49,262 nt of DNA from an uncultured Alphaproteobacteria bacterium (GTDB lineage Bacteria; Pseudomonadota; Alphaproteobacteria; CAIYWZ01). Below, one piece after another: positions 1 to 49,262 of this stretch (positions are counted from its first letter, which is position 1; every line of letters begins with the position of its first letter). The translations under genes were made by a program, and so were the position numbers. The stretch is taken from positions 1-49,262 of the forward strand of contig CAIYWZ010000124.1 in the NCBI GenBank assembly GCA_903930075.1, in the 5' to 3' direction. The notes beneath the pieces are model-generated. The model was not told where the DNA came from, did not search any database, and worked only from the letters and a program-made list of their open reading frames with translations.

Positions 1-39
1 GCGAAGACACTCTTTCCCTACACGACGCTCTTCCGATCT
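1..39. other. Illumina TruSeq-type adapter remnant (non-biological)
   Basis: Positions 7-39 read ACACTCTTTCCCTACACGACGCTCTTCCGATCT, the read-1 primer part of the Illumina universal/i5 adapter. The preceding GCGAAG looks like the tail of an i5 index. Confidence 0.95.
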
Positions 40-300
40 GTGCAATCCAACAATCCAGACTTGTTTAAAATACTCCTCAAACTTGGCGCGGATAAAAACT
101 TAACAAATTGCTTTGGAAAAACGCCCCTGGAACTTGCCCAAGAACTTCAGTCTCAAGAAATGATTGATATTCTTCTTTCGCCCACCCTCTTTAAAAAGAA
201 AGTTCCCGAAAAAATTGATTATTTTTCTCTGCTCAGCGCCTATTTGCTGGATAGGATTGGATATATCTTATTTGGAATAAACTTGGGAGAATATTCATAA
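40..300 (+). CDS. Ankyrin-repeat protein, C-terminal fragment (5' end cut by contig/adapter junction)
   Basis: LLKLGADKNLTNCFGKTPLELA is an ankyrin consensus (G-x-TPL). The ORF abuts the adapter, so the listed start is an artefact. Confidence 0.7.
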   Translation: MQSNNPDLFKILLKLGADKNLTNCFGKTPLELAQELQSQEMIDILLSPTLFKKKVPEKIDYFSLLSAYLLDRIGYILFGINLGEYS

Positions 301-326
301 ATCATTAATCTTGAATAATTTATGAT

Positions 327-1496
327 TTACTTCAAATTTTGTAAACATTCTTTGATGTGCCCCGCATTAATTTTTGGGATCATATCATGAAGAACCGGGC
401 CTGCCTTTAATCGATCTGCTTCTTTTTCGATGATAATTTCACATAAAGTTCCTGTTTCTTTAAAATTTCCTAAAGGCGCAAGGGTGGCTGGATCAACAAC
501 CCATTCGCTTTTTTCTAAGGCAAGGCCGTCTTCTTCAAGTTCAAGAAAATCAATGGCTGATTTATGGGCGGCGTGGAAAAATTCTGATGCGCTTTCTAAG
601 AAAAAGCTTTTTTCATATTTGACCTTACTTTTTTGTACAATGCGTATATGATTTTTGGCGCCAATCATATCATCAAAATCATTTGCAAGATCTGGATTAA
701 AAACCCTTGGTGATTCATAGGTGAAAACTCTGATATTTCCTTTTATTTTTTCCGCAGTCATTTTTATATCTATCTTGGCGTTTGAAAGTTCTTCCATTTG
801 ATGGAGCAGTTCATTTTTAATCATCAGGGCGATAATTTGGGAAGCAGCTCCCCCTAAACTATGTCCATAAATAGAAATTTTGGCTTTTTGCAAAAATTCA
901 CCAAAATCAGCATCTTTACTTTCTTCAAAATCTTTTTTTAATCTTTGAAAAATACCCCCCCAAATTGAATCGATCATGGAGTGGGCATAACGATAAAATC
1001 CCGCATGAACTTTTTTCTCAGTCTGGGTCATTTGGCTTAAATCAACGCGAATTGTATTTGATCGTTCTTGTTTTTCTTCGTCATCGTCCCAAAGGAGTGT
1101 TAAATGATCTGAAGAAAGCTGATACATTTTAAAATTTGTAAACCAATCTGTTCTTGCAAATACACCATTTGTGCCGCGAATCGCTATGATAAGTTCCCCA
1201 TTCTCCGGGTTTTTTGCAACAAATCCACATGGTGTTATCACATCATTATGAATCCCTGTTTTTCCTGTAAACGTTTTGCGATCAATCAGATTTTTCATAC
1301 GGGGAAATTCTCTGAGATATTTTTCTTCTTTTTCAGGAGAGTGTTTGTACGCAAGTCCTGCAATTTCTCTGCCATACTGAATTTCATCCACAATTTTTTT
1401 CCAAGGAACATCATCTGCGTTACACAGTTTTCCCAATAAAATGAAAGCAAAAAAACTATTTCTTCTTTGAGAAATCAATCGTGACAACATTGTCAT
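327..1496 (-). CDS. Class-3 (fungal-type) lipase family protein, probably secreted
   Basis: Nucleophile elbow YGHSLGGAAS and the IIAIRGT strand motif. Paralogue of 42785..43732. I chose the start at Met20 of the listed ORF (1496), but this is uncertain. The gene overlaps the sspB 3' end. Confidence 0.75.
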   Translation of the reverse strand: MTMLSRLISQRRNSFFAFILLGKLCNADDVPWKKIVDEIQYGREIAGLAYKHSPEKEEKYLREFPRMKNLIDRKTFTGKTGIHNDVITPCGFVAKNPENGELIIAIRGTNGVFARTDWFTNFKMYQLSSDHLTLLWDDDEEKQERSNTIRVDLSQMTQTEKKVHAGFYRYAHSMIDSIWGGIFQRLKKDFEESKDADFGEFLQKAKISIYGHSLGGAASQIIALMIKNELLHQMEELSNAKIDIKMTAEKIKGNIRVFTYESPRVFNPDLANDFDDMIGAKNHIRIVQKSKVKYEKSFFLESASEFFHAAHKSAIDFLELEEDGLALEKSEWVVDPATLAPLGNFKETGTLCEIIIEKEADRLKAGPVLHDMIPKINAGHIKECLQNLK

Positions 1497-1905
1497 CGGA
1501 GCTAATATCAGGTTTTGGATCATTGGGTTCATTGTCATCCTCGTAGTTATCATTGGAAAGTAGGGGTAAGAATTCTAAACCGAAATCTGCATAAGGGTCG
1601 ACAAAGGCAATGAGTGAATCGAAAGGAATATAAATGTTGTGACTGGATCCATCGAAACTTAAAACAACGCCAAAACCTTTGAGATCAACTTCTAAATCCC
1701 AAAATTGATGTTGAAGCACAATGGTCATTTCTTCAGGATTTTCTTCCCTGAGATAATCCGGCAAAACAAGTTTGGGGTGATTTGTTTGAAAAGTGATGAA
1801 AAAATGGTGATTCGAAGGAAGCCCTCCCTTTTCCACCTGTGTTAAAACATCAATGAGTAATGATTTGAACTTCTCTTGAAGCATTTTTTCATAATCAAAA
1901 AACAT
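1456..1905 (-). CDS. sspB: ClpXP adaptor SspB (alphaproteobacterial type)
   Basis: HHFFITFQT and EEMTIVLQHQFWDLEV match my recollection of Caulobacter SspB-alpha (HHFYITF, EMTIVLQHQYWDL). The tail is acidic. Confidence 0.8.
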   Translation of the reverse strand: MFFDYEKMLQEKFKSLLIDVLTQVEKGGLPSNHHFFITFQTNHPKLVLPDYLREENPEEMTIVLQHQFWDLEVDLKGFGVVLSFDGSSHNIYIPFDSLIAFVDPYADFGLEFLPLLSNDNYEDDNEPNDPKPDISSDDNVVTIDFSKKK

Positions 1906-1932
1906 ACGCCTAATATCCCTTTAAATATATAA

Positions 1933-2246
1933 ATAACGAAAACGGGGGCATTCTGTTGCCCGGGGCCCCCTAACCGCGTCTACTTAAGCAGCGATAGCAA
2001 AATTGCCATTGCTTGCAACACGAGCCTTGCGGTTCGCGTTACGTGCGTTACGAAGACGTGCAGCTACATTTGCGTTTGCACTTATGATTTTTAGTCCGAT
2101 ATCGGCGGTACCATGCCGGGCAAAGTTCTTCTCTTTACTACGTACGTCGATCCTAATTCATCCCCATAACATAAATGGTGGAGATGCCGGGTTCCGCCCC
2201 CGGGTCCGTTCCGCTTATTCCAAAAGCGGTTTATCACCATAGTCTT
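1933..2246 (-). ncRNA. ssrA: tmRNA (ssrA), circularly permuted two-piece alphaproteobacterial form
   Basis: On the minus strand the acceptor piece ends ...GGACCCGGGGGCGGAACCCGGCATCTCCACCA (CCA at 2176). A 10-nt spacer follows, then the coding piece starts GGGGATGAATTAGGATCGACG at 2165. GGGGAUG pairs with CAUCUCC and includes a G3:U wobble. The tag ORF runs 2079..1987 and ends ...NFAIAA-TAA. A GGGGGC...GCCCCC hairpin with a U-tract lies at ~1935-1970. The outer ends are approximate. Confidence 0.9.
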
Positions 2247-2340
2247 TGATTTCTCAACGACACTTTATATATAGCATACTTTTATTCTATTTGTGAAGTA
2301 AATGATTGAAATCACTTTATATAAAGAATATAGTTGAAAC

Positions 2341-4281
2341 ATGATGTATAAAATAATAAAAAAATTAACTTACCCGTGTTTACTTTTAAGTATTTGTAAT
2401 CCTGTGCAAAGTACAGGGATCGAGCATTCCCCTTCTTGTAGAAGTTACTTTTTTAAAGGGCTTACCGCGCCACAGTTTCAAAAAAATACCCCTGAATCTT
2501 TTTTGTGCCCACAAACTCAAAATTTAATCATGTGGTTGCGTCATCTCAAATCCAATTCACCCGAAACATTTGATGAGCGTGTGCGATTTTTGATGAAAAA
2601 TGCAGATATGCCTTCGTGTGAGCAATTACAAAAGATGACGGAAAATTCTTTGTCTTCTGCGTGTGATCCTCAGGTTGTGCGCATTTTCTTTTCAAAAATG
2701 CCTCCTGTCACCTCAAAAGGGTCTTTTATTTGGGGCTCATTGCTTTTAGAGGATGGTCAAATTGAACAGGCTCATGTGATCTTGAAAAATGCTTGGCATA
2801 GATTTGACTTCTCCCTTCCCCAGCAAGAGGCTTTTCTTGCGAAATTCCGAAATATTTTGGCAGAGGCCGATTATAAAAAACGTATTGATTTTCTCTTTGC
2901 ATCCAAAAAATATGATCAAGTTAAAGCTCTTTTGCATGTTTTACCTCAAAAAATAAAAACCCTTGCAATAGGTCGGTTGTCTGTGATTGCAAAAAAACCA
3001 TCGATGGATTTAGATGTTCAATTGGTGGCAAGCGATTATAGACAAGACCCTGGTTTGATGTATGATTTGATATCCTATTTTAATGGGAGGGAAGATTATA
3101 GTGAAAGTTTAAAACTGATTGCCCACATGAAGCCTTCTATACCAGAAGAAGTGGCAGGATTTTTTAGACAAAGATCTATTTTAGCCAGGCAAGCCTTAAA
3201 GGAGCGCAAATATCAGCTTGCCTTTGAAATTGCGACAGATCACGGCATTAAATTATCTAAAGAAACTCAAAGATCTTTTAGTGGTGCATCGGAATTTTCA
3301 GGGTGGATTGCACTTGAATATATGGGGGAACCAGCCCAGGCCCTTGAATATTTTACAACTGCTTTTGACACATATAAGACAAAATTTAGTAAATCTAAAG
3401 CCGCTTTTTATGCAAGCTTAGCTCAAGCAAAAATGAAAAACGTCAAGAGTCAAAAGCTTTGGCTTGAAAAAGCTGCAGAGGCGCCTGGTTCTTTTTATGG
3501 ACAATTGGCTCTTTCCCAGCTGCAAAGACCCTTTCCTGAGTATATGAATATTGCAGGGGCTTCGGTGCGCGTTCAAAATCACCCACTCATCAATTACGGA
3601 AAACTTTTATGTTATTTCGATCAATTTGAGCAAGCATCTTTGTTTTTTGAAAAAGCATTGAAGGATTTGAAATCTAAAGAAGATTATATTCATTTTGCCA
3701 ATATTATCACAAAAAATTTACCCATCCATAATAGAGTTCATCTGTTTAAAATGATGATGAAAGATGAGCATATTCTTTTTAAAGAAGCCTTTCCCGTGCC
3801 AAATCATTTAGAAAAATTAAATTCGAGAAATTTGAGTGTGTTTTTAAGTCTGATGCTCCAGGAAAGCAACTTTAATGAAAAAGCTATTTCTTCTGCCGGT
3901 GCCTTAGGTATTGCCCAGGTTATGCCACGTACGGCCAAAGAAACTGCCAAGAAAATGAAAATTTCTTACATTGCTAAAAATCTCATGAATGGGGACTATA
4001 ACAGTAAAATTGGAAACTTTCATTTCAATGAACTTTTTGATTCCTTTAGTTCTTCGATTATCTTAAGCAGCGCTGCCTATAATGCGGGGAAAGACAAAGT
4101 CCTAGAATGGATTCAAACCTATGGTGATCCAAGGACGCAAAACGCCAACAAGCTTTCCTTTATCCAACAAATTCCCTATCATGAAACCAGAAGTTATGTG
4201 GAGTTTATCTTAGGGAATTATGGTGTTTACAAAAATATCCTTGCCCAAAGAAAAGAAAAAAAGAAGAAAAAGCGAATTTAA
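2341..4281 (+). CDS. slt: Soluble lytic murein transglycosylase (Slt70-like)
   Basis: SLT catalytic motif LMLQESNFNEKAISSAGALGIAQVMP and AAYNAG. N-terminal signal peptide and superhelical repeat region. Lys-rich tail. Confidence 0.85.
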   Translation: MMYKIIKKLTYPCLLLSICNPVQSTGIEHSPSCRSYFFKGLTAPQFQKNTPESFLCPQTQNLIMWLRHLKSNSPETFDERVRFLMKNADMPSCEQLQKMTENSLSSACDPQVVRIFFSKMPPVTSKGSFIWGSLLLEDGQIEQAHVILKNAWHRFDFSLPQQEAFLAKFRNILAEADYKKRIDFLFASKKYDQVKALLHVLPQKIKTLAIGRLSVIAKKPSMDLDVQLVASDYRQDPGLMYDLISYFNGREDYSESLKLIAHMKPSIPEEVAGFFRQRSILARQALKERKYQLAFEIATDHGIKLSKETQRSFSGASEFSGWIALEYMGEPAQALEYFTTAFDTYKTKFSKSKAAFYASLAQAKMKNVKSQKLWLEKAAEAPGSFYGQLALSQLQRPFPEYMNIAGASVRVQNHPLINYGKLLCYFDQFEQASLFFEKALKDLKSKEDYIHFANIITKNLPIHNRVHLFKMMMKDEHILFKEAFPVPNHLEKLNSRNLSVFLSLMLQESNFNEKAISSAGALGIAQVMPRTAKETAKKMKISYIAKNLMNGDYNSKIGNFHFNELFDSFSSSIILSSAAYNAGKDKVLEWIQTYGDPRTQNANKLSFIQQIPYHETRSYVEFILGNYGVYKNILAQRKEKKKKKRI

Positions 4282-4294
4282 AAGTTAAAAAAAT

Positions 4295-4324
4295 CCCCTT
4301 ACAAAAAAATAATTCTGTAAGGGG
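4295..4324. terminator. Bidirectional hairpin between convergent slt and rplT
   Basis: CCCCTTACA (4295-4303) pairs with TGTAAGGGG (4316-4324), with A/T runs on both sides. Confidence 0.55.
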
Positions 4325-4332
4325 AGAAATGG

Positions 4333-4692
4333 TTACGCAGCCAGAGCTTTTGCGGCTTGGTCTACGATTGCTTTGAAAGCTTCGGGTTCGCGGATCGCAA
4401 GGTCTGAAAGAACTTTACGGTCGATTTGGATTCCGGCTTTGAGTAATCCGTTGATAAAACGGGAGTACGTTAAACCATGTAATCTCACCCCTGCATTAAT
4501 ACGTTGGATCCAAAGAGCCCTGAATTCGCGCTTGCGGACTCTGCGGTCTCTGAAAGAATATTTTAGAGCCTTTTCAACGCGTTCGAACGCGGGTCTGAAA
4601 CAGGTGCTGGAACGGCCTCTGAATCCTTTGGCCATCTTTAGAATTTTTTTGTGGCGTGCGTGTGTTGTAACGCCTCTTTTTACACGTGACAT
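4333..4692 (-). CDS. rplT: 50S ribosomal protein L20
   Basis: [27 protein letters not shown] is the canonical L20 N-terminus. Confidence 0.97.
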
Positions 4693-4714
4693 ATTTTAAA
4701 TCTCCTTTTCAAGT

Positions 4715-4912
4715 CTATAGATACGGCATATATTTGCGAACAATTTTAGCATCGACGTCAGCTAGAATCATTGTGCCTCTTGCTGATCTTTTCATATCTT
4801 GAGATTTATTTCTCATCATGTGTCTCATTTTTGCAGAACCTACACGGATTTTTCCGGTAGCTGTCACGGAGAAACGCTTTTTAGCTCCGCTCTTGGTTTT
4901 CATTTTTGGCAT
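4715..4912 (-). CDS. rpmI: 50S ribosomal protein L35
   Basis: [14 protein letters not shown]. Lies directly upstream of rplT, as in the usual operon. Confidence 0.95.
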
Positions 4913-5100
4913 TTTATTGATCTTTCATTTTTAAATGTTACACTCTTCATAAGGCTAGATGGCATGCCAGGTTGTACTAAAAACCCGCCAGATTGCACTT
5001 ATTTTATTAATTCTTATATCAAAGAATGAAAAATATTGCAAGTTTTTTATTCTTTGTGTATATATCGAAATTCGAAAATAGAAAAAAGAAAATTCAAACC

Positions 5101-5784
5101 ATGATGAAAAGACTATTTATACTCATATTATTTTTATTCAGTCCTCTTTTGGCAACGGAAAAAATGCCAATGGATCTTACAACAGAATTAGTTCAAGCAA
5201 TTCATGATCATAATTTTGAAAAAATGGCTGAGTATATTGTTGAAATATTAGATCAAGATTTAGATGTAAATCAACCAGACAAAAATGGGATTCGTCCACT
5301 ATATCATGCTGCTCAAACCGGAAATTTCGATATTGTCAGAAAACTTACATTTGTGACTCTAGATCTTAATGAGCAGAATGAAGATTTTAAAAGAACAGCT
5401 CTACATGCGGCATCATTTTATGAGCATTTTGATGTGGTTCAATATTTACTTGATCTTGGTGCAAACGTGAATGTGGCGGGCACAAAAGGTGATACACCAC
5501 TTCATGCAGCGGTTTTTAAAAACAATCTAAAAATTGCAACACTTTTAATAAGAAATAAGGCCGATACAAATGCAGTTGGAATTCATGGAATTACACCTCT
5601 TTATATTGCGCTTCATCAAAACTATATCGACATGGCAAAGCTTTTAATCACCCATAATGCACAATTTTTAAATGATAAAAATCTTCTTGCCATGGTGGAA
5701 TCAAAGCCCGAATTTTCTTCTTGGATTTTATCAAATGGGTTATTGCTTTCCGGATCTAAAAGAAAAAGATACAGCGTCAAATAG
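5101..5784 (+). CDS. Secreted ankyrin-repeat protein
   Basis: Signal peptide MMKRLFILILFLFSPLLA, then about 5 ankyrin repeats (GIRPLYHAAQTGN, RTALHAASFYEH, GDTPLHAAVFKNN, GITPLYIALHQN). I moved the start to the ATG at 5101. Confidence 0.8.
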   Translation: MMKRLFILILFLFSPLLATEKMPMDLTTELVQAIHDHNFEKMAEYIVEILDQDLDVNQPDKNGIRPLYHAAQTGNFDIVRKLTFVTLDLNEQNEDFKRTALHAASFYEHFDVVQYLLDLGANVNVAGTKGDTPLHAAVFKNNLKIATLLIRNKADTNAVGIHGITPLYIALHQNYIDMAKLLITHNAQFLNDKNLLAMVESKPEFSSWILSNGLLLSGSKRKRYSVK

Positions 5785-5791
5785 GTTGTAT

Positions 5792-7474
5792 TTATTTTTT
5801 CAATGGAATAATTGAACTTTCTAAGTCAATCAAAGATGCGCGTTCTGCTTCTTGGCGCGTAATATCTAGGAAAATGACAAGATTTGATCCATCCGGTAGG
5901 GGGATATAGGAAAATTGATAAATATTTGTGTTTGTTAAATAAAGTTGACGAATTTTGGGGGCCCGGTCGCTCATATTATCTAAAATATGGTTTTTATAAT
6001 CTTCCCAATTTTGCGGCAAAATCAGAAGATTTTTAATGGCTTCGATCAAATGCGTCACATGGGAGCCGCTTTTACGTTGATCATCTTTCAGGCCCCAGAG
6101 AAGACCTAAAGCAGGATTTGTTAAAATAACCCGGTTATCCGTACCAAAGAGCAAAATGCCCTCATACAAATGATCAATACTTTCTCTGTAAACCGCGAGC
6201 ATCACGCGCAAGTCGCTCTCTAATTTGAGATAACTTGTGACATCTTCGACAGTCATAATAATCCCTCCAAGTGGATGGGGTGTTTGGACAATGCGTAATA
6301 TTTTTCCATCGGGTCGATGCTGGATTTCTTCTACTGGACCTGTGAGCGTGTTGAAAAGCTCAATTCGTACCGTGCGATATTCTTTATAATCGATAATTTC
6401 TGGAAGTTGCCTACGTTCTCTCAAATCGTCCAAAACTTCTCCCATTGTTGGCTGACGATTTAAGAAATTTTCATCCGCTTTAGAAACTGTCAAGTAGGCT
6501 TGATTATAGGTGCGGATACGGGTCTTTTCGTCAAAAATAGCAACGGCCGTATTAAATAAACTATCAAGAACATTTTTTTCTACCTGTTTGTAGCGATTAA
6601 AATTTTCCCTTAAAGTTTCTTCCCGCGTTAAATCTACGGCGTATCCCCCATGAACTCCTGCATAAGTTGCTGGGAATTCACATACTTCCATTACATGCCT
6701 ATTTCCTTGAATAATGGTAAAAAATCTTTTTTTCTGAGGTTGGGCACTTTGTAAAACTTCCATCGAAAATCTATAAGGATCTTTTTTATCGATCCAACTT
6801 GGAATTTCCATGGATTTTCGAATCACTGTTTCTGGAGTCACATCTAAAAGCGCGGCGTACGCTTTATTTGCGTATATAATATGAAACTGTTCATCCCTTA
6901 TCCATGCAGGAAAGGGAAGGATGTCCATTAAATTTTTGAGCTTAAACGCATCACGTACCAGAATACGTTGTTCCTCTTCCTGAAGAAGATCTGTGTCTCT
7001 AAACCAAATAATATTGAGTGACATCCCTTCTTCGTCAAAATGGTAACCTTTGGCAAACATTTTTTTTAAATCGAGCATCATGATTTCGATTTGAAAGGGG
7101 ATATGATCCGTATGGAGTAAAGAGATTTTGGTTTGAAGTTTTTTTTGTGAATCTTCCTGCAAAAGCTCAAAAATAGGGCTCAGCTCAAAAAGGCTACCCG
7201 GATTCATATCAAAAAGCTTACAAAAATATTTTGAATGAAAAAATGGAATGGGTTTGTCCCAAACATGCCCCCATGCACACCAAACTCCTTCGGTTGATTC
7301 CATCAATAGTTTTGATCTGACCAAATCAAAGGCAAGTTTTTGATTCATCTTTTTATAAAGATTTAAAGATACGCTCTGCCAAAGTGCAACCAAAAGCATA
7401 ACAAGAAACAAAATTCCAAAAATGAAACTTAATTGTTCCGACAGTGATGTTGACGCGTTTAAAAAAGAAATCAC
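5792..7474 (-). CDS. Membrane-anchored multi-PAS sensor protein lacking a histidine-kinase core
   Basis: N-terminal TM helix. PAS-like blocks are FPAWIRDEQFHIIYANKAYAALLDV, AVAIFDEKTRIRTYNQAYL and GILLFGTDNRVILTNPALGLLWGL. The protein ends in a coiled-coil-like linker with no H-box or ATPase domain. Confidence 0.6.
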   Translation of the reverse strand: MISFLNASTSLSEQLSFIFGILFLVMLLVALWQSVSLNLYKKMNQKLAFDLVRSKLLMESTEGVWCAWGHVWDKPIPFFHSKYFCKLFDMNPGSLFELSPIFELLQEDSQKKLQTKISLLHTDHIPFQIEIMMLDLKKMFAKGYHFDEEGMSLNIIWFRDTDLLQEEEQRILVRDAFKLKNLMDILPFPAWIRDEQFHIIYANKAYAALLDVTPETVIRKSMEIPSWIDKKDPYRFSMEVLQSAQPQKKRFFTIIQGNRHVMEVCEFPATYAGVHGGYAVDLTREETLRENFNRYKQVEKNVLDSLFNTAVAIFDEKTRIRTYNQAYLTVSKADENFLNRQPTMGEVLDDLRERRQLPEIIDYKEYRTVRIELFNTLTGPVEEIQHRPDGKILRIVQTPHPLGGIIMTVEDVTSYLKLESDLRVMLAVYRESIDHLYEGILLFGTDNRVILTNPALGLLWGLKDDQRKSGSHVTHLIEAIKNLLILPQNWEDYKNHILDNMSDRAPKIRQLYLTNTNIYQFSYIPLPDGSNLVIFLDITRQEAERASLIDLESSIIPLKK

Positions 7475-7528
7475 CTATGAATAATCCTCCCAATTGATAT
7501 ATACATATTAAACGATTGTGAAATAAAA

Positions 7529-8116
7529 TCAATTGGAAGAAAAAGATTCATTCCGTGGAGCAACGAATAGATCATCTTTTAAGGAGATATTTTTTTCTAA
7601 GGAAGAAAGACTTACATCGATGACATTCCCCTGCGGGTCAATGGCAACCCATTTGCGTAATTCCAAAGGTGTTTCTGTGAAAACAAACGTAATTGTTCCA
7701 GCTTCCATGGTATCGCGTTTTGTAAAGGTGACTTTCAAAATCCCTTGACTTGATTCTATGTTTTGAACATCGGCACTCTCGAAGGAAAATGTTTCCTGAA
7801 GCATCATCTCCGCTGGAGAAGAAGAAAGAGGGATATGACTGGCTTGCTTGAGATCTTTGTCATAGTTGGTCATCCAAAACCCATCGCTGATCATCAAAAG
7901 AGGGGAGGTATCCCCATAATCAGCGCGCATTTTTCCAGGTTTTTTAATATAAAAGTCTCCTTTTAAAACAGAAGAGTGATTATTAATTTGAGAAAACGAA
8001 GCTTTTAGGGTTTGAATCCCATTAAAGTAATTCTCAATTTTTTTCAAACGCGGGTCATTGTTAAAATCTCCACAAAGAGCCAAGGGAAAACACAAGAAAA
8101 ATAAAAAAATACGCAA
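7529..8116 (-). CDS. lolA: Outer-membrane lipoprotein carrier LolA
   Basis: Signal peptide plus LKASFSQ...GDFYIKKPGKMRADY, the LolA family pattern. Confidence 0.75.
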   Translation of the reverse strand: MRIFLFFLCFPLALCGDFNNDPRLKKIENYFNGIQTLKASFSQINNHSSVLKGDFYIKKPGKMRADYGDTSPLLMISDGFWMTNYDKDLKQASHIPLSSSPAEMMLQETFSFESADVQNIESSQGILKVTFTKRDTMEAGTITFVFTETPLELRKWVAIDPQGNVIDVSLSSLEKNISLKDDLFVAPRNESFSSN

Positions 8117-8236
8117 AACTAAATCCTTTAAAAACTTTTTATCAATCTAACAAAATCGCCTTCTTCAGGCAAGGGAAATCGAGATATTGCGAAAGAGAGT
8201 TCATTTTGGTATACTCCAAGTTAATTAATTTATATT

Positions 8237-9061
8237 TTGGGTGAACTTAATTTGGATCAATCTGGGAAAAGTCTTTTTATCTTTGGATTTGGGTATGTGG
8301 CTCAATTTTTGAGCGCGGCACTTGTAAAAAAAGGATGGAAAATTGGGGGGACAACGCGCGATGAAATGAAAGCGATGTCTTTAAGGCGCTGGGGGTATGA
8401 AGTTTCAAGAGATTTGAAAATACCAGAAGGATATACCCATGTCCTTTATTCTATTCCCCCTTCTTCTGAAATTGACGTGAGTTTTTTAAAAGATCTTTCT
8501 TCCTTAAAATGGTTTGGATATTTATCGGCAACGAGTGTTTATGGGGATCATCATGGAGCTTGGGTGAATGAGGGAAGTTTGACCAATCCTGTTTCCGTTG
8601 AAGGAATGAACAGGCTTTCTGCCGAACTTGCTTTAAAAAATCTGGCCCTTCCTTTGCATATCTTTCGCTTAAGTGGAATTTATGGGCCTAAGCGTAATGC
8701 TTTGGAAAGTGTGAAGGCGGGCAAAGCCCAAAGAATTGATAAACCAGGACATTTTATTTCCAGGATTCATGTGGATGATATTGTTCGGATTTTAGAAGCT
8801 TCTCTTGAAAATCCAATTCCTGGAGAAGTGTTCAACCTCGCTGATGCCCATCCGTGTGCGTCAAGGGATGTGATCGAATATGCGTGTAAGCTGCTCAAAG
8901 TGGATCCTCCTGCGCTGATTCCTTATTCAAATGTTCTCCCTGATCATATTCGTCGTTTCTATGAGGAAAACAAACGTGTTGATGGGGGGAAAGCTTTGAA
9001 AACCTTTGGAATTTCTCTTAAATATTATAGCTATCGAGAGGGCCTTGGGTCTTTGATATGA
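8237..9061 (+). CDS. NAD(P)-binding SDR / epimerase-family oxidoreductase
   Basis: Rossmann motif LFIFGFGYVAQ, SATSVYGD, and Y-x3-K-like GIYGPKR. The TTG start is uncertain. Confidence 0.6.
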   Translation: MGELNLDQSGKSLFIFGFGYVAQFLSAALVKKGWKIGGTTRDEMKAMSLRRWGYEVSRDLKIPEGYTHVLYSIPPSSEIDVSFLKDLSSLKWFGYLSATSVYGDHHGAWVNEGSLTNPVSVEGMNRLSAELALKNLALPLHIFRLSGIYGPKRNALESVKAGKAQRIDKPGHFISRIHVDDIVRILEASLENPIPGEVFNLADAHPCASRDVIEYACKLLKVDPPALIPYSNVLPDHIRRFYEENKRVDGGKALKTFGISLKYYSYREGLGSLI

Positions 9062-9777
9062 TTCTGGTGGAGCTGGGTCCAGGTCATGGGACGTTGATGA
9101 AAGATATTGTGCGTATTCTTTCTAAAACGGATACCTTAAAGCTGATAAATTCCATTCATTTGATTGAAACCTCCCCAAAACTTCAGAATATTCAAAAAGA
9201 AACGCTAAAAGACATCTCAAACGTATTTTTTCACAAGTCCGTGGATGATCTTCCAGAGGATTCGGCTATTTTTGTGGCCAACGAATTTTTTGATGCCTTT
9301 CCCATACGGCAGTTTTTTGAAGGAAAAGAGTTGAAAATAACCTCAGATGGACTTTCTCCGCATGAGCCAGACAAAATCACAGAAGATTCACCCCAGACAA
9401 TGAAATATTTTCATACTATTTTAGATTATTTAACCAGGTATAAAGGTGTTTTTATCATCATTGATTATGGAGATTTGGAGCTCAAAGGCAGCACCCTCCA
9501 GGCCGTTCAAAAACACCACCCTGTAGATCCCTTTGAAAACCCTGGAGAATCGGACCTTACAGCCCATGTTGATTTTGGAAAACTCCAATACACAGCAGAA
9601 TCCAGGGGATTTTCCACAAAATTCACCACCCAAAGAAATTTTCTTCTCTCCCTTGGCATTGAAGTTTATTCCCAAAAGCTTCTTCCCCAAATGCCTTTGA
9701 TTCAAGATGATCTCCACCGCCTCGTTTCTCCAAGTGAGATGGGAAATTTATTTAAAGTTCTTGTAATTTGGAATTAA
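9058..9777 (+). CDS. MidA/NDUFAF7-family SAM-dependent methyltransferase, N-terminally truncated
   Basis: LVELGPGHGTLMKD (SAM motif I) at residue 3, ANEFFDAFPIRQF, IIIDYG and DLTAHVDF. In this frame a stop at 9028-9030 precludes a longer N-terminus. My recollection is that family members are ~350-400 aa, against 239 aa here. Confidence 0.7.
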   Translation: MILVELGPGHGTLMKDIVRILSKTDTLKLINSIHLIETSPKLQNIQKETLKDISNVFFHKSVDDLPEDSAIFVANEFFDAFPIRQFFEGKELKITSDGLSPHEPDKITEDSPQTMKYFHTILDYLTRYKGVFIIIDYGDLELKGSTLQAVQKHHPVDPFENPGESDLTAHVDFGKLQYTAESRGFSTKFTTQRNFLLSLGIEVYSQKLLPQMPLIQDDLHRLVSPSEMGNLFKVLVIWN

Positions 9778-9820
9778 ATGATTTACAATTGCTTTGTTAA
9801 ATTTAAATAAGGATTAAAGT

Positions 9821-10603
9821 ATGAAAAAACTAATATTATTGTTTCTTGTCATTTTTACTGGATGTAAATCAGATAAGGAAGCATCCCCTGTCACTCATGA
9901 AATTATATTGGAAAATATTTCAAAAACTTTCAAATCTTTAGATGTAGTCAAAGAACACGTTCGATTTGTCAATACCGTCCACAGTTCAAGGGAAATACTG
10001 GTGATTGAAGGGGGAACTTTTTTGGAAGGAATGACCAATGACGATGGGGCAGTAAAATTATATGGGGGAAGAATTTCTAAGGATTTTATCAATAATAGGG
10101 GCGCGGTTTATATCAATGGCAAAAACGAAGTTTTCATTGAAGGAGCGTTTAAAAGTATTGGACAACCTACTTTGAGTAAACATAGAAATCCGACAAACGG
10201 TCTTAGAATCACGGTTGGGGAAAAACCTCTTGAAGCTTCGAGTGCCGTTTTTGATGAACACACTGAAATCAATGTTGTTTTAACCGATGATTTTCCTAGC
10301 TTTAGTGTGATTGATGTTAAAACTGGCCTTTATTTTGGTTCCCGAACAATATTTAATTTTGAAAAAAGCAATAAAAAACCTATTCCAAAAGGGACGAAAT
10401 TCAAACTTTTTAGAGCAAAAACCATTCATTTATCTCAATCTAATCTAGATGATCGTGCGCGTTACCCCATAGAATATCGGGGGAGTTCGGCGGCTACAAA
10501 TTATACAGGTGCAGATTTAGATAGTATTGAGATTACAAAAGAAAAAGATCCAAATTTTGAGTATCTAGTTGTGACTGTGAAGAAAGAAATCACGCCTTCA
10601 TAA
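9821..10603 (+). CDS. Hypothetical lipoprotein
   Basis: Lipobox LVIFTG-C at Cys15. No family recognised. Weak FxxN / G-A-V beta-helix-like motifs (FINNRGAVYING). Confidence 0.55.
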   Translation: MKKLILLFLVIFTGCKSDKEASPVTHEIILENISKTFKSLDVVKEHVRFVNTVHSSREILVIEGGTFLEGMTNDDGAVKLYGGRISKDFINNRGAVYINGKNEVFIEGAFKSIGQPTLSKHRNPTNGLRITVGEKPLEASSAVFDEHTEINVVLTDDFPSFSVIDVKTGLYFGSRTIFNFEKSNKKPIPKGTKFKLFRAKTIHLSQSNLDDRARYPIEYRGSSAATNYTGADLDSIEITKEKDPNFEYLVVTVKKEITPS

Positions 10604-10652
10604 TCCAATACTTTGAGATCATTGAACCAGGAATAAAGGCGTCTTTATCATG

Positions 10653-10734
10653 ATTGATTTAGAATGATTTCCGTCGCCGTGTTTCTCCAGAGGAGATGGG
10701 GGATTTATTTAAAGTTCTTGTAATCTGGAATTGA
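10653..10734 (+). pseudogene. Relic second copy of the 3' end of the MidA-family gene
   Basis: By my hand alignment, 66 of 82 nt are identical to 9696..9777. It translates to ...RRRVSPEEMGDLFKVLVIWN* against ...HRLVSPSEMGNLFKVLVIWN* in the intact gene. Confidence 0.7.
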
Positions 10735-11495
10735 GAAATAAAAAAATATGTTTCTAAAATATCGTTTACTTTAGAGCGATAGACAAAAGGTATACCTGGG
10801 TCCTTTTTTATTTCCAAGAAGAAAACTTCAGCTTCGAGGTGACAGATTGGACTGAAGTCTTGTAGCTCTTTTGCAGCCATTATTCTCCACCTCACTTCTG
10901 CTGTTTTATCGTTCATAATGCTTCTATAGGCTTCCATGGCTTTTGATTTGTAAATCACGCCGAGTCTTTCTGAGGTGGATTCTAGCCAGTCTCGATTTGT
11001 TTTAATTGAGGTGTTCTTTGTATATCTGAGGGTTAAAGTTGTTAAACCCCGAGCTGCATGTACTCTCGTGCCGGCCGCGATTTCTGGATTGGTTGCAATA
11101 TCGAAGCACACGTCGGCTGACATATCTGAGTTGAACAAAGCCAGTTGTTCTGCAACCTTGATTTTTCTGAGCGGATCTAAGGCTGGATCTTGACTTATAA
11201 TACGTAAAGCTAAAAAGATGAGATTTTCTTTCTGATTTTTTTTTGATGTTAAAATATGAACTAAGTTCCATTTCTCATCGGCTGATAAGACTTTCATCTT
11301 TTTGAAAAGATCGTATTCCGCGCCTTCATAAGGAATTTCTTCTTCTATTGGACGCATCTCATTGAAATCATTTTTTTTCCAAACCCCCTCCCAGAGCTCT
11401 TTCCATCCTGTGAAAAACTCATCCCATAAATTTTCCCCGAATAAGTCTGTTGTAAAAAACATACCTATGATCATCATTCTTATTAAATATTTCAT
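10659..11495 (-). CDS. Hypothetical secreted protein with HEAT-like repeats
   Basis: Signal-like MKYLIRMMIIGMFFTTDLFG. Recurrent D-P-x-x-R-x-x-A-A-x-x-L-type motifs (DPLRKIKVAEQLALF, TRVHAARGLTTL, AEVRWRIMAAKELQDF). I moved the start to 11495. The 3' end reads antisense through the MidA relic. Confidence 0.45.
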   Translation of the reverse strand: MKYLIRMMIIGMFFTTDLFGENLWDEFFTGWKELWEGVWKKNDFNEMRPIEEEIPYEGAEYDLFKKMKVLSADEKWNLVHILTSKKNQKENLIFLALRIISQDPALDPLRKIKVAEQLALFNSDMSADVCFDIATNPEIAAGTRVHAARGLTTLTLRYTKNTSIKTNRDWLESTSERLGVIYKSKAMEAYRSIMNDKTAEVRWRIMAAKELQDFSPICHLEAEVFFLEIKKDPGIPFVYRSKVNDILETYFFISQFQITRTLNKSPISSGETRRRKSF

Positions 11496-11607
11496 AACCC
11501 AATTCCTTTTTAGAAAATGGTAGAAAATATTCATCAATATTTCATTGAGAAAGTGATGTAATTTGATATAAAATGTATTGAATTATTAACTTTTTATTGA
11601 CAATTAC

Positions 11608-12333
11608 TTAATTTTTTATAGAAAATTGGGAAACTATTCGTCTAAGTGGCCTGTTGCTTTGAGGACTAGATATATGTTCAGATTGGGGGTGGTCTAAAAT
11701 TTCTTTTGCGGCTGAAATAACATCAGGGCATATATCCTTTTTTTGGGATAGGAGGTAACATAACTCCAAAGCTTCTTCCTTGTAGATATTCATATGTATG
11801 AGTTTTTTGATTGTCGAAATTCGGCACCAAGGGTCTATAGATTCATCTTGAGAAAGGTGTAAATAATGCCGGGCTGTTTTATGATGATCCTGTTCAAGTT
11901 TATTTAAAATAGAGACTGCATCGATTCTTGTCCAAGGATTGTCATTTGAATCTTCAATAATCCAGATTAAAGCTAATCTTTTGAGTATTTTCTCTGAGTC
12001 TGTTTCTTCAGGTAATTTCTTGACGTATGAAAATCTTCCAGATGAATGTTGGGAATATTGCATATCATGCAAAATATCTAAGGGGTCTTTAATTAAATGT
12101 TCTAAAGATAAAAGTAAGTCTTGTTTTGCTGAGATTTTGGGTAAAGTTTTTCCAACATGCTCCAAAGCATTTTTGAATGCAAAAAGTTTTGCTGGATGCT
12201 CACAGGCTTGGCTGATGACGATATTGAATTTAGCTTCATCTTCGTTTTGCATAATAAAATCAATATATGAATATTCCATAGCAAAAAGAGATGTATTTTT
12301 TATCAAAAAAATCAGTAAAAAAAATAATTTCAT
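11608..12333 (-). CDS. Hypothetical secreted protein with HEAT-like repeats
   Basis: Signal peptide [18 protein letters not shown]. Motifs NPWTRIDAVSILNKL and DPWCRISTIKKLIHM. It overlaps the upstream gene by 4 nt, which suggests an operon. Confidence 0.45.
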   Translation of the reverse strand: MKLFFLLIFLIKNTSLFAMEYSYIDFIMQNEDEAKFNIVISQACEHPAKLFAFKNALEHVGKTLPKISAKQDLLLSLEHLIKDPLDILHDMQYSQHSSGRFSYVKKLPEETDSEKILKRLALIWIIEDSNDNPWTRIDAVSILNKLEQDHHKTARHYLHLSQDESIDPWCRISTIKKLIHMNIYKEEALELCYLLSQKKDICPDVISAAKEILDHPQSEHISSPQSNRPLRRIVSQFSIKN

Positions 12334-12761
12334 TTAACCATATGTCTCACGTACAAAAGAGTGGAGAATAAAATCAAGAAAATAAGAAGACACAAAAATC
12401 CATCGGAACCCAACGGTTTTTGGTTGTGATCAATGCGTTTTTCAATAAATTGGAGATATAAGGTGGTTCCAAAGGCTCCTAAAAAAATGGCTATAAAAAT
12501 ACTTGTTAGGAACGCCACTGCTAAGGGAAGTAATCCCATGATTAGATTGATCCCAAGAATAGAAAGGGCGATTTTATAGAGTCTTCTATACACAAGCCAG
12601 GGTAGTCCTCCGAAAAATGCGGCCCAGTTCCAAGAAATAAACTTGAATGAGCCGTCAGATTCTGCCCGGGCGCGCAGATAATAAACTTTTGAGTTTAAAA
12701 TCTGATCGCTTAAATGTGCGCTAATGTGTTGTTCGAAAAGTTCTCTATCGTTCATGAACAT
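12330..12761 (-). CDS. DUF2628-family membrane protein
   Basis: [19 protein letters not shown] signature followed by TM helices. Overlaps the nrdJ stop by 10 nt. Confidence 0.6.
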
Positions 12762-15700
12762 CCACTTGTTGAGCCACAGGTATTACACTTGAGGCAGGTT
12801 CCATTACGCACCAACGTGAAATTTCCACATTCAGAACAGGCATCTCCTTGATAACCTTGAAGCTTTGCCTGGGCTACTTTTTGGGCTGTGGAAGGTTCTT
12901 GCGGCGAAGATGAATTAGACACAACAAAGAAATTCCCCCTTGTAAATCCAGAACTTCCTGCAAAAGTCACAACTTTATCTACGGTTTCGTCTTGCTTAAT
13001 GATCGGGCTTCCGATGCTTCCTGGGTCCATTTCCTCAGGAATGCTGTGGGCCAAATCCGTGCGTCCAAGGTAAGAGATTGCCAGTTCCCTAAAGATATAA
13101 TCAATCACAGAAGTTGCCATCTTAATTGTTGAGTTTCCTTCCACGCGTCCTGATGGATCAAAACGTGTAAAAGTGAAGGCTTCGACAAATTCTTCCAAAG
13201 GAACGCCATATTGGAGACCAATTGAAATGGCCATGGCAAAATTGCTCATCAAACTTCTAAAAGCCGCGCCTTCTTTGTGCATGCTGATAAAGAGCTCGCC
13301 CAAATTTCCATTGGGATATTCACCTGTGGTGATATAAACCTTATGACCGCCAACGGAGGCTTTTTGAGTGTATCCTCTGCGGCGTTCTGGCAGGCGGTGA
13401 CGTTTTCCGGAAACAACACGTTCAATGACGCGTTCAACAATTTTTTCGCTAATTTGGACAACTTGTTCGGCTTTGGGCAAATCATCAAAGTCCTCATCAT
13501 CCACCAAAGATCCGCTTAAAGGCTGGGAAAGTTTTGAACCATCTCTGTAAAGGGCATTGGATTTAAGCCCCAATTTCCAAGAAAGCATATAGGCTTCTTT
13601 ACAATCATTGATGGATGCATGTGTTGGCATATTGATCGTTTTGGAAATTGCGCCTGAAACAAATGGCTGAACAGCTGCCATCATTTCAATATGACTTTGA
13701 GCCGAGAGATACCTCTTTCCTTTTTTACCACAGGGGCTTGCACAATCAAATACACTGTAGTATTTCGCATCTAAATGAGGCGAGCCTTCAATTGTCATTG
13801 TCCCACAGCAATATTCATTGGCGGCATCAATATCTGCTTTGCCGAACCCTAAGGTTTCTAAAAGATTAAACGCTGGATCATTAAATTCTTGAGGAGAGAT
13901 TTTTAAAGTTTTGGATAAAAATTCTTCTCCCAAAGACCATTTATTAAAGACGAACCGGATATCAAAAGCACTGGCAAGTGAGTTTTTGAGCATATCAATC
14001 TCTTTTTCACCAAAGCCTTTTTCCCTTAAGGATTTGTAGTTGATGACAGAAGAATTTTCAAGACTTCCATGTCCTAAAATATATTGTTCAATATCTTTGA
14101 TTTGTGAATCGGTATATCCAAGACTTAAAAGACCTTGGGGAACCATGCGGTTGATAATGCGGAAATATCCCCCCCCTGCAAGTTTTTTGAACTTCACCAA
14201 GGCAAAGTCGGGTTCAATCCCTGTTGTGTCGCAATCCATCACAAGACCAATTGTTCCTGTGGGGGCAATCACGGTTGTTTGTGCATTTCTGAATCCATGT
14301 TTGCTTCCAAGTTCCAAAGCGCTATCCCAAGATTTTTTTGCTTCATCAATCAGATTCACATTGTGAGAAAGATCATTGGCATTTAAGGGAACAGGTAGAA
14401 TTGTTAACTTATCATATCCACCTTTTTTACCATAGGCTGCATTTTTATGGTTTGAAATGACCCTGAGCATATCCTTTGCGTTGACTTTGTATCCGGGGAA
14501 TGTGCCTAATTCTTTGGCCATGAGCGCAGAAACCGCGTAAGATGTACCCGTCATGATCGCAGCCAATGCTCCTGCAATGGCTCTACCCTCTTTACTATCA
14601 TAGGGAATACCGCAGGACATTAAAACTCCCCCAAGGTTTGCATATCCAAGGCCAAGGGTGCGGTAATCATAAGATCTTTGCGCAATTTCTTTTGAAGGGA
14701 ATTGGGCCATGGTCACAGAAATTTCAAGGGTCATTGTCCACAAAGAAATCGCATGTTTATAAGCTTCAATATCAAAATTGAGTTCTAACGGATTATCCCC
14801 TTCTTTTTTGAAGGTATAAAGGTTTAAAGACGCAAGGTTACAGGCAGTATCATCCAAGAACATGTATTCAGAACATGGATTTGATCCATTAATACGGCCG
14901 CTTTGGGGGCAGGTATGCCATTCATTGATTGTTGTATCGAATTGAATCCCTGGATCAGCGCACTCCCAGGCGGCGTAGCTGATTTTATCCCAAAGATCTT
15001 TTGCTTTAAGTGTTCTATGGATTTCCCCATCGGTTCTGCGTATGAGATTCCAATTTTTGTCTTCTAAAACGGCATTTAAGAAATGATTATCGACTCTAAC
15101 ACTGTTGTTCGAATTTTGTCCAGAAACAGTAAGGTATGCTTCGCTATCCCAATCGGTGGTCAAGACTTTAAAGTCGATTTCTTTGGCGCCTTGGGATGTC
15201 ATTTGAATAACGCGTCCAATATAGTTTTCAGGAACCATTTCTGATTTTGCCTTGCGGATTGCTTTTTTCAGGGCCATATTTATTTTGGGGTTACAGGCAT
15301 CTTCCAATGTGCCATCAAATTCGTGAATCGTATTAAAAATTTCTGACAAATTGCGCTTTACAATTTTGGATCCGGTGACCAAGCTTGCAACTTTTTGTTC
15401 CTCTTCAACTTTCCAGTTTACAAATTCTTCAATATCGGGATGATCCACATCTAAAATCACCATTTTTGCAGCTCTTCTGGTGGTTCCTCCCGATTTAATC
15501 GCCCCTGCAGAGCGGTCTCCAATTTTGAGGAAACTCATCAAGCCTGAGGAACGACCACCGCCCGAAAGAGATTCGCCATTCCCACGGATTTTTGAAAAGT
15601 TTGATCCTGTACCTGATCCATATTTAAAAAGACGTGCTTCCCGGACCCAAAGATCCATAATGCCTCCATCATTGACCAAATCATCGCCGACGCTTTGAAT

Positions 15701-16300
15701 AAAACAAGCATGGGGCTGGGGATGTTCATAGGAAGAGGTTGAACTTGTGAGTTTTCCGGTTTTAAAATCAACATAATAGTGACCTTGGGAATGTCCTTCA
15801 ATACCGTAAGCCCAATGAAGACCTGTATTGAACCATTGTGGTGAATTTGGCGCGGCCATTTGGTGAATGAGCATATAGCGCATTTCATCAAAATAAGCCA
15901 AGGCATCTTCTTCGCCATCAAAGTATCCGCCTTTCCAACCCCAATAGGTCCAGGCTCCTGCCATACGATCAAAAACTTGTGTAGCAGATTGTTCACTTGA
16001 GGTTCTTTGGTTTTCAGGAAGTGATGCCAAAATATCCTCATCTGGGACTTGGCGTTGGAGCCAAACGGGGATTCCTTCTTCCTCAACTTTTTTTAAAGCC
16101 AAAGGAACACCGGCTTTGCGAAAATATTTTTGCGCAATAATGTCACAGGCAACGGAGGACCAGCTTGCGGGGACTTCTATATTTTCTAACCTAAAAACGA
16201 TGGATCCATCGGGATTTTTAATTTCTGAAGTTGCTCTTTGGAAGACAATATTTGAGTAAGGGGAACTATTAGTGGTGGTAAAACGACGTTGAATTTTCAT
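12752..16300 (-). CDS. nrdJ: Class II (adenosylcobalamin-dependent) ribonucleotide reductase
   Basis: Long alpha-type NrdJ with the conserved blocks NPCSEY, PTGTIG and SKTINMP, and a Cys-rich C-terminal tail ([28 protein letters not shown]). I chose the start at ATG 16300, preceded by AAAGAGG. Confidence 0.9.
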
Positions 16301-16545
16301 AAAAAACCTCTTTATATATTTAATTGATGTGTTTAATTTCAGGGTGACTTCTCTATGAATTAAACTACTCTTGTCCTCAAATTCTTTCAATAAAAATATT
16401 TACTTTTTTTTAAAAAAAAAGGTTGATTTTTTGAAGCACCCGGAAAATCTATTGCATTTAAATAAATTAAAATTAGGGGTTTCTTAACTTTTTTCTTTTA
16501 TATTCATAGTATTAACGAATTAAACGTAAAAGGAGTCGCTTCAAA

Positions 16546-17721
16546 ATGAAACTGCAAAATTCAAGTATTTTTCAAAATAAATATTTTTTCTGGGGAAGTA
16601 TAGGGATCATTTTGATCTTGGTGTGTAAAATCGGATCCATGTTTTTTGCAAGTAAGCCTATTCCAAAAATTTATACTGTGCCTTTGGCAGAAGTTGCGCA
16701 TGTGATTAAAAAAACAGTTCCTTATGAAATTACCGCCCCTGGAACGTTTATGACCATGCAACAAATTAGTATTTATAACCGTGTTGATGGGGAAATTTTG
16801 ACAATGCCCTTTAAAGAAGGAGATATTGTTAAAGAAGGGGATATTCTTTATACGCTCAATGTTGCGGATCAGGAAGCAAAACTTGCTCAGGTTCAAGGAT
16901 CTTTAGAAAAAGATATGGCACTTTTGGAAGATGCGAAAAAAGAATATGACCGCAATGCAAAACTTTTTAAACAAGGATTTGTGTCTGCGTCCCAATTAGA
17001 TCTATTGAAAAGTAATAGAGACAGTTTAGAAGCCAGTATTAAGACCGATCAAGGTAATATTGATTATATGAAAATTCAAATTGGGTATGCGACAATTCGA
17101 AGTCCAATTACGGGACGTATTGGTTTTACCAAAGTCAATATCGGAACCCTTGTCAAAGCTTCATCTACGGCGCCAATTACAACGATTATGAAACTTGATC
17201 CTATGGATTTTATATTCTCATTATCAGAAAAATATCTTGATTTTTTAAATAAAACACCGCTGGATAAATTTAAAATTGCTTTAACAGATGAAAATTATGT
17301 GGAAAAAACCGCAATTGGTAAGTTAATCGCCCTTGATAACAGTATCAGTACAGCAACGGGGTCTCTCCAGGTGAAAGCCAGATTTGATAATAAAAATTTT
17401 GAATTTTGGCCTGGGCAATATTTAAATATTAAAATCGTTTTGGAAGAGAAAAAAGATGCTTTGATTGTTCCCGCAAGGGCGGTGCAAAGTGGTCCTAAAG
17501 GTCCTTATGTTTTTGTGTGTAAAGAAGAAGATCAGACATTTTCCATGCGTGACGTTAAAGTTGGGATCACTGCAGAAACTTGGGCACTGGTTGAAACTGG
17601 TTTGAAAGAGGGGGATTTGGTCCTTGTTTCTGGGCAAAATGCCTTTAAAAATGGAACAAAAGCTGCAAAGCTTGAAAAACAAGATACGAATCTTTTGATT
17701 GAAGCAAAGGACAAAAAATAA
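16546..17721 (+). CDS. RND efflux periplasmic adaptor (membrane fusion protein, MdtA/AcrA-like)
   Basis: N-terminal TM anchor, a coiled-coil hairpin region, the lipoyl-like motif IRSPITGRIG and a beta-barrel C-terminus. Its stop overlaps the start of the next gene (TAATG). Confidence 0.85.
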   Translation: MKLQNSSIFQNKYFFWGSIGIILILVCKIGSMFFASKPIPKIYTVPLAEVAHVIKKTVPYEITAPGTFMTMQQISIYNRVDGEILTMPFKEGDIVKEGDILYTLNVADQEAKLAQVQGSLEKDMALLEDAKKEYDRNAKLFKQGFVSASQLDLLKSNRDSLEASIKTDQGNIDYMKIQIGYATIRSPITGRIGFTKVNIGTLVKASSTAPITTIMKLDPMDFIFSLSEKYLDFLNKTPLDKFKIALTDENYVEKTAIGKLIALDNSISTATGSLQVKARFDNKNFEFWPGQYLNIKIVLEEKKDALIVPARAVQSGPKGPYVFVCKEEDQTFSMRDVKVGITAETWALVETGLKEGDLVLVSGQNAFKNGTKAAKLEKQDTNLLIEAKDKK

Positions 17722-20700
17722 TGAACTTTTCGAGCATTTTTATTTTCCGTCCCATTATGACGATTTTATTGATGGTCGCTTTTATTTTTGCAGGATGTAT
17801 TGGATATTCTCTTTTACCAATCAACTCACTTCCAAGAATTGATTTTCCAACGATTCAAGTCACTGTTTTGTTTCCTGGGACGTCAGCAGAAACCATGGCG
17901 CGAACGGTTGCTCTACCTTTGGAACATATGTTTTCCTCAATTGATGGAGTTGATACGATGAACTCGACCAGCAGTCAGGGGAAAACGCAAATCACACTCC
18001 AATTTGGTTTAAATCGCAATATTGACGCGGCGGCCCAAGATGTGGGGTCCGCAATTTCTGGAGCTCAAAAAAACCTCCCCGTGGGACTTCCAAATCCACC
18101 AACTTATGCAAAAATTAATCCGGCAGAAACGCCGGTTCTTTACATTTCGGTCAACTCGGAAAGTTTGAAAAACGCGCAAGTTGATATGTATGCGCGTAAT
18201 TTTATCGCGGACCGTATTTCTATGTTGCCAGGAGTGGCACAGGTGGACAACCTTGGAAGTCAGAAATATGCGGTGCGTATTTATGCAAATCCTCAAATTT
18301 TAGCCATGCGGGGCTTGACTTTAACGGACGTTTCAAATGCGGTTGCACATGCAAATATATTGGCTCCGTCGGGGTTGATTTATGGTTCTTTTCAAGCAGG
18401 TGTGGTCAATCCCAACAGCAGCCTTCAAACAGCCGCTGATTTTGAAAATGTGATCGTGAATGAAGTGGGCGGTGTGCCGCTACGGCTTAAAGATGTGGCC
18501 ACAGTTAAAGACAGCATTGAAGATGATCGAAGGGCTGCCTGGTATAATAAAACGCCTTCGGTTCTTTTGGCTGTGAGTCGCCAGCCAGGTGCAAATACGG
18601 TTGAAGTGATTGATAGTGTTCATAATCTCCTTCCCCAAATTAGGGCTCAGCTTCCTCAAACCCTGAATGTGGATGTGTTGGCGGACAGGTCTGAAGCGGT
18701 GCGTGATGCTCTGCGGGATGTGAAATACACCTTTGTGCTGACGATGATTTTGGTCATTGGGGTAATTTATATGTTTTTGAACAATATGAGAGCAACGTTT
18801 ATTCCAAGCATCACACTTCCCATTGCCATTATTGGGAGCTTTGCTTTCATGTATATTTTTGGATATAGCTTGAATAATTTAACACTTTTGGCTCTGACTC
18901 TGGCCGTTGGATATATCGTAGATGATGCGATTGTAGTTGTTGAAAATATTAGTCATCATGTTGAACATGGTATGCCCTCTGTGGACGCTGCGGTTCAAGG
19001 AAGCAGTGAAATTTCTTTTACTGTTCTTTCCATGACGCTTTCATTGGGCGCCGTTTTTATTCCCATTATTTTCATGCAAGGCGTTGTGGGGAGACTCTTT
19101 CACGAGTTTGCAATCACGATTACCGTTGTGATCATGATTTCATGTTTTATTTCACTGACCCTCACGCCCATGATGGCAAGATTTTTACTTGTTGCAGATC
19201 AGCAAGCGGATAAAAAACCCTCAAGATTTGAAATTCTTTATAATCAGGTAGAAGCGTTGTATAAATTATCTTTAAATTGGGTGATGAAGCGCCAACGGGA
19301 AACGCTGTTTTTTTTCACCTTTCTTTTTTGTTTCAATATTTTTCTTTTTATGCAGGTGAGCAAAGGATTTTTCCCGACAGAAGATACCGGATTTATTTTT
19401 GGGTTTTATGAATCCACAGCTGAAACTTCCTTTGAATCTATGAAAAGAACGGCTGAAAAAGTTTCTGATATTGTGTCTAAAGACCCGGATGTTCTTAATT
19501 TCAACGTTTCTCTTGGAGGAGGGAGTTTGAGCAATGCAGGCCGTGTTTTTATTGCGCTCAAACCTGTTGATCAAAGGCAAAAAAATATTCAAACAAAGAT
19601 AGGAGATTTTAGAAAAGCCTTCACTCAGATTGCCGAAGTTCAAATGTTTTTACAACCCGTCGTGAACTTAAATCTTGGGGGATTGATCAGTAAAAGTCAA
19701 TATCAGTATACTTTGCAGGGAACAGACTTGAAAGAGTTATATAAATACACACAAAATTTTGAGCAAGAACTTAAAAAAATCCCTGGATTTTTAGATGTGA
19801 CAACGGATTTACAGCTGAACGTTATGAATGCAAATGTGAAGATCAATCGTGACCGAGCATCTATGCTGGGTATTGCGATTTCAGACATTACAAATGTTTT
19901 AGGAAGCGCGTTTGGAGATCTTCAAATTTCAACAATTTATAATGATCAAGACAGTTATAAAGTCATTTTAGATGCCTCAAAAAATCAATCACGTGTTTTG
20001 GGAGATCTTTCCCATCTTTTTGTAAAAACAAAAAAAGGAGACCTCGTCAGATTGGATACCGTTGCCAAGTTTGAATTTGGGAATTCGGCTTTGACTGTCA
20101 ATCATTTTAATGAAGTCCCTTGTACAACAGTTTCTTTTAATTTACGCCCCGATATGAGTTTGGGAGAGGCTGTGGCCAAGCTTGATGAGGCAGAAATTAA
20201 TCTCAAAAGACCCCAAAGTATAACGGGCGCATTTCAAGGAACAACGCAGGTCTTTAAAGCCATGCAAACACAGGCACTATGGCTGATTTTAGCGGCAGTT
20301 TTGACAATATATCTGATTTTAGGGATGCTTTATGAAAGTTATATCCACCCCTTGACGATTCTCTCCAGTCTTCCAACAGCTGGAATTGGAGCACTTATGG
20401 CATTGATCTTCACGGGGATGAATCTTGATGTGATCAGTTTAATTGGATTTATTATGCTCATTGGAATTGTGAAAAAGAATGCAATCATGATGATTGACTA
20501 TGCCCTTGTGGAAGAACGTCAACATGGAAAATCGCCTGAAGAAGCCATTGTTGAAGCGGCGTTTCGAAGGTTTAGACCGATTATGATGACAACGCTTGCC
20601 GCTATTGTGGGAATTCTTCCCATCACTTTTGGTCTGGGGGCAGGGGCGGAACTCCGCCAGCCCTTAGGCGTTGCGGTTGCGGGGGGGCTTATGGTTTCTC

Positions 20701-20792
20701 AAGTTTTGACTCTTTATATTACGCCGGTGATTTATATTTATTTGGATAAATTATCGAAAAGGGTTAAGTCTCTGGCTTTACAAACGGTATAA
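17721..20792 (+). CDS. RND permease paralogue 1 (MdtB/MdtC/AcrB family)
   Basis: 1023 aa, 12-TM RND architecture. TM4 GYIVDDAIVVVENI, TM10 GIVKKNAIMMIDYA, TM11 RRFRPIMMTT. Confidence 0.92.
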   Translation: MNFSSIFIFRPIMTILLMVAFIFAGCIGYSLLPINSLPRIDFPTIQVTVLFPGTSAETMARTVALPLEHMFSSIDGVDTMNSTSSQGKTQITLQFGLNRNIDAAAQDVGSAISGAQKNLPVGLPNPPTYAKINPAETPVLYISVNSESLKNAQVDMYARNFIADRISMLPGVAQVDNLGSQKYAVRIYANPQILAMRGLTLTDVSNAVAHANILAPSGLIYGSFQAGVVNPNSSLQTAADFENVIVNEVGGVPLRLKDVATVKDSIEDDRRAAWYNKTPSVLLAVSRQPGANTVEVIDSVHNLLPQIRAQLPQTLNVDVLADRSEAVRDALRDVKYTFVLTMILVIGVIYMFLNNMRATFIPSITLPIAIIGSFAFMYIFGYSLNNLTLLALTLAVGYIVDDAIVVVENISHHVEHGMPSVDAAVQGSSEISFTVLSMTLSLGAVFIPIIFMQGVVGRLFHEFAITITVVIMISCFISLTLTPMMARFLLVADQQADKKPSRFEILYNQVEALYKLSLNWVMKRQRETLFFFTFLFCFNIFLFMQVSKGFFPTEDTGFIFGFYESTAETSFESMKRTAEKVSDIVSKDPDVLNFNVSLGGGSLSNAGRVFIALKPVDQRQKNIQTKIGDFRKAFTQIAEVQMFLQPVVNLNLGGLISKSQYQYTLQGTDLKELYKYTQNFEQELKKIPGFLDVTTDLQLNVMNANVKINRDRASMLGIAISDITNVLGSAFGDLQISTIYNDQDSYKVILDASKNQSRVLGDLSHLFVKTKKGDLVRLDTVAKFEFGNSALTVNHFNEVPCTTVSFNLRPDMSLGEAVAKLDEAEINLKRPQSITGAFQGTTQVFKAMQTQALWLILAAVLTIYLILGMLYESYIHPLTILSSLPTAGIGALMALIFTGMNLDVISLIGFIMLIGIVKKNAIMMIDYALVEERQHGKSPEEAIVEAAFRRFRPIMMTTLAAIVGILPITFGLGAGAELRQPLGVAVAGGLMVSQVLTLYITPVIYIYLDKLSKRVKSLALQTV

Positions 20793-20794
20793 TT

Positions 20795-23700
20795 ATGGGA
20801 TTTTCGAGCATTTTTATCCTCCGGCCGATTATGACGACGCTTTTAATGCTCTCGTTTATTTTTGCTGGTGCTCTTGGTTATGTATTTCTGCCCATTAATT
20901 CGCTTCCAAGAATTGATTTTCCAACGATTCAGGTCTCTGCCAGTTTTCCGGGAACTTCCGCTGAAACAATGTCGCGGACTGTGGCTTTGCCTTTAGAGAG
21001 GGCTTTTTCTTCCATTGCAGGGGTTGATACGATGAATTCTGTCAGCAGCCAGGGAACAACGCAAATCACCTTGCAATTTGTGTTAGAAAGAGACGTTGAT
21101 GCCGCGGCTCAGGATGTTGAATCTGCCATTGCTGCAGCTCAAAAGAATCTCCCCACGGGCATGCCCACACCGCCTAGTTATAAAAAATTTAACCCTTCGG
21201 AAACCCCTGTGATTTTTGTCTCCGTGAATTCGGATACTCTGCCTTTATTTGAGATTGATAAATATTGTCAAACGTTTATTGGGGACCGTATTTCAATGCT
21301 TCCTGGAGTTGCACAGGTGGATATTATGGGAAGTCAAAAATATGCGGTGCGCATTTATGCAAATCCTCAAATTTTAGCCCTTCGGAATCTAACCCTGACG
21401 GATATATCTCATGCAATTTCGAGTGCAAATGTCCTTTCTCCCTCTGGCCTTCTCAATGGAGAATTGCAGGCATCTGTTGTGAATCCAAATAGTTCTTTAC
21501 AAACGGCCAAAGATTTCAAAGAAATTATTGTATCGCAGATCAATGGGGTTCCCTTAAAACTTAAAGATGTGGCCGATGTTCAAGATAGTGTGGAAAATGA
21601 TCGCACGGCGGCATGGGTTAATAAAAGACGTTCTATTACGCTTGCGGTGAGCCGTCAACCTGGTTCAAATACTGTGGAAGTGACGCAAAGTGTGCGGGAT
21701 ATGATTCCAAAATTACAGGAACAGTTACCCAAAACTCTCAATATTGATATTTTGGCAGATAGGGCTGAATCTGTACGTGATTCCCTGCGGGATATCAAAT
21801 ACACTTTTTTGCTTACAATGATTTTGGTTATTGGTGTTATTTTTATATTTTTACGCAGCATTTGGGCAACACTTATTCCTGTAATGACACTGCCAATCGC
21901 GATTATCGGAAGCTTTGCGTTCATGTATTATTTGGGATATAGCCTGAATAATTTGACGCTTCTGGCTTTAACACTTTCCATTGGCTATATTGTCGATGAT
22001 GCAATTGTTGTTCTTGAAAATATTAGCCACCATGTGGAAAATAAAATGAATCCTTTTGATGCGGCGATCAAGGGAAGCGCGGAGATCTCTTTTACCGTTA
22101 TTTCCATGACTTTATCCCTGGTTGCTGTCTTTATCCCCATTATTTTTATGCAAGGCATCGTTGGGCGATTATTTCATGAATTTTCAATTACAATTTCTAT
22201 TGTTATTTTGATGTCTTGCTTTATTTCCTTGACGTTGACTCCGATGATGGCGCGTTTTTTTCTCTCAACAGAGAAAGAACGTCCCTTTTCTTTTCTCGTC
22301 TTTTTTGAAAATTATTATAAAAAATTAGAAATATTCTATCATTCTTCTCTTTCATGGGTGATGAAACGGCAGCGTCAGACGCTATATTTTTTTGCTCTAC
22401 TTTTTTGTTTTAATATTTTTCTTTTTACTCAAGTGAATAAGGGATTTTTTCCAACAGAAGATACAGGCCTTATTTTTGGAACATTTGAAGCCACAGCGGA
22501 CACGTCTTTTGAATCCATGAAAAAAACTGCTGCAAAAATATATGATATTCTTGAAAAAGACAAGGACGTTCTGAATTATAATTTATCTATTGGTGGGAGT
22601 GCATTGAGCAATGCGGGCCGTGTTTTTATCAATCTTCAGCCCATAGGTAAACGCCATAAAAACATTGAAGAAAAACTGAAGGATTTAAGAAAAGCTTTTT
22701 TTGCTATTCCTGAACTGAGAGTTTTTTTACAGCCTGTGGCGAGTCTTCGTGTTGGGGGGCTTTCGAGCAAAAGCCAGTATCAATATACTTTTCAAGGGTC
22801 GGATTTAGATCCTTTATATGCTTATACACAATTATTTGAAAAAGAGCTTAAAAAAATCCCTGGATTTTTGGACGTGACAACGGATTTACAGCTCAATGTG
22901 TTGAATGCCAATATTACAATTGACCGCGACCGGGCATCTACTTTGGGCGTTCCAATAAAAAACATTACGAATATTTTGGGAAGCGCTTACGGAGATAGTC
23001 AAATTTCAACAATTTTTACAGACCAAGATAGTTATCAGGTGATTTTAGATGCGTCAAAAAATCAATCGCGTATATTGCAAGATATTTCAAATTTGTTTGT
23101 AAAAAACGATCAAGGAGGTCTTGTTCGTTTAGACAGCATTGCAAAATTTGAAAGGGGGAATTCATCCCTTACGGTGAATCATTTTAATGAGCTTCCTTCA
23201 ACCACGGTTTCTTTTAACTTGGATAAAGCTGTGAGTCTTGGGGAAGCTGTGAAAAAAATAGAAGATCTTGAAATTAACCTTAAAAGACCACAAACGATTA
23301 CCGGTGCATTTCAAGGAACAACTCAGGCGTTTAAAGCGATGCAGACTCAGGAACTGGCGCTTATCTTAGGGGCGATTGTGACAATTTATATTATTCTAGG
23401 GATGCTCTATGAAAGTTATGTTCACCCCTTGACGATTCTCTCCAGCCTTCCAACCGCTGGTATTGGCGCATTGCTCGCGCTCATGGTGACGGGGATGAAT
23501 TTTGATATCATTAGCTTGATTGGGTTGATCATGCTCATTGGAATTGTCAAGAAAAACGCCATTATGATGATTGATTATGCCCTCGTGGAGGAACGACTTC
23601 ATCATAAGTCCCCGGAAGATGCAATCATTGAAGCAGCTCACAGGCGGTTTCGCCCCATTATGATGACAACGTTTGCAGCCATCATGGGGATTCTTCCCAT

Positions 23701-23875
23701 TGCCCTTGGGCTCGGGGCAGGCGCGGAACTTCGTCAACCTTTAGGTGTTGCCGTTGCAGGGGGACTTATGGTTTCTCAAATTCTGACACTTTATATCACG
23801 CCAGTCATTTATATTTATCTAGATAAATTTTCTAGAAAAAAAGAGTATTTACAATATCAGGAGAAAGTCTCATGA
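20795..23875 (+). CDS. RND permease paralogue 2
   Basis: 1026 aa, colinear with paralogue 1 and carrying the same proton-relay motifs. Starts 2 nt after the stop of paralogue 1. Confidence 0.92.
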   Translation: MGFSSIFILRPIMTTLLMLSFIFAGALGYVFLPINSLPRIDFPTIQVSASFPGTSAETMSRTVALPLERAFSSIAGVDTMNSVSSQGTTQITLQFVLERDVDAAAQDVESAIAAAQKNLPTGMPTPPSYKKFNPSETPVIFVSVNSDTLPLFEIDKYCQTFIGDRISMLPGVAQVDIMGSQKYAVRIYANPQILALRNLTLTDISHAISSANVLSPSGLLNGELQASVVNPNSSLQTAKDFKEIIVSQINGVPLKLKDVADVQDSVENDRTAAWVNKRRSITLAVSRQPGSNTVEVTQSVRDMIPKLQEQLPKTLNIDILADRAESVRDSLRDIKYTFLLTMILVIGVIFIFLRSIWATLIPVMTLPIAIIGSFAFMYYLGYSLNNLTLLALTLSIGYIVDDAIVVLENISHHVENKMNPFDAAIKGSAEISFTVISMTLSLVAVFIPIIFMQGIVGRLFHEFSITISIVILMSCFISLTLTPMMARFFLSTEKERPFSFLVFFENYYKKLEIFYHSSLSWVMKRQRQTLYFFALLFCFNIFLFTQVNKGFFPTEDTGLIFGTFEATADTSFESMKKTAAKIYDILEKDKDVLNYNLSIGGSALSNAGRVFINLQPIGKRHKNIEEKLKDLRKAFFAIPELRVFLQPVASLRVGGLSSKSQYQYTFQGSDLDPLYAYTQLFEKELKKIPGFLDVTTDLQLNVLNANITIDRDRASTLGVPIKNITNILGSAYGDSQISTIFTDQDSYQVILDASKNQSRILQDISNLFVKNDQGGLVRLDSIAKFERGNSSLTVNHFNELPSTTVSFNLDKAVSLGEAVKKIEDLEINLKRPQTITGAFQGTTQAFKAMQTQELALILGAIVTIYIILGMLYESYVHPLTILSSLPTAGIGALLALMVTGMNFDIISLIGLIMLIGIVKKNAIMMIDYALVEERLHHKSPEDAIIEAAHRRFRPIMMTTFAAIMGILPIALGLGAGAELRQPLGVAVAGGLMVSQILTLYITPVIYIYLDKFSRKKEYLQYQEKVS

Positions 23876-26800
23876 ACTTTTCAAGCATTTTCATCTTTCG
23901 TCCAATTATGACAACTTTATTGATGATTTCGTTTCTTTTTGCAGGGGGCCTTGGTTATTATCTTTTGCCCGTCAATTCTCTTCCTAAAATGGATTTCCCA
24001 ACGATTCAAGTGACGGTGAGTTTTCCTGGGACTTCTGCTCAGACGATGTCGCGAACAATTGCGCTTCCTTTAGAACGCTCGTTTGCGTCCATTGCAGGGA
24101 TTGAGTCAATGAATTCCATGAGCAGCCAGGGAACAACCACAATAACCCTTCAGTTTGTGCTGGATCGAAATATTGATGCGGCTGCGCAAGATGTGGGTTC
24201 GGCAATTGCGGCGGCGAAAAAAAAGCTTCCTGCGGGACTCCCAAATCCTCCGACATATCAAAAAATTAATCCTTCGGAAACGCCTATCATTTATCTGGCA
24301 CTGAGCTCTTCGACTTTGCTGCTTTCACAAATCGATATGTATGCCCAAACGTTTATTGGGGACAGAATCTCGATGCTGCCAGGGGTGGCTCAGGTGGATG
24401 TTCAGGGGAGTCAAAAATACGCCGTGCGGATTTATGCAAATCCCCAATTGCTTTCCATGCGACAATTGGCTTTAACGGATCTGTCAACGGCTGTGAGCAA
24501 TGCCAATATTTTGTCTCCTGCTGGGCTTCTGAATGGAAAAATTCAAGCAGAAGTTTTAAATCCCAATAGTGGCCTTTTAAATGCGCAGGATTTTAAAAAG
24601 GTGATTATTGCGCAAAAAAACGGCATGCCCCTGCGCCTTGAAGATGTGGCCGAGGTTGAAGACAGTATTGAAAATGATCGAACGATTGCCTGGTATAATA
24701 AAACACCAGCAATTATCGTGGCCATTAGCCGTCAGCCAGGGGCCAATACCATCGAAGTTTCAGACCAAATACATGAGATTTTACCTAAATTAAAAGCCCA
24801 GCTTCCTCAAACTCTAAATATTGATGTTCTTTCGGATCAGTCTCAATCCATCCGTGAGTCGATGCATGATGTGAAATATACATTTTTCCTGACGATGATT
24901 TTGGTTATTCTTGTGATTTTTGCATTTTTGCGTAATGTGCGTGCAACCTTGATTCCGAGCATTACGTTGCCCATTGCCATTATTGGCACGTTTGCGTTTA
25001 TGTATTATTTAAATTATAGCCTGAATAATTTGACGCTTTTGGCTTTGACCCTTGCCATTGGCTATATTGTGGATGATGCGATTGTGGTTCTTGAAAATAT
25101 TATGCATAAAATTGAAAATAAAATGTCCCCTTTAGATGCGGCGATTCAAGGGAGCAGCGAAATCTCATTTACGGTTTTGTCCATGACGTTGTCTTTGGTT
25201 GCCGTCTTTATTCCGATTATTTTCATGGAAGGAATCGTGGGGAGGCTTTTCCATGAATTTGCAATGACGATTACAATTGTGATTTTGATTTCCTGTTTTA
25301 TTTCTTTAACGCTCACGCCCATGATGGGGCGTTTTTTGAAAGCGGCCAAGGAAGAAGAGAAAGAATCATATCTGGAAAGTTTATATAAAAAGCTAGAAAC
25401 CGCTTATAAAAAATCTCTTGAGTTTGTGATGAAAAGACAAACACAGACCCTTTATTTTTTTGTTGCGCTCTTTTGTTTCAACATTTTCCTCTTTAACGTT
25501 GTGCATAAAGGATTTTTTCCAACGGAAGATACAAGCCTGATTTCAGGAACGTTTGAAGCAACGGCAGAAACTTCATTTGAATCCATGAAAAAAACCTCGC
25601 ACAGGATTTTAGATTTGATCGAAAAAGACTCAGATGTCCTGAATTTTAATATTTCAATTGGGGGGACATCTTTACCCAATCAGGGTAATATTGCCATTAC
25701 ATTAAAACCTTCAAATCAGAGAAGCAAAACAATCGATGAAAAAATACAAGATTTTAGAAAAAGTTTCTTGAGCGTTTCTGAAGCTCAAGTCTTTTTGCAG
25801 CCTGTTGCAAACCTTACCCTTGGGGGACTTGCGAGTAAAAGCCAATATCAATACACTCTTCAAGGATCGAATTTACAAGAATTATATGAATACACACAAA
25901 ATGTTGAACAAGCTTTAAAGAAAACCCCAGGATTCATAGACGTGACAACGGATTTGGAACTTAATGTCTTGAATGCCAATATCAACATCGACCGCGACCA
26001 TGCATCTCTTCTTTGTGTGCCGATGATCAATATTACAAATACCCTCGGAAGTGCGTTTGGGGATCTTCAAATCTCAACCATTTTTACCGACCATGACAGT
26101 TATAAAGTTATTTTGAATACCTCCAAAAACCAATCCCGTGACCCGCAAGACCTTTCAAAATTATTGGTAAAAAATACAAATGGTGATCTTGTGCGCTTAG
26201 ATGCATTTGCAAAGTTTGAACCTGGGAATTCAGTGCTTACGGTGAATCACTTTAATGAAATCCCCGCAACAACCGTTTCATTCAATTTAGATCAGGGAAC
26301 AAGCCTTGGGGAAGCCATTGAAAAAATTGAGAAGTTAGATGAGGGTGTTCCACGGCCCAAAAGCATAACTGCAGATTTTCAAGGGACAACGCAGGTTTTC
26401 AAAGCGATGCAGTCGGGGCAAATTTGGCTGATTTTAGCAGCTGTGCTTACGATTTATATGATTCTTGGTATGCTTTATGAAAGTTATATCCACCCTATCA
26501 CAATCCTTTCAAGTCTGCCCACGGCGGGTATTGGTGCTTTGCTTGCCTTGATTTTTACGGGGATGAATTTGGATGTGATCAGCTTGATTGGATTTATTAT
26601 GCTCATTGGAATTGTGAAGAAAAATGCGATTATGATGATCGATTATGCCCTTGTTGAAGAACGCACTCACAATAAAACGCCCGAAGTTGCCATCGTTGAA
26701 GCAGCTCATAGAAGGTTCCGCCCGATCATGATGACAACGTTTGCGGCGATCATGGGGATTCTTCCCATTACTTTTGGCCTTGGGGCAGGGGCAGAACTGC

Positions 26801-26928
26801 GGCAACCTCTGGGCGTTGCCGTTGCGGGCGGACTCCTTGTTTCTCAAGTTCTAACCCTTTATATTACGCCTGTGATTTATATTTATTTGGATAAATTATC
26901 GAAAAGGGTCAAGCACGCTTTTTCTTGA
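23872..26928 (+). CDS. RND permease paralogue 3
   Basis: 1018 aa, colinear with paralogues 1 and 2. ATGA start/stop overlap with paralogue 2. Same relay motifs. Confidence 0.92.
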   Translation: MNFSSIFIFRPIMTTLLMISFLFAGGLGYYLLPVNSLPKMDFPTIQVTVSFPGTSAQTMSRTIALPLERSFASIAGIESMNSMSSQGTTTITLQFVLDRNIDAAAQDVGSAIAAAKKKLPAGLPNPPTYQKINPSETPIIYLALSSSTLLLSQIDMYAQTFIGDRISMLPGVAQVDVQGSQKYAVRIYANPQLLSMRQLALTDLSTAVSNANILSPAGLLNGKIQAEVLNPNSGLLNAQDFKKVIIAQKNGMPLRLEDVAEVEDSIENDRTIAWYNKTPAIIVAISRQPGANTIEVSDQIHEILPKLKAQLPQTLNIDVLSDQSQSIRESMHDVKYTFFLTMILVILVIFAFLRNVRATLIPSITLPIAIIGTFAFMYYLNYSLNNLTLLALTLAIGYIVDDAIVVLENIMHKIENKMSPLDAAIQGSSEISFTVLSMTLSLVAVFIPIIFMEGIVGRLFHEFAMTITIVILISCFISLTLTPMMGRFLKAAKEEEKESYLESLYKKLETAYKKSLEFVMKRQTQTLYFFVALFCFNIFLFNVVHKGFFPTEDTSLISGTFEATAETSFESMKKTSHRILDLIEKDSDVLNFNISIGGTSLPNQGNIAITLKPSNQRSKTIDEKIQDFRKSFLSVSEAQVFLQPVANLTLGGLASKSQYQYTLQGSNLQELYEYTQNVEQALKKTPGFIDVTTDLELNVLNANINIDRDHASLLCVPMINITNTLGSAFGDLQISTIFTDHDSYKVILNTSKNQSRDPQDLSKLLVKNTNGDLVRLDAFAKFEPGNSVLTVNHFNEIPATTVSFNLDQGTSLGEAIEKIEKLDEGVPRPKSITADFQGTTQVFKAMQSGQIWLILAAVLTIYMILGMLYESYIHPITILSSLPTAGIGALLALIFTGMNLDVISLIGFIMLIGIVKKNAIMMIDYALVEERTHNKTPEVAIVEAAHRRFRPIMMTTFAAIMGILPITFGLGAGAELRQPLGVAVAGGLLVSQVLTLYITPVIYIYLDKLSKRVKHAFS

Positions 26929-27856
26929 TCTGTTTCTTTAGGGGAGCTTTTTTTGAAATAATTGATTTTTTCTCTGGTTTTTTCGAATTTTTTATCAACT
27001 CGCGAATCATAAACGAAAGTTCATTTTGCTCGCTGAGCAAAGATTGTTCTGGTACGGCAACATCAAGTTTTTTAAACGTTCCGTTAATGAGTTTTGTCAT
27101 CTGGGCATCACGATAATGACGCGTTAATCCCCCCAGAATAACCGCGACAATACGTTTATCCCCCCGTTTTGCGGACGCAACGAGGTTGAATCCAGACGCA
27201 TTCGTAAACCCTGTTTTACAGCAGTCCACCCCTTCGACTTTGCCTAAAAGAGTGTTATGATTCCTATAACTTTTACCCTTGTAATAAAAAGAAGTGGTTG
27301 CAAAATATTGGAAATACGAGTCGTAATGATCGATCAAATGACGGGCCAGGATTGACATATCTTTAGCAGTTGTAATTTGCTCGGGATGGGGCAACCCAGA
27401 TGCATTTTTAAAGACCGTATTGCGCATGCCAATGGCTCTTGCTTTTTGTGTCATCATTTTTGCAAATTTTTCTTCAGATCCCCCTAAATACTCACCAACG
27501 GCCGCAGCAACATCGTTTGCTGAATGGGTAATTAGAGCAAGGATTGCATCAATAACAGAAATTTTACTGCCAGGTTTAAGATGCAGTTTTGTAGGAAGTT
27601 GATTGGCTGCATATTTAGAAACTGTAATCATATCATTAAGGTTTGTTTTTTCCAAGTTGAGGGCATCAAAGAGCATTTTTAAGGTAAACATTTTTGTCAG
27701 TGACGCAGGATGCCCGATGTAATGGGAATTATGGTCAAAAAGAACCTCCCCGGAATCTGCATCAATGACAATCGCGCTAAATTTCTTTTTTGTTGCCATC
27801 AAATCTGTTTGAAAGAAAAGAACGCCTAAGAAAAGTAAATGGAGAATAAATCTCAT
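26909..27856 (-). CDS. D-alanyl-D-alanine carboxypeptidase (PBP5/6, S11 family)
   Basis: Signal peptide, SxxK (PASLTKMFT), SxN (HSANDVA) and KTG (CKTGFT). Lys-rich C-terminal anchor. Confidence 0.85.
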   Translation of the reverse strand: MRFILHLLFLGVLFFQTDLMATKKKFSAIVIDADSGEVLFDHNSHYIGHPASLTKMFTLKMLFDALNLEKTNLNDMITVSKYAANQLPTKLHLKPGSKISVIDAILALITHSANDVAAAVGEYLGGSEEKFAKMMTQKARAIGMRNTVFKNASGLPHPEQITTAKDMSILARHLIDHYDSYFQYFATTSFYYKGKSYRNHNTLLGKVEGVDCCKTGFTNASGFNLVASAKRGDKRIVAVILGGLTRHYRDAQMTKLINGTFKKLDVAVPEQSLLSEQNELSFMIRELIKNSKKPEKKSIISKKAPLKKQIKKKRA

Positions 27857-28062
27857 TTACTTTTTTCTCGGTAGTAATTGAGCAGATAAACTCTCAAAGC
27901 ACTGGCAAGCCCTGTTTTTCTTTGGCCGTCGATTTGGCCTAAAAACTGAGGAAGGTTGAGTTTCTTTTCTTTAAGTATAGCGTCCACAGCATCCCAAAAC
28001 TCTTGTTCCAAGGCAATACTGGTTCTGTGTCCTGCAATTGATATAGATTTTTTAATCATCAT
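27853..28062 (-). CDS. Ribbon-helix-helix (RHH_4) domain protein
   Basis: SIAGHRTSIALEQEFWDAVDAI...LASALRVYLLNYY matches the alphaproteobacterial RHH_4 pattern. It has 4-nt overlaps with both neighbours. Confidence 0.65.
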   Translation of the reverse strand: MMIKKSISIAGHRTSIALEQEFWDAVDAILKEKKLNLPQFLGQIDGQRKTGLASALRVYLLNYYREKSK

Positions 28063-30704
28063 CCTAGTAACGACAAAGAGCGTTGCAATTTTTCAATTTT
28101 CGACTCTGTCCCTTTCGCTTTTTCTTGTGTTTCTTCTACGACCTCTTCAGGCGCATTTGCGATATAATCTGGATTATTCAGCTTTGCTTTAAATCCTGAA
28201 AATTCTTTTTCGAGTTTGCCAATTTCTTTAGAAAGCCTTTGTTTTTCAGCTTCAAAATCAATGACATCGGCTAAAATTAACGCAAAACGTACATCCCCAA
28301 CGACAAAGCTCGAGCATTGTTTTAAATCGATTGTGTCTTCTTCAAATGAAATTTCGCCGAGTCTGCCAAGTTTTTTGACTAAACTTTCAAAATTATTACA
28401 AATCATCCTTATATTTTCATTTGGTTGAATGATTTTTAAAGGAACTTCTTTAGATGCAGGAACATTGAGTTCGGAGCGCGCTGACCTAATGGAGGTGATA
28501 ATTTCAATTAGAGTTTGAATCTGACCAAGAGCCGTGTAATCAATATCTTGCGGGTTAAACGTTGGCCAAGGCGTTGTGATTAAAAGCTCGCCTGTCTTTT
28601 GCGACAAAGATTCGAAAAGTTCTTCGCAAATATGCGGAGTCACAGGGTTCATCACAATGTATACATTTTTTAAAATATACGCAATCATCGCCTTTGTTTC
28701 TTCTTGCGTTTCCAGAGTTCCTGTTTGCAAGAGAGGTTTTGTAAATTCAAGATACCAATCACAAAATGTTCCCCAAACAAACTGATATAAAAGATTTGCG
28801 ACTTCATTGAACCTAAAATCCACCATGGCCTTTTCTAACTTTTCATTCAAGAGAACAAATTCAGAAAAAATCCAGCGGTTTAAGGTGTGCTTAGCTTTGA
28901 GTGGATCAAATCCTTCAACCAACACGCATCCGCTCATTTGTGCGTAACGGGAGGCATTCCAAAGTTTTGTGATAAAGTTTCTAGAATTTTCCACTTTTGA
29001 AACGGAAATACGAATATCTCTTCCAGGAGCTGCTAAAAAGGCCAAAGTAAATCTTAAAGCATCAGCCCCATATTCATCGCATAAATTCAATGGATCTAAA
29101 ACATTTCCTTTGGTTTTAGACATTTTATGCCCTTTTTCATCGCGCACGAGGGCGTGAATATAAATCTTGGAAAAAGGGACTTCTTTCATAAAATGCATGC
29201 CCATCATCATCATCCGGGCAACCCAGAAGAAAATGATATCAAATCCTGTGACCAAAACAGAGGTGGGGTAATATTTGTCGAGTTCTTTTGTTTTTTCAGG
29301 CCAACCAAGGGTTGTAAAGGGCCAAAGGGCCGATGAAAACCAAGTATCGAGAACATCTGTCTCTTGAGTGAGGTCCACTTTTTGACCGTAATGTGCGAGT
29401 GCTTTATTTTCCGCTTCTTCTTGGCTGTTTTCAACAAATGTATGACCATCTGGGCCATACCAGGCAGGGATACGGTGACCCCACCAAATTTGCCGGGAGA
29501 CGCACCAGGGCCTGATATTACGAAGCCATTCAAAATATGTATTTTCCCAGTGTTTTGGGAAATAGGTCGTTTGTCCGTCCTCTACGGCTTTAAGTGCAGG
29601 TTTTGCAAGTGTTGCGGCGTCCACATACCATTGGTCTGTCAGTCTTGGTTCAAGAATCGCGCCGGAGCGATCTCCATGGGGAATACTATGGATGATATCC
29701 TCAACTTTTTCGAGCAGGCCTTGTTCTTCTAGGGCATGAATCACAGCTTTTCTTGCCATAAATCTGTCCATACCTTGAAAAGGGGAGGGGGCATTTTCGT
29801 TTAAGATTGCAAACTGGTCAATGACCGTGATGCGATCAAGATTATGCCGGGCGCCAACTTCAAAGTCGTTAAAATCGTGCGCTGGCGTGATTTTAACAGC
29901 CCCTGTTCCCTTTTCAGGATCGCAGTATGTATCTGCAATAATCGGGATAACGCGCGTTGTGAGCGGCAGAGAAATGGTTTGTCCAACAAGATCTTTATAC
30001 CGCGCGTCTTCTGGATGAACAGCAACGGCTGTATCGCCAAAAAGCGTTTCAGGACGGGTTGTTGCCACAGTTAAATATCCATTTCCATGCGTTAAGGGAT
30101 ATCGTATGTGATACATGTGACCTTTGAGTTCTTTTTCTTCTGTTTCCAAATCAGACACAGCTGTTTGCAAAACGGGATCCCAATTGACAAGCCGTTTATC
30201 TTTGTATGCAAGCCCTTGATGATAAAGATCCACAAAAACTTTTTTAACGGCATCGCTGATTTCAGGATCAAGGGTAAATTTTAATCTTGACCAATCGGGG
30301 GAAGATCCTAAACGTTTAAGTTGTTCGATAATCATGTCGCCGGAGTGGGCTTTCCACTCCCAGACTTTTTCAAGAAACTTTTCCCGGCCTAACTCAACTC
30401 TTGAAATATTTTGAGCGAGAAGTTGCTTTTCAACGATCATTTGCGTTGCAATTCCAGCATGATCTGTCCCTGGTTGCCAGAGAACATCATAACCTTTCAT
30501 TCTATGGTAACGGGCTAAAATATCTTGAAGGCTAAATGTGAGCGCATGTCCCAAATGCAATCTACCCGTGACATTGGGAGGCGGCATCGTGATGCAATAT
30601 TTAGGTTTATCAGAATCCGTTTCACAAGAGAATGCACCTGATTCTTCCCATTTTTGATAAAACTTGGCCTCAATCTCTTTTGGAGCGTAATTTTTGTCTA
30701 ACAT
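28059..30704 (-). CDS. valS: Valine--tRNA ligase
   Basis: HIGH-type motif PPPNVTGRLHLGHAL, KMSKS motif KMSKTKGN, C-terminal coiled coil. Confidence 0.97.
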   Translation of the reverse strand: MLDKNYAPKEIEAKFYQKWEESGAFSCETDSDKPKYCITMPPPNVTGRLHLGHALTFSLQDILARYHRMKGYDVLWQPGTDHAGIATQMIVEKQLLAQNISRVELGREKFLEKVWEWKAHSGDMIIEQLKRLGSSPDWSRLKFTLDPEISDAVKKVFVDLYHQGLAYKDKRLVNWDPVLQTAVSDLETEEKELKGHMYHIRYPLTHGNGYLTVATTRPETLFGDTAVAVHPEDARYKDLVGQTISLPLTTRVIPIIADTYCDPEKGTGAVKITPAHDFNDFEVGARHNLDRITVIDQFAILNENAPSPFQGMDRFMARKAVIHALEEQGLLEKVEDIIHSIPHGDRSGAILEPRLTDQWYVDAATLAKPALKAVEDGQTTYFPKHWENTYFEWLRNIRPWCVSRQIWWGHRIPAWYGPDGHTFVENSQEEAENKALAHYGQKVDLTQETDVLDTWFSSALWPFTTLGWPEKTKELDKYYPTSVLVTGFDIIFFWVARMMMMGMHFMKEVPFSKIYIHALVRDEKGHKMSKTKGNVLDPLNLCDEYGADALRFTLAFLAAPGRDIRISVSKVENSRNFITKLWNASRYAQMSGCVLVEGFDPLKAKHTLNRWIFSEFVLLNEKLEKAMVDFRFNEVANLLYQFVWGTFCDWYLEFTKPLLQTGTLETQEETKAMIAYILKNVYIVMNPVTPHICEELFESLSQKTGELLITTPWPTFNPQDIDYTALGQIQTLIEIITSIRSARSELNVPASKEVPLKIIQPNENIRMICNNFESLVKKLGRLGEISFEEDTIDLKQCSSFVVGDVRFALILADVIDFEAEKQRLSKEIGKLEKEFSGFKAKLNNPDYIANAPEEVVEETQEKAKGTESKIEKLQRSLSLLG

Positions 30705-30721
30705 TTGATTTTCCTAAATGT

Positions 30722-32152
30722 TCACGGTTCACGTAATTTTTGAAACATTTTCGTAACTTCTTGGGCAACAGTTTTTTCAACCAAGCTTGGTAAATACGCA
30801 TTGACCCAGTCTTTTAAAAGAGGCTGAATCAAATCGTAAATGAATGCCTGAAGCTGTGAGTTCTGATTTCCCATATCCAAAGATGGAATAGAAGGAGTCG
30901 GAATGATCGTCTCAGGTGTTTCTTTTTCTCCCGTGAGGGGAGAATTTTCTGGTATAACCTGCGCTATATTGTGAAGCGAAATGCTTGAAGCATTAAGAAG
31001 CGACGTTAAATTTTTTAAAGAGGATGGAGTGGTCAATGATTCTCCTGTTTCTTCTTTAGGTGTTTCTTTTTCTAGAACAGCCGTTTGTGGACTAATGTGC
31101 GTTGTATTCTGGGTAGAAATATTTGAAACCGCAGAAATTGACATTATATTTCCAAAAACGGGTGGAACCGCTGAGAATACTCTGGCTCCTTCTTTGGTAA
31201 ATCCATAAAGCGTTTCTTTAGTTGTTCCTGTTTCTGTAATAGGTGCCGTCTGTGAATGAACACGTGTTGCATCCCGCATAGAAATGTTTGGAACAGTCAG
31301 AAGTGACGTTACATTTCCAAAAACTGATGGAGCAGCGCAGAATTCTTCTATTCCTTCTTTGACTATTACTTTTTTTGCAATAAGTTCAGGATTTTCTGAA
31401 ACAACAGTCTGTGAACTCATGCGCGTTACGTTCTGGGTAGAAATACTTGGAGCAGGAGAAATTGATTTTACATTTCCAAAAACTGGTGGAGCCGCTGAGA
31501 ATTCTCCTGTTCCTTCTTTGGTCACACCATAGAGTGTTTCTTTTTCTGCAACAGGAGATGCATTTTCTAGAACAACCGTCTGTGGATTGATGCGCGTTAC
31601 ATTTTGAACAGAAATACTTGGCGCAATAGGAAGTGGCGTTATGTTTTCAAAAACTGATGGAGCAGCGGAGAATTCGCCTGCTTCTTCTTTGGTAAAACCA
31701 TAGGTTGTTTCTTTGGTTGCTTCTTGTTCTGCAACAGGGGAGGAATTTTCTGAAATAACCGTCTCTGGGATAACAGGGGTTATATTTCGAATGGGAATGC
31801 CTGACGCAGTGGGAAGTGATGTTACATTTCCAAAAACGGGTGGATTAGATGAGAATTCCCCTGTTCCTTCTTTCGTAAAGCCATAAAGTGTTTTTTTGGT
31901 TCCAGAGAGAAAAGGTTTTACAGGTTCTTGCTCACTCTCTACAGAAGGCTTACCCTCATGTTCGGGAACCGTTGATTGAGGTGCTGCTGGAAGTGGCGTT
32001 GGAAAAGGAATCGTATCATATCCCTCTTTTTGTGAAAAAGTATTCACCTCTTTTTTTTCTTCCACTTTTGTTTCTGCAGATATAATGCGGCGGATGGATG
32101 CTAAAATTTCATCCATCGACATATCATCATCAACCTTTTCTGGATGCGACAT
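30722..32152 (-). CDS. popZ: PopZ/DUF2497-family polar organising protein homologue with expanded repeat linker
   Basis: N-terminal MDEILASIRRIISAE and C-terminal LIQPLLKDWVNAYLPSLVEKTVAQEVTKM match my recollection of Caulobacter PopZ termini (MEEILASIRRIISED, LLRPLLKEWLDQNLPRIVETKVEEEV). Adjacent to valS. Confidence 0.75.
   Translation of the reverse strand: MSHPEKVDDDMSMDEILASIRRIISAETKVEEKKEVNTFSQKEGYDTIPFPTPLPAAPQSTVPEHEGKPSVESEQEPVKPFLSGTKKTLYGFTKEGTGEFSSNPPVFGNVTSLPTASGIPIRNITPVIPETVISENSSPVAEQEATKETTYGFTKEEAGEFSAAPSVFENITPLPIAPSISVQNVTRINPQTVVLENASPVAEKETLYGVTKEGTGEFSAAPPVFGNVKSISPAPSISTQNVTRMSSQTVVSENPELIAKKVIVKEGIEEFCAAPSVFGNVTSLLTVPNISMRDATRVHSQTAPITETGTTKETLYGFTKEGARVFSAVPPVFGNIMSISAVSNISTQNTTHISPQTAVLEKETPKEETGESLTTPSSLKNLTSLLNASSISLHNIAQVIPENSPLTGEKETPETIIPTPSIPSLDMGNQNSQLQAFIYDLIQPLLKDWVNAYLPSLVEKTVAQEVTKMFQKLREP
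30920..31891 (-). repeat. About six tandem ~54-codon (~160-nt) degenerate coding repeats inside popZ
   Basis: Repeating unit TLYGFTKEGTGEFSAAPPVFGNVTSL..APSIS.QNVTR..PQTVV.EN, seen at about residues 88-411. The antisense ORFs in the track repeat as well. Confidence 0.85.
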
Positions 32153-32169
32153 CGTAAGCTCTCTTTCTT

Positions 32170-32493
32170 TTATTTCAGTGCTGTTTCAACCCATTCTTTA
32201 AGCTTGGCTTTAGGCATAAATCCTTGCTTTGTGGAGACAACTTCTCCATTTTTAATCAACAGAAGTGTTGGAATACTTCTGACTCCAAATTCATTTGGCG
32301 TATGCGCGTTCTCATCAACATTCATCTTGGCAATCTTGAGGGTCCCTGTCATTTCTAAGGCAAGTTCTTCCAAAACAGGCTCAATCATTTTACATGGGCC
32401 ACACCAAGATGCCCAAAAATCGAGCAAAACAGGAACGTTAGATTCTAAAACTTCCTTTGAAAAAGTATCATCTGTAACAATTGTTGCGTTCAT
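32170..32493 (-). CDS. trxA: Thioredoxin
   Basis: WASWCGPCKM active site, 107 aa. Confidence 0.95.
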   Translation of the reverse strand: MNATIVTDDTFSKEVLESNVPVLLDFWASWCGPCKMIEPVLEELALEMTGTLKIAKMNVDENAHTPNEFGVRSIPTLLLIKNGEVVSTKQGFMPKAKLKEWVETALK

Positions 32494-32600
32494 TTATCTT
32501 CATCTCTTTCTATCTTCTTAAATTCTGATTACGAATAATTGCATATTTGGATTGTTTGCGTCAAGCAAAAATCTGGGAAGATACATTTTTTACCTCATTT

Positions 32601-33965
32601 TTACAACATCAAGGACTCTTTGATATGAATTGCTTCTAAAAAATCTTCATCGTGAGACACAACAATCATGGCACCTGGATAAACGATAAGAATTTCAATA
32701 ATATGTTTTTTGGTTTCAAGATCTAAATTATTGGTAATTTCGTCTAAAATCAGAAGTTTTGGCGTTTTTGAGGCAATCAGAGCCAAAGAAAGCCTTGCTT
32801 TCTCTCCGCCTGAGAGGTTTTGAACCTTTGTCATCACTTCTTCATTGCTGCGAAATAAAAAATCATTCAGATGTTTTCGCAAATCCACATGAGACCAGCT
32901 TGGTACGCATTCTTCTAAATTTTCAAGAACTGTTTTAAGTGGATTTAATGTTGAATAATGCTGATCAAGAAATCCGATATCATAAGCGTTAATAACGTTC
33001 CAATCTCCCGTTATTTTTACAGATTTGTCGCCTAAAATCGCCTTGAGAAATGTGGATTTTCCCGATCCATTCTTTCCTTTAATCGCAATACGCTGCCTTG
33101 AAGAACAAGAAAAATGGATATCTTTGAGTAGATTCTCATCATATCCTGCGCTGCCATTGGTCACGCAAACCAGCATTTTTTCTCCCATATTTTGGGAAGG
33201 GATCACAAATTTGGGTGTAATAATTTCAGGCAACCTAAAATTTTGCAATGTTTCATCAATTTTATTTTTCAAGATATTGACCTCACCACGCTTTTTCCCA
33301 GAGGTTGCAGAACCTTTTTCCTTCATGGCGCCTTTAAGCTTGCGATCATTTTCGTCTTTATTGGCTTTTTTACTCGAGGATGCCCGTTTTTGTTCAAACT
33401 CAAGGGCGGCTCTTGCTTTTTTCTGAGCTTTTGAGAGCAATTCCAATTGAGCAATTTGAGAAGTTCTGCAAGATTCGAATTCGCGCATATAATCATCATA
33501 ATTTCCGGAAAAAATTTCTATTTTCCCTTGATCAATATGCCAAAGTTTAGAGATAGATTTGCGCAATAACTGCGTATCATGTGACGCCACAATTAAGGTT
33601 CCCTTAAACCTATCCAAAACCTTAAAAAGAGCGCTACGATTTTTGACATCGAGATGATTTGTGGGCTCATCGAGCAATAAAACAGAAGGATCGCTTGCCA
33701 GTGCTTTGGTTAAGGCCTTTTGAAAACGTTCGCCACCACTGCAGTTCCCGGCGTCTTCTACAATTTGAGGAACACTTCCAAAGGCTATATTTTGATCCAA
33801 CAGAAGTTTTTCAAGAATTTTTAAAAGGCTTGATTTTCCAGATCCATTGCGCCCAATAATGCTAATTTTTTCCCCATAAAAAAACTCTGATGAGAAATTC
33901 TCGAAGCAGGTTTTTTGAGGAAATGAGAGAGAAATATTTTGAATAGAAAAAATACGATACGACAT
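32601..33965 (-). CDS. ABC-F-type ATPase (two NBDs, no TM domain), short form
   Basis: Walker A GRNGSGKS and GKNGSGKS, signatures SGGERF and LSGGEKARL, Walker B LLLDEPTNHLD and LILDEITNNLD. A Lys/Arg-rich interdomain linker. Confidence 0.75.
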   Translation of the reverse strand: MSYRIFSIQNISLSFPQKTCFENFSSEFFYGEKISIIGRNGSGKSSLLKILEKLLLDQNIAFGSVPQIVEDAGNCSGGERFQKALTKALASDPSVLLLDEPTNHLDVKNRSALFKVLDRFKGTLIVASHDTQLLRKSISKLWHIDQGKIEIFSGNYDDYMREFESCRTSQIAQLELLSKAQKKARAALEFEQKRASSSKKANKDENDRKLKGAMKEKGSATSGKKRGEVNILKNKIDETLQNFRLPEIITPKFVIPSQNMGEKMLVCVTNGSAGYDENLLKDIHFSCSSRQRIAIKGKNGSGKSTFLKAILGDKSVKITGDWNVINAYDIGFLDQHYSTLNPLKTVLENLEECVPSWSHVDLRKHLNDFLFRSNEEVMTKVQNLSGGEKARLSLALIASKTPKLLILDEITNNLDLETKKHIIEILIVYPGAMIVVSHDEDFLEAIHIKESLML

Positions 33966-34104
33966 AAAATAACTCCTTAAAAAAATGATAATTTCAATAT
34001 TTTAAAAAAGTTATTTCTTCATGTCGCATAGACTCCTGTTTGTTTAATTTCAAGATTAAATTTATCAAATTTTTCTTAAAAGTCAAGAATATTTTTGTTG
34101 TGAG

Positions 34105-34560
34105 CTACATTTGAGGGGGAATAGCCAGTAACCTTGTAATATTAGGAGGCGCATTATGTCTTTGCGCAGTTTGCAAGGGCGTGTGTCCATCACTATTCGT
34201 GCGCGTTAAATCCGCATGAAATTCACGCAAAATACGAATAATTGCTTCGTCTTCACTATTGGCAGCAACATGCAAAGCGGTCCATGAATTTGCCCCTGGG
34301 TTATTGATATCTGCACCGCGCTCGAGCAAAGTTCTCACTGTCATGCGATTGCCCAGCATAGCTGCATAGGTCAAAGGAGTATATTGGTGGGAAACCGAGC
34401 CGATATTTGCGTTGATTTGATTGATGTCAAAGCCAGGCTCTGAAATTTTTGCAAGAACCTCTACTTTATTTTCGCTATAACCAAAGACAAAAAATGGGTT
34501 ACCTGAGGCATGGGAAAGGGTTGAAAAAAAATATTGAAAAAAGAATAAAAAATAGTTTCA
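34105..34560 (-). pseudogene. Secreted ankyrin-repeat protein gene interrupted by a frameshift in a T8 (A8 on +) tract
   Basis: ATG at 34560 gives MKLFFILFSIFFF..., which stops after 20 codons. Removing one base from the homopolymer at 34524-34531 yields MKLFFILFSIFFSTLSHA|SGNPFF...TPLTYAAMLGN..., continuous with the listed 89-aa ankyrin ORF. Confidence 0.7.
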
Positions 34561-34670
34561 TAATTGTGTTTTCCTTGTAATAAGTTGATATCCAAATGAA
34601 CTCTCGCACAGATTTCATGAAAAAGTCAATAAAATAAAATAAATTATTTCGCCTTTTTGGAGAATGATGA

Positions 34671-36107
34671 TTACGCGTGTTTTAAGAAGTTTTCAATATC
34701 GATAATTTTGTAAAAATAACGTGAATCAACAATATCTGGCTTTACACCGCTGATGTGTAGTAACACTGGAAGTACGGCTGTTCTGAGGGGGAAGGAGATG
34801 CGATTTAATTTTTCTTCCATTTCATCGATAATATCCATTTTGATCTCGCGGTTTCTAAACTTGAATTCGCAGGCAAAAATCCGGTAACTATACTCTTGAA
34901 TGAGATAATCAATTTGACATCCTTTGTGTTTTGGAGAAGCTTTTTGAGTGTAGGGGTTGCTAAAGGCAATATCAGCAGGTGAAATATCTAGTTCCTCTAC
35001 AATCAGATGGCTGTTTTCAATCAGAAGCGCTTCCATGGCAAGCCCGATGATGCTGTCAAATCCAGGGACGTTGATTTTTGACCCACGCATTGCTTTTTTG
35101 CTTTCAATTTCCCCTCTGCGCGGTTCTATAAATCTCAAATAAAAACGTATATAGGAATCGGATAATCCGTAAAGTTTTTGCGTTGTTTCTTTTTTTGTTT
35201 TTAAAGACCATTGGTTGTGTTTTCTGATAAATCCGCAAATGACCAAATTATCAATTTTTTCTTTGAGATCTTTAACAGGAAGTTCTTTAAACTCATTTTT
35301 AATTTGATCAAAGGTTTTCATCTCGTTTGCTAAAATTTCCATAATTTTCTTATGAGAGGGGCCGTCTCCATTGAAAAGATCATGAAAAATCATATCGAAT
35401 TCAGAAACAAGTAACCCATTTTTTTCAAAACATAGACGTTTAATATTGGCTTCTGCTGTAAAATCCGGGTCTATTTGTTCTAAATAAAAGGGGATTCCGC
35501 CCGTGATACAAAGAATGCGATAAATGTCGTGTGCTTCTCCTCTGAATCCTTTCTTTTTTAAAAATTTTGCGCAGTCTGGCAAAGAAAGAGGTTCCATCAC
35601 CATTCTTAAAGATATTCTTCCCAAAAATGCTTTACTTTTTATGATATTTTTTTCAACCCAGGTTGAAATAGTTCCAGAAAAAACTAACATCAAGTTTTTT
35701 CTTTTAGACAGATGCTGATCCCACCATATCTTGAATTTTGGGATAAATTTAGGATCTTTTGAGGCCATCCATGAGATTTCATCAAATAGAATCACTGTCG
35801 GCTCATCGGTCAACTGATCTAGAAAATAATGAAAAACATCGCTCCAGTCTGAAAAAAATTGTAGAGGTTTTTTGATGTGTTGCGCGAGTTGTCTGCAAAA
35901 TTCGTCACGTTCATCTTGCGCGGTTATGCCTTCAATAGGAGCTGCTCCTGAAAAGTTTAAGAAACGTTTGCCTTTTGCAAATTCTTCAACCAAACGGCTT
36001 TTCCCAATCCTTCTTCGACCTTTGATGACGGTGATTGTTGCATCACCTCTTTTGAAGAGCTGATTTAAAAGATCGAGTTCTTGCTCTCTTCCAATGAATT
36101 CTTGCAT
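34671..36107 (-). CDS. Orphan P-loop ATPase (archaeal-ATPase/DUF234-like) with C-terminal PD-(D/E)xK-like motif
   Basis: Walker A GRRRIGKSRL, Walker B VILFDEISW, C-terminal QIDYL...FACEFKF. Confidence 0.55.
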   Translation of the reverse strand: MQEFIGREQELDLLNQLFKRGDATITVIKGRRRIGKSRLVEEFAKGKRFLNFSGAAPIEGITAQDERDEFCRQLAQHIKKPLQFFSDWSDVFHYFLDQLTDEPTVILFDEISWMASKDPKFIPKFKIWWDQHLSKRKNLMLVFSGTISTWVEKNIIKSKAFLGRISLRMVMEPLSLPDCAKFLKKKGFRGEAHDIYRILCITGGIPFYLEQIDPDFTAEANIKRLCFEKNGLLVSEFDMIFHDLFNGDGPSHKKIMEILANEMKTFDQIKNEFKELPVKDLKEKIDNLVICGFIRKHNQWSLKTKKETTQKLYGLSDSYIRFYLRFIEPRRGEIESKKAMRGSKINVPGFDSIIGLAMEALLIENSHLIVEELDISPADIAFSNPYTQKASPKHKGCQIDYLIQEYSYRIFACEFKFRNREIKMDIIDEMEEKLNRISFPLRTAVLPVLLHISGVKPDIVDSRYFYKIIDIENFLKHA

Positions 36108-36168
36108 ATTTATTTAAGCCTTTATTGATATATAAAAAGCATCATATCTTTTTAGCTGTATTTTTTCA

Positions 36169-36184
36169 ACACACTTTGTTTTCT
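36169..36184. repeat. Left copy of 16-bp target-site duplication ACACACTTTGTTTTCT
   Basis: Identical 16-mer at 37854..37869, immediately outside the IS inverted repeats. Confidence 0.8.
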
Positions 36185-37853
36185 TGTAGGAGCAATTTAG
36201 GAATGTCCTATTGTGCAATTTAAGAATGTCCGTTTTAAGAGAGGATAAAGATAATCGGGATATCCTGTGAGAAACAACTCACATTGAAGGATAGAAGAGA
36301 TGTCTGAGATTATATTAAGAGGGAAAGAATTGGATAGATTATTGATCATGAACCGTGTAAAGAATAAAGATTTAACGATGAAAGAAGCAGGCATATTGCT
36401 TGGTCTTTCGTGTCGTCAGGTGGGACGTCTTAAGAAGCGGATTGAAAGTATGGGGAACGAAGGGGTACATTCCCTGAACAAGGGTGGGAATAGGCGTATC
36501 AAAGAAGAGTTGAGGGTATCGGTTGTAGAGATTCTTAAAAATCCACTTTATGAAGGATTTGGCCCGACCTTGATGAGTGAGTATTTAAAAGAAAAAGAAG
36601 GGATTCGCTTAAGCCGTGAGAAGGTACGCCAAATGATGATGGAAGAAGGTTTGTGGAAAGGACGTGCGCGTCGTAAAGCCCGGATTCACCAGAGTCGAGA
36701 ACGTCGTCCTCGTTTTGGTGAGCTGGTGCAGATAGATGGGTCTTATCATCGTTGGTTTGAAGACCGGGGAACTGGGTGTTGTTTACTGGTGGCCGTAGAT
36801 GACGCGACAAGCAAGATCATCGGCCTTCGATTTTGTGAATCAGAAACAACGCTTGATTATATGGCTCTGGTAAAAGAACATCTTGAGAGATTTGGACGCC
36901 CGATAACTTATTATTGCGACCGGCACAGTATCTTTAAAACCACCCGCCAGAACAGCGCTGATGGACGTGTTCAAGACACACAGTTTAAAAGAGCTCTGGG
37001 TGAGCTTGGAATTGAGCTGATTTGCGCCAATTCTCCCCAGGCCAAAGGTAGAGTTGAAAGGGCCAATCAAACGTTACAAGATCGTTTAATTAAGTGGATG
37101 CGTATTCAAAAGATTGTGACAATGGAAGAGGCCAATAAATGTGTGGATTTGTTCATTCAAGACTATAATGGGAAATTTGGTGTTGTCCCTGAGAAAGCAT
37201 TTGATGCACATCGCCCTTTGAATTGCAGCGGGGAATCGTTAGAGAATAGTTTAAGCATTCAAACAAGCCGAAAATTGAGCAAGAATCTAGAATTTTCTTT
37301 TGAGAATCAAATTTATCAAATTCAAACGAAGACAAAAGGATATCGTTTGAGACAAAAGAATTTAAAGGTCTGTGGGTGTATGGATGGAGGAGTGAAAGTT
37401 TTTGATCAGAATGAGCTTCTTGCGTATAAAGTCATTGAAAAATCCTCTAAAACGCTTGTTGTTGATTATAAAAATATTAATTGTGTTGTGGATGGATTTG
37501 TCCAAGATTCTCACCTGAAAGAAGTTTCCGGTTGAATTGGGGCTTTGCCCCAAACCCCAAGGTATTTATCGATCAAAAAATGTGGGGATTGGTTCAGTGT
37601 TTCTTAATCTCTTTGGGATAGGCTTGTCTTTGCAATACAGGCAGAGGTGCCGATGGTTGCATCAAGAAATGAAAAAAGCAAGGCTATCACTGCTTTGCTT
37701 TTTTTTACACAAAACTCATTGACACAATCCATCCCTTAACGCTATTTTACCTTGAATGAAAACTTGAAAAATCAAGACATCTACATCTTGACGTTCAACA
37801 AAAAACGGACATTCTTAAATTGCAGAAACCAGACATTCCTAATTTGCACTAAC
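36185..37853 (+). mobile_element. ISNCY-family insertion sequence (~1.67 kb)
   Basis: Imperfect ~45-bp terminal inverted repeats: left ..GCAATTTAGGAATGTCC..GCAATTTAAGAATGTCCGTTTT, right AAAACGGACATTCTTAAATTGC..GGACATTCCTAATTTGC. One DDE transposase ORF. Flanked by a 16-bp direct repeat. Confidence 0.85.
36300..37535 (+). CDS. ISNCY-family DDE transposase
   Basis: N-terminal HTH (EAGILLGLSCRQVGRLKKR). rve-type core D (QIDGSYH), D (YYCDRHS), E (KGRVERANQTLQDRL). Confidence 0.85.
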   Translation: MSEIILRGKELDRLLIMNRVKNKDLTMKEAGILLGLSCRQVGRLKKRIESMGNEGVHSLNKGGNRRIKEELRVSVVEILKNPLYEGFGPTLMSEYLKEKEGIRLSREKVRQMMMEEGLWKGRARRKARIHQSRERRPRFGELVQIDGSYHRWFEDRGTGCCLLVAVDDATSKIIGLRFCESETTLDYMALVKEHLERFGRPITYYCDRHSIFKTTRQNSADGRVQDTQFKRALGELGIELICANSPQAKGRVERANQTLQDRLIKWMRIQKIVTMEEANKCVDLFIQDYNGKFGVVPEKAFDAHRPLNCSGESLENSLSIQTSRKLSKNLEFSFENQIYQIQTKTKGYRLRQKNLKVCGCMDGGVKVFDQNELLAYKVIEKSSKTLVVDYKNINCVVDGFVQDSHLKEVSG

Positions 37854-39134
37854 ACACACTTTGTTTTCTCGTTTGACCCAGATGTATACAGGAATTCCGA
37901 TGATAAAGCCGCATAAAGAAAGAAGAACCATTTCCACAGATGCTGCCCACATGGCCCAGAGGATGAAGATGGTGCTCAAAAGGGCTAAACTCATTTCGAT
38001 CCAGCTTAACGGGCGTTCTTTTTTTGTGAGCTTGATGAAACTTAAAACGCACAGGAAATAGATCACAAAAATCAGGGTTAGGGATATTTCGATGATGGAT
38101 TGAAATTGTTTTCCGAGGTTTTCGTTGTGGGAGATGAAAATCAAAGACAATGTGCACAGGGAAGAAATCAGGATGCTGATATGCGGGGCATCAAAGCGGT
38201 TGAGTTTACCAAAAATCTTGGGGAATAATCCGTCTTTAACTGCGCTTAAGGGAATTTGTCCCACCACAAAAATCCATCCATGGAGGGCTCCGATCATGGA
38301 GATGATTGTGATGATTGAGATGGGAACTCCCCAATTTCCCCCAAAAATATGAGAGGCAATATCGGCATATGGGGCTTTTGAGTGCATCAAAACATCGCAA
38401 GGGATAATCCCGATTGTGGCTATAGTTCCTAAAATATAGACCGTCATGGCAATAAAAGTGCCTGTTAAAACGGCTCTTGGAATGGTTTTAGATGGATTAT
38501 CAACTTGTTCTCCAGGGACCGTTCCCGTTTCAAGACCGACAAATCCCCAAAGTGTGAGAAATGTAACCGTATTGAATGATTCCCAGAATTTAAAGCTGTC
38601 GGGACTGGTAATTTCAAAATGATCAATATTGATCCAAAAAAGACCAATCAAAGGTAGAAGAAGCAAGGGGATGATTTTAAAAATGGTGAGCAAAAGTTCA
38701 CCCTTAGCGGTGACGCTGACACTTAAAAGATTAAATGCCGTGAGCAAAGACAACACCAGAATTTGTAAGTGCATGCTATAGGCGTCATATCCTGCGGGAA
38801 GAAGGGGGAGCATGTACCCAACAATGCCAATGACAAGGGATAAATTGCTGATCCAGGCCATCATCCAATATCCCCAACAGGTTGCAAAACCCATTTTTTC
38901 CCCAAAAGCTTCCCTTACATACACGTAAGGTCCTCCGCTTAAGGGGAGTTTGCCAGAAAGCTTTGCAAAAATCATGGCCAGCATCACCGCGCCACAGGAT
39001 GCAGCAATCCATCCTAAAAGGCTGATGCCTTTAAAGGGGGCTAAATTTGCAGGGAGCATAAAGACGCCTGCTCCCACAAGGTTTCCAACAACTAAGGCGG
39101 TCAAAGACCAAAATCCGATTTTTTTCTGTGTCAT
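37839..39134 (-). CDS. APC-superfamily amino acid/polyamine antiporter (AdiC/PotE/ArcD-like)
   Basis: LTALVVGNLVGAGVFMLPANLA resembles the AdiC-type GSG/unwound TM1 motif. About 12 TM helices. The last 4 codons and the stop (37853..37839) are IS-derived. Confidence 0.8.
   Translation of the reverse strand: MTQKKIGFWSLTALVVGNLVGAGVFMLPANLAPFKGISLLGWIAASCGAVMLAMIFAKLSGKLPLSGGPYVYVREAFGEKMGFATCWGYWMMAWISNLSLVIGIVGYMLPLLPAGYDAYSMHLQILVLSLLTAFNLLSVSVTAKGELLLTIFKIIPLLLLPLIGLFWINIDHFEITSPDSFKFWESFNTVTFLTLWGFVGLETGTVPGEQVDNPSKTIPRAVLTGTFIAMTVYILGTIATIGIIPCDVLMHSKAPYADIASHIFGGNWGVPISIITIISMIGALHGWIFVVGQIPLSAVKDGLFPKIFGKLNRFDAPHISILISSLCTLSLIFISHNENLGKQFQSIIEISLTLIFVIYFLCVLSFIKLTKKERPLSWIEMSLALLSTIFILWAMWAASVEMVLLSLCGFIIGIPVYIWVKRENKVCVSAN
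37854..37869. repeat. Right copy of 16-bp target-site duplication
   Basis: Identical to 36169..36184. Confidence 0.8.
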
Positions 39135-39297
39135 TTTATCACTCTATATTATTTAATAACAGATGGATCAATATACTTAAAATCACAGAAAAATCAATAA
39201 ATATCATAAAAAATACGAGCATGCCCTGGACTTCTTCATCAATTGTGTGTATAAGAACTATAAAAGTTAATATTATTGAAGGAGAAATACACACAAG

Positions 39298-39516
39298 ATG
39301 AGTAAAGAAGATTTAATTGAATTTTCTGGCGTTGTAATGGAAGTTTTGCCCAATGCGATGTATCGTGTTAAATTGGATAATGATCATTTGATTTTAGCCC
39401 ATAGTTCTGGGAAAATGAAGAAAAATAAAATCCGCGTGATTGTGGGGGATCAGGTTAATGTTGAAATGACACCCTATGATTTAACCAAAGGACGTATAAC
39501 TTTTAGACAAAAATGA
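39298..39516 (+). CDS. infA: Translation initiation factor IF-1
   Basis: 72 aa, [28 protein letters not shown]...GRITFR. Confidence 0.97.
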
Positions 39517-40082
39517 ACACACTCATTCTCGCTTCCTCTTCTCCAAGAAGAGCTGATTTACTTCGTCAGATCGGAATCTTGTTTACTGTGATTCCCGCAG
39601 ATATTGACGAAACGCCTCTTAAATCTGAATCTCCAAAAGAATTGGTCCTGAGACTTGCACGGGAAAAAGCAGAAAAAGTAAGATTCGAGAACAAGGGCTC
39701 TTTTATTCTTGCTGCCGATACGATGGTTGTGGTGGGGAGGCGCATTTTGGGTAAACCTGAATCCCCGGAGCAAGCTCTTGCCTTCTTAGATCTACTCTCT
39801 GGACGGCGTCATAGAGTTTACACAGGGTTTTGCGTCATCACGCCGGAGGGCAAAATGACTTTGCGCCATGCGGAGACGAAAATTGCCTTTAAACGCCTGA
39901 GCGTGGATGAAAAAGACTGGTATATTTCCACAAAAGAATGGGAAGGAAAAGCCGGCGGATATGCGATTCAAGGGTTTGCCGCAAGATTTATTTCTTGGGT
40001 CAATGGATGCCCCCATAATATTGTGGGGCTACCGATTCACGACGTTTATCAAGTTTTGATGGGGCAGGGGTTTTTCAAATGA
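39513..40082 (+). CDS. maf: Maf-family nucleoside triphosphate pyrophosphatase
   Basis: [27 protein letters not shown]. 4-nt overlap with infA. Confidence 0.9.
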
Positions 40083-40231
40083 AGTGTCCGTTGTGTCAAG
40101 CGCCGGCATCCCAAGAAGATAGGCCGTTTTGTTCTAAACTTTGTAAAGACCGTGATCTTTTGAGTTGGATCAATGAAGACTATAAAATTCCCGTTAAAGA
40201 TGAAGAACAAGGAGATAAAAAAGATGATTGA
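40079..40231 (+). CDS. yacG: DNA gyrase inhibitor YacG (zinc finger), 50 aa; not in the supplied ORF track
   Basis: [38 protein letters not shown] carries the CxxC...PFCSxxC...DL..W motif. ATGA overlap with maf. infA-maf-yacG is a common alphaproteobacterial order. Confidence 0.8.
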   Translation: MKCPLCQAPASQEDRPFCSKLCKDRDLLSWINEDYKIPVKDEEQGDKKDD

Positions 40232-40811
40232 GTCTACATTAAAATATATTTGGAGTCTTGTTGAATATTATATGGAATTTTATGGGTATTGGATTGTCTT
40301 TTTTGGGTCTTTGGTTGAAGGAGAGTCTATTCTTTTTCTTGCCAGCACGGTTGCAGCCCAGGGAAAACTCAATATTTTTGGGATCATGATTGTTGCATTT
40401 GTGGGAACGCTCATCGCTGACCAAGCATCATTTTATTATGGTCACCATTATGGGCAAGCATTTATTGAAAAAAGAGACTGGCTGAAGAAACGCTCTGATA
40501 GGGTGATGAGTCTTTTGCATAAATACGATGTTTTCTTTATCATTCTCATGAGATTTACCTACGGGATTCGTGTGGCGGGGCCCATTATTGTTGGTTCAAG
40601 CGGACTTTCTCCTAAAAGATTTATTTTTTGGAACATTATTTCGGCTGCAATTTGGTCTGTTGCCAGTTGCACGGCGTTTTATCTTTTTGGAGAACAAATT
40701 TTGGGGTTTTTTAAAAACACAGAATATCTCTTATTTTCCCTCATTGGAATTGGTGTTACACTTTGGATTCTTCATAAAGCACAAAAATGGCTGATGGAGA
40801 GATTTCAATAA
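40224..40811 (+). CDS. DedA/SNARE-associated family membrane protein
   Basis: VFFGSLVEGESILFLAS and RFTYGIRVAGPIIVG motifs. I chose the start at ATG 40224, which has AAGGAG 9 nt upstream. Overlaps yacG by 8 nt. Confidence 0.8.
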   Translation: MIESTLKYIWSLVEYYMEFYGYWIVFFGSLVEGESILFLASTVAAQGKLNIFGIMIVAFVGTLIADQASFYYGHHYGQAFIEKRDWLKKRSDRVMSLLHKYDVFFIILMRFTYGIRVAGPIIVGSSGLSPKRFIFWNIISAAIWSVASCTAFYLFGEQILGFFKNTEYLLFSLIGIGVTLWILHKAQKWLMERFQ

Positions 40812-40894
40812 ATCCAAAAAAAAGCGTATTGACTTTTTTTCTGGTCTGTTTATATTAGAATTTGATATCAACAAAAATAAGGAGTTACTAGTTT

Positions 40895-41644
40895 ATGTCT
40901 CAAAATACAGGTCTTCCACTTTTTTACACACGTCCACAACCATTGAACGCTGAAGTTCATGGGAATTTGGCACTGAATGCTGAAAATATCAGCTATAGCT
41001 TTGCAACAAACACAAACTCTGTGCCTTTGAATGCAACAGAATTTGGCAGAGCACTAAAGCACTACCCAATCGTTTTCGTAGATTCCAATCCTTCCGCGCC
41101 AGTTGCGGTACTTGGTCTTCGTGATGCAGAAAATCTTTTCGTATCGCAAGATGGAAAATGGACACAAAGCACATATATTCCACAATACGTTACACGCTAT
41201 CCCTTCATTTTCTTGGAAAATCAAGATCAAGGTCAGTTTATTCTTTGCGTAGACACAGATTCTGAGTTGGTTAAAGAAGATGGCGAACATAAGTTTTTTG
41301 ATGGCAAAGAAGTAACAGATTTGTCAAAGCGCGCCCTTGATATGTGCACAAACTATCAAGCACAATTCAACTTCACCGTTGATTTTGTCAAGGCGTTGAA
41401 AGAACATGATCTTTTGATTGCAAACCAAGCAGATATTACGCTTGCCAGCGGCGAAAAACTCTCTTTGAGCGGTTTCCAAGTTGTTGATGAGAAGAAATTC
41501 AATGAACTCTCCGACGAAGTTGTTTTGGATTTCCACCGTAAGGGTTATACAGCATTGATTCATGCGCATTTCATCTCTATTTTGAATTGGCAGTCTCTTG
41601 TTGATGCAACAGCAGCAAAAGAAGCAGCTATTACAAAGCAATAA
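40895..41644 (+). CDS. SapC-family protein
   Basis: PLFYTRPQPLNAEVHGNLAL, HYPIVF and YIPQYVTRYPFIF match the SapC (PF07277) pattern. Confidence 0.75.
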   Translation: MSQNTGLPLFYTRPQPLNAEVHGNLALNAENISYSFATNTNSVPLNATEFGRALKHYPIVFVDSNPSAPVAVLGLRDAENLFVSQDGKWTQSTYIPQYVTRYPFIFLENQDQGQFILCVDTDSELVKEDGEHKFFDGKEVTDLSKRALDMCTNYQAQFNFTVDFVKALKEHDLLIANQADITLASGEKLSLSGFQVVDEKKFNELSDEVVLDFHRKGYTALIHAHFISILNWQSLVDATAAKEAAITKQ

Positions 41645-41654
41645 GCAATATAAC

Positions 41655-41692
41655 CCTGCATGGTGAAAAACTTATCATGCAGGATTTTTTTT
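41655..41692 (+). terminator. Rho-independent terminator after sapC-family gene
   Basis: CCTGCATG (41655-62) pairs with CATGCAGG (41676-83), followed by T8. Confidence 0.8.
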
Positions 41693-41708
41693 CTAAGATT
41701 AATAAACC

Positions 41709-42488
41709 ATGATCAAACTCTTCGATACTCACACTCATTTACATTACTTCCCAGACAACCACAACGAGATTGTTGCAAGGGCCCTTGAAAGTGGTGTTGA
41801 AGGCATGTGCACCGTGTCCACGTCTTTGGATCAGGCGGCTTTGCTGCGCTCTTACGCAGATCTCTACCCAGAGGTTTGGTATTCGGTGGGTCAGCACCCC
41901 CATGATGTTAAAGATTTAGAGTTGACGGGACCTCAAATCAAGCAAGCGCTCATCGCTTTAAAAAACCATCCCAAAATGATAGCCTATGGTGAAACCGGGC
42001 TAGATTATTATTATAACCACAGCCCCAAAGAGGAACAAATCATATCCTTTGACGCACATATCGAAGCCGCCCTGGATCAAAATTTGCCCATCATCGTGCA
42101 TACAAGAGACGCAGAGCAAGATACCATGGAGGTTCTTGCAAAGTATAAAGGAACAGGGCTCAAAGGCGTGATTCACTGCTTTTCAGGCACACAAAAGCTT
42201 GCAGATTTTGCCATAGGAGAGATGAATTTTCTGATCTCTTTTTCAGGGATTTTAACCTTCCCCAAAGCTTTAGAAATCCAAGATGTTGCCAAAAGCGCCC
42301 CCCTAAATGCCATTGTCATCGAGACAGACTCCCCTTACCTTGCTCCCATACCTCACAGGGGAAAACAAAATGAAACCATGCACGTACGCCATGTATTTGA
42401 CAAACTTTGCGCTTTAAGAGCTGGCGAAGATCCGGTGCACATTGCAAAAACTCTACGAGAAAATACCACCCGCCTGTTTGGCATTTAG
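41709..42488 (+). CDS. tatD: TatD-family metal-dependent hydrolase/DNase
   Basis: LFDTHTHL, GETGLDYYY, IVHTRDA, VIETDSPYLAP. Confidence 0.9.
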   Translation: MIKLFDTHTHLHYFPDNHNEIVARALESGVEGMCTVSTSLDQAALLRSYADLYPEVWYSVGQHPHDVKDLELTGPQIKQALIALKNHPKMIAYGETGLDYYYNHSPKEEQIISFDAHIEAALDQNLPIIVHTRDAEQDTMEVLAKYKGTGLKGVIHCFSGTQKLADFAIGEMNFLISFSGILTFPKALEIQDVAKSAPLNAIVIETDSPYLAPIPHRGKQNETMHVRHVFDKLCALRAGEDPVHIAKTLRENTTRLFGI

Positions 42489-42512
42489 ATTGACTTTTTC
42501 TAACTATTTACC

Positions 42513-42693
42513 AAAATCATCCTCCCCCCACCAATGTCATTCTCGGAACTTTAGTTTCGGGAATCTCCCCTTGTTCCCATGCATATTCCCTCTTGGATGC
42601 CCAGAGAAAGGGGGATTCCTTAAAAACTGGCGTTTTGAGGATGAGCGGTAGCGGGGGAAGGTTTGAATATGGCGGCGGTGGCGGGATGATTTT
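42513..42693 (+). ncRNA. Candidate structured sRNA, 6S-like rod (unverified)
   Basis: A GC-enriched island in an AT-rich spacer with three nested helices. Helix 1: 42513-32 with 42674-93. Helix 2: CATTCTCGGAAC (42538-49) with GTTTTGAGGATG (42632-43), 12/12 pairs including 3 G:U. Helix 3: 42560-69 with 42610-19. Helices 2 and 3 flank an internal bubble whose 3' strand, CCUUAAAAACUGGCG, resembles E. coli 6S CCUUAAAACUGCG. The G:U pairs favour the + strand. Confidence 0.4.
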
Positions 42694-42784
42694 GGAGCAA
42701 TAGTAAAAAAATATATAGTGCCCCATTAATTTTTTGTTTATATGTTCGTGAGACAACTTTAAAGAAATAATAAGGGAGGAATAC

Positions 42785-43732
42785 ATGTGGGTGGAAAAGC
42801 TTTTTTTGGTGGGGGCTGTGGGATTTTTTTCCTTTTCAGATCCCATGAAAATCAATGTTTCAGAAATTCAATATGGCCGGGAAATTTCAGGGTTTTCCTA
42901 TAATTACTCCCCCCAAGACGAAATGAAATATATTCAAGAGTTCCCGCGTATGGCGGAGCTTCTTGACAAGAAACCCTTTAACGGTAAGACGGGTCTACGT
43001 CACGATGTGGAAACGCGTTGTGGGTTTGTGGCGGAAAATCCAGACAATGAAGATATTATCGTGGCCATTCGCGGGACAGATGGTTTACGGTCTTTTTCCG
43101 ATTGGGCGATTAATTTTAAACAGCATCAGATTACACCTGAATATTTTGCCTTTACGTTTGGACCGCCAAAAAAAATGCATGCGGGGTTTTATAGATATGC
43201 GCATTCGATGATTGATCCCATTTGGGAGGATATTTCAAGAAGGCTTATGCTGAAATTTTCTAAAAGTGAAGGACTTGAGTTTGATGAATTTTTGAAAAAT
43301 ATTAAAATTTCCCTTTACGGTCATAGTACGGGGGGATCTACGTCGCAGATTATGGCGCTGATGATTCAAAATAAATTGATCGAAAAAATTAAAGAAAATT
43401 CGAATAAGCGTATAGAAGAGATTTATGATCATCTCAAAGGAAATATCCGGGTGTTTAGCTATGCGGCGCCTAAAGTTTTTAATCCTTCATTTGCGGAGTT
43501 GTTTGATCAAATGATTGGATCCGAAAACCATTTGCGTATGGTTCAAAAAAGTAAAAGGTTCATGGATCCCATCACAATGTTTCCCCTTGGAAATTTTAAA
43601 CACACAGGAACATTGTGTAGAATTGAGCTTGATGAGAAAAACGACCGCCAGCAAGCTGGTATTTTTCGCCATAATATGATATCTAATATTACGCCTGTGC
43701 ATTTAAAAAGTTGTATGGATGAAAATAATTAA
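42785..43732 (+). CDS. Class-3 lipase family protein, paralogue of 327..1496
   Basis: YGHSTGGSTS elbow and IIVAIRGTDG. N-terminal block EIQYGREISGFSYNYSP..EFPRM is shared with the other copy. Hydrophobic N-terminus. Confidence 0.75.
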   Translation: MWVEKLFLVGAVGFFSFSDPMKINVSEIQYGREISGFSYNYSPQDEMKYIQEFPRMAELLDKKPFNGKTGLRHDVETRCGFVAENPDNEDIIVAIRGTDGLRSFSDWAINFKQHQITPEYFAFTFGPPKKMHAGFYRYAHSMIDPIWEDISRRLMLKFSKSEGLEFDEFLKNIKISLYGHSTGGSTSQIMALMIQNKLIEKIKENSNKRIEEIYDHLKGNIRVFSYAAPKVFNPSFAELFDQMIGSENHLRMVQKSKRFMDPITMFPLGNFKHTGTLCRIELDEKNDRQQAGIFRHNMISNITPVHLKSCMDENN

Positions 43733-43747
43733 ATAAAAGGAAAAAAT

Positions 43748-45139
43748 ATGCCTCCTATTCTATTTTGGTTTCGACAGGATTTAAGACTTGAAGATAATCC
43801 GGGTCTTTTTGAAGCTGCAAAAAACGGGGAAGTTTTACCTGTGTATATTCTAGATGACGAAGCCGCGGGAGAGTTTAAAATGGGCGGGGCCTCGAGGTTT
43901 TGGCTCCATCATTCTTTAAAATCCTTGGATGCGTCCTTGGGAGGAAAGCTCAGTGTTTTCAAAGGAAATTCAAAGGAAATTCTAAAGGGTCTGATTGCGG
44001 AATATGGCATTCAAGGCGTTTATTGGAACAGATGTTATGAACCCTTTCGTATCCGTGATGATTCAAAAATTAAAGCAGAATTGCAAGGGGTGGAGTGTAA
44101 AAGTTTTAATGGATCTTTACTCTGGGAGCCCTTTGGGATCCTTAAAAGCGATGGCACACCCTATAAGGTTTTTACCCCCTTTTATAGGAAAGGATGCTTG
44201 AATGCCCCTTCCCCAAGGGAACCTTTGCCGGCGCCTTCTTTAACTATCATTGGAAATGGAGTTAAAGAAGACTTGGATCTTTTGCCAAATGTGAGGTGGG
44301 ATGAGAAGTTTGCTTGGGATATTGGCGAAAAACAAGCACAAGATAGATTGCATGCGTTTTTAAGCCATGGTTTGAATGGGTATAAAGAGGGGCGTAATTA
44401 TCCGGATAAGACCAATGTTTCAAGATTATCCCCCTATTTGCATTTTGGCCAAATCTCCCCCAATCAAGTGTGGTATGGGGCGCAAAAATCATCTGTTCAA
44501 GAAGGCCCCGACCTTGATCATTTTTTAAGCGAGCTTGGATGGAGGGAATTTTCCTATTCCCTTTTATATCATTTTCCAGAGCTTCCTAGGCGCAATTTTC
44601 AAGAAAAATTTGACAGGTTTCCCTGGCAAGATAACGATCTATTATTAAACGCCTGGAAAAAAGGTCAAACCGGTTACCCCATTGTGGACGCCGGGATGCG
44701 CGAGCTTTGGCAAACGGGGTATATGCACAACCGTGTACGGATGATTGTGGGGTCTTTTTTAGTCAAAAATCTCCTCCTTCATTGGCACCATGGAGAAGCC
44801 TGGTTCTGGGATTGCCTGGTGGACGCGGATTTGGCCAGCAACAGCGCCAGCTGGCAGTGGGTGGCGGGCTCTGGAGCCGATGCCGCGCCTTATTTTAGAA
44901 TATTCAATCCCATTTTACAAGGCGAGAAGTTCGACCCAGAAGGTCATTACACAAGACGTTTTGTGCCCGAACTTGAAAAAATGCCCCTCAAATACCTCTT
45001 TAACCCCTGGGAAGCCCCTTCAAATGTTTTAAGGGATGCAAACGTTATTTTAGGATCCACCTACCCAAAACCCATTGTCAGCATGGAAGAATCCAGGGAT
45101 AAAGCCCTCGAGGCGTTTAAAACGATATCGGTGTCTTGA
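43748..45139 (+). CDS. phrB: Deoxyribodipyrimidine photolyase (class I CPD photolyase/cryptochrome family)
   Basis: LFWFRQDLRLEDNPGL, TGYPIVDAGMRELWQTGYMHNRVRMIVGSFL, NSASWQWVAGSGADAAPYFRIFNP. Confidence 0.92.
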   Translation: MPPILFWFRQDLRLEDNPGLFEAAKNGEVLPVYILDDEAAGEFKMGGASRFWLHHSLKSLDASLGGKLSVFKGNSKEILKGLIAEYGIQGVYWNRCYEPFRIRDDSKIKAELQGVECKSFNGSLLWEPFGILKSDGTPYKVFTPFYRKGCLNAPSPREPLPAPSLTIIGNGVKEDLDLLPNVRWDEKFAWDIGEKQAQDRLHAFLSHGLNGYKEGRNYPDKTNVSRLSPYLHFGQISPNQVWYGAQKSSVQEGPDLDHFLSELGWREFSYSLLYHFPELPRRNFQEKFDRFPWQDNDLLLNAWKKGQTGYPIVDAGMRELWQTGYMHNRVRMIVGSFLVKNLLLHWHHGEAWFWDCLVDADLASNSASWQWVAGSGADAAPYFRIFNPILQGEKFDPEGHYTRRFVPELEKMPLKYLFNPWEAPSNVLRDANVILGSTYPKPIVSMEESRDKALEAFKTISVS

Positions 45140-45141
45140 AA

Positions 45142-45500
45142 CTATAAACTTACCCGCGCTTCCAAAAGTGTATGGGCCTCTTTCATTTCTTTCCCACAAA
45201 AGGCCATGCCGATGAGGAGAACAGGGGTGTCTTTGGGGAAAGCCTGGATGTATTTTTGATCTTGGATTTGGGTTAAAGCTTTTGCTGCGGCCTCTTCCAA
45301 TTCAGATTCAGTTTTGCAGGCTTTGAACTCGAGAATAATGCCGTGTTGTAGATTGGGGGATTTTGGGATCATCATCATGTCTGGCCTCCCTTTACCTGCT
45401 TCCCGGTTGGATTCGATTTTGATTGTGTGCGGCCGTCATATATGGACGGTGGGGGGGATGAACTGGTGGGGGAAGAATAGATGGATTTTTAATGATCTGG
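45142..45500 (-). pseudogene. 3' relic of an AAA-ATPase/PD-(D/E)xK (PDDEXK_9, DUF1703-like) gene
   Basis: ...IKIESNREAGKGRPDMMMIPK...GIILEFKAC...ALTQIQDQKY fits the nuclease-like C-terminal domain. There is an in-frame TGA at 45438-45436, and the whole N-terminal ATPase part is missing. The relic abuts the carbonic anhydrase stop. Confidence 0.55.
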
Positions 45501-45510
45501 GGAGTTACCC

Positions 45511-46113
45511 TTAACACTCAAGAGGTTTGTATTTTTCTTCTAAAGGATCGTAATCGAAAATTTCCCCCGATTTAATATCAAAAAACCACCTGTGAATCTG
45601 CAATGTTTTGTCTTGCATTTTTTCCAGGATCCAAGGGAAACTTAAGGCATTTTTGTAGGATTGATGGAGAGCTGACCTGGCGCAGGTGTCAATATCCGGG
45701 GAAGCGCCTTCATGTTTGATGATCGAGACCCAATTTGTAATAAAGTCATTCTTTGATGCATCATTTTCAAGAAGTGCTTGAATTCCGCCACATTGGCTGT
45801 GACCTAAGAGTATCAGATGCTTGACCTTTAAAAAACAGATGGCAAATTCTAAGGCGGCGCTGGTTCCATGGTGGGCGGCATCGTTTTCATAAGGCGGGAC
45901 GATATTGGCCACATTGCGCACAACAAATAAATCCCCTGGATCGCATTGCAGAATCAGCGCAGGGTCTACCCTTGAATCACAGCAGGCAACTACCATAATT
46001 TCAGGTTTCTGTCCATCAATGGAGAGCGTTTGCATAATCGATTGATCCCCGTGAACGTATTTATCTCTAAACCTGCTGTAACCTTCAAGAGCTTTTTCGA
46101 AACTTTTTTTCAT
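45511..46113 (-). CDS. Beta-class carbonic anhydrase
   Basis: VVACCDSRVDP and GHSQCGG zinc-ligand motifs. Confidence 0.9.
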   Translation of the reverse strand: MKKSFEKALEGYSRFRDKYVHGDQSIMQTLSIDGQKPEIMVVACCDSRVDPALILQCDPGDLFVVRNVANIVPPYENDAAHHGTSAALEFAICFLKVKHLILLGHSQCGGIQALLENDASKNDFITNWVSIIKHEGASPDIDTCARSALHQSYKNALSFPWILEKMQDKTLQIHRWFFDIKSGEIFDYDPLEEKYKPLEC

Positions 46114-46117
46114 AAAA

Positions 46118-47269
46118 TTAATCCTTTTTTAAAATAAGTGCGTCGTGGAGGGTTTGTACGAGAATTTCTGGTGTGTCGCAACGGGTCAGTAAACTTAAGC
46201 GGGCTTGGGTCATGTCGATGGCCTTGATGGGGAGGTCTTTCATGATTTTTAAGGTTTTTTGCAAAACCTCAGGATTTCCGCGCAGGCCTTGACCAATCAA
46301 CGAAATCCGGGAAAGATTGGTTTGGAGCTCCAACGGTTTTTCGAGGAAAGAACTGATTTTCCCCCATGTTTCAAGACTCAAACTGCATCCAAAGGTCTCT
46401 TGATTGAGTTGAAGCATATCAAATTCGGCGCTTAGTTTTGTAAACGTTTCTAAAAAATGATGAAAAGTGGCTTGGGGAAATGTCACCCAGACCATATCCC
46501 TTGTATGCGTGATGCTTGAAATAATTTTATTTTCCATAAAAACCTCCTGTGTAATGTGTGTTCCTGGTGCATCATTAAAACTCGATAGTACCCTTAAAGG
46601 CATCCCGTAACGCTTTGCAATTTCCACGCATCTGGAATGAAGAACTTTGGACCCCAGGGAGGCCATTTCCATGGCAATATCGTAAGGGAGTGATTCATGG
46701 CGGATGGCTTGGGGAACAAAACGCGGGTCTGCAGAGTAAATACCATCGACATCTGTATAAATATCGCACCTTTGTGCCCCAATGGCGGCTGCAATGGCAA
46801 CCGCAGATGTATCCGATCCCCCTCTGCCCAGGGTTGTGACTTCGTATTCAAGCGTCATGCCTTGAAATCCGGTGATCACAGGGACAATGCCTTCACGCAT
46901 GAGTTTTTTGATTTTCTGGGGAAAAATATCTATAATTTTTGCGTTGCCGAAGGTTTGATCGGTTAAAATAGGCACTTGCCAACAGCTCAAAGGTTGCGCC
47001 TGTATGCCGATTTCATGAAGTGCCAGGGCAAGGAGACCGCTTGAAACAACTTCCCCCGTGGAGGCCACCAAATCGGAAAAGGGGGAGCCTGCAGCGCCGT
47101 GAAAGCCTTCCGTTAAGTTCAAAAGCATATTGGTTTGCCCGGACATGGCAGAGACCACAACGCAAGGGAAATTGTTATTTAAAATTTCTCGCTCAATCAA
47201 GGATGCGCAGCGGCGAATACGCGCAGAGCTGCCAACGGACGTCCCCCCAAATTTTTGCACAATGTTCAT
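46118..47269 (-). CDS. lysC: Aspartate kinase
   Basis: MNIVQKFGGTSVGS, GRGGSDTSAVAIAAA, C-terminal ACT-like region. I moved the start to ATG 47269. Confidence 0.9.
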   Translation of the reverse strand: MNIVQKFGGTSVGSSARIRRCASLIEREILNNNFPCVVVSAMSGQTNMLLNLTEGFHGAAGSPFSDLVASTGEVVSSGLLALALHEIGIQAQPLSCWQVPILTDQTFGNAKIIDIFPQKIKKLMREGIVPVITGFQGMTLEYEVTTLGRGGSDTSAVAIAAAIGAQRCDIYTDVDGIYSADPRFVPQAIRHESLPYDIAMEMASLGSKVLHSRCVEIAKRYGMPLRVLSSFNDAPGTHITQEVFMENKIISSITHTRDMVWVTFPQATFHHFLETFTKLSAEFDMLQLNQETFGCSLSLETWGKISSFLEKPLELQTNLSRISLIGQGLRGNPEVLQKTLKIMKDLPIKAIDMTQARLSLLTRCDTPEILVQTLHDALILKKD

Positions 47270-47543
47270 ATATGTATCTCTTAATTCAAGTGTCAATATT
47301 TGGATTTTCAACAGCCCCGATACTAGGGGATTTTAAAAAAGAAGTAAAGGAAGAAAAAAGAGTTTGATTAGAAAAATATTTAATGACGGTGAGTTGACCT
47401 CACGTTTTTGAATCAATCGAGATGTTTAAAAAGATTCCCTTTTCTTCCCCTACATCTATCAAGGTGAGATGTAAAGGTTAACGAAAGGTAAAAAAATCAA
47501 GAAAAAATTGAGAATGTGTTCAAAATAAGATGATAAATCACTT

Positions 47544-48743
47544 TTAAAACAGCTGATCGAGGTCACAAAAATTCAAAGTCCGTCCACCTTCCACATCCAT
47601 GGTGGGGCCCGTATACACAACGAATTTATCAGCCGCTTTTAAATCGGGGTGTTTTTGCATATTGTCAAACCAATGGGGATCAAATTTGTCAGACGCTTTA
47701 ATTTCGATGGCTTTGAGATTTGTGATGCCTTCCATAATCATATCTACTTCATACCCTCCTTCACCTTTAACATTCCAAAAGTAGGCTGGATCGAGGTATG
47801 AACCTCCAATGAAATTCTTTTTCCACATTTCCGAAAAAATCATATTTTCAAAAAGTTTTCCACGCAAATCCCCATTCATCTTTATTCTTTCGGGCGTTTT
47901 GATTCCCATAAGCGATGCGGCAAGGCCAGTGTCGTAAAAATAGAGTTTATCTTTATTTGCAAATTTGGCAATTGCGCTTTTGTGATATGGCCCTGCGAAA
48001 AAGATGATATAGCTCGAGTAAAGAATGGTGAGCCACTTTTCCACTGTTTTTTTCTTCAAATCCAGCGTACGGCAAACGGTTTCATAATCAAAAAAATTTC
48101 CCGTTAAATATGCGCAAATTTCCATGAACCTTCGAAAGGTACGCAAATCTTCAATGCCGTGGACATTTTTCACCTCCCGGTCGAGATAATTTTCGATATA
48201 GTCGGGAAAAAAACTCTGTGGAACTTGCCCATTCACATAAAGAATCGGATACCCACCCTTATACATCGCTTCAAATGGATCTTTGCAACCTGATTCCTGG
48301 AGGGTCAGGGGCAACAATTTGATCAGAGCTGCTCTGCCGGTCATCGTCTCGCGGATATTTTTATCAAAGAGGTAATTATGTGATCCGGTCAAGACAAAAC
48401 GTGTTGGAAGGGACATTTGGTCTTTTTGGTGGGCTTCTTCTAAGAGTTCATCGGAAACGGTTTTGAGGATCTCGGTAAGTTCTGGAACATAGTGAAATTC
48501 ATCAAAAATCACCCCATCCATATAATTTTCCCGCACAAATTTATCCGGATTTTCCCCAACGCGTTTCAAAGTTTCCTTTTTCTCCAAATCAAAATAGGGC
48601 AAATGAGGGAAGTATTTTCGAATGAGTTCCGTCTTCCCAGCTCTCCTTGGTCCCATCACCGAGAGAATCGGGTAATGCTTTGTCTGCACATCCATCCACG
48701 CCTGAACTTCACGGATGATATACCTTTTATCTGATATTGCCAT
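47544..48743 (-). CDS. Orphan AAA_14/DUF4143-type ATPase
   Basis: Walker A GPRRAGKTEL, Walker B VIFDEFHY, C-terminal EVD...IEIK nuclease-like motif. Confidence 0.6.
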   Translation of the reverse strand: MAISDKRYIIREVQAWMDVQTKHYPILSVMGPRRAGKTELIRKYFPHLPYFDLEKKETLKRVGENPDKFVRENYMDGVIFDEFHYVPELTEILKTVSDELLEEAHQKDQMSLPTRFVLTGSHNYLFDKNIRETMTGRAALIKLLPLTLQESGCKDPFEAMYKGGYPILYVNGQVPQSFFPDYIENYLDREVKNVHGIEDLRTFRRFMEICAYLTGNFFDYETVCRTLDLKKKTVEKWLTILYSSYIIFFAGPYHKSAIAKFANKDKLYFYDTGLAASLMGIKTPERIKMNGDLRGKLFENMIFSEMWKKNFIGGSYLDPAYFWNVKGEGGYEVDMIMEGITNLKAIEIKASDKFDPHWFDNMQKHPDLKAADKFVVYTGPTMDVEGGRTLNFCDLDQLF

Positions 48744-49091
48744 TTATGAGGGCTCTCCTTAATGAAATAATAATATCCATTATACCATAATGCAAGGGGC
48801 TTTGACAAAGGAAAAAGTCATCGGATAGGCCTTGAGCGATCACGGCATATTGAGGTGACAGTAGCAAGTCAGGGGAGTTGTTGCGTGACATCAATCCAGA
48901 CTCCATCACAGATTGATGCAATGTGCGTTTCCATGTCCATGGAAAAAAGGAAGCATTTCCAAAGACTTCCTCTGGAATAAGGTTACAGGGACGTGAATAA
49001 TTCCACATAGATGTGCGGCAAAAGGCATGGTAGATGATTTACATAACGCAAAAATTGTATTCTTCATTTTTTTGCGCTATAATGATACATC

Positions 49092-49262
49092 ATGATTCGT
49101 CAGTTTCAACTTGTAGATGCGGTTGTGAAGTATGATCCTCATGCGGATGAGGATTTGCTCAACAAAGCATATGTCTTTTCCATGAAGGCCCACGGCTCGC
49201 AAAAACGAGCATCGGGTGATCCTTATTTTATTCACCCCCTGGAGGTGGCTGGGATTTTGGCC
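49092..49262 (+). CDS. RelA/SpoT-family (p)ppGpp synthetase/hydrolase, 5' fragment (runs off the window)
   Basis: AYVFSMKAHGSQKRASGDPYFIHPLEVAGILA is the HD-domain N-terminus of Rsh proteins. Confidence 0.85.
   Translation, partial: MIRQFQLVDAVVKYDPHADEDLLNKAYVFSMKAHGSQKRASGDPYFIHPLEVAGILA

Follow-up and report, generated by a model that had tools for sequence, protein, structure and literature searches.

How do the permease subunits of an RND efflux pump assemble if a single adaptor gene is followed by three intact permease paralogues? RND pumps, the principal machinery of intrinsic multidrug efflux in Gram-negative bacteria, operate as trimers that pass through a cycle of three states. To our knowledge, departures from the RND homotrimer have been studied only in the MdtB2C type, whose examples all derive from a single ancient duplication. 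The locus considered here is located in the window, i.e., the whole stretch of 49,262 nucleotides analyzed, which is derived from an uncultured low-GC alphaproteobacterium (contig CAIYWZ010000124.1). The best joint explanation is that its four genes form a single operon encoding an RND efflux system of the Mdt cluster (HAE-1 'clade B'), the permeases of which assemble into flexible mixed trimers; taken as a whole, we give this explanation an even chance of being correct.

Gene layout of the locus

The locus comprises the following features:

16391-16545, forward strand: upstream intergenic region, presumed operon promoter region, with a divergent class II ribonucleotide reductase gene on its other side
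16531-16535, forward strand: AGGAG Shine-Dalgarno sequence before the adaptor gene, read from the sequence
16546-17721, forward strand: periplasmic adaptor (membrane fusion protein, MFP), ORF of 391 aa
17721-20792, forward strand: RND1 permease, ORF of 1023 aa
20795-23875, forward strand: RND2 permease, ORF of 1026 aa
23872-26928, forward strand: RND3 permease, ORF of 1018 aa
26909-26928: convergent 20-nt overlap of the 3' ends of RND3 and of an S11 D-Ala-D-Ala carboxypeptidase gene, from the ORF coordinates

The open reading frames agree exactly with the initial annotation, which had described one MFP gene followed by three RND genes of ~1020 codons, and the three junctions read in the sequence are those it had given. 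The adaptor/RND1 junction is TAATG with a 1-nt overlap placing the RND1 start on the adaptor stop, RND1 and RND2 are separated by a 2-nt gap (TAA-tt-ATG), and RND2 and RND3 overlap by 4 nt (ATGA), with a GGAG 8 nt 5' of the RND3 start. For the RND2 start no clear Shine-Dalgarno sequence was found. The start at position 20795 is backed by an N-terminus that is conserved in the paralogues and in the orthologue P0005 of a sister genome; the public gene call for RND2 (P0002) starts at Met13. The operon ends at the overlap of RND3 with the carboxypeptidase gene, which leaves no space for an intergenic terminator. An overlap of the same type is present at positions 13038-13057 of the sister contig L081.

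All four genes are located on the same strand with no intergenic room, and each stop codon overlaps or adjoins the start codon that follows. This geometry suggests that they might be expressed from one transcript and that translational coupling would keep the proteins in roughly fixed proportions. The promoter would be located within 16391-16545, where no sigma-70-like match was obtained at the scan threshold; promoter hits in the sequence scan were at the level of shuffled sequence, and inside the genes, hits resembling promoters or terminators stayed close to background.

Permease family and integrity of the three copies

All three permeases match the Pfam family ACR_tran (PF00873) over almost the entire model (positions 2-1020/1021) with 978-992 bits (cutoff 28; E about 1e-294 to 1e-298). 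The top NCBIfam matches of RND1-3 are the RND_permease_2, MdtB/MuxB and MdtC models with 1030-1140 bits. The scores for the two equivalog models stay below their cutoffs, i.e., 1049-1063 bits for MdtB/MuxB (NF007798, cutoff 1584) and 1030-1032 bits for MdtC (NF007905, cutoff 1774). The best solved structure for RND1 is E. coli MdtB (9lyq; residues 4-1017, E = 2e-269) with 900 bits vs. at most 448 bits for AcrB/MexB-type pumps. Hydropathy places hydrophobic clusters at residues ~1-37, 331-491, 525-549 and 847-1008, within which individual helices are not separable, and hydrophilic segments at residues 38-330 and 550-846. This layout of TM1, loop, TM2-7, loop and TM8-12 corresponds to the twelve-TM RND topology and the alignment to AcrB and MdtB is collinear.

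It had been proposed in the initial annotation that all three copies keep the proton-relay residues and that disruption of these residues in individual copies would count against its interpretation. On alignment, the equivalents of AcrB D407, D408, K940, N941, R971 and T978 are intact in all three copies and found in the motifs quoted there, at D401/D402, K919/K920/K917, N, R950/R951/R948 and T (given for RND1/RND2/RND3 where three positions are listed).

Age and origin of the copies

The three pairs of paralogues are 72-73% identical in amino acid sequence and 71% identical in nucleotide sequence over the full length. In the first 60 residues, 47 positions are identical, which had been noted before for RND1 and RND3 and is true of each of the three pairs. 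Only 53-56% of the codons for identical residues are themselves identical and the paralogue dS of 1.45-1.57 means that synonymous sites are saturated. The dN/dS values are 0.13-0.15 between the paralogues and 0.05-0.07 between the pairs of orthologues described below. The copies are intact, full-length and under purifying selection. Moreover, RND1, RND2 and RND3 are all 62-65% identical to the single-copy outgroup P0006, i.e., they diverged symmetrically. Recent gene conversion between RND1 and RND3 was considered in view of their 91% identical TM8-12 and their common C-terminal tail and was rejected, since the regional dS of 1.29 equals that of the other pairs.

A syntenic locus is found on the diverged sister contig L081. 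It encodes an adaptor 86% identical to that of the window and orthologues of RND2 (P0005, 87% identity) and RND3 (P0004, 89% identity) only, with a dS of ~1.1-1.2 for the orthologue split; the junction between RND2 and RND3 is conserved, as are the flanks on either side. An RND1 orthologue was found neither in this locus nor, for the sister genome, in the protein database, and RND1 is lost in the sister lineage. The first L081 permease was considered as a crossover chimera of RND1 and RND2 due to a blastn match running from the adaptor into the permease, but this was rejected, since P0005 resembles RND2 from the first variable positions onward. The end point of the deletion in L081 falls within the first few shared codons.

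Since the window stems from metagenome assemblies, the array might be a mis-joined or expanded repeat. The copies differ at ~29% of their nucleotides, which is too diverged for a repeat-induced mis-assembly, and a contig of a second public assembly carries the same array with 100% identity across 13.8 kb. This identical array together with the orthologous copies in the sister contig, including the conserved RND2-RND3 junction and flanks, excludes an assembly artefact for all practical purposes, and we regard it as extremely improbable. The saturated dS and the nucleotide differences bear out the earlier view that these are old paralogues instead of an assembly duplication.

The copies might alternatively be redundant duplicates of a transient amplification, one or two of which are dead or being lost. 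The loss of one copy in the sister lineage and the missing obvious Shine-Dalgarno sequence of RND2 fit to this. However, the three ~1020-codon frames are intact with full-length family matches and intact relay residues, a dN/dS of 0.13-0.15 with saturated dS indicates that each copy was kept for long, and two copies are conserved as orthologues across the sister split. Decay is already largely refuted by these data and we consider it highly unlikely.

In a neighbor-joining tree the genes group as ((RND1,(RND2,P0005)),(RND3,P0004)),P0006 with a bootstrap of 100 for both orthologue pairs as well as for the clade as a whole. The window genes lie outside of a clade (99) that unites the MdtB-type (98) with the MdtC-type (96) group, and the nearest outgroups, P0006 in L082 and P0008 in L167, are single MFP-RND pairs. 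An ORF of 426 aa located 3' of the permease in L082 was considered as outer-membrane factor and discarded, as it has no OEP match. The tree topology shows that two tandem duplications of the permease gene took place in this lineage, separately from the ancient duplication that gave rise to MdtB and MdtC. As the three copies are monophyletic and lie outside of the MdtB/MdtC clade, the MdtBC precedent is an analogy and not a common ancestry of the duplication. The comparison with MdtBC drawn in the initial annotation accordingly stands as an analogy, and fails if it is read as orthology to MdtB and MdtC or as a common duplication.

Occurrence of triple arrays

A limited census covered the GTDB genome collection and JGI metagenome contigs; both scans were swamped by the highly conserved KKNAIMMI pattern and yielded relatives of at most 49% identity. 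Among its 160 loci there were no triples and ~14 doubles. In a plasmid collection 718 records matched, and the three inspected (one from Nostoc, two from Azospirillum) have two tandem permeases each. A second triple array was found neither among these 163 related loci nor, as three tandem, consecutive or adjacent RND genes, in any relevant description in the literature searched, which agrees with the earlier statement that no characterization of an MFP-RND-RND-RND arrangement was known. Known relatives of this drug/toxin pump have one or two permease copies, which makes the triple array a rare variant of a familiar type.

Lineage-specific tandem doubles are present in a Melainabacteria MAG (L060), on plasmid pn1 of Nostoc sp. 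UHCC 0926 (L168) and in an Acidobacteriota MAG (L008). In each of them the tandem permeases are mutual closest relatives (bootstrap 98-100), i.e., they represent independent duplications outside of the MdtB/MdtC split. These systems resemble the window locus in having an adaptor and lineage-specific tandem permeases; they have two copies only and none is characterized. A survey from 2024 explained all tandem RND repeats by a single ancestral event (PMC10872679). In contrast to this single-event account, the tandem permease duplications in this clade arose more than once.

Adaptor and presumed outer-membrane partner

The adaptor scores above the cutoff for RND_mfp (TIGR01730; 244 bits, cutoff 94.9) and below that for the MdtA/MuxA equivalog (234 bits, cutoff 391). 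Hydropathy shows a single N-terminal hydrophobic anchor at residues 13-39. Among the window ORFs of at least 150 aa there is no match to the OEP/TolC family and the window contains no dedicated regulator, both in agreement with what had been noted before. An unlinked outer-membrane factor is normal in the Mdt cluster, as exemplified by TolC in E. coli. By analogy with the use of TolC by MdtABC, the common adaptor and an outer-membrane channel encoded elsewhere might serve all three permeases, and the pump would export amphiphilic or toxic compounds using the proton gradient.

Substrate pockets and proposed assembly of the three permeases

In AcrB-type pumps the porter subdomains PN2 and PC1 form the substrate pockets. 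The paralogues differ most from each other in PN2 and PC1, with 59-64% identity there vs. 73-91% in the TM blocks; in RND families generally, periplasmic domains diverge more than TM domains. Paralogue-specific substitutions that are conserved in the orthologue make up 22% of the PN2+PC1 columns vs. 11% elsewhere (Fisher p = 7.5e-5), and pocket-lining positions vary among the paralogues and are almost fixed between orthologues. The docking subdomain DN with the inter-protomer loop is among the more diverged regions (63-69% identity) and its loop tip differs between the paralogues; the RND2 loop tip is not conserved in the orthologue P0005. TM8-12 are 83-91% identical between the paralogues.

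Since the copies are 72% identical, presumably always co-expressed and very conserved in their TM domains, they probably co-assemble. The resulting trimers would be mixed and flexible in composition, possibly with homotrimers alongside and without a single fixed 1:1:1 complex; this sequence-based step is the least certain of the model. The benefit might be a broader or partitioned substrate range served via one adaptor and one exit duct. The sister locus with two of the three copies fits to a flexible composition. The divergence of the DN loop could equally mean that the copies evolved to avoid each other, and the precedent of MdtBC goes back to one duplication distinct from those seen here.

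An alternative, which we consider possible but rather unlikely, is that the locus encodes three homotrimeric pumps that share a common adaptor and outer-membrane channel and diverged in their substrate ranges, similar to AcrB and AcrD with AcrA-TolC. The complete relay would allow each copy to be autonomous, the inter-protomer loop of DN has diverged, and one copy was lost in the sister lineage while the others were kept. Moreover, the symmetric divergence from P0006 is unlike the division of labour reported between MdtB and MdtC (PMC4107485), and MdtB homotrimers were reported to be active (bioRxiv 10.1101/2025.04.25.650598), so that an obligate heteromer does not follow from a tandem arrangement of RND genes. 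However, with the presumed coupled mRNA, 72% identity and the even higher identity in TM8-12, a full avoidance of mixing is unlikely unless there is specific exclusion, a sign of which was not found. Separate homotrimers would make the locus a case of ordinary paralogue subfunctionalisation.

The initial annotation had raised a defined 1:1:1 heterotrimer, i.e., a complex in which each paralogue occurs exactly once and the cyclic order is fixed. The number of genes equals the number of protomers in an RND trimer, the coupled junctions point to synthesis in near-equimolar amounts, all three copies were retained under strong constraint, and each paralogue has its own inter-protomer loop tip. If true, this would be an RND pump with permanently non-equivalent protomers that evolved independently of MdtB2C; for example, three distinct entry pockets might lead to a common exit duct, or each protomer might keep the same role throughout the rotation cycle. 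This proposal is weakened by the sister genome, which combines the same adaptor with the RND2 and RND3 orthologues only and shows that the lineage does not depend on an obligate complex of all three permeases. The unconserved RND2 loop tip in P0005 is furthermore contrary to a lock-and-key interface. We therefore regard a strict 1:1:1 complex as improbable.

With three presumably co-expressed, intact and equally diverged paralogues, a two-copy sister and single-copy outgroups, the locus provides an independent and evolutionarily younger system. It is suited for asking how the protomers of a homotrimer are distributed over mixed or separate complexes after duplication, whether a trimer of three different protomers can work and how copies partition a substrate range.

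Comparison with known systems

Heteromeric tandem RND permeases behind one adaptor are known as MdtB2C, MuxBC and SmeJK (PMC4107485, PMC4229105, PMC10872679). The closest described system is MdtABC of E. coli with its orthologues MuxABC-OpmB (Pseudomonas aeruginosa), SmeIJK (Stenotrophomonas maltophilia), SdeCDE (Serratia) and MdtUVW (Erwinia). In common with MdtABC, the window locus has several RND permease genes behind a single adaptor gene, arranged as a single operon with tight or overlapping junctions (in K-12, mdtA and mdtB overlap and mdtB and mdtC abut), and no outer-membrane factor gene among them. [quoted passage not shown] The heteromer was demonstrated for MdtB2C and is putative for the window locus.

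Non-duplicated relatives of the Mdt cluster were described in Alpha- and Betaproteobacteria (Gorecki and McEvoy 2020, PMC7015380). The window genes cluster with such single-permease, 'progenitor-like' systems, i.e., with single MFP-RND systems of Alphaproteobacteria, Nitrospirota, Acidobacteriota and others at 44-52% identity. These have one permease, whereas that of the window was duplicated twice in tandem.

Finally, AcrB and AcrD of E. coli both use AcrA-TolC, and acrD lies apart from acrAB under its own regulation. If the permeases of the window formed homotrimers, the likeness would consist in one adaptor that serves several paralogous permeases with different substrate ranges; in contrast to AcrB and AcrD, the window permeases are all locked in one operon.

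Operon organization and probable translational coupling

The locus is a lineage-specific three-permease variant of an Mdt-type RND operon, and its description in the initial annotation is correct. A six-frame ORF list and direct reading of the sequence agree exactly with the coordinates and junction types that had been assigned to the four genes:

16546-17721, + strand, adaptor (MFP) gene, 391 aa
17721-20792, + strand, RND1, first RND permease paralogue, 1023 aa
20795-23875, + strand, RND2, second RND permease paralogue, 1026 aa
23872-26928, + strand, RND3, third RND permease paralogue, 1018 aa

The junctions are of the coupled type: the adaptor stop and the RND1 start have one base in common (gacaaaaaaTAATGaac), RND1 and RND2 are separated by a gap of 2 nt (ggtaTAAttATGgga) and RND2 and RND3 overlap by 4 nt (gtctcATGAac). 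Shine-Dalgarno-like motifs precede the starts of the adaptor (AGGAG), RND1 (AAGGA) and RND3 (GGAG), and the sequence read upstream of the RND2 start contains none, suggesting that translation of RND2 probably depends on re-initiation after RND1. In the public gene call (P0002) RND2 has 1014 aa and begins at Met13; the N-terminus M-x-FSSIFI-x-RPIMT, common to the paralogues and to the RND2 orthologue P0005, speaks for the ATG at 20795 as the start. From what is established for RND pumps, the four genes would be expressed as a single transcript, the three permeases would have one adaptor in common and use an unlinked TolC-like channel, and amphiphilic or toxic compounds would be exported.

In line with the initial remark that the window has no outer-membrane factor or regulator gene, no OEP-family protein was found among its ORFs of at least 150 aa, and no regulator gene adjoins the operon. 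The small RHH gene beside the ValRS gene was ruled out as a pump regulator, as relatives that have no RND array keep it too. Together with the ValRS gene and a gene for an S11 D-Ala-D-Ala carboxypeptidase, this gene, which encodes a 69-aa RHH_4 protein, forms a block (26909-28062, - strand) with overlaps of 4 nt each; the block is kept in all relatives examined, whether the RND array is present or not. The S11 peptidase gene and the convergent RND3 gene overlap by 20 nt.

Family identity and integrity of the permeases

The adaptor scores above the cutoff of the RND adaptor subfamily model and is closest to MdtA/MuxA, whose equivalog cutoff it does not reach. RND1, RND2 and RND3 each match Pfam ACR_tran end to end (978-992 bits), and their top NCBIfam models are RND_permease_2, MdtB/MuxB and MdtC, all with scores below the curated cutoffs. 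Among solved structures, E. coli MdtB (9lyq) scored 900 bits, compared with at most 448 bits for AcrB/MexB/CmeB-type pumps. The hydropathy profiles have the expected layout of TM1, a big loop, TM2-7, a second big loop and TM8-12. Alignment with AcrB, MdtB and MdtC places equivalents of AcrB D407, D408, K940, N941, R971 and T978 in all three proteins, in the very motifs quoted when the relay was first said to be complete; all three genes are intact and encode proton-coupled permeases.

Every pair of paralogues is alike in identity (72-73% for protein, 71% for DNA), and the count of 47 identical residues in the first 60, initially made for RND1 and RND3, is exact and the same for all three pairs. 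The paralogue dS of 1.45-1.57 is saturated and dN/dS is 0.13-0.15 (Nei-Gojobori). RND1-3 are old copies, as they had first been read, and are under purifying selection rather than decaying. The accompanying view that the array is no assembly duplication is borne out as well: the genes differ mutually at ~29% of nucleotides, a second ENA assembly holds a contig with the identical array (13,841 of 13,841 bases match), and a diverged sister contig, L081, keeps both flanks and the RND2-RND3 junction. It is highly improbable that the array is an artefact or that it contains a non-functional copy.

Evolutionary history of the copies

With RND1 as query against a collection of 5.8 billion proteins, few close relatives were found: the three window proteins themselves, then P0005 and P0004 (70-71% identity) and P0006 (63%), with all others at or below 52%. 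The genes for P0005 and P0004 lie together on the 78-kb ENA contig L081, which is syntenic with the window and has the gene order class II RNR (divergent), adaptor, RND, RND, convergent S11 peptidase, RHH, ValRS and DUF2497, with two permeases only. Identity is 87% between RND2 and P0005 and 89% between RND3 and P0004, whereas RND1 reaches only 70-71% with either. Neighbour-joining gave the topology ((RND1,(RND2,P0005)),(RND3,P0004)) with P0006 as sister. Each orthologue pair and the clade had a bootstrap value of 100, and RND1+RND2 one of 80-85. This topology indicates that both duplications are older than the divergence of the window and L081 genomes, the copies having been retained over a long time in the window, and that RND1 was lost in the L081 lineage. 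Before the ATG, the L081 adaptor-permease junction agrees with the window junction between adaptor and RND1, and after it the sequence is RND2-like, a pattern expected if a clean deletion had joined the first codons of RND1 and RND2, which are nearly identical. Among the database proteins no RND1 orthologue from the sample of L081 was found, which is absence of evidence only, and some genes of L081 are broken.

P0006 is the sole permease beside its adaptor at another locus, L082, and contig L171 from the same metagenome assembly carries a Trx-DUF2497-ValRS-RHH-S11 block without RND genes, its ValRS being 77% identical. The next relative, P0008 (52%), likewise comes from a single adaptor-permease pair. 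Together, the tree, the two-copy contig and these single-pair outgroups point to a series from one copy to three in the common ancestor of window and L081 and to two in L081, so that the locus offers a natural one-copy/three-copy/two-copy series.

As side observations, the L081 ValRS gene (14185-16782) is broken up into ORFs of 73, 615 and possibly 144 aa, reflecting either frameshift errors of the assembly or pseudogenisation and calling for caution on the quality of this contig. The window DUF2497 protein (30722-32152, - strand) has 476 aa, compared with 179-207 aa in L081 and in the relatives' contigs L171 and L173, and its family-model match is limited to the C-terminal 44 residues.

Source organism and genomic surroundings

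Features bearing on the source organism are:

1941-2300, - strand, two-piece (permuted) alphaproteobacterial tmRNA gene (Rfam alpha_tmRNA, 206 bits; not reported by ARAGORN)
5026-5784, + strand, ankyrin-repeat protein gene
327-1553, - strand, class-3 lipase gene
42785-43732, + strand, class-3 lipase gene

The best named matches of the window ValRS are from Rhodospirillales (56-59%), and the GC content is ~39%. The ankyrin-repeat and lipase genes, located on an alphaproteobacterial contig of low GC content, are a hint that the bacterium lives in association with a host. Taken together, these features identify the source as an uncultured alphaproteobacterium, possibly host-associated.

Between the thioredoxin/DUF2497 and amino-acid permease genes lies a ~5-kb block (32601-37535) that is missing from the syntenic L081. 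One of its genes codes for an ABC/AAA_21-type ATPase that has mad3/AriA-like matches in PADLOC (E = 1e-51), another for an ATPase that hits PDC-S27, a candidate defence family (E = 3e-86), and a third is HTH_32 transposase-like; the block looks like an inserted defence islet. Further downstream, an AAA_14 + DUF4143 ATPase (47544-48743, - strand) matches the PADLOC candidate family PDC-S01 (E = 5e-65).

Divergence of the paralogues and composition of the trimer

Paralogue identities per domain, with AcrB boundaries carried over through the alignment:

PN2 and PC1 (porter subdomains, substrate pockets in AcrB-type pumps), 59-64%, the lowest
DN (docking subdomain with the inter-protomer loop), 63-69%
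TM2-7, 73-75%
TM8-12, 83-91%

The porter domains have thus diverged most. Positions fixed within each orthologue pair and different between RND2 and RND3 make up 22% of the PN2+PC1 columns versus 11% elsewhere (Fisher p = 7.5e-5). At positions aligned with the AcrB distal and proximal pockets, where the initial annotation had proposed comparing substitutions, the paralogues differ at roughly one third of the sites and the orthologues at about two sites. Specialisation in substrate recognition would predict this pattern, although the periplasmic domains of RND proteins are generally the faster-evolving part anyway. Recent gene conversion behind the higher RND1-RND3 similarity in TM8-12 was ruled out, as dS in this block is the same as for the other pairs.

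Separate pumps, each a homotrimer, would agree with the full relay in all three copies, with their symmetric divergence from the outgroup (62-65% to P0006 for all three), with the diverged DN loop and with MdtB homotrimers now reported to be active; this is possible, if rather unlikely. A fixed 1:1:1 heterotrimer is considerably more doubtful, since the sister locus L081 has two copies and the tip of the RND2 loop is poorly conserved in its orthologue P0005. For flexible mixed trimers of RND1-3 the chances are about even: co-expression would be obligatory, the paralogues are 72% identical with highly conserved TM domains, and precedents exist in MdtB2C, MuxBC and SmeJK. Heterotrimer formation is offered as a hypothesis, in which the strict 1:1:1 form is disfavoured.

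Rarity of the array and relation to known tandem duplications

A limited, not genome-wide, census of the best 80 genome loci and the best 80 metagenome loci (42-49% identity), with many contigs long enough to judge copy number, contained ~14 doubles and no triple array, and the three plasmid loci inspected were all doubles. Full-text literature searches and field reviews yielded no description of an operon with three tandem, consecutive or adjacent RND genes. The three-permease operon is apparently rare and, as first supposed, uncharacterised. A further RND-family database match, P0007 (1461 aa), looks like a full permease that continues, by fusion or read-through, into the first 40% of another permease; a truncated fusion of the MdtB-MdtC type or an artefact of gene calling may explain it.

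A tree of 53 sequences took in 14 two-permease loci, each with its two permeases, as well as 15 single loci and E. coli MdtB, MdtC and AcrB. In canonical doubles the first genes join MdtB (bootstrap 98) and the second genes join MdtC (96), and both types form one clade (99) outside of which the window genes fall. This placement, for which the initial annotation had suggested a phylogeny, indicates that the triplication arose independently of the ancient duplication into MdtB and MdtC that Gorecki and McEvoy describe (PMC7015380). Three other adaptor-permease-permease loci hold permeases that are mutual closest relatives (bootstrap 98-100):

L060, 6900-13090, Melainabacteria MAG
L168, 9001-16216, Nostoc sp. 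UHCC 0926 plasmid pn1
L008, 10001-16191, Acidobacteriota MAG

These pairings point to further independent tandem duplications outside the MdtB/MdtC split. A survey covering 920 genomes counted 203 tandem permease repeats, each of them in this clade, and ascribed them to one ancestral event (PMC10872679); judged from the independent duplications seen here, a single ancestral event is not the whole story.

Follow-up and report, generated by a model that had tools for sequence, protein, structure and literature searches.

A tandem array of aromatic-motif units in the linker of a PopZ orthologue from an uncultured lake alphaproteobacterium

Known PopZ architecture and the place of the linker

Among bacterial condensate scaffolds, PopZ (polar organising protein Z) has received the most study, and it doubles as a tag in synthetic biology. 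In Caulobacter crescentus, its N-terminal helix (H1) serves as the client-binding helix, P146 and W151/L152 near the C-terminus are required for trimer and hexamer formation, and helix H2 is dispensable for hexamers and matters for higher-order assembly (PMC12999525). The length of about 177 aa given for this protein in an earlier note on the present DNA agrees with OD-deltaL6, which covers residues 102-171 plus six more (PMC12999525).

Experiments tie both the length and the charge of the PopZ linker to condensate material state and cell fitness. These two parameters were found to govern condensate fluidity, and in natural homologues a lower charge fraction goes with a longer linker (PMC9512792). 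Caulobacterales linkers contain acidic residues and Pro at fractions of 0.29 and 0.23, respectively, and because linker features differ between clades (PMC9512792), the acidic, proline-rich linker describes the Caulobacterales rather than the whole family. The engineered variant IDR-156 (Lasker et al. 2022), in which two wild-type linkers were concatenated, showed a higher saturation concentration and a higher condensate mobility (PMC9512792).

Herein, a PopZ-like protein of 476 aa is described from the window (the whole 49,262-nucleotide stretch of DNA analysed), whose source is an uncultured freshwater (lake) alphaproteobacterium. Like Caulobacter PopZ, it has a three-part layout, with a linker joining H1 (SMxEILASIRRII) to a C-terminal helix that bears an RPLLKxW core, in which P444 and W449 correspond to P146 and W151, and in both organisms the gene adjoins valS. 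The linkers differ: that of the window PopZ spans about 401 aa as against 78 aa in Caulobacter, with a net charge per residue of -0.04 as against -0.28 and 10% Pro as against 23-29%; its acidic fraction is 0.11, and the acidic, proline-rich feature is thus absent. Unlike the Caulobacter linker, it is made of long tandem units and has no recognisable H2 at the sequence level. IDR-156 resembles the window PopZ in that the linker was lengthened by tandem duplication with H1 and the oligomerisation domain left unchanged. However, IDR-156 is artificial, doubles the entire acidic linker once and lowers Caulobacter fitness, whereas the window PopZ carries a natural six-fold amplification of a low-charge sub-segment with an aromatic motif.

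PopZ identity of the locus

According to the list of open reading frames, the gene occupies 30722..32152 of the minus strand, running from an ATG at 32152 to a stop codon at 30722-30724. Its N-terminus, MSHPEKVDDDMSMDEIL, is common to the orthologues, so the ATG is taken as the right start codon. Pfam DUF2497 (PF10691) matches aa 427-470 with 36.8 bits (E 5.4e-9; profile positions 31-74 of 75), above the gathering cut-off of 27 bits. The NCBIfam model PopZ_fam (NF052660) matches both termini (E 1.7e-15) at 58.7 bits, under its whole-protein cut-off of 125 bits; this model of 167 positions includes the linker and H2, both of which are without a match in the window PopZ. Furthermore, a canonical PopZ profile built from 56 proteins, with clade members left out, spans the six proteins of the clade end to end (E 1e-27 to 1e-29), and its alignment to the window PopZ covers aa 1-474 (E 1e-21).

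Both functional ends are recognisable in detail. The N-terminal helix H1 (aa 13-33, MDEILASIRRIIS..., 32054..32116, minus strand) is modelled by AlphaFold2 as a helix with pLDDT 84-90. The H1 motif SM(E/D)EILASIRRII is present as DDDMSMDEILASIRRII at aa 8-24 and aligns to the canonical profile; D9-I24 is invariant across four aligned clade sequences, and across 60 PopZ proteins little or no variation is seen at M13, E15, I16, L17, S19, I20 and R21. The C-terminal DUF2497, or H3H4 oligomerisation, helix with P444 and W449 (aa 427-474, 30731..30874, minus strand) is delimited by Pfam and by AlphaFold2, in which it forms a helix with pLDDT 87-97. Within it, P444, W449 and L454 are invariant in the same 60 proteins, and V450 occupies the position of Caulobacter L152.

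The neighbourhood is conserved as well. The thioredoxin gene trxA (32170..32493, minus strand; Pfam Thioredoxin, 112 bits) ends 17 nt upstream of popZ, and valS, encoding valyl-tRNA synthetase (28059..30704, minus strand), follows 17 nt downstream. The trxA-popZ order recurs at the related loci L083, L084 and L086, where the whole order trxA-popZ-valS-RHH_4-Peptidase_S11 is identical to that in the window. More widely, a PopZ-like reading frame stands directly upstream of valS at 59 of the 72 alphaproteobacterial loci examined and in all clade relatives. In a pattern-based scan of GTDB species genomes, the best identity of the window ValS among 80 loci was 57%, and matches at this level came from Rhodospirillales-like and other alphaproteobacteria.

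The gene is a positional orthologue of PopZ with both functional ends intact, as shown by the DUF2497 match, the trxA-popZ-valS synteny, the invariance of Pro and Trp in the core and the H1 motif. The earlier note had called it a PopZ homologue and had named a significant DUF2497/PopZ match at the termini as the point on which this call would stand or fall; the same lines of evidence bear it out.

No significant match to the H2 helix (the L.S..T......AF..L region) was obtained with a profile built from the H2 segment of 54 canonical PopZ proteins: the last repeat unit reached 3.3 bits, and in the clade orthologues the linkers scored 0 bits or below, all of them values that shuffled sequences also give. 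Because H2 is dispensable for Caulobacter hexamers, it is not a strict criterion for PopZ membership. Derivation of the unit from canonical H2, suggested by the resemblance of VFGNVTSL to AFGSLSS, was rejected: it received a probability of 0.05% in a profile-profile comparison against 56 canonical PopZ proteins, and unit 6 scored no better than shuffles with the H2-only profile.

The repeat array and its origin

Between H1 and the array lies a pre-repeat linker (aa 36-85, 31898..32047, minus strand) of unique sequence, delimited by orthologue alignment, which is mildly acidic, contains 15% Pro and is 51% identical to the corresponding part of the orthologue P0002. The array itself (aa 86-413) consists of five clear tandem units and one degenerate unit of 46-62 aa each, all on the minus strand. 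When every unit was scored by a profile built without that unit, unit 1 (aa 86-147, 62 aa, KKTLYGFTKEGTGEFSSNPPVFGNV..., 31712..31897) obtained 88.2 bits, unit 2 (aa 148-204, 57 aa, 31541..31711) 87.3 bits, unit 3 (aa 205-260, 56 aa, 31373..31540) 92.6 bits, unit 4 (aa 261-312, 52 aa, 31217..31372) 50.9 bits and unit 5 (aa 313-367, 55 aa, 31052..31216) 76.6 bits. The degenerate unit 6 (aa 368-413, 46 aa, 30914..31051) obtained 19.5 bits, as compared with at most 8.9 bits in 1000 shuffles. Over all units, these leave-one-out scores ranged from 19.5 to 93 bits, and the best of 1000 shuffles stayed at or below 13 bits. The range of aa 88-411 (nt 30920-31891), the consensus and the count of about six units given in the earlier note were accurate.

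Units 1-5 share 43-61% amino acid identity in pairwise comparison, and at the DNA level TRF recovered one period of 171 nt (79% matches) and another of 183 nt (75% matches). In a split-sequence Smith-Waterman comparison, the self-alignment score of the protein was 278 versus 43 in shuffles (z = 42), and z did not exceed 12 among 165 other PopZ-like proteins. The repeated segment comprises an aromatic motif particular to the clade, (K)ETLYGF(T/P)KEGxGEFSxxPPVFGN, and behind it a tail of some 30 residues in which Ser, Thr, Asn, Gln and Val abound. Units 1, 2 and 5 retain all four aromatic positions of the motif, and unit 3 has Val at one of them. In unit 4 the LYG start of the motif is gone; unit 6 has lost every aromatic residue, and AlphaFold2 places a helix there at aa 376-398 (pLDDT about 75).

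The clade comprises six metagenomic sequences in all, namely the window PopZ and five relatives of 179-207 aa. Exactly one unit each is found in P0002 (207 aa), P0003 (188 aa) and P0109 (190 aa), with the motif KETLYGFxKEGxGEFSxxPPxFG, and these three orthologues with a full unit keep the same four aromatic positions; P0003 and P0109 have proline-rich sequence in place of the unit tail. In P0004 and P0108 (179 aa each), a YGF remnant alone is present. A profile of the unit gives the window PopZ 478 bits; one made from the single-copy units of the three orthologues alone detects five units in it, and unit 3 is the nearest of the six to the single P0002 unit (54% amino acid identity). By alignment, the window PopZ has about 270 additional residues, and its linker of about 401 aa compares with about 106-133 aa in the relatives.

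The units are copies of a segment found once in three of the five relatives, and the pre-repeat linker is kept; the array therefore represents amplification, not replacement. Of the earlier description, in which the linker had been replaced by repeats, the presence of about six tandem units in the middle region stands, and the replacement does not, given that aa 36-85 are retained and align with the orthologues. In this lineage, a native piece of the linker, about 55 residues long, was multiplied in tandem from a single copy to six. Its timing can be placed in relative terms. P0002 is 65% identical to the window PopZ, with termini that are 80-86% identical (dS 0.75-0.79), and the ValS of the nearest known relative is about 88% identical to the window ValS. 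Synonymous divergence is 0.35-0.75 among the units and above 1.4 between each unit and the P0002 unit. The amplification postdates the split from this nearest relative and is old, with copies that have since diverged.

An exhaustive phmmer scan and a clade-profile search returned no six-unit array in any other lineage, and scans of JGI metagenomes with the window PopZ and the clade alignment found solely the known P0003 contig. The window PopZ is an unusual natural form of an otherwise known protein. With its relatives it forms a natural series (motif remnant, one unit, six units) with near-identical H1 and oligomerisation ends, and the conserved aromatic motif of the repeated piece contrasts with the acidic residues and prolines that PopZ linkers usually contain. 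Such a series could bear on motif-carrying linkers, on the trade-off between valency and spacer length, and on the evolutionary retuning of condensates.

Constraint on the units and possible roles

On balance, the array is probably best explained as that of a PopZ orthologue in which an aromatic linker segment has been amplified, altering both valency and spacer length. The protein would still self-assemble through H3H4 and recruit clients through H1. The number of intact aromatic motif copies per chain would have risen from one to four or five, and each motif could dock some partner or make weak cohesive aromatic contacts ("stickers"). In addition, a fourfold longer and almost uncharged spacer may affect both the spacing within the polar assembly and its material state.

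Selection on the units was assessed from few codons and non-independent pairs, within which pooled dN/dS for units 1, 2, 3 and 5 came to 0.32 for the motif of 23 residues and to 0.58 for the tail. For unit 4 against the other units the ratio was about 0.85-1.1, and across units 4 and 6 it was about 0.85-1.5. The motif half thus bears the signature of purifying selection, and units 4 and 6 are decaying. Since the motif-half ratio of 0.32 was reached at a dS of about 0.5, at least four copies have been under purifying selection for long. Since units 4 and 6 lie near a ratio of 1 and have lost the motif partly or wholly, the six copies are not all maintained by selection.

The strongest alternative holds that the expansion was neutral, arising by slippage or unequal crossover in a tolerant linker and reaching fixation because drift is strong in small populations, with functionless copies that slowly decay and with total linker length alone mattering, if anything. 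The near-neutral ratios and motif loss in units 4 and 6, the weak constraint on the tail halves and the confinement of the array to one lineage all agree with this account. Other PopZ linkers carry repeats too, so the region appears to tolerate repeat expansion generally: in homologues such as Terasakiella L040 and L026, L063 and L068, linkers have also grown by internal repetition. There, however, the repeats are di- to octapeptide runs (EP, DA, poly-Pro, PEPEPEPM) in acidic, proline-rich sequence, with self-alignment z of at most 12, whereas the window PopZ has complex units of 46-62 residues with conserved aromatic positions and a z of 42. A neutral origin also sits poorly with the motif-half ratio in units 1, 2, 3 and 5, and with the retention of the four aromatic positions in units 1, 2 and 5 and in the three full-unit orthologues. 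It is a possible explanation, to be given roughly half the weight of the one preferred above, and if it is correct, the array still shows the extent of linker growth that PopZ tolerates.

It is improbable that the units are folded repeat domains, such as small beta-rich packing modules, which would turn the central region from a flexible linker into a structured rod or a platform for binding. Composition lends this idea some credit: over aa 86-413, 22% of residues are Ile, Leu, Val or Met and 17% are charged, polar and beta-branched residues alternate in stretches such as SISVQNVTRINPQTVVLEN, and the repeats fall on the compact, ordered side of the charge-hydropathy boundary (0.479 vs 0.424), because of which the description as a disordered spacer is not secure. 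In the full-length AlphaFold2 model, on the other hand, units 1-5 stay below a pLDDT of 50 and lack secondary structure (the alignment depth being almost nil there), and one unit modelled alone from a nine-row alignment reached pLDDT 63 and pTM 0.15, again without secondary structure. The units contain no Pfam repeat family or domain and give no PDB sequence match below E 0.4. Their lengths vary from 46 to 62 aa, with indels, and the substitution of proline-rich sequence for the tail in P0003 and P0109 likewise speaks against a fold.

An assembly artefact behind the repeat count, or a reading frame other than PopZ, is very improbable: the data are all short-read metagenome assemblies and PopZ_fam stays under its whole-protein cut-off, but the NCBI, ENA and Logan assemblies agree on the 476-aa product, DNA identity between units amounts to just 63-76%, and DUF2497 above its cut-off, the N-terminal motif, the invariant core and the synteny concur. 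An independent Logan contig at 18x depth is identical over 30000-33000, with zero differences, and the identical product occurs on 4-5 contigs from the three sources. The longest exact repeat within the gene is 20 nt, and because the units share at most 20 identical bases, an assembler working with 31-mers traverses the array unambiguously. The artefact that had been named beforehand as a possible refutation is therefore set aside by the identity of independent assemblies. As these assemblies agree and the units are diverged and hence old, the array is neither artefactual nor currently unstable. The suggestion that its length could vary by recombination between repeats found no backing: a single 476-aa form is seen, the clade-profile search of 5.8 billion protein clusters revealed no other length variant, and exact repeats do not exceed 20 nt.

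Within the preferred reading of an amplified aromatic segment, multivalent client binding or condensate tuning is plausible, in view of the conservation of the motif and the published effects of linker length. A more specific proposal, that the unit is a cohesive or docking module whose Tyr/Phe cluster (YGF...EF...VFG) either acts as a sticker or binds a polar client, is put forward tentatively and seems rather unlikely as it stands. If true, the PopZ linker would contribute multivalent attraction or client capture, with motif copies rising from one to about five. This would depart from the Caulobacter type, in which assembly, driven by the oligomerisation domain, is counteracted by the repulsion of an acidic linker, and would mean that nature had rebalanced condensate valency against linker length. 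The window PopZ fits the trend of longer linkers with lower charge, at its extreme; among 95 PopZ-like proteins, the correlation of linker length with charged fraction was weak and non-significant (rho -0.15, p 0.14).

An analogy may be offered by "sticker-and-spacer" low-complexity domains and nucleoporin FG-repeat domains, in which Phe or Tyr recurs within polar spacers. The likeness is one of composition: aromatic residues are regularly placed (17 in aa 86-413), seven FG or GF dipeptides occur, and the spacers are low in charge (charged fraction 0.17) and rich in Ser, Thr, Asn and Gln (Ser+Thr 0.24). Unlike FG domains, to which it has no sequence homology, the array has a far lower motif density, and its spacers are richer in Val and Ile.

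Identity of the gene and its repeat units

The 476-aa product of the gene placed by the ORF list at 30722-32152 (reverse strand) was taken for a PopZ homologue in the earlier note, a reading that is borne out here. Residues 427-470 score 36.8 bits against Pfam DUF2497 (cut-off 27). Both termini also match NCBIfam PopZ_fam (E 1.7e-15), at 58.7 bits, which lies below the whole-protein cut-off of 125. A canonical PopZ profile of 56 proteins, excluding members of this protein's clade, spans residues 1 to 474 (E 1e-21), and it matches five short relatives from the same clade at E 1e-27 to 1e-29. Across 60 aligned sequences, I20, P444, W449 and L454 never vary and the SM-EIL-SIR motif hardly does; QPLLKDWV, which contains P444 and W449, corresponds to Caulobacter RPLLKEWL, and P146, W151 and L152 of Caulobacter PopZ are needed for trimer and hexamer formation (PMC12999525). 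Furthermore, in 59 of the 72 alphaproteobacterial loci with enough upstream sequence, a PopZ-like ORF immediately precedes valS. In the window, trxA (thioredoxin; 32170-32493) ends 17 nt from popZ, which lies downstream of it, and valS (28059-30704) follows 17 nt downstream of popZ. Altogether, the DUF2497 and profile matches, the invariant residues and the position upstream of valS mark the gene as the positional orthologue of popZ.

Six tandem units of 62, 57, 56, 52, 55 and 46 aa, on a basic plan of a 23-residue aromatic motif and a tail, extend across residues 86-413. Units 1-5 share pairwise identities of 43-61% in protein and 63-76% in DNA, and TRF finds periodicities of 171 and 183 nt. 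Leave-one-out profiles found units 1-6 at 88, 87, 93, 51, 77 and 19.5 bits, against a best of at most 13 bits in 1000 shuffles, which upholds the original count of about six repeats. Self-alignment of the protein stood 42 SD above shuffles, the highest value in 165 other PopZ-like proteins being 12. The LYG start of the motif is missing from unit 4, unit 6 is devoid of aromatic residues, and a search of all reading frames of the window and of the loci of the relatives found no further copy of the unit. Pooling Nei-Gojobori counts for units 1, 2, 3 and 5 (six pairs) gave dN/dS of 0.32 for the motif and 0.58 for a 25-residue tail, and units 4 and 6, set against the other units, came out close to 1 or higher. 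With few codons and non-independent pairs behind them, these figures suggest that about four motif copies are maintained and two are decaying.

Origin, age and stability of the array

Exhaustive phmmer screening of 1.84 billion representative proteins, together with a clade-profile search across 5.8 billion clusters, returned only five close relatives. P0002 (207 aa) carries one full unit in its linker, P0003 (188 aa) and P0109 (190 aa) carry one unit each, and P0004 and P0108 (both 179 aa) retain only a YGF remnant. The motif KETLYGFP(K/R)(N/E)GxG(D/E)FSxxPPxFG occurs exactly once in each of the three unit-bearing relatives, with the unit tail also recognisable in P0002, and a profile from these single units alone finds five units of the window protein. 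The termini of P0002 and the window protein are 80% (N-terminal) and 86% (C-terminal) identical, and the window protein aligns as an orthologue with ~270 extra linker residues. The order trxA-popZ-valS-RHH_4-Peptidase_S11 is common to the window and the loci of P0002, P0003 and P0004, the three relatives whose contigs were looked up, with ValS identities to the window of ~88-89%, 77% and 65%, respectively. Taken together, the single units and remnants, the tightly matching termini and the orthologue-unit profile matches indicate that the ancestral linker carried a single unit or its remnant, and that expansion to six units took place in the window lineage. The linker was therefore not "replaced" by repeats, as originally proposed; a native unit, present once in P0002, P0003 and P0109, has been amplified. 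The dS is 0.35-0.75 between units of the window protein, 0.75-0.79 between its termini and the orthologous ones of P0002, and >1.4 (saturated) between its units and the P0002 unit. These values place the amplification shortly after the separation of the window and P0002 lineages.

No exact DNA repeat within the gene is longer than 20 nt, so that short-read assemblers pass the array unambiguously. An independent Logan contig (18x depth) shows zero differences over 30000-33000, and 4-5 contigs drawn from NCBI, ENA and Logan encode the same 476-aa protein; the repeat count is not an assembly artefact. Homologous recombination requires a minimal homology length, and a longest repeat of 20 nt leaves little substrate for it between units. 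No other length variant was found among the 1.84 billion representative proteins, the 5.8 billion clusters and metagenome scans. The array is an old, stable one and not prone to recombination between repeats, contrary to the earlier proposal that its length could vary in this way.

Linker properties and a possible effect on condensates

AlphaFold2 with a 60-row alignment predicted confident helices at residues 13-33 (H1, the N-terminal helix) and 427-474 (H3H4, the C-terminal oligomerisation helix), a helix of moderate confidence at 376-398 inside unit 6 (pLDDT ~75), and units 1-5 at pLDDT <50 and devoid of secondary structure. A single unit modelled with a nine-row alignment also lacked secondary structure (pLDDT 63, pTM 0.15). 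Owing to the minimal alignment depth in the repeat region, this modelling is weak evidence that the repeats are disordered; a charge-hydropathy plot places them on the compact side (0.479 vs a boundary of 0.424). The canonical H2 segment (L.S..T......AF..L) that precedes H3H4 is unrecognisable in residues 368-426 and in the five relatives. Residues 376-398 of the degenerate unit 6 are proline-free, and a helix, which might take the place of H2, is predicted there in the window protein alone of its clade.

The 401-aa linker (residues 26-426) has fractions of 0.11 acidic, 0.07 basic, 0.10 Pro, 0.23 Ser+Thr and 0.21 Ile/Leu/Val/Met residues, and a net charge per residue of -0.04. [quoted passage not shown] Other PopZ linkers grow by micro-repeats that preserve an acidic, proline-rich character, whereas the window linker has long units. 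Examples of such micro-repeats include EP runs in Terasakiella (L040, 5176-5892), PEPEPEPM octapeptides (L026, 5170-5895), DA dipeptides followed by EP runs (L063, 4641-5876) and poly-Pro (L068, 5256-5927); PopZ linker length may commonly evolve by repeat expansion. The microsatellite-like runs in these loci include ~30 EP and ~30 DA dipeptides. Long PopZ proteins are encoded at several loci (411-510 aa) and occur among the search matches (up to 425 aa); those inspected contain no long units, and a full-text literature search found no description of a natural PopZ with tandem repeats. On these grounds, the window PopZ is a previously undescribed form of a familiar protein rather than a novel type of system.

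In Caulobacter, the PopZ linker sets condensate fluidity: halving it yields denser, less mobile condensates, doubling it raises saturation concentration and mobility, and longer linkers in natural homologues are said to be less charged (PMC9512792). The acidic Caulobacter linker restrains condensation through repulsion (PMC12999525). The window protein has kept both H1 and its oligomerisation core, and the sole change is a longer linker with more motif copies. By analogy, its near-neutral linker would provide much less electrostatic repulsion per residue and a far larger spacer, and the 17 aromatic residues of the array (8 in the P0002 linker) could give weak cohesive contacts or repeated docking sites. 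We infer both the motif's function and its effect on polar assembly.

Genomic surroundings

The DNA, from a lake-water metagenome (39% G+C), is alphaproteobacterial and encodes a two-piece (permuted) alpha-type tmRNA (1941-2300, reverse strand, 206 bits). Among 80 loci returned by a pattern-based scan of GTDB species genomes, the best ValS identity was 57%. In L083, the P0002 locus and closest relative, a permease gene lies next upstream of trxA, ~0.7 kb off. In the window, the interval from trxA to the amino-acid permease (37839-39134; 83% identical to that of L083) holds an extra ~5 kb (32601-37535), encoding a two-domain ABC ATPase (32601-33965), an 84-aa ankyrin protein (34105-34359), an ATPase_2/AAA_16 protein (34671-36107) and an HTH_32 protein (36300-37535); this block beside the popZ operon may be a mobile insertion. 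The L083 valS (6642-9239) is broken across three reading frames, with tblastn pieces covering residues 1-136, 143-782 and 797-881 and called genes of 144, 615 and 73 aa, reflecting either assembly frameshift errors or true disruption of an essential gene.

Next to a HlyD-type membrane-fusion gene (16546-17721) come three ORFs of ~1020 aa in succession (17721-20792, 20795-23875 and 23872-26928). The first encodes an AcrB-family pump at full length (987 bits), and the gene that takes the place of the third in L083 is likewise ACR_tran. Three successive RND pumps are unusual. The window also encodes a class-3 lipase (327-1553), a 252-aa ankyrin-repeat protein (5026-5784) and a second, small ankyrin protein (34105-34359), and genes of these types are common among bacteria living with eukaryotic hosts. 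In addition, a 1212-aa class II (B12-dependent) ribonucleotide reductase with a TSCPD domain (12752-16390) has its barrel domain matched as two stretches, which could reflect an insertion.
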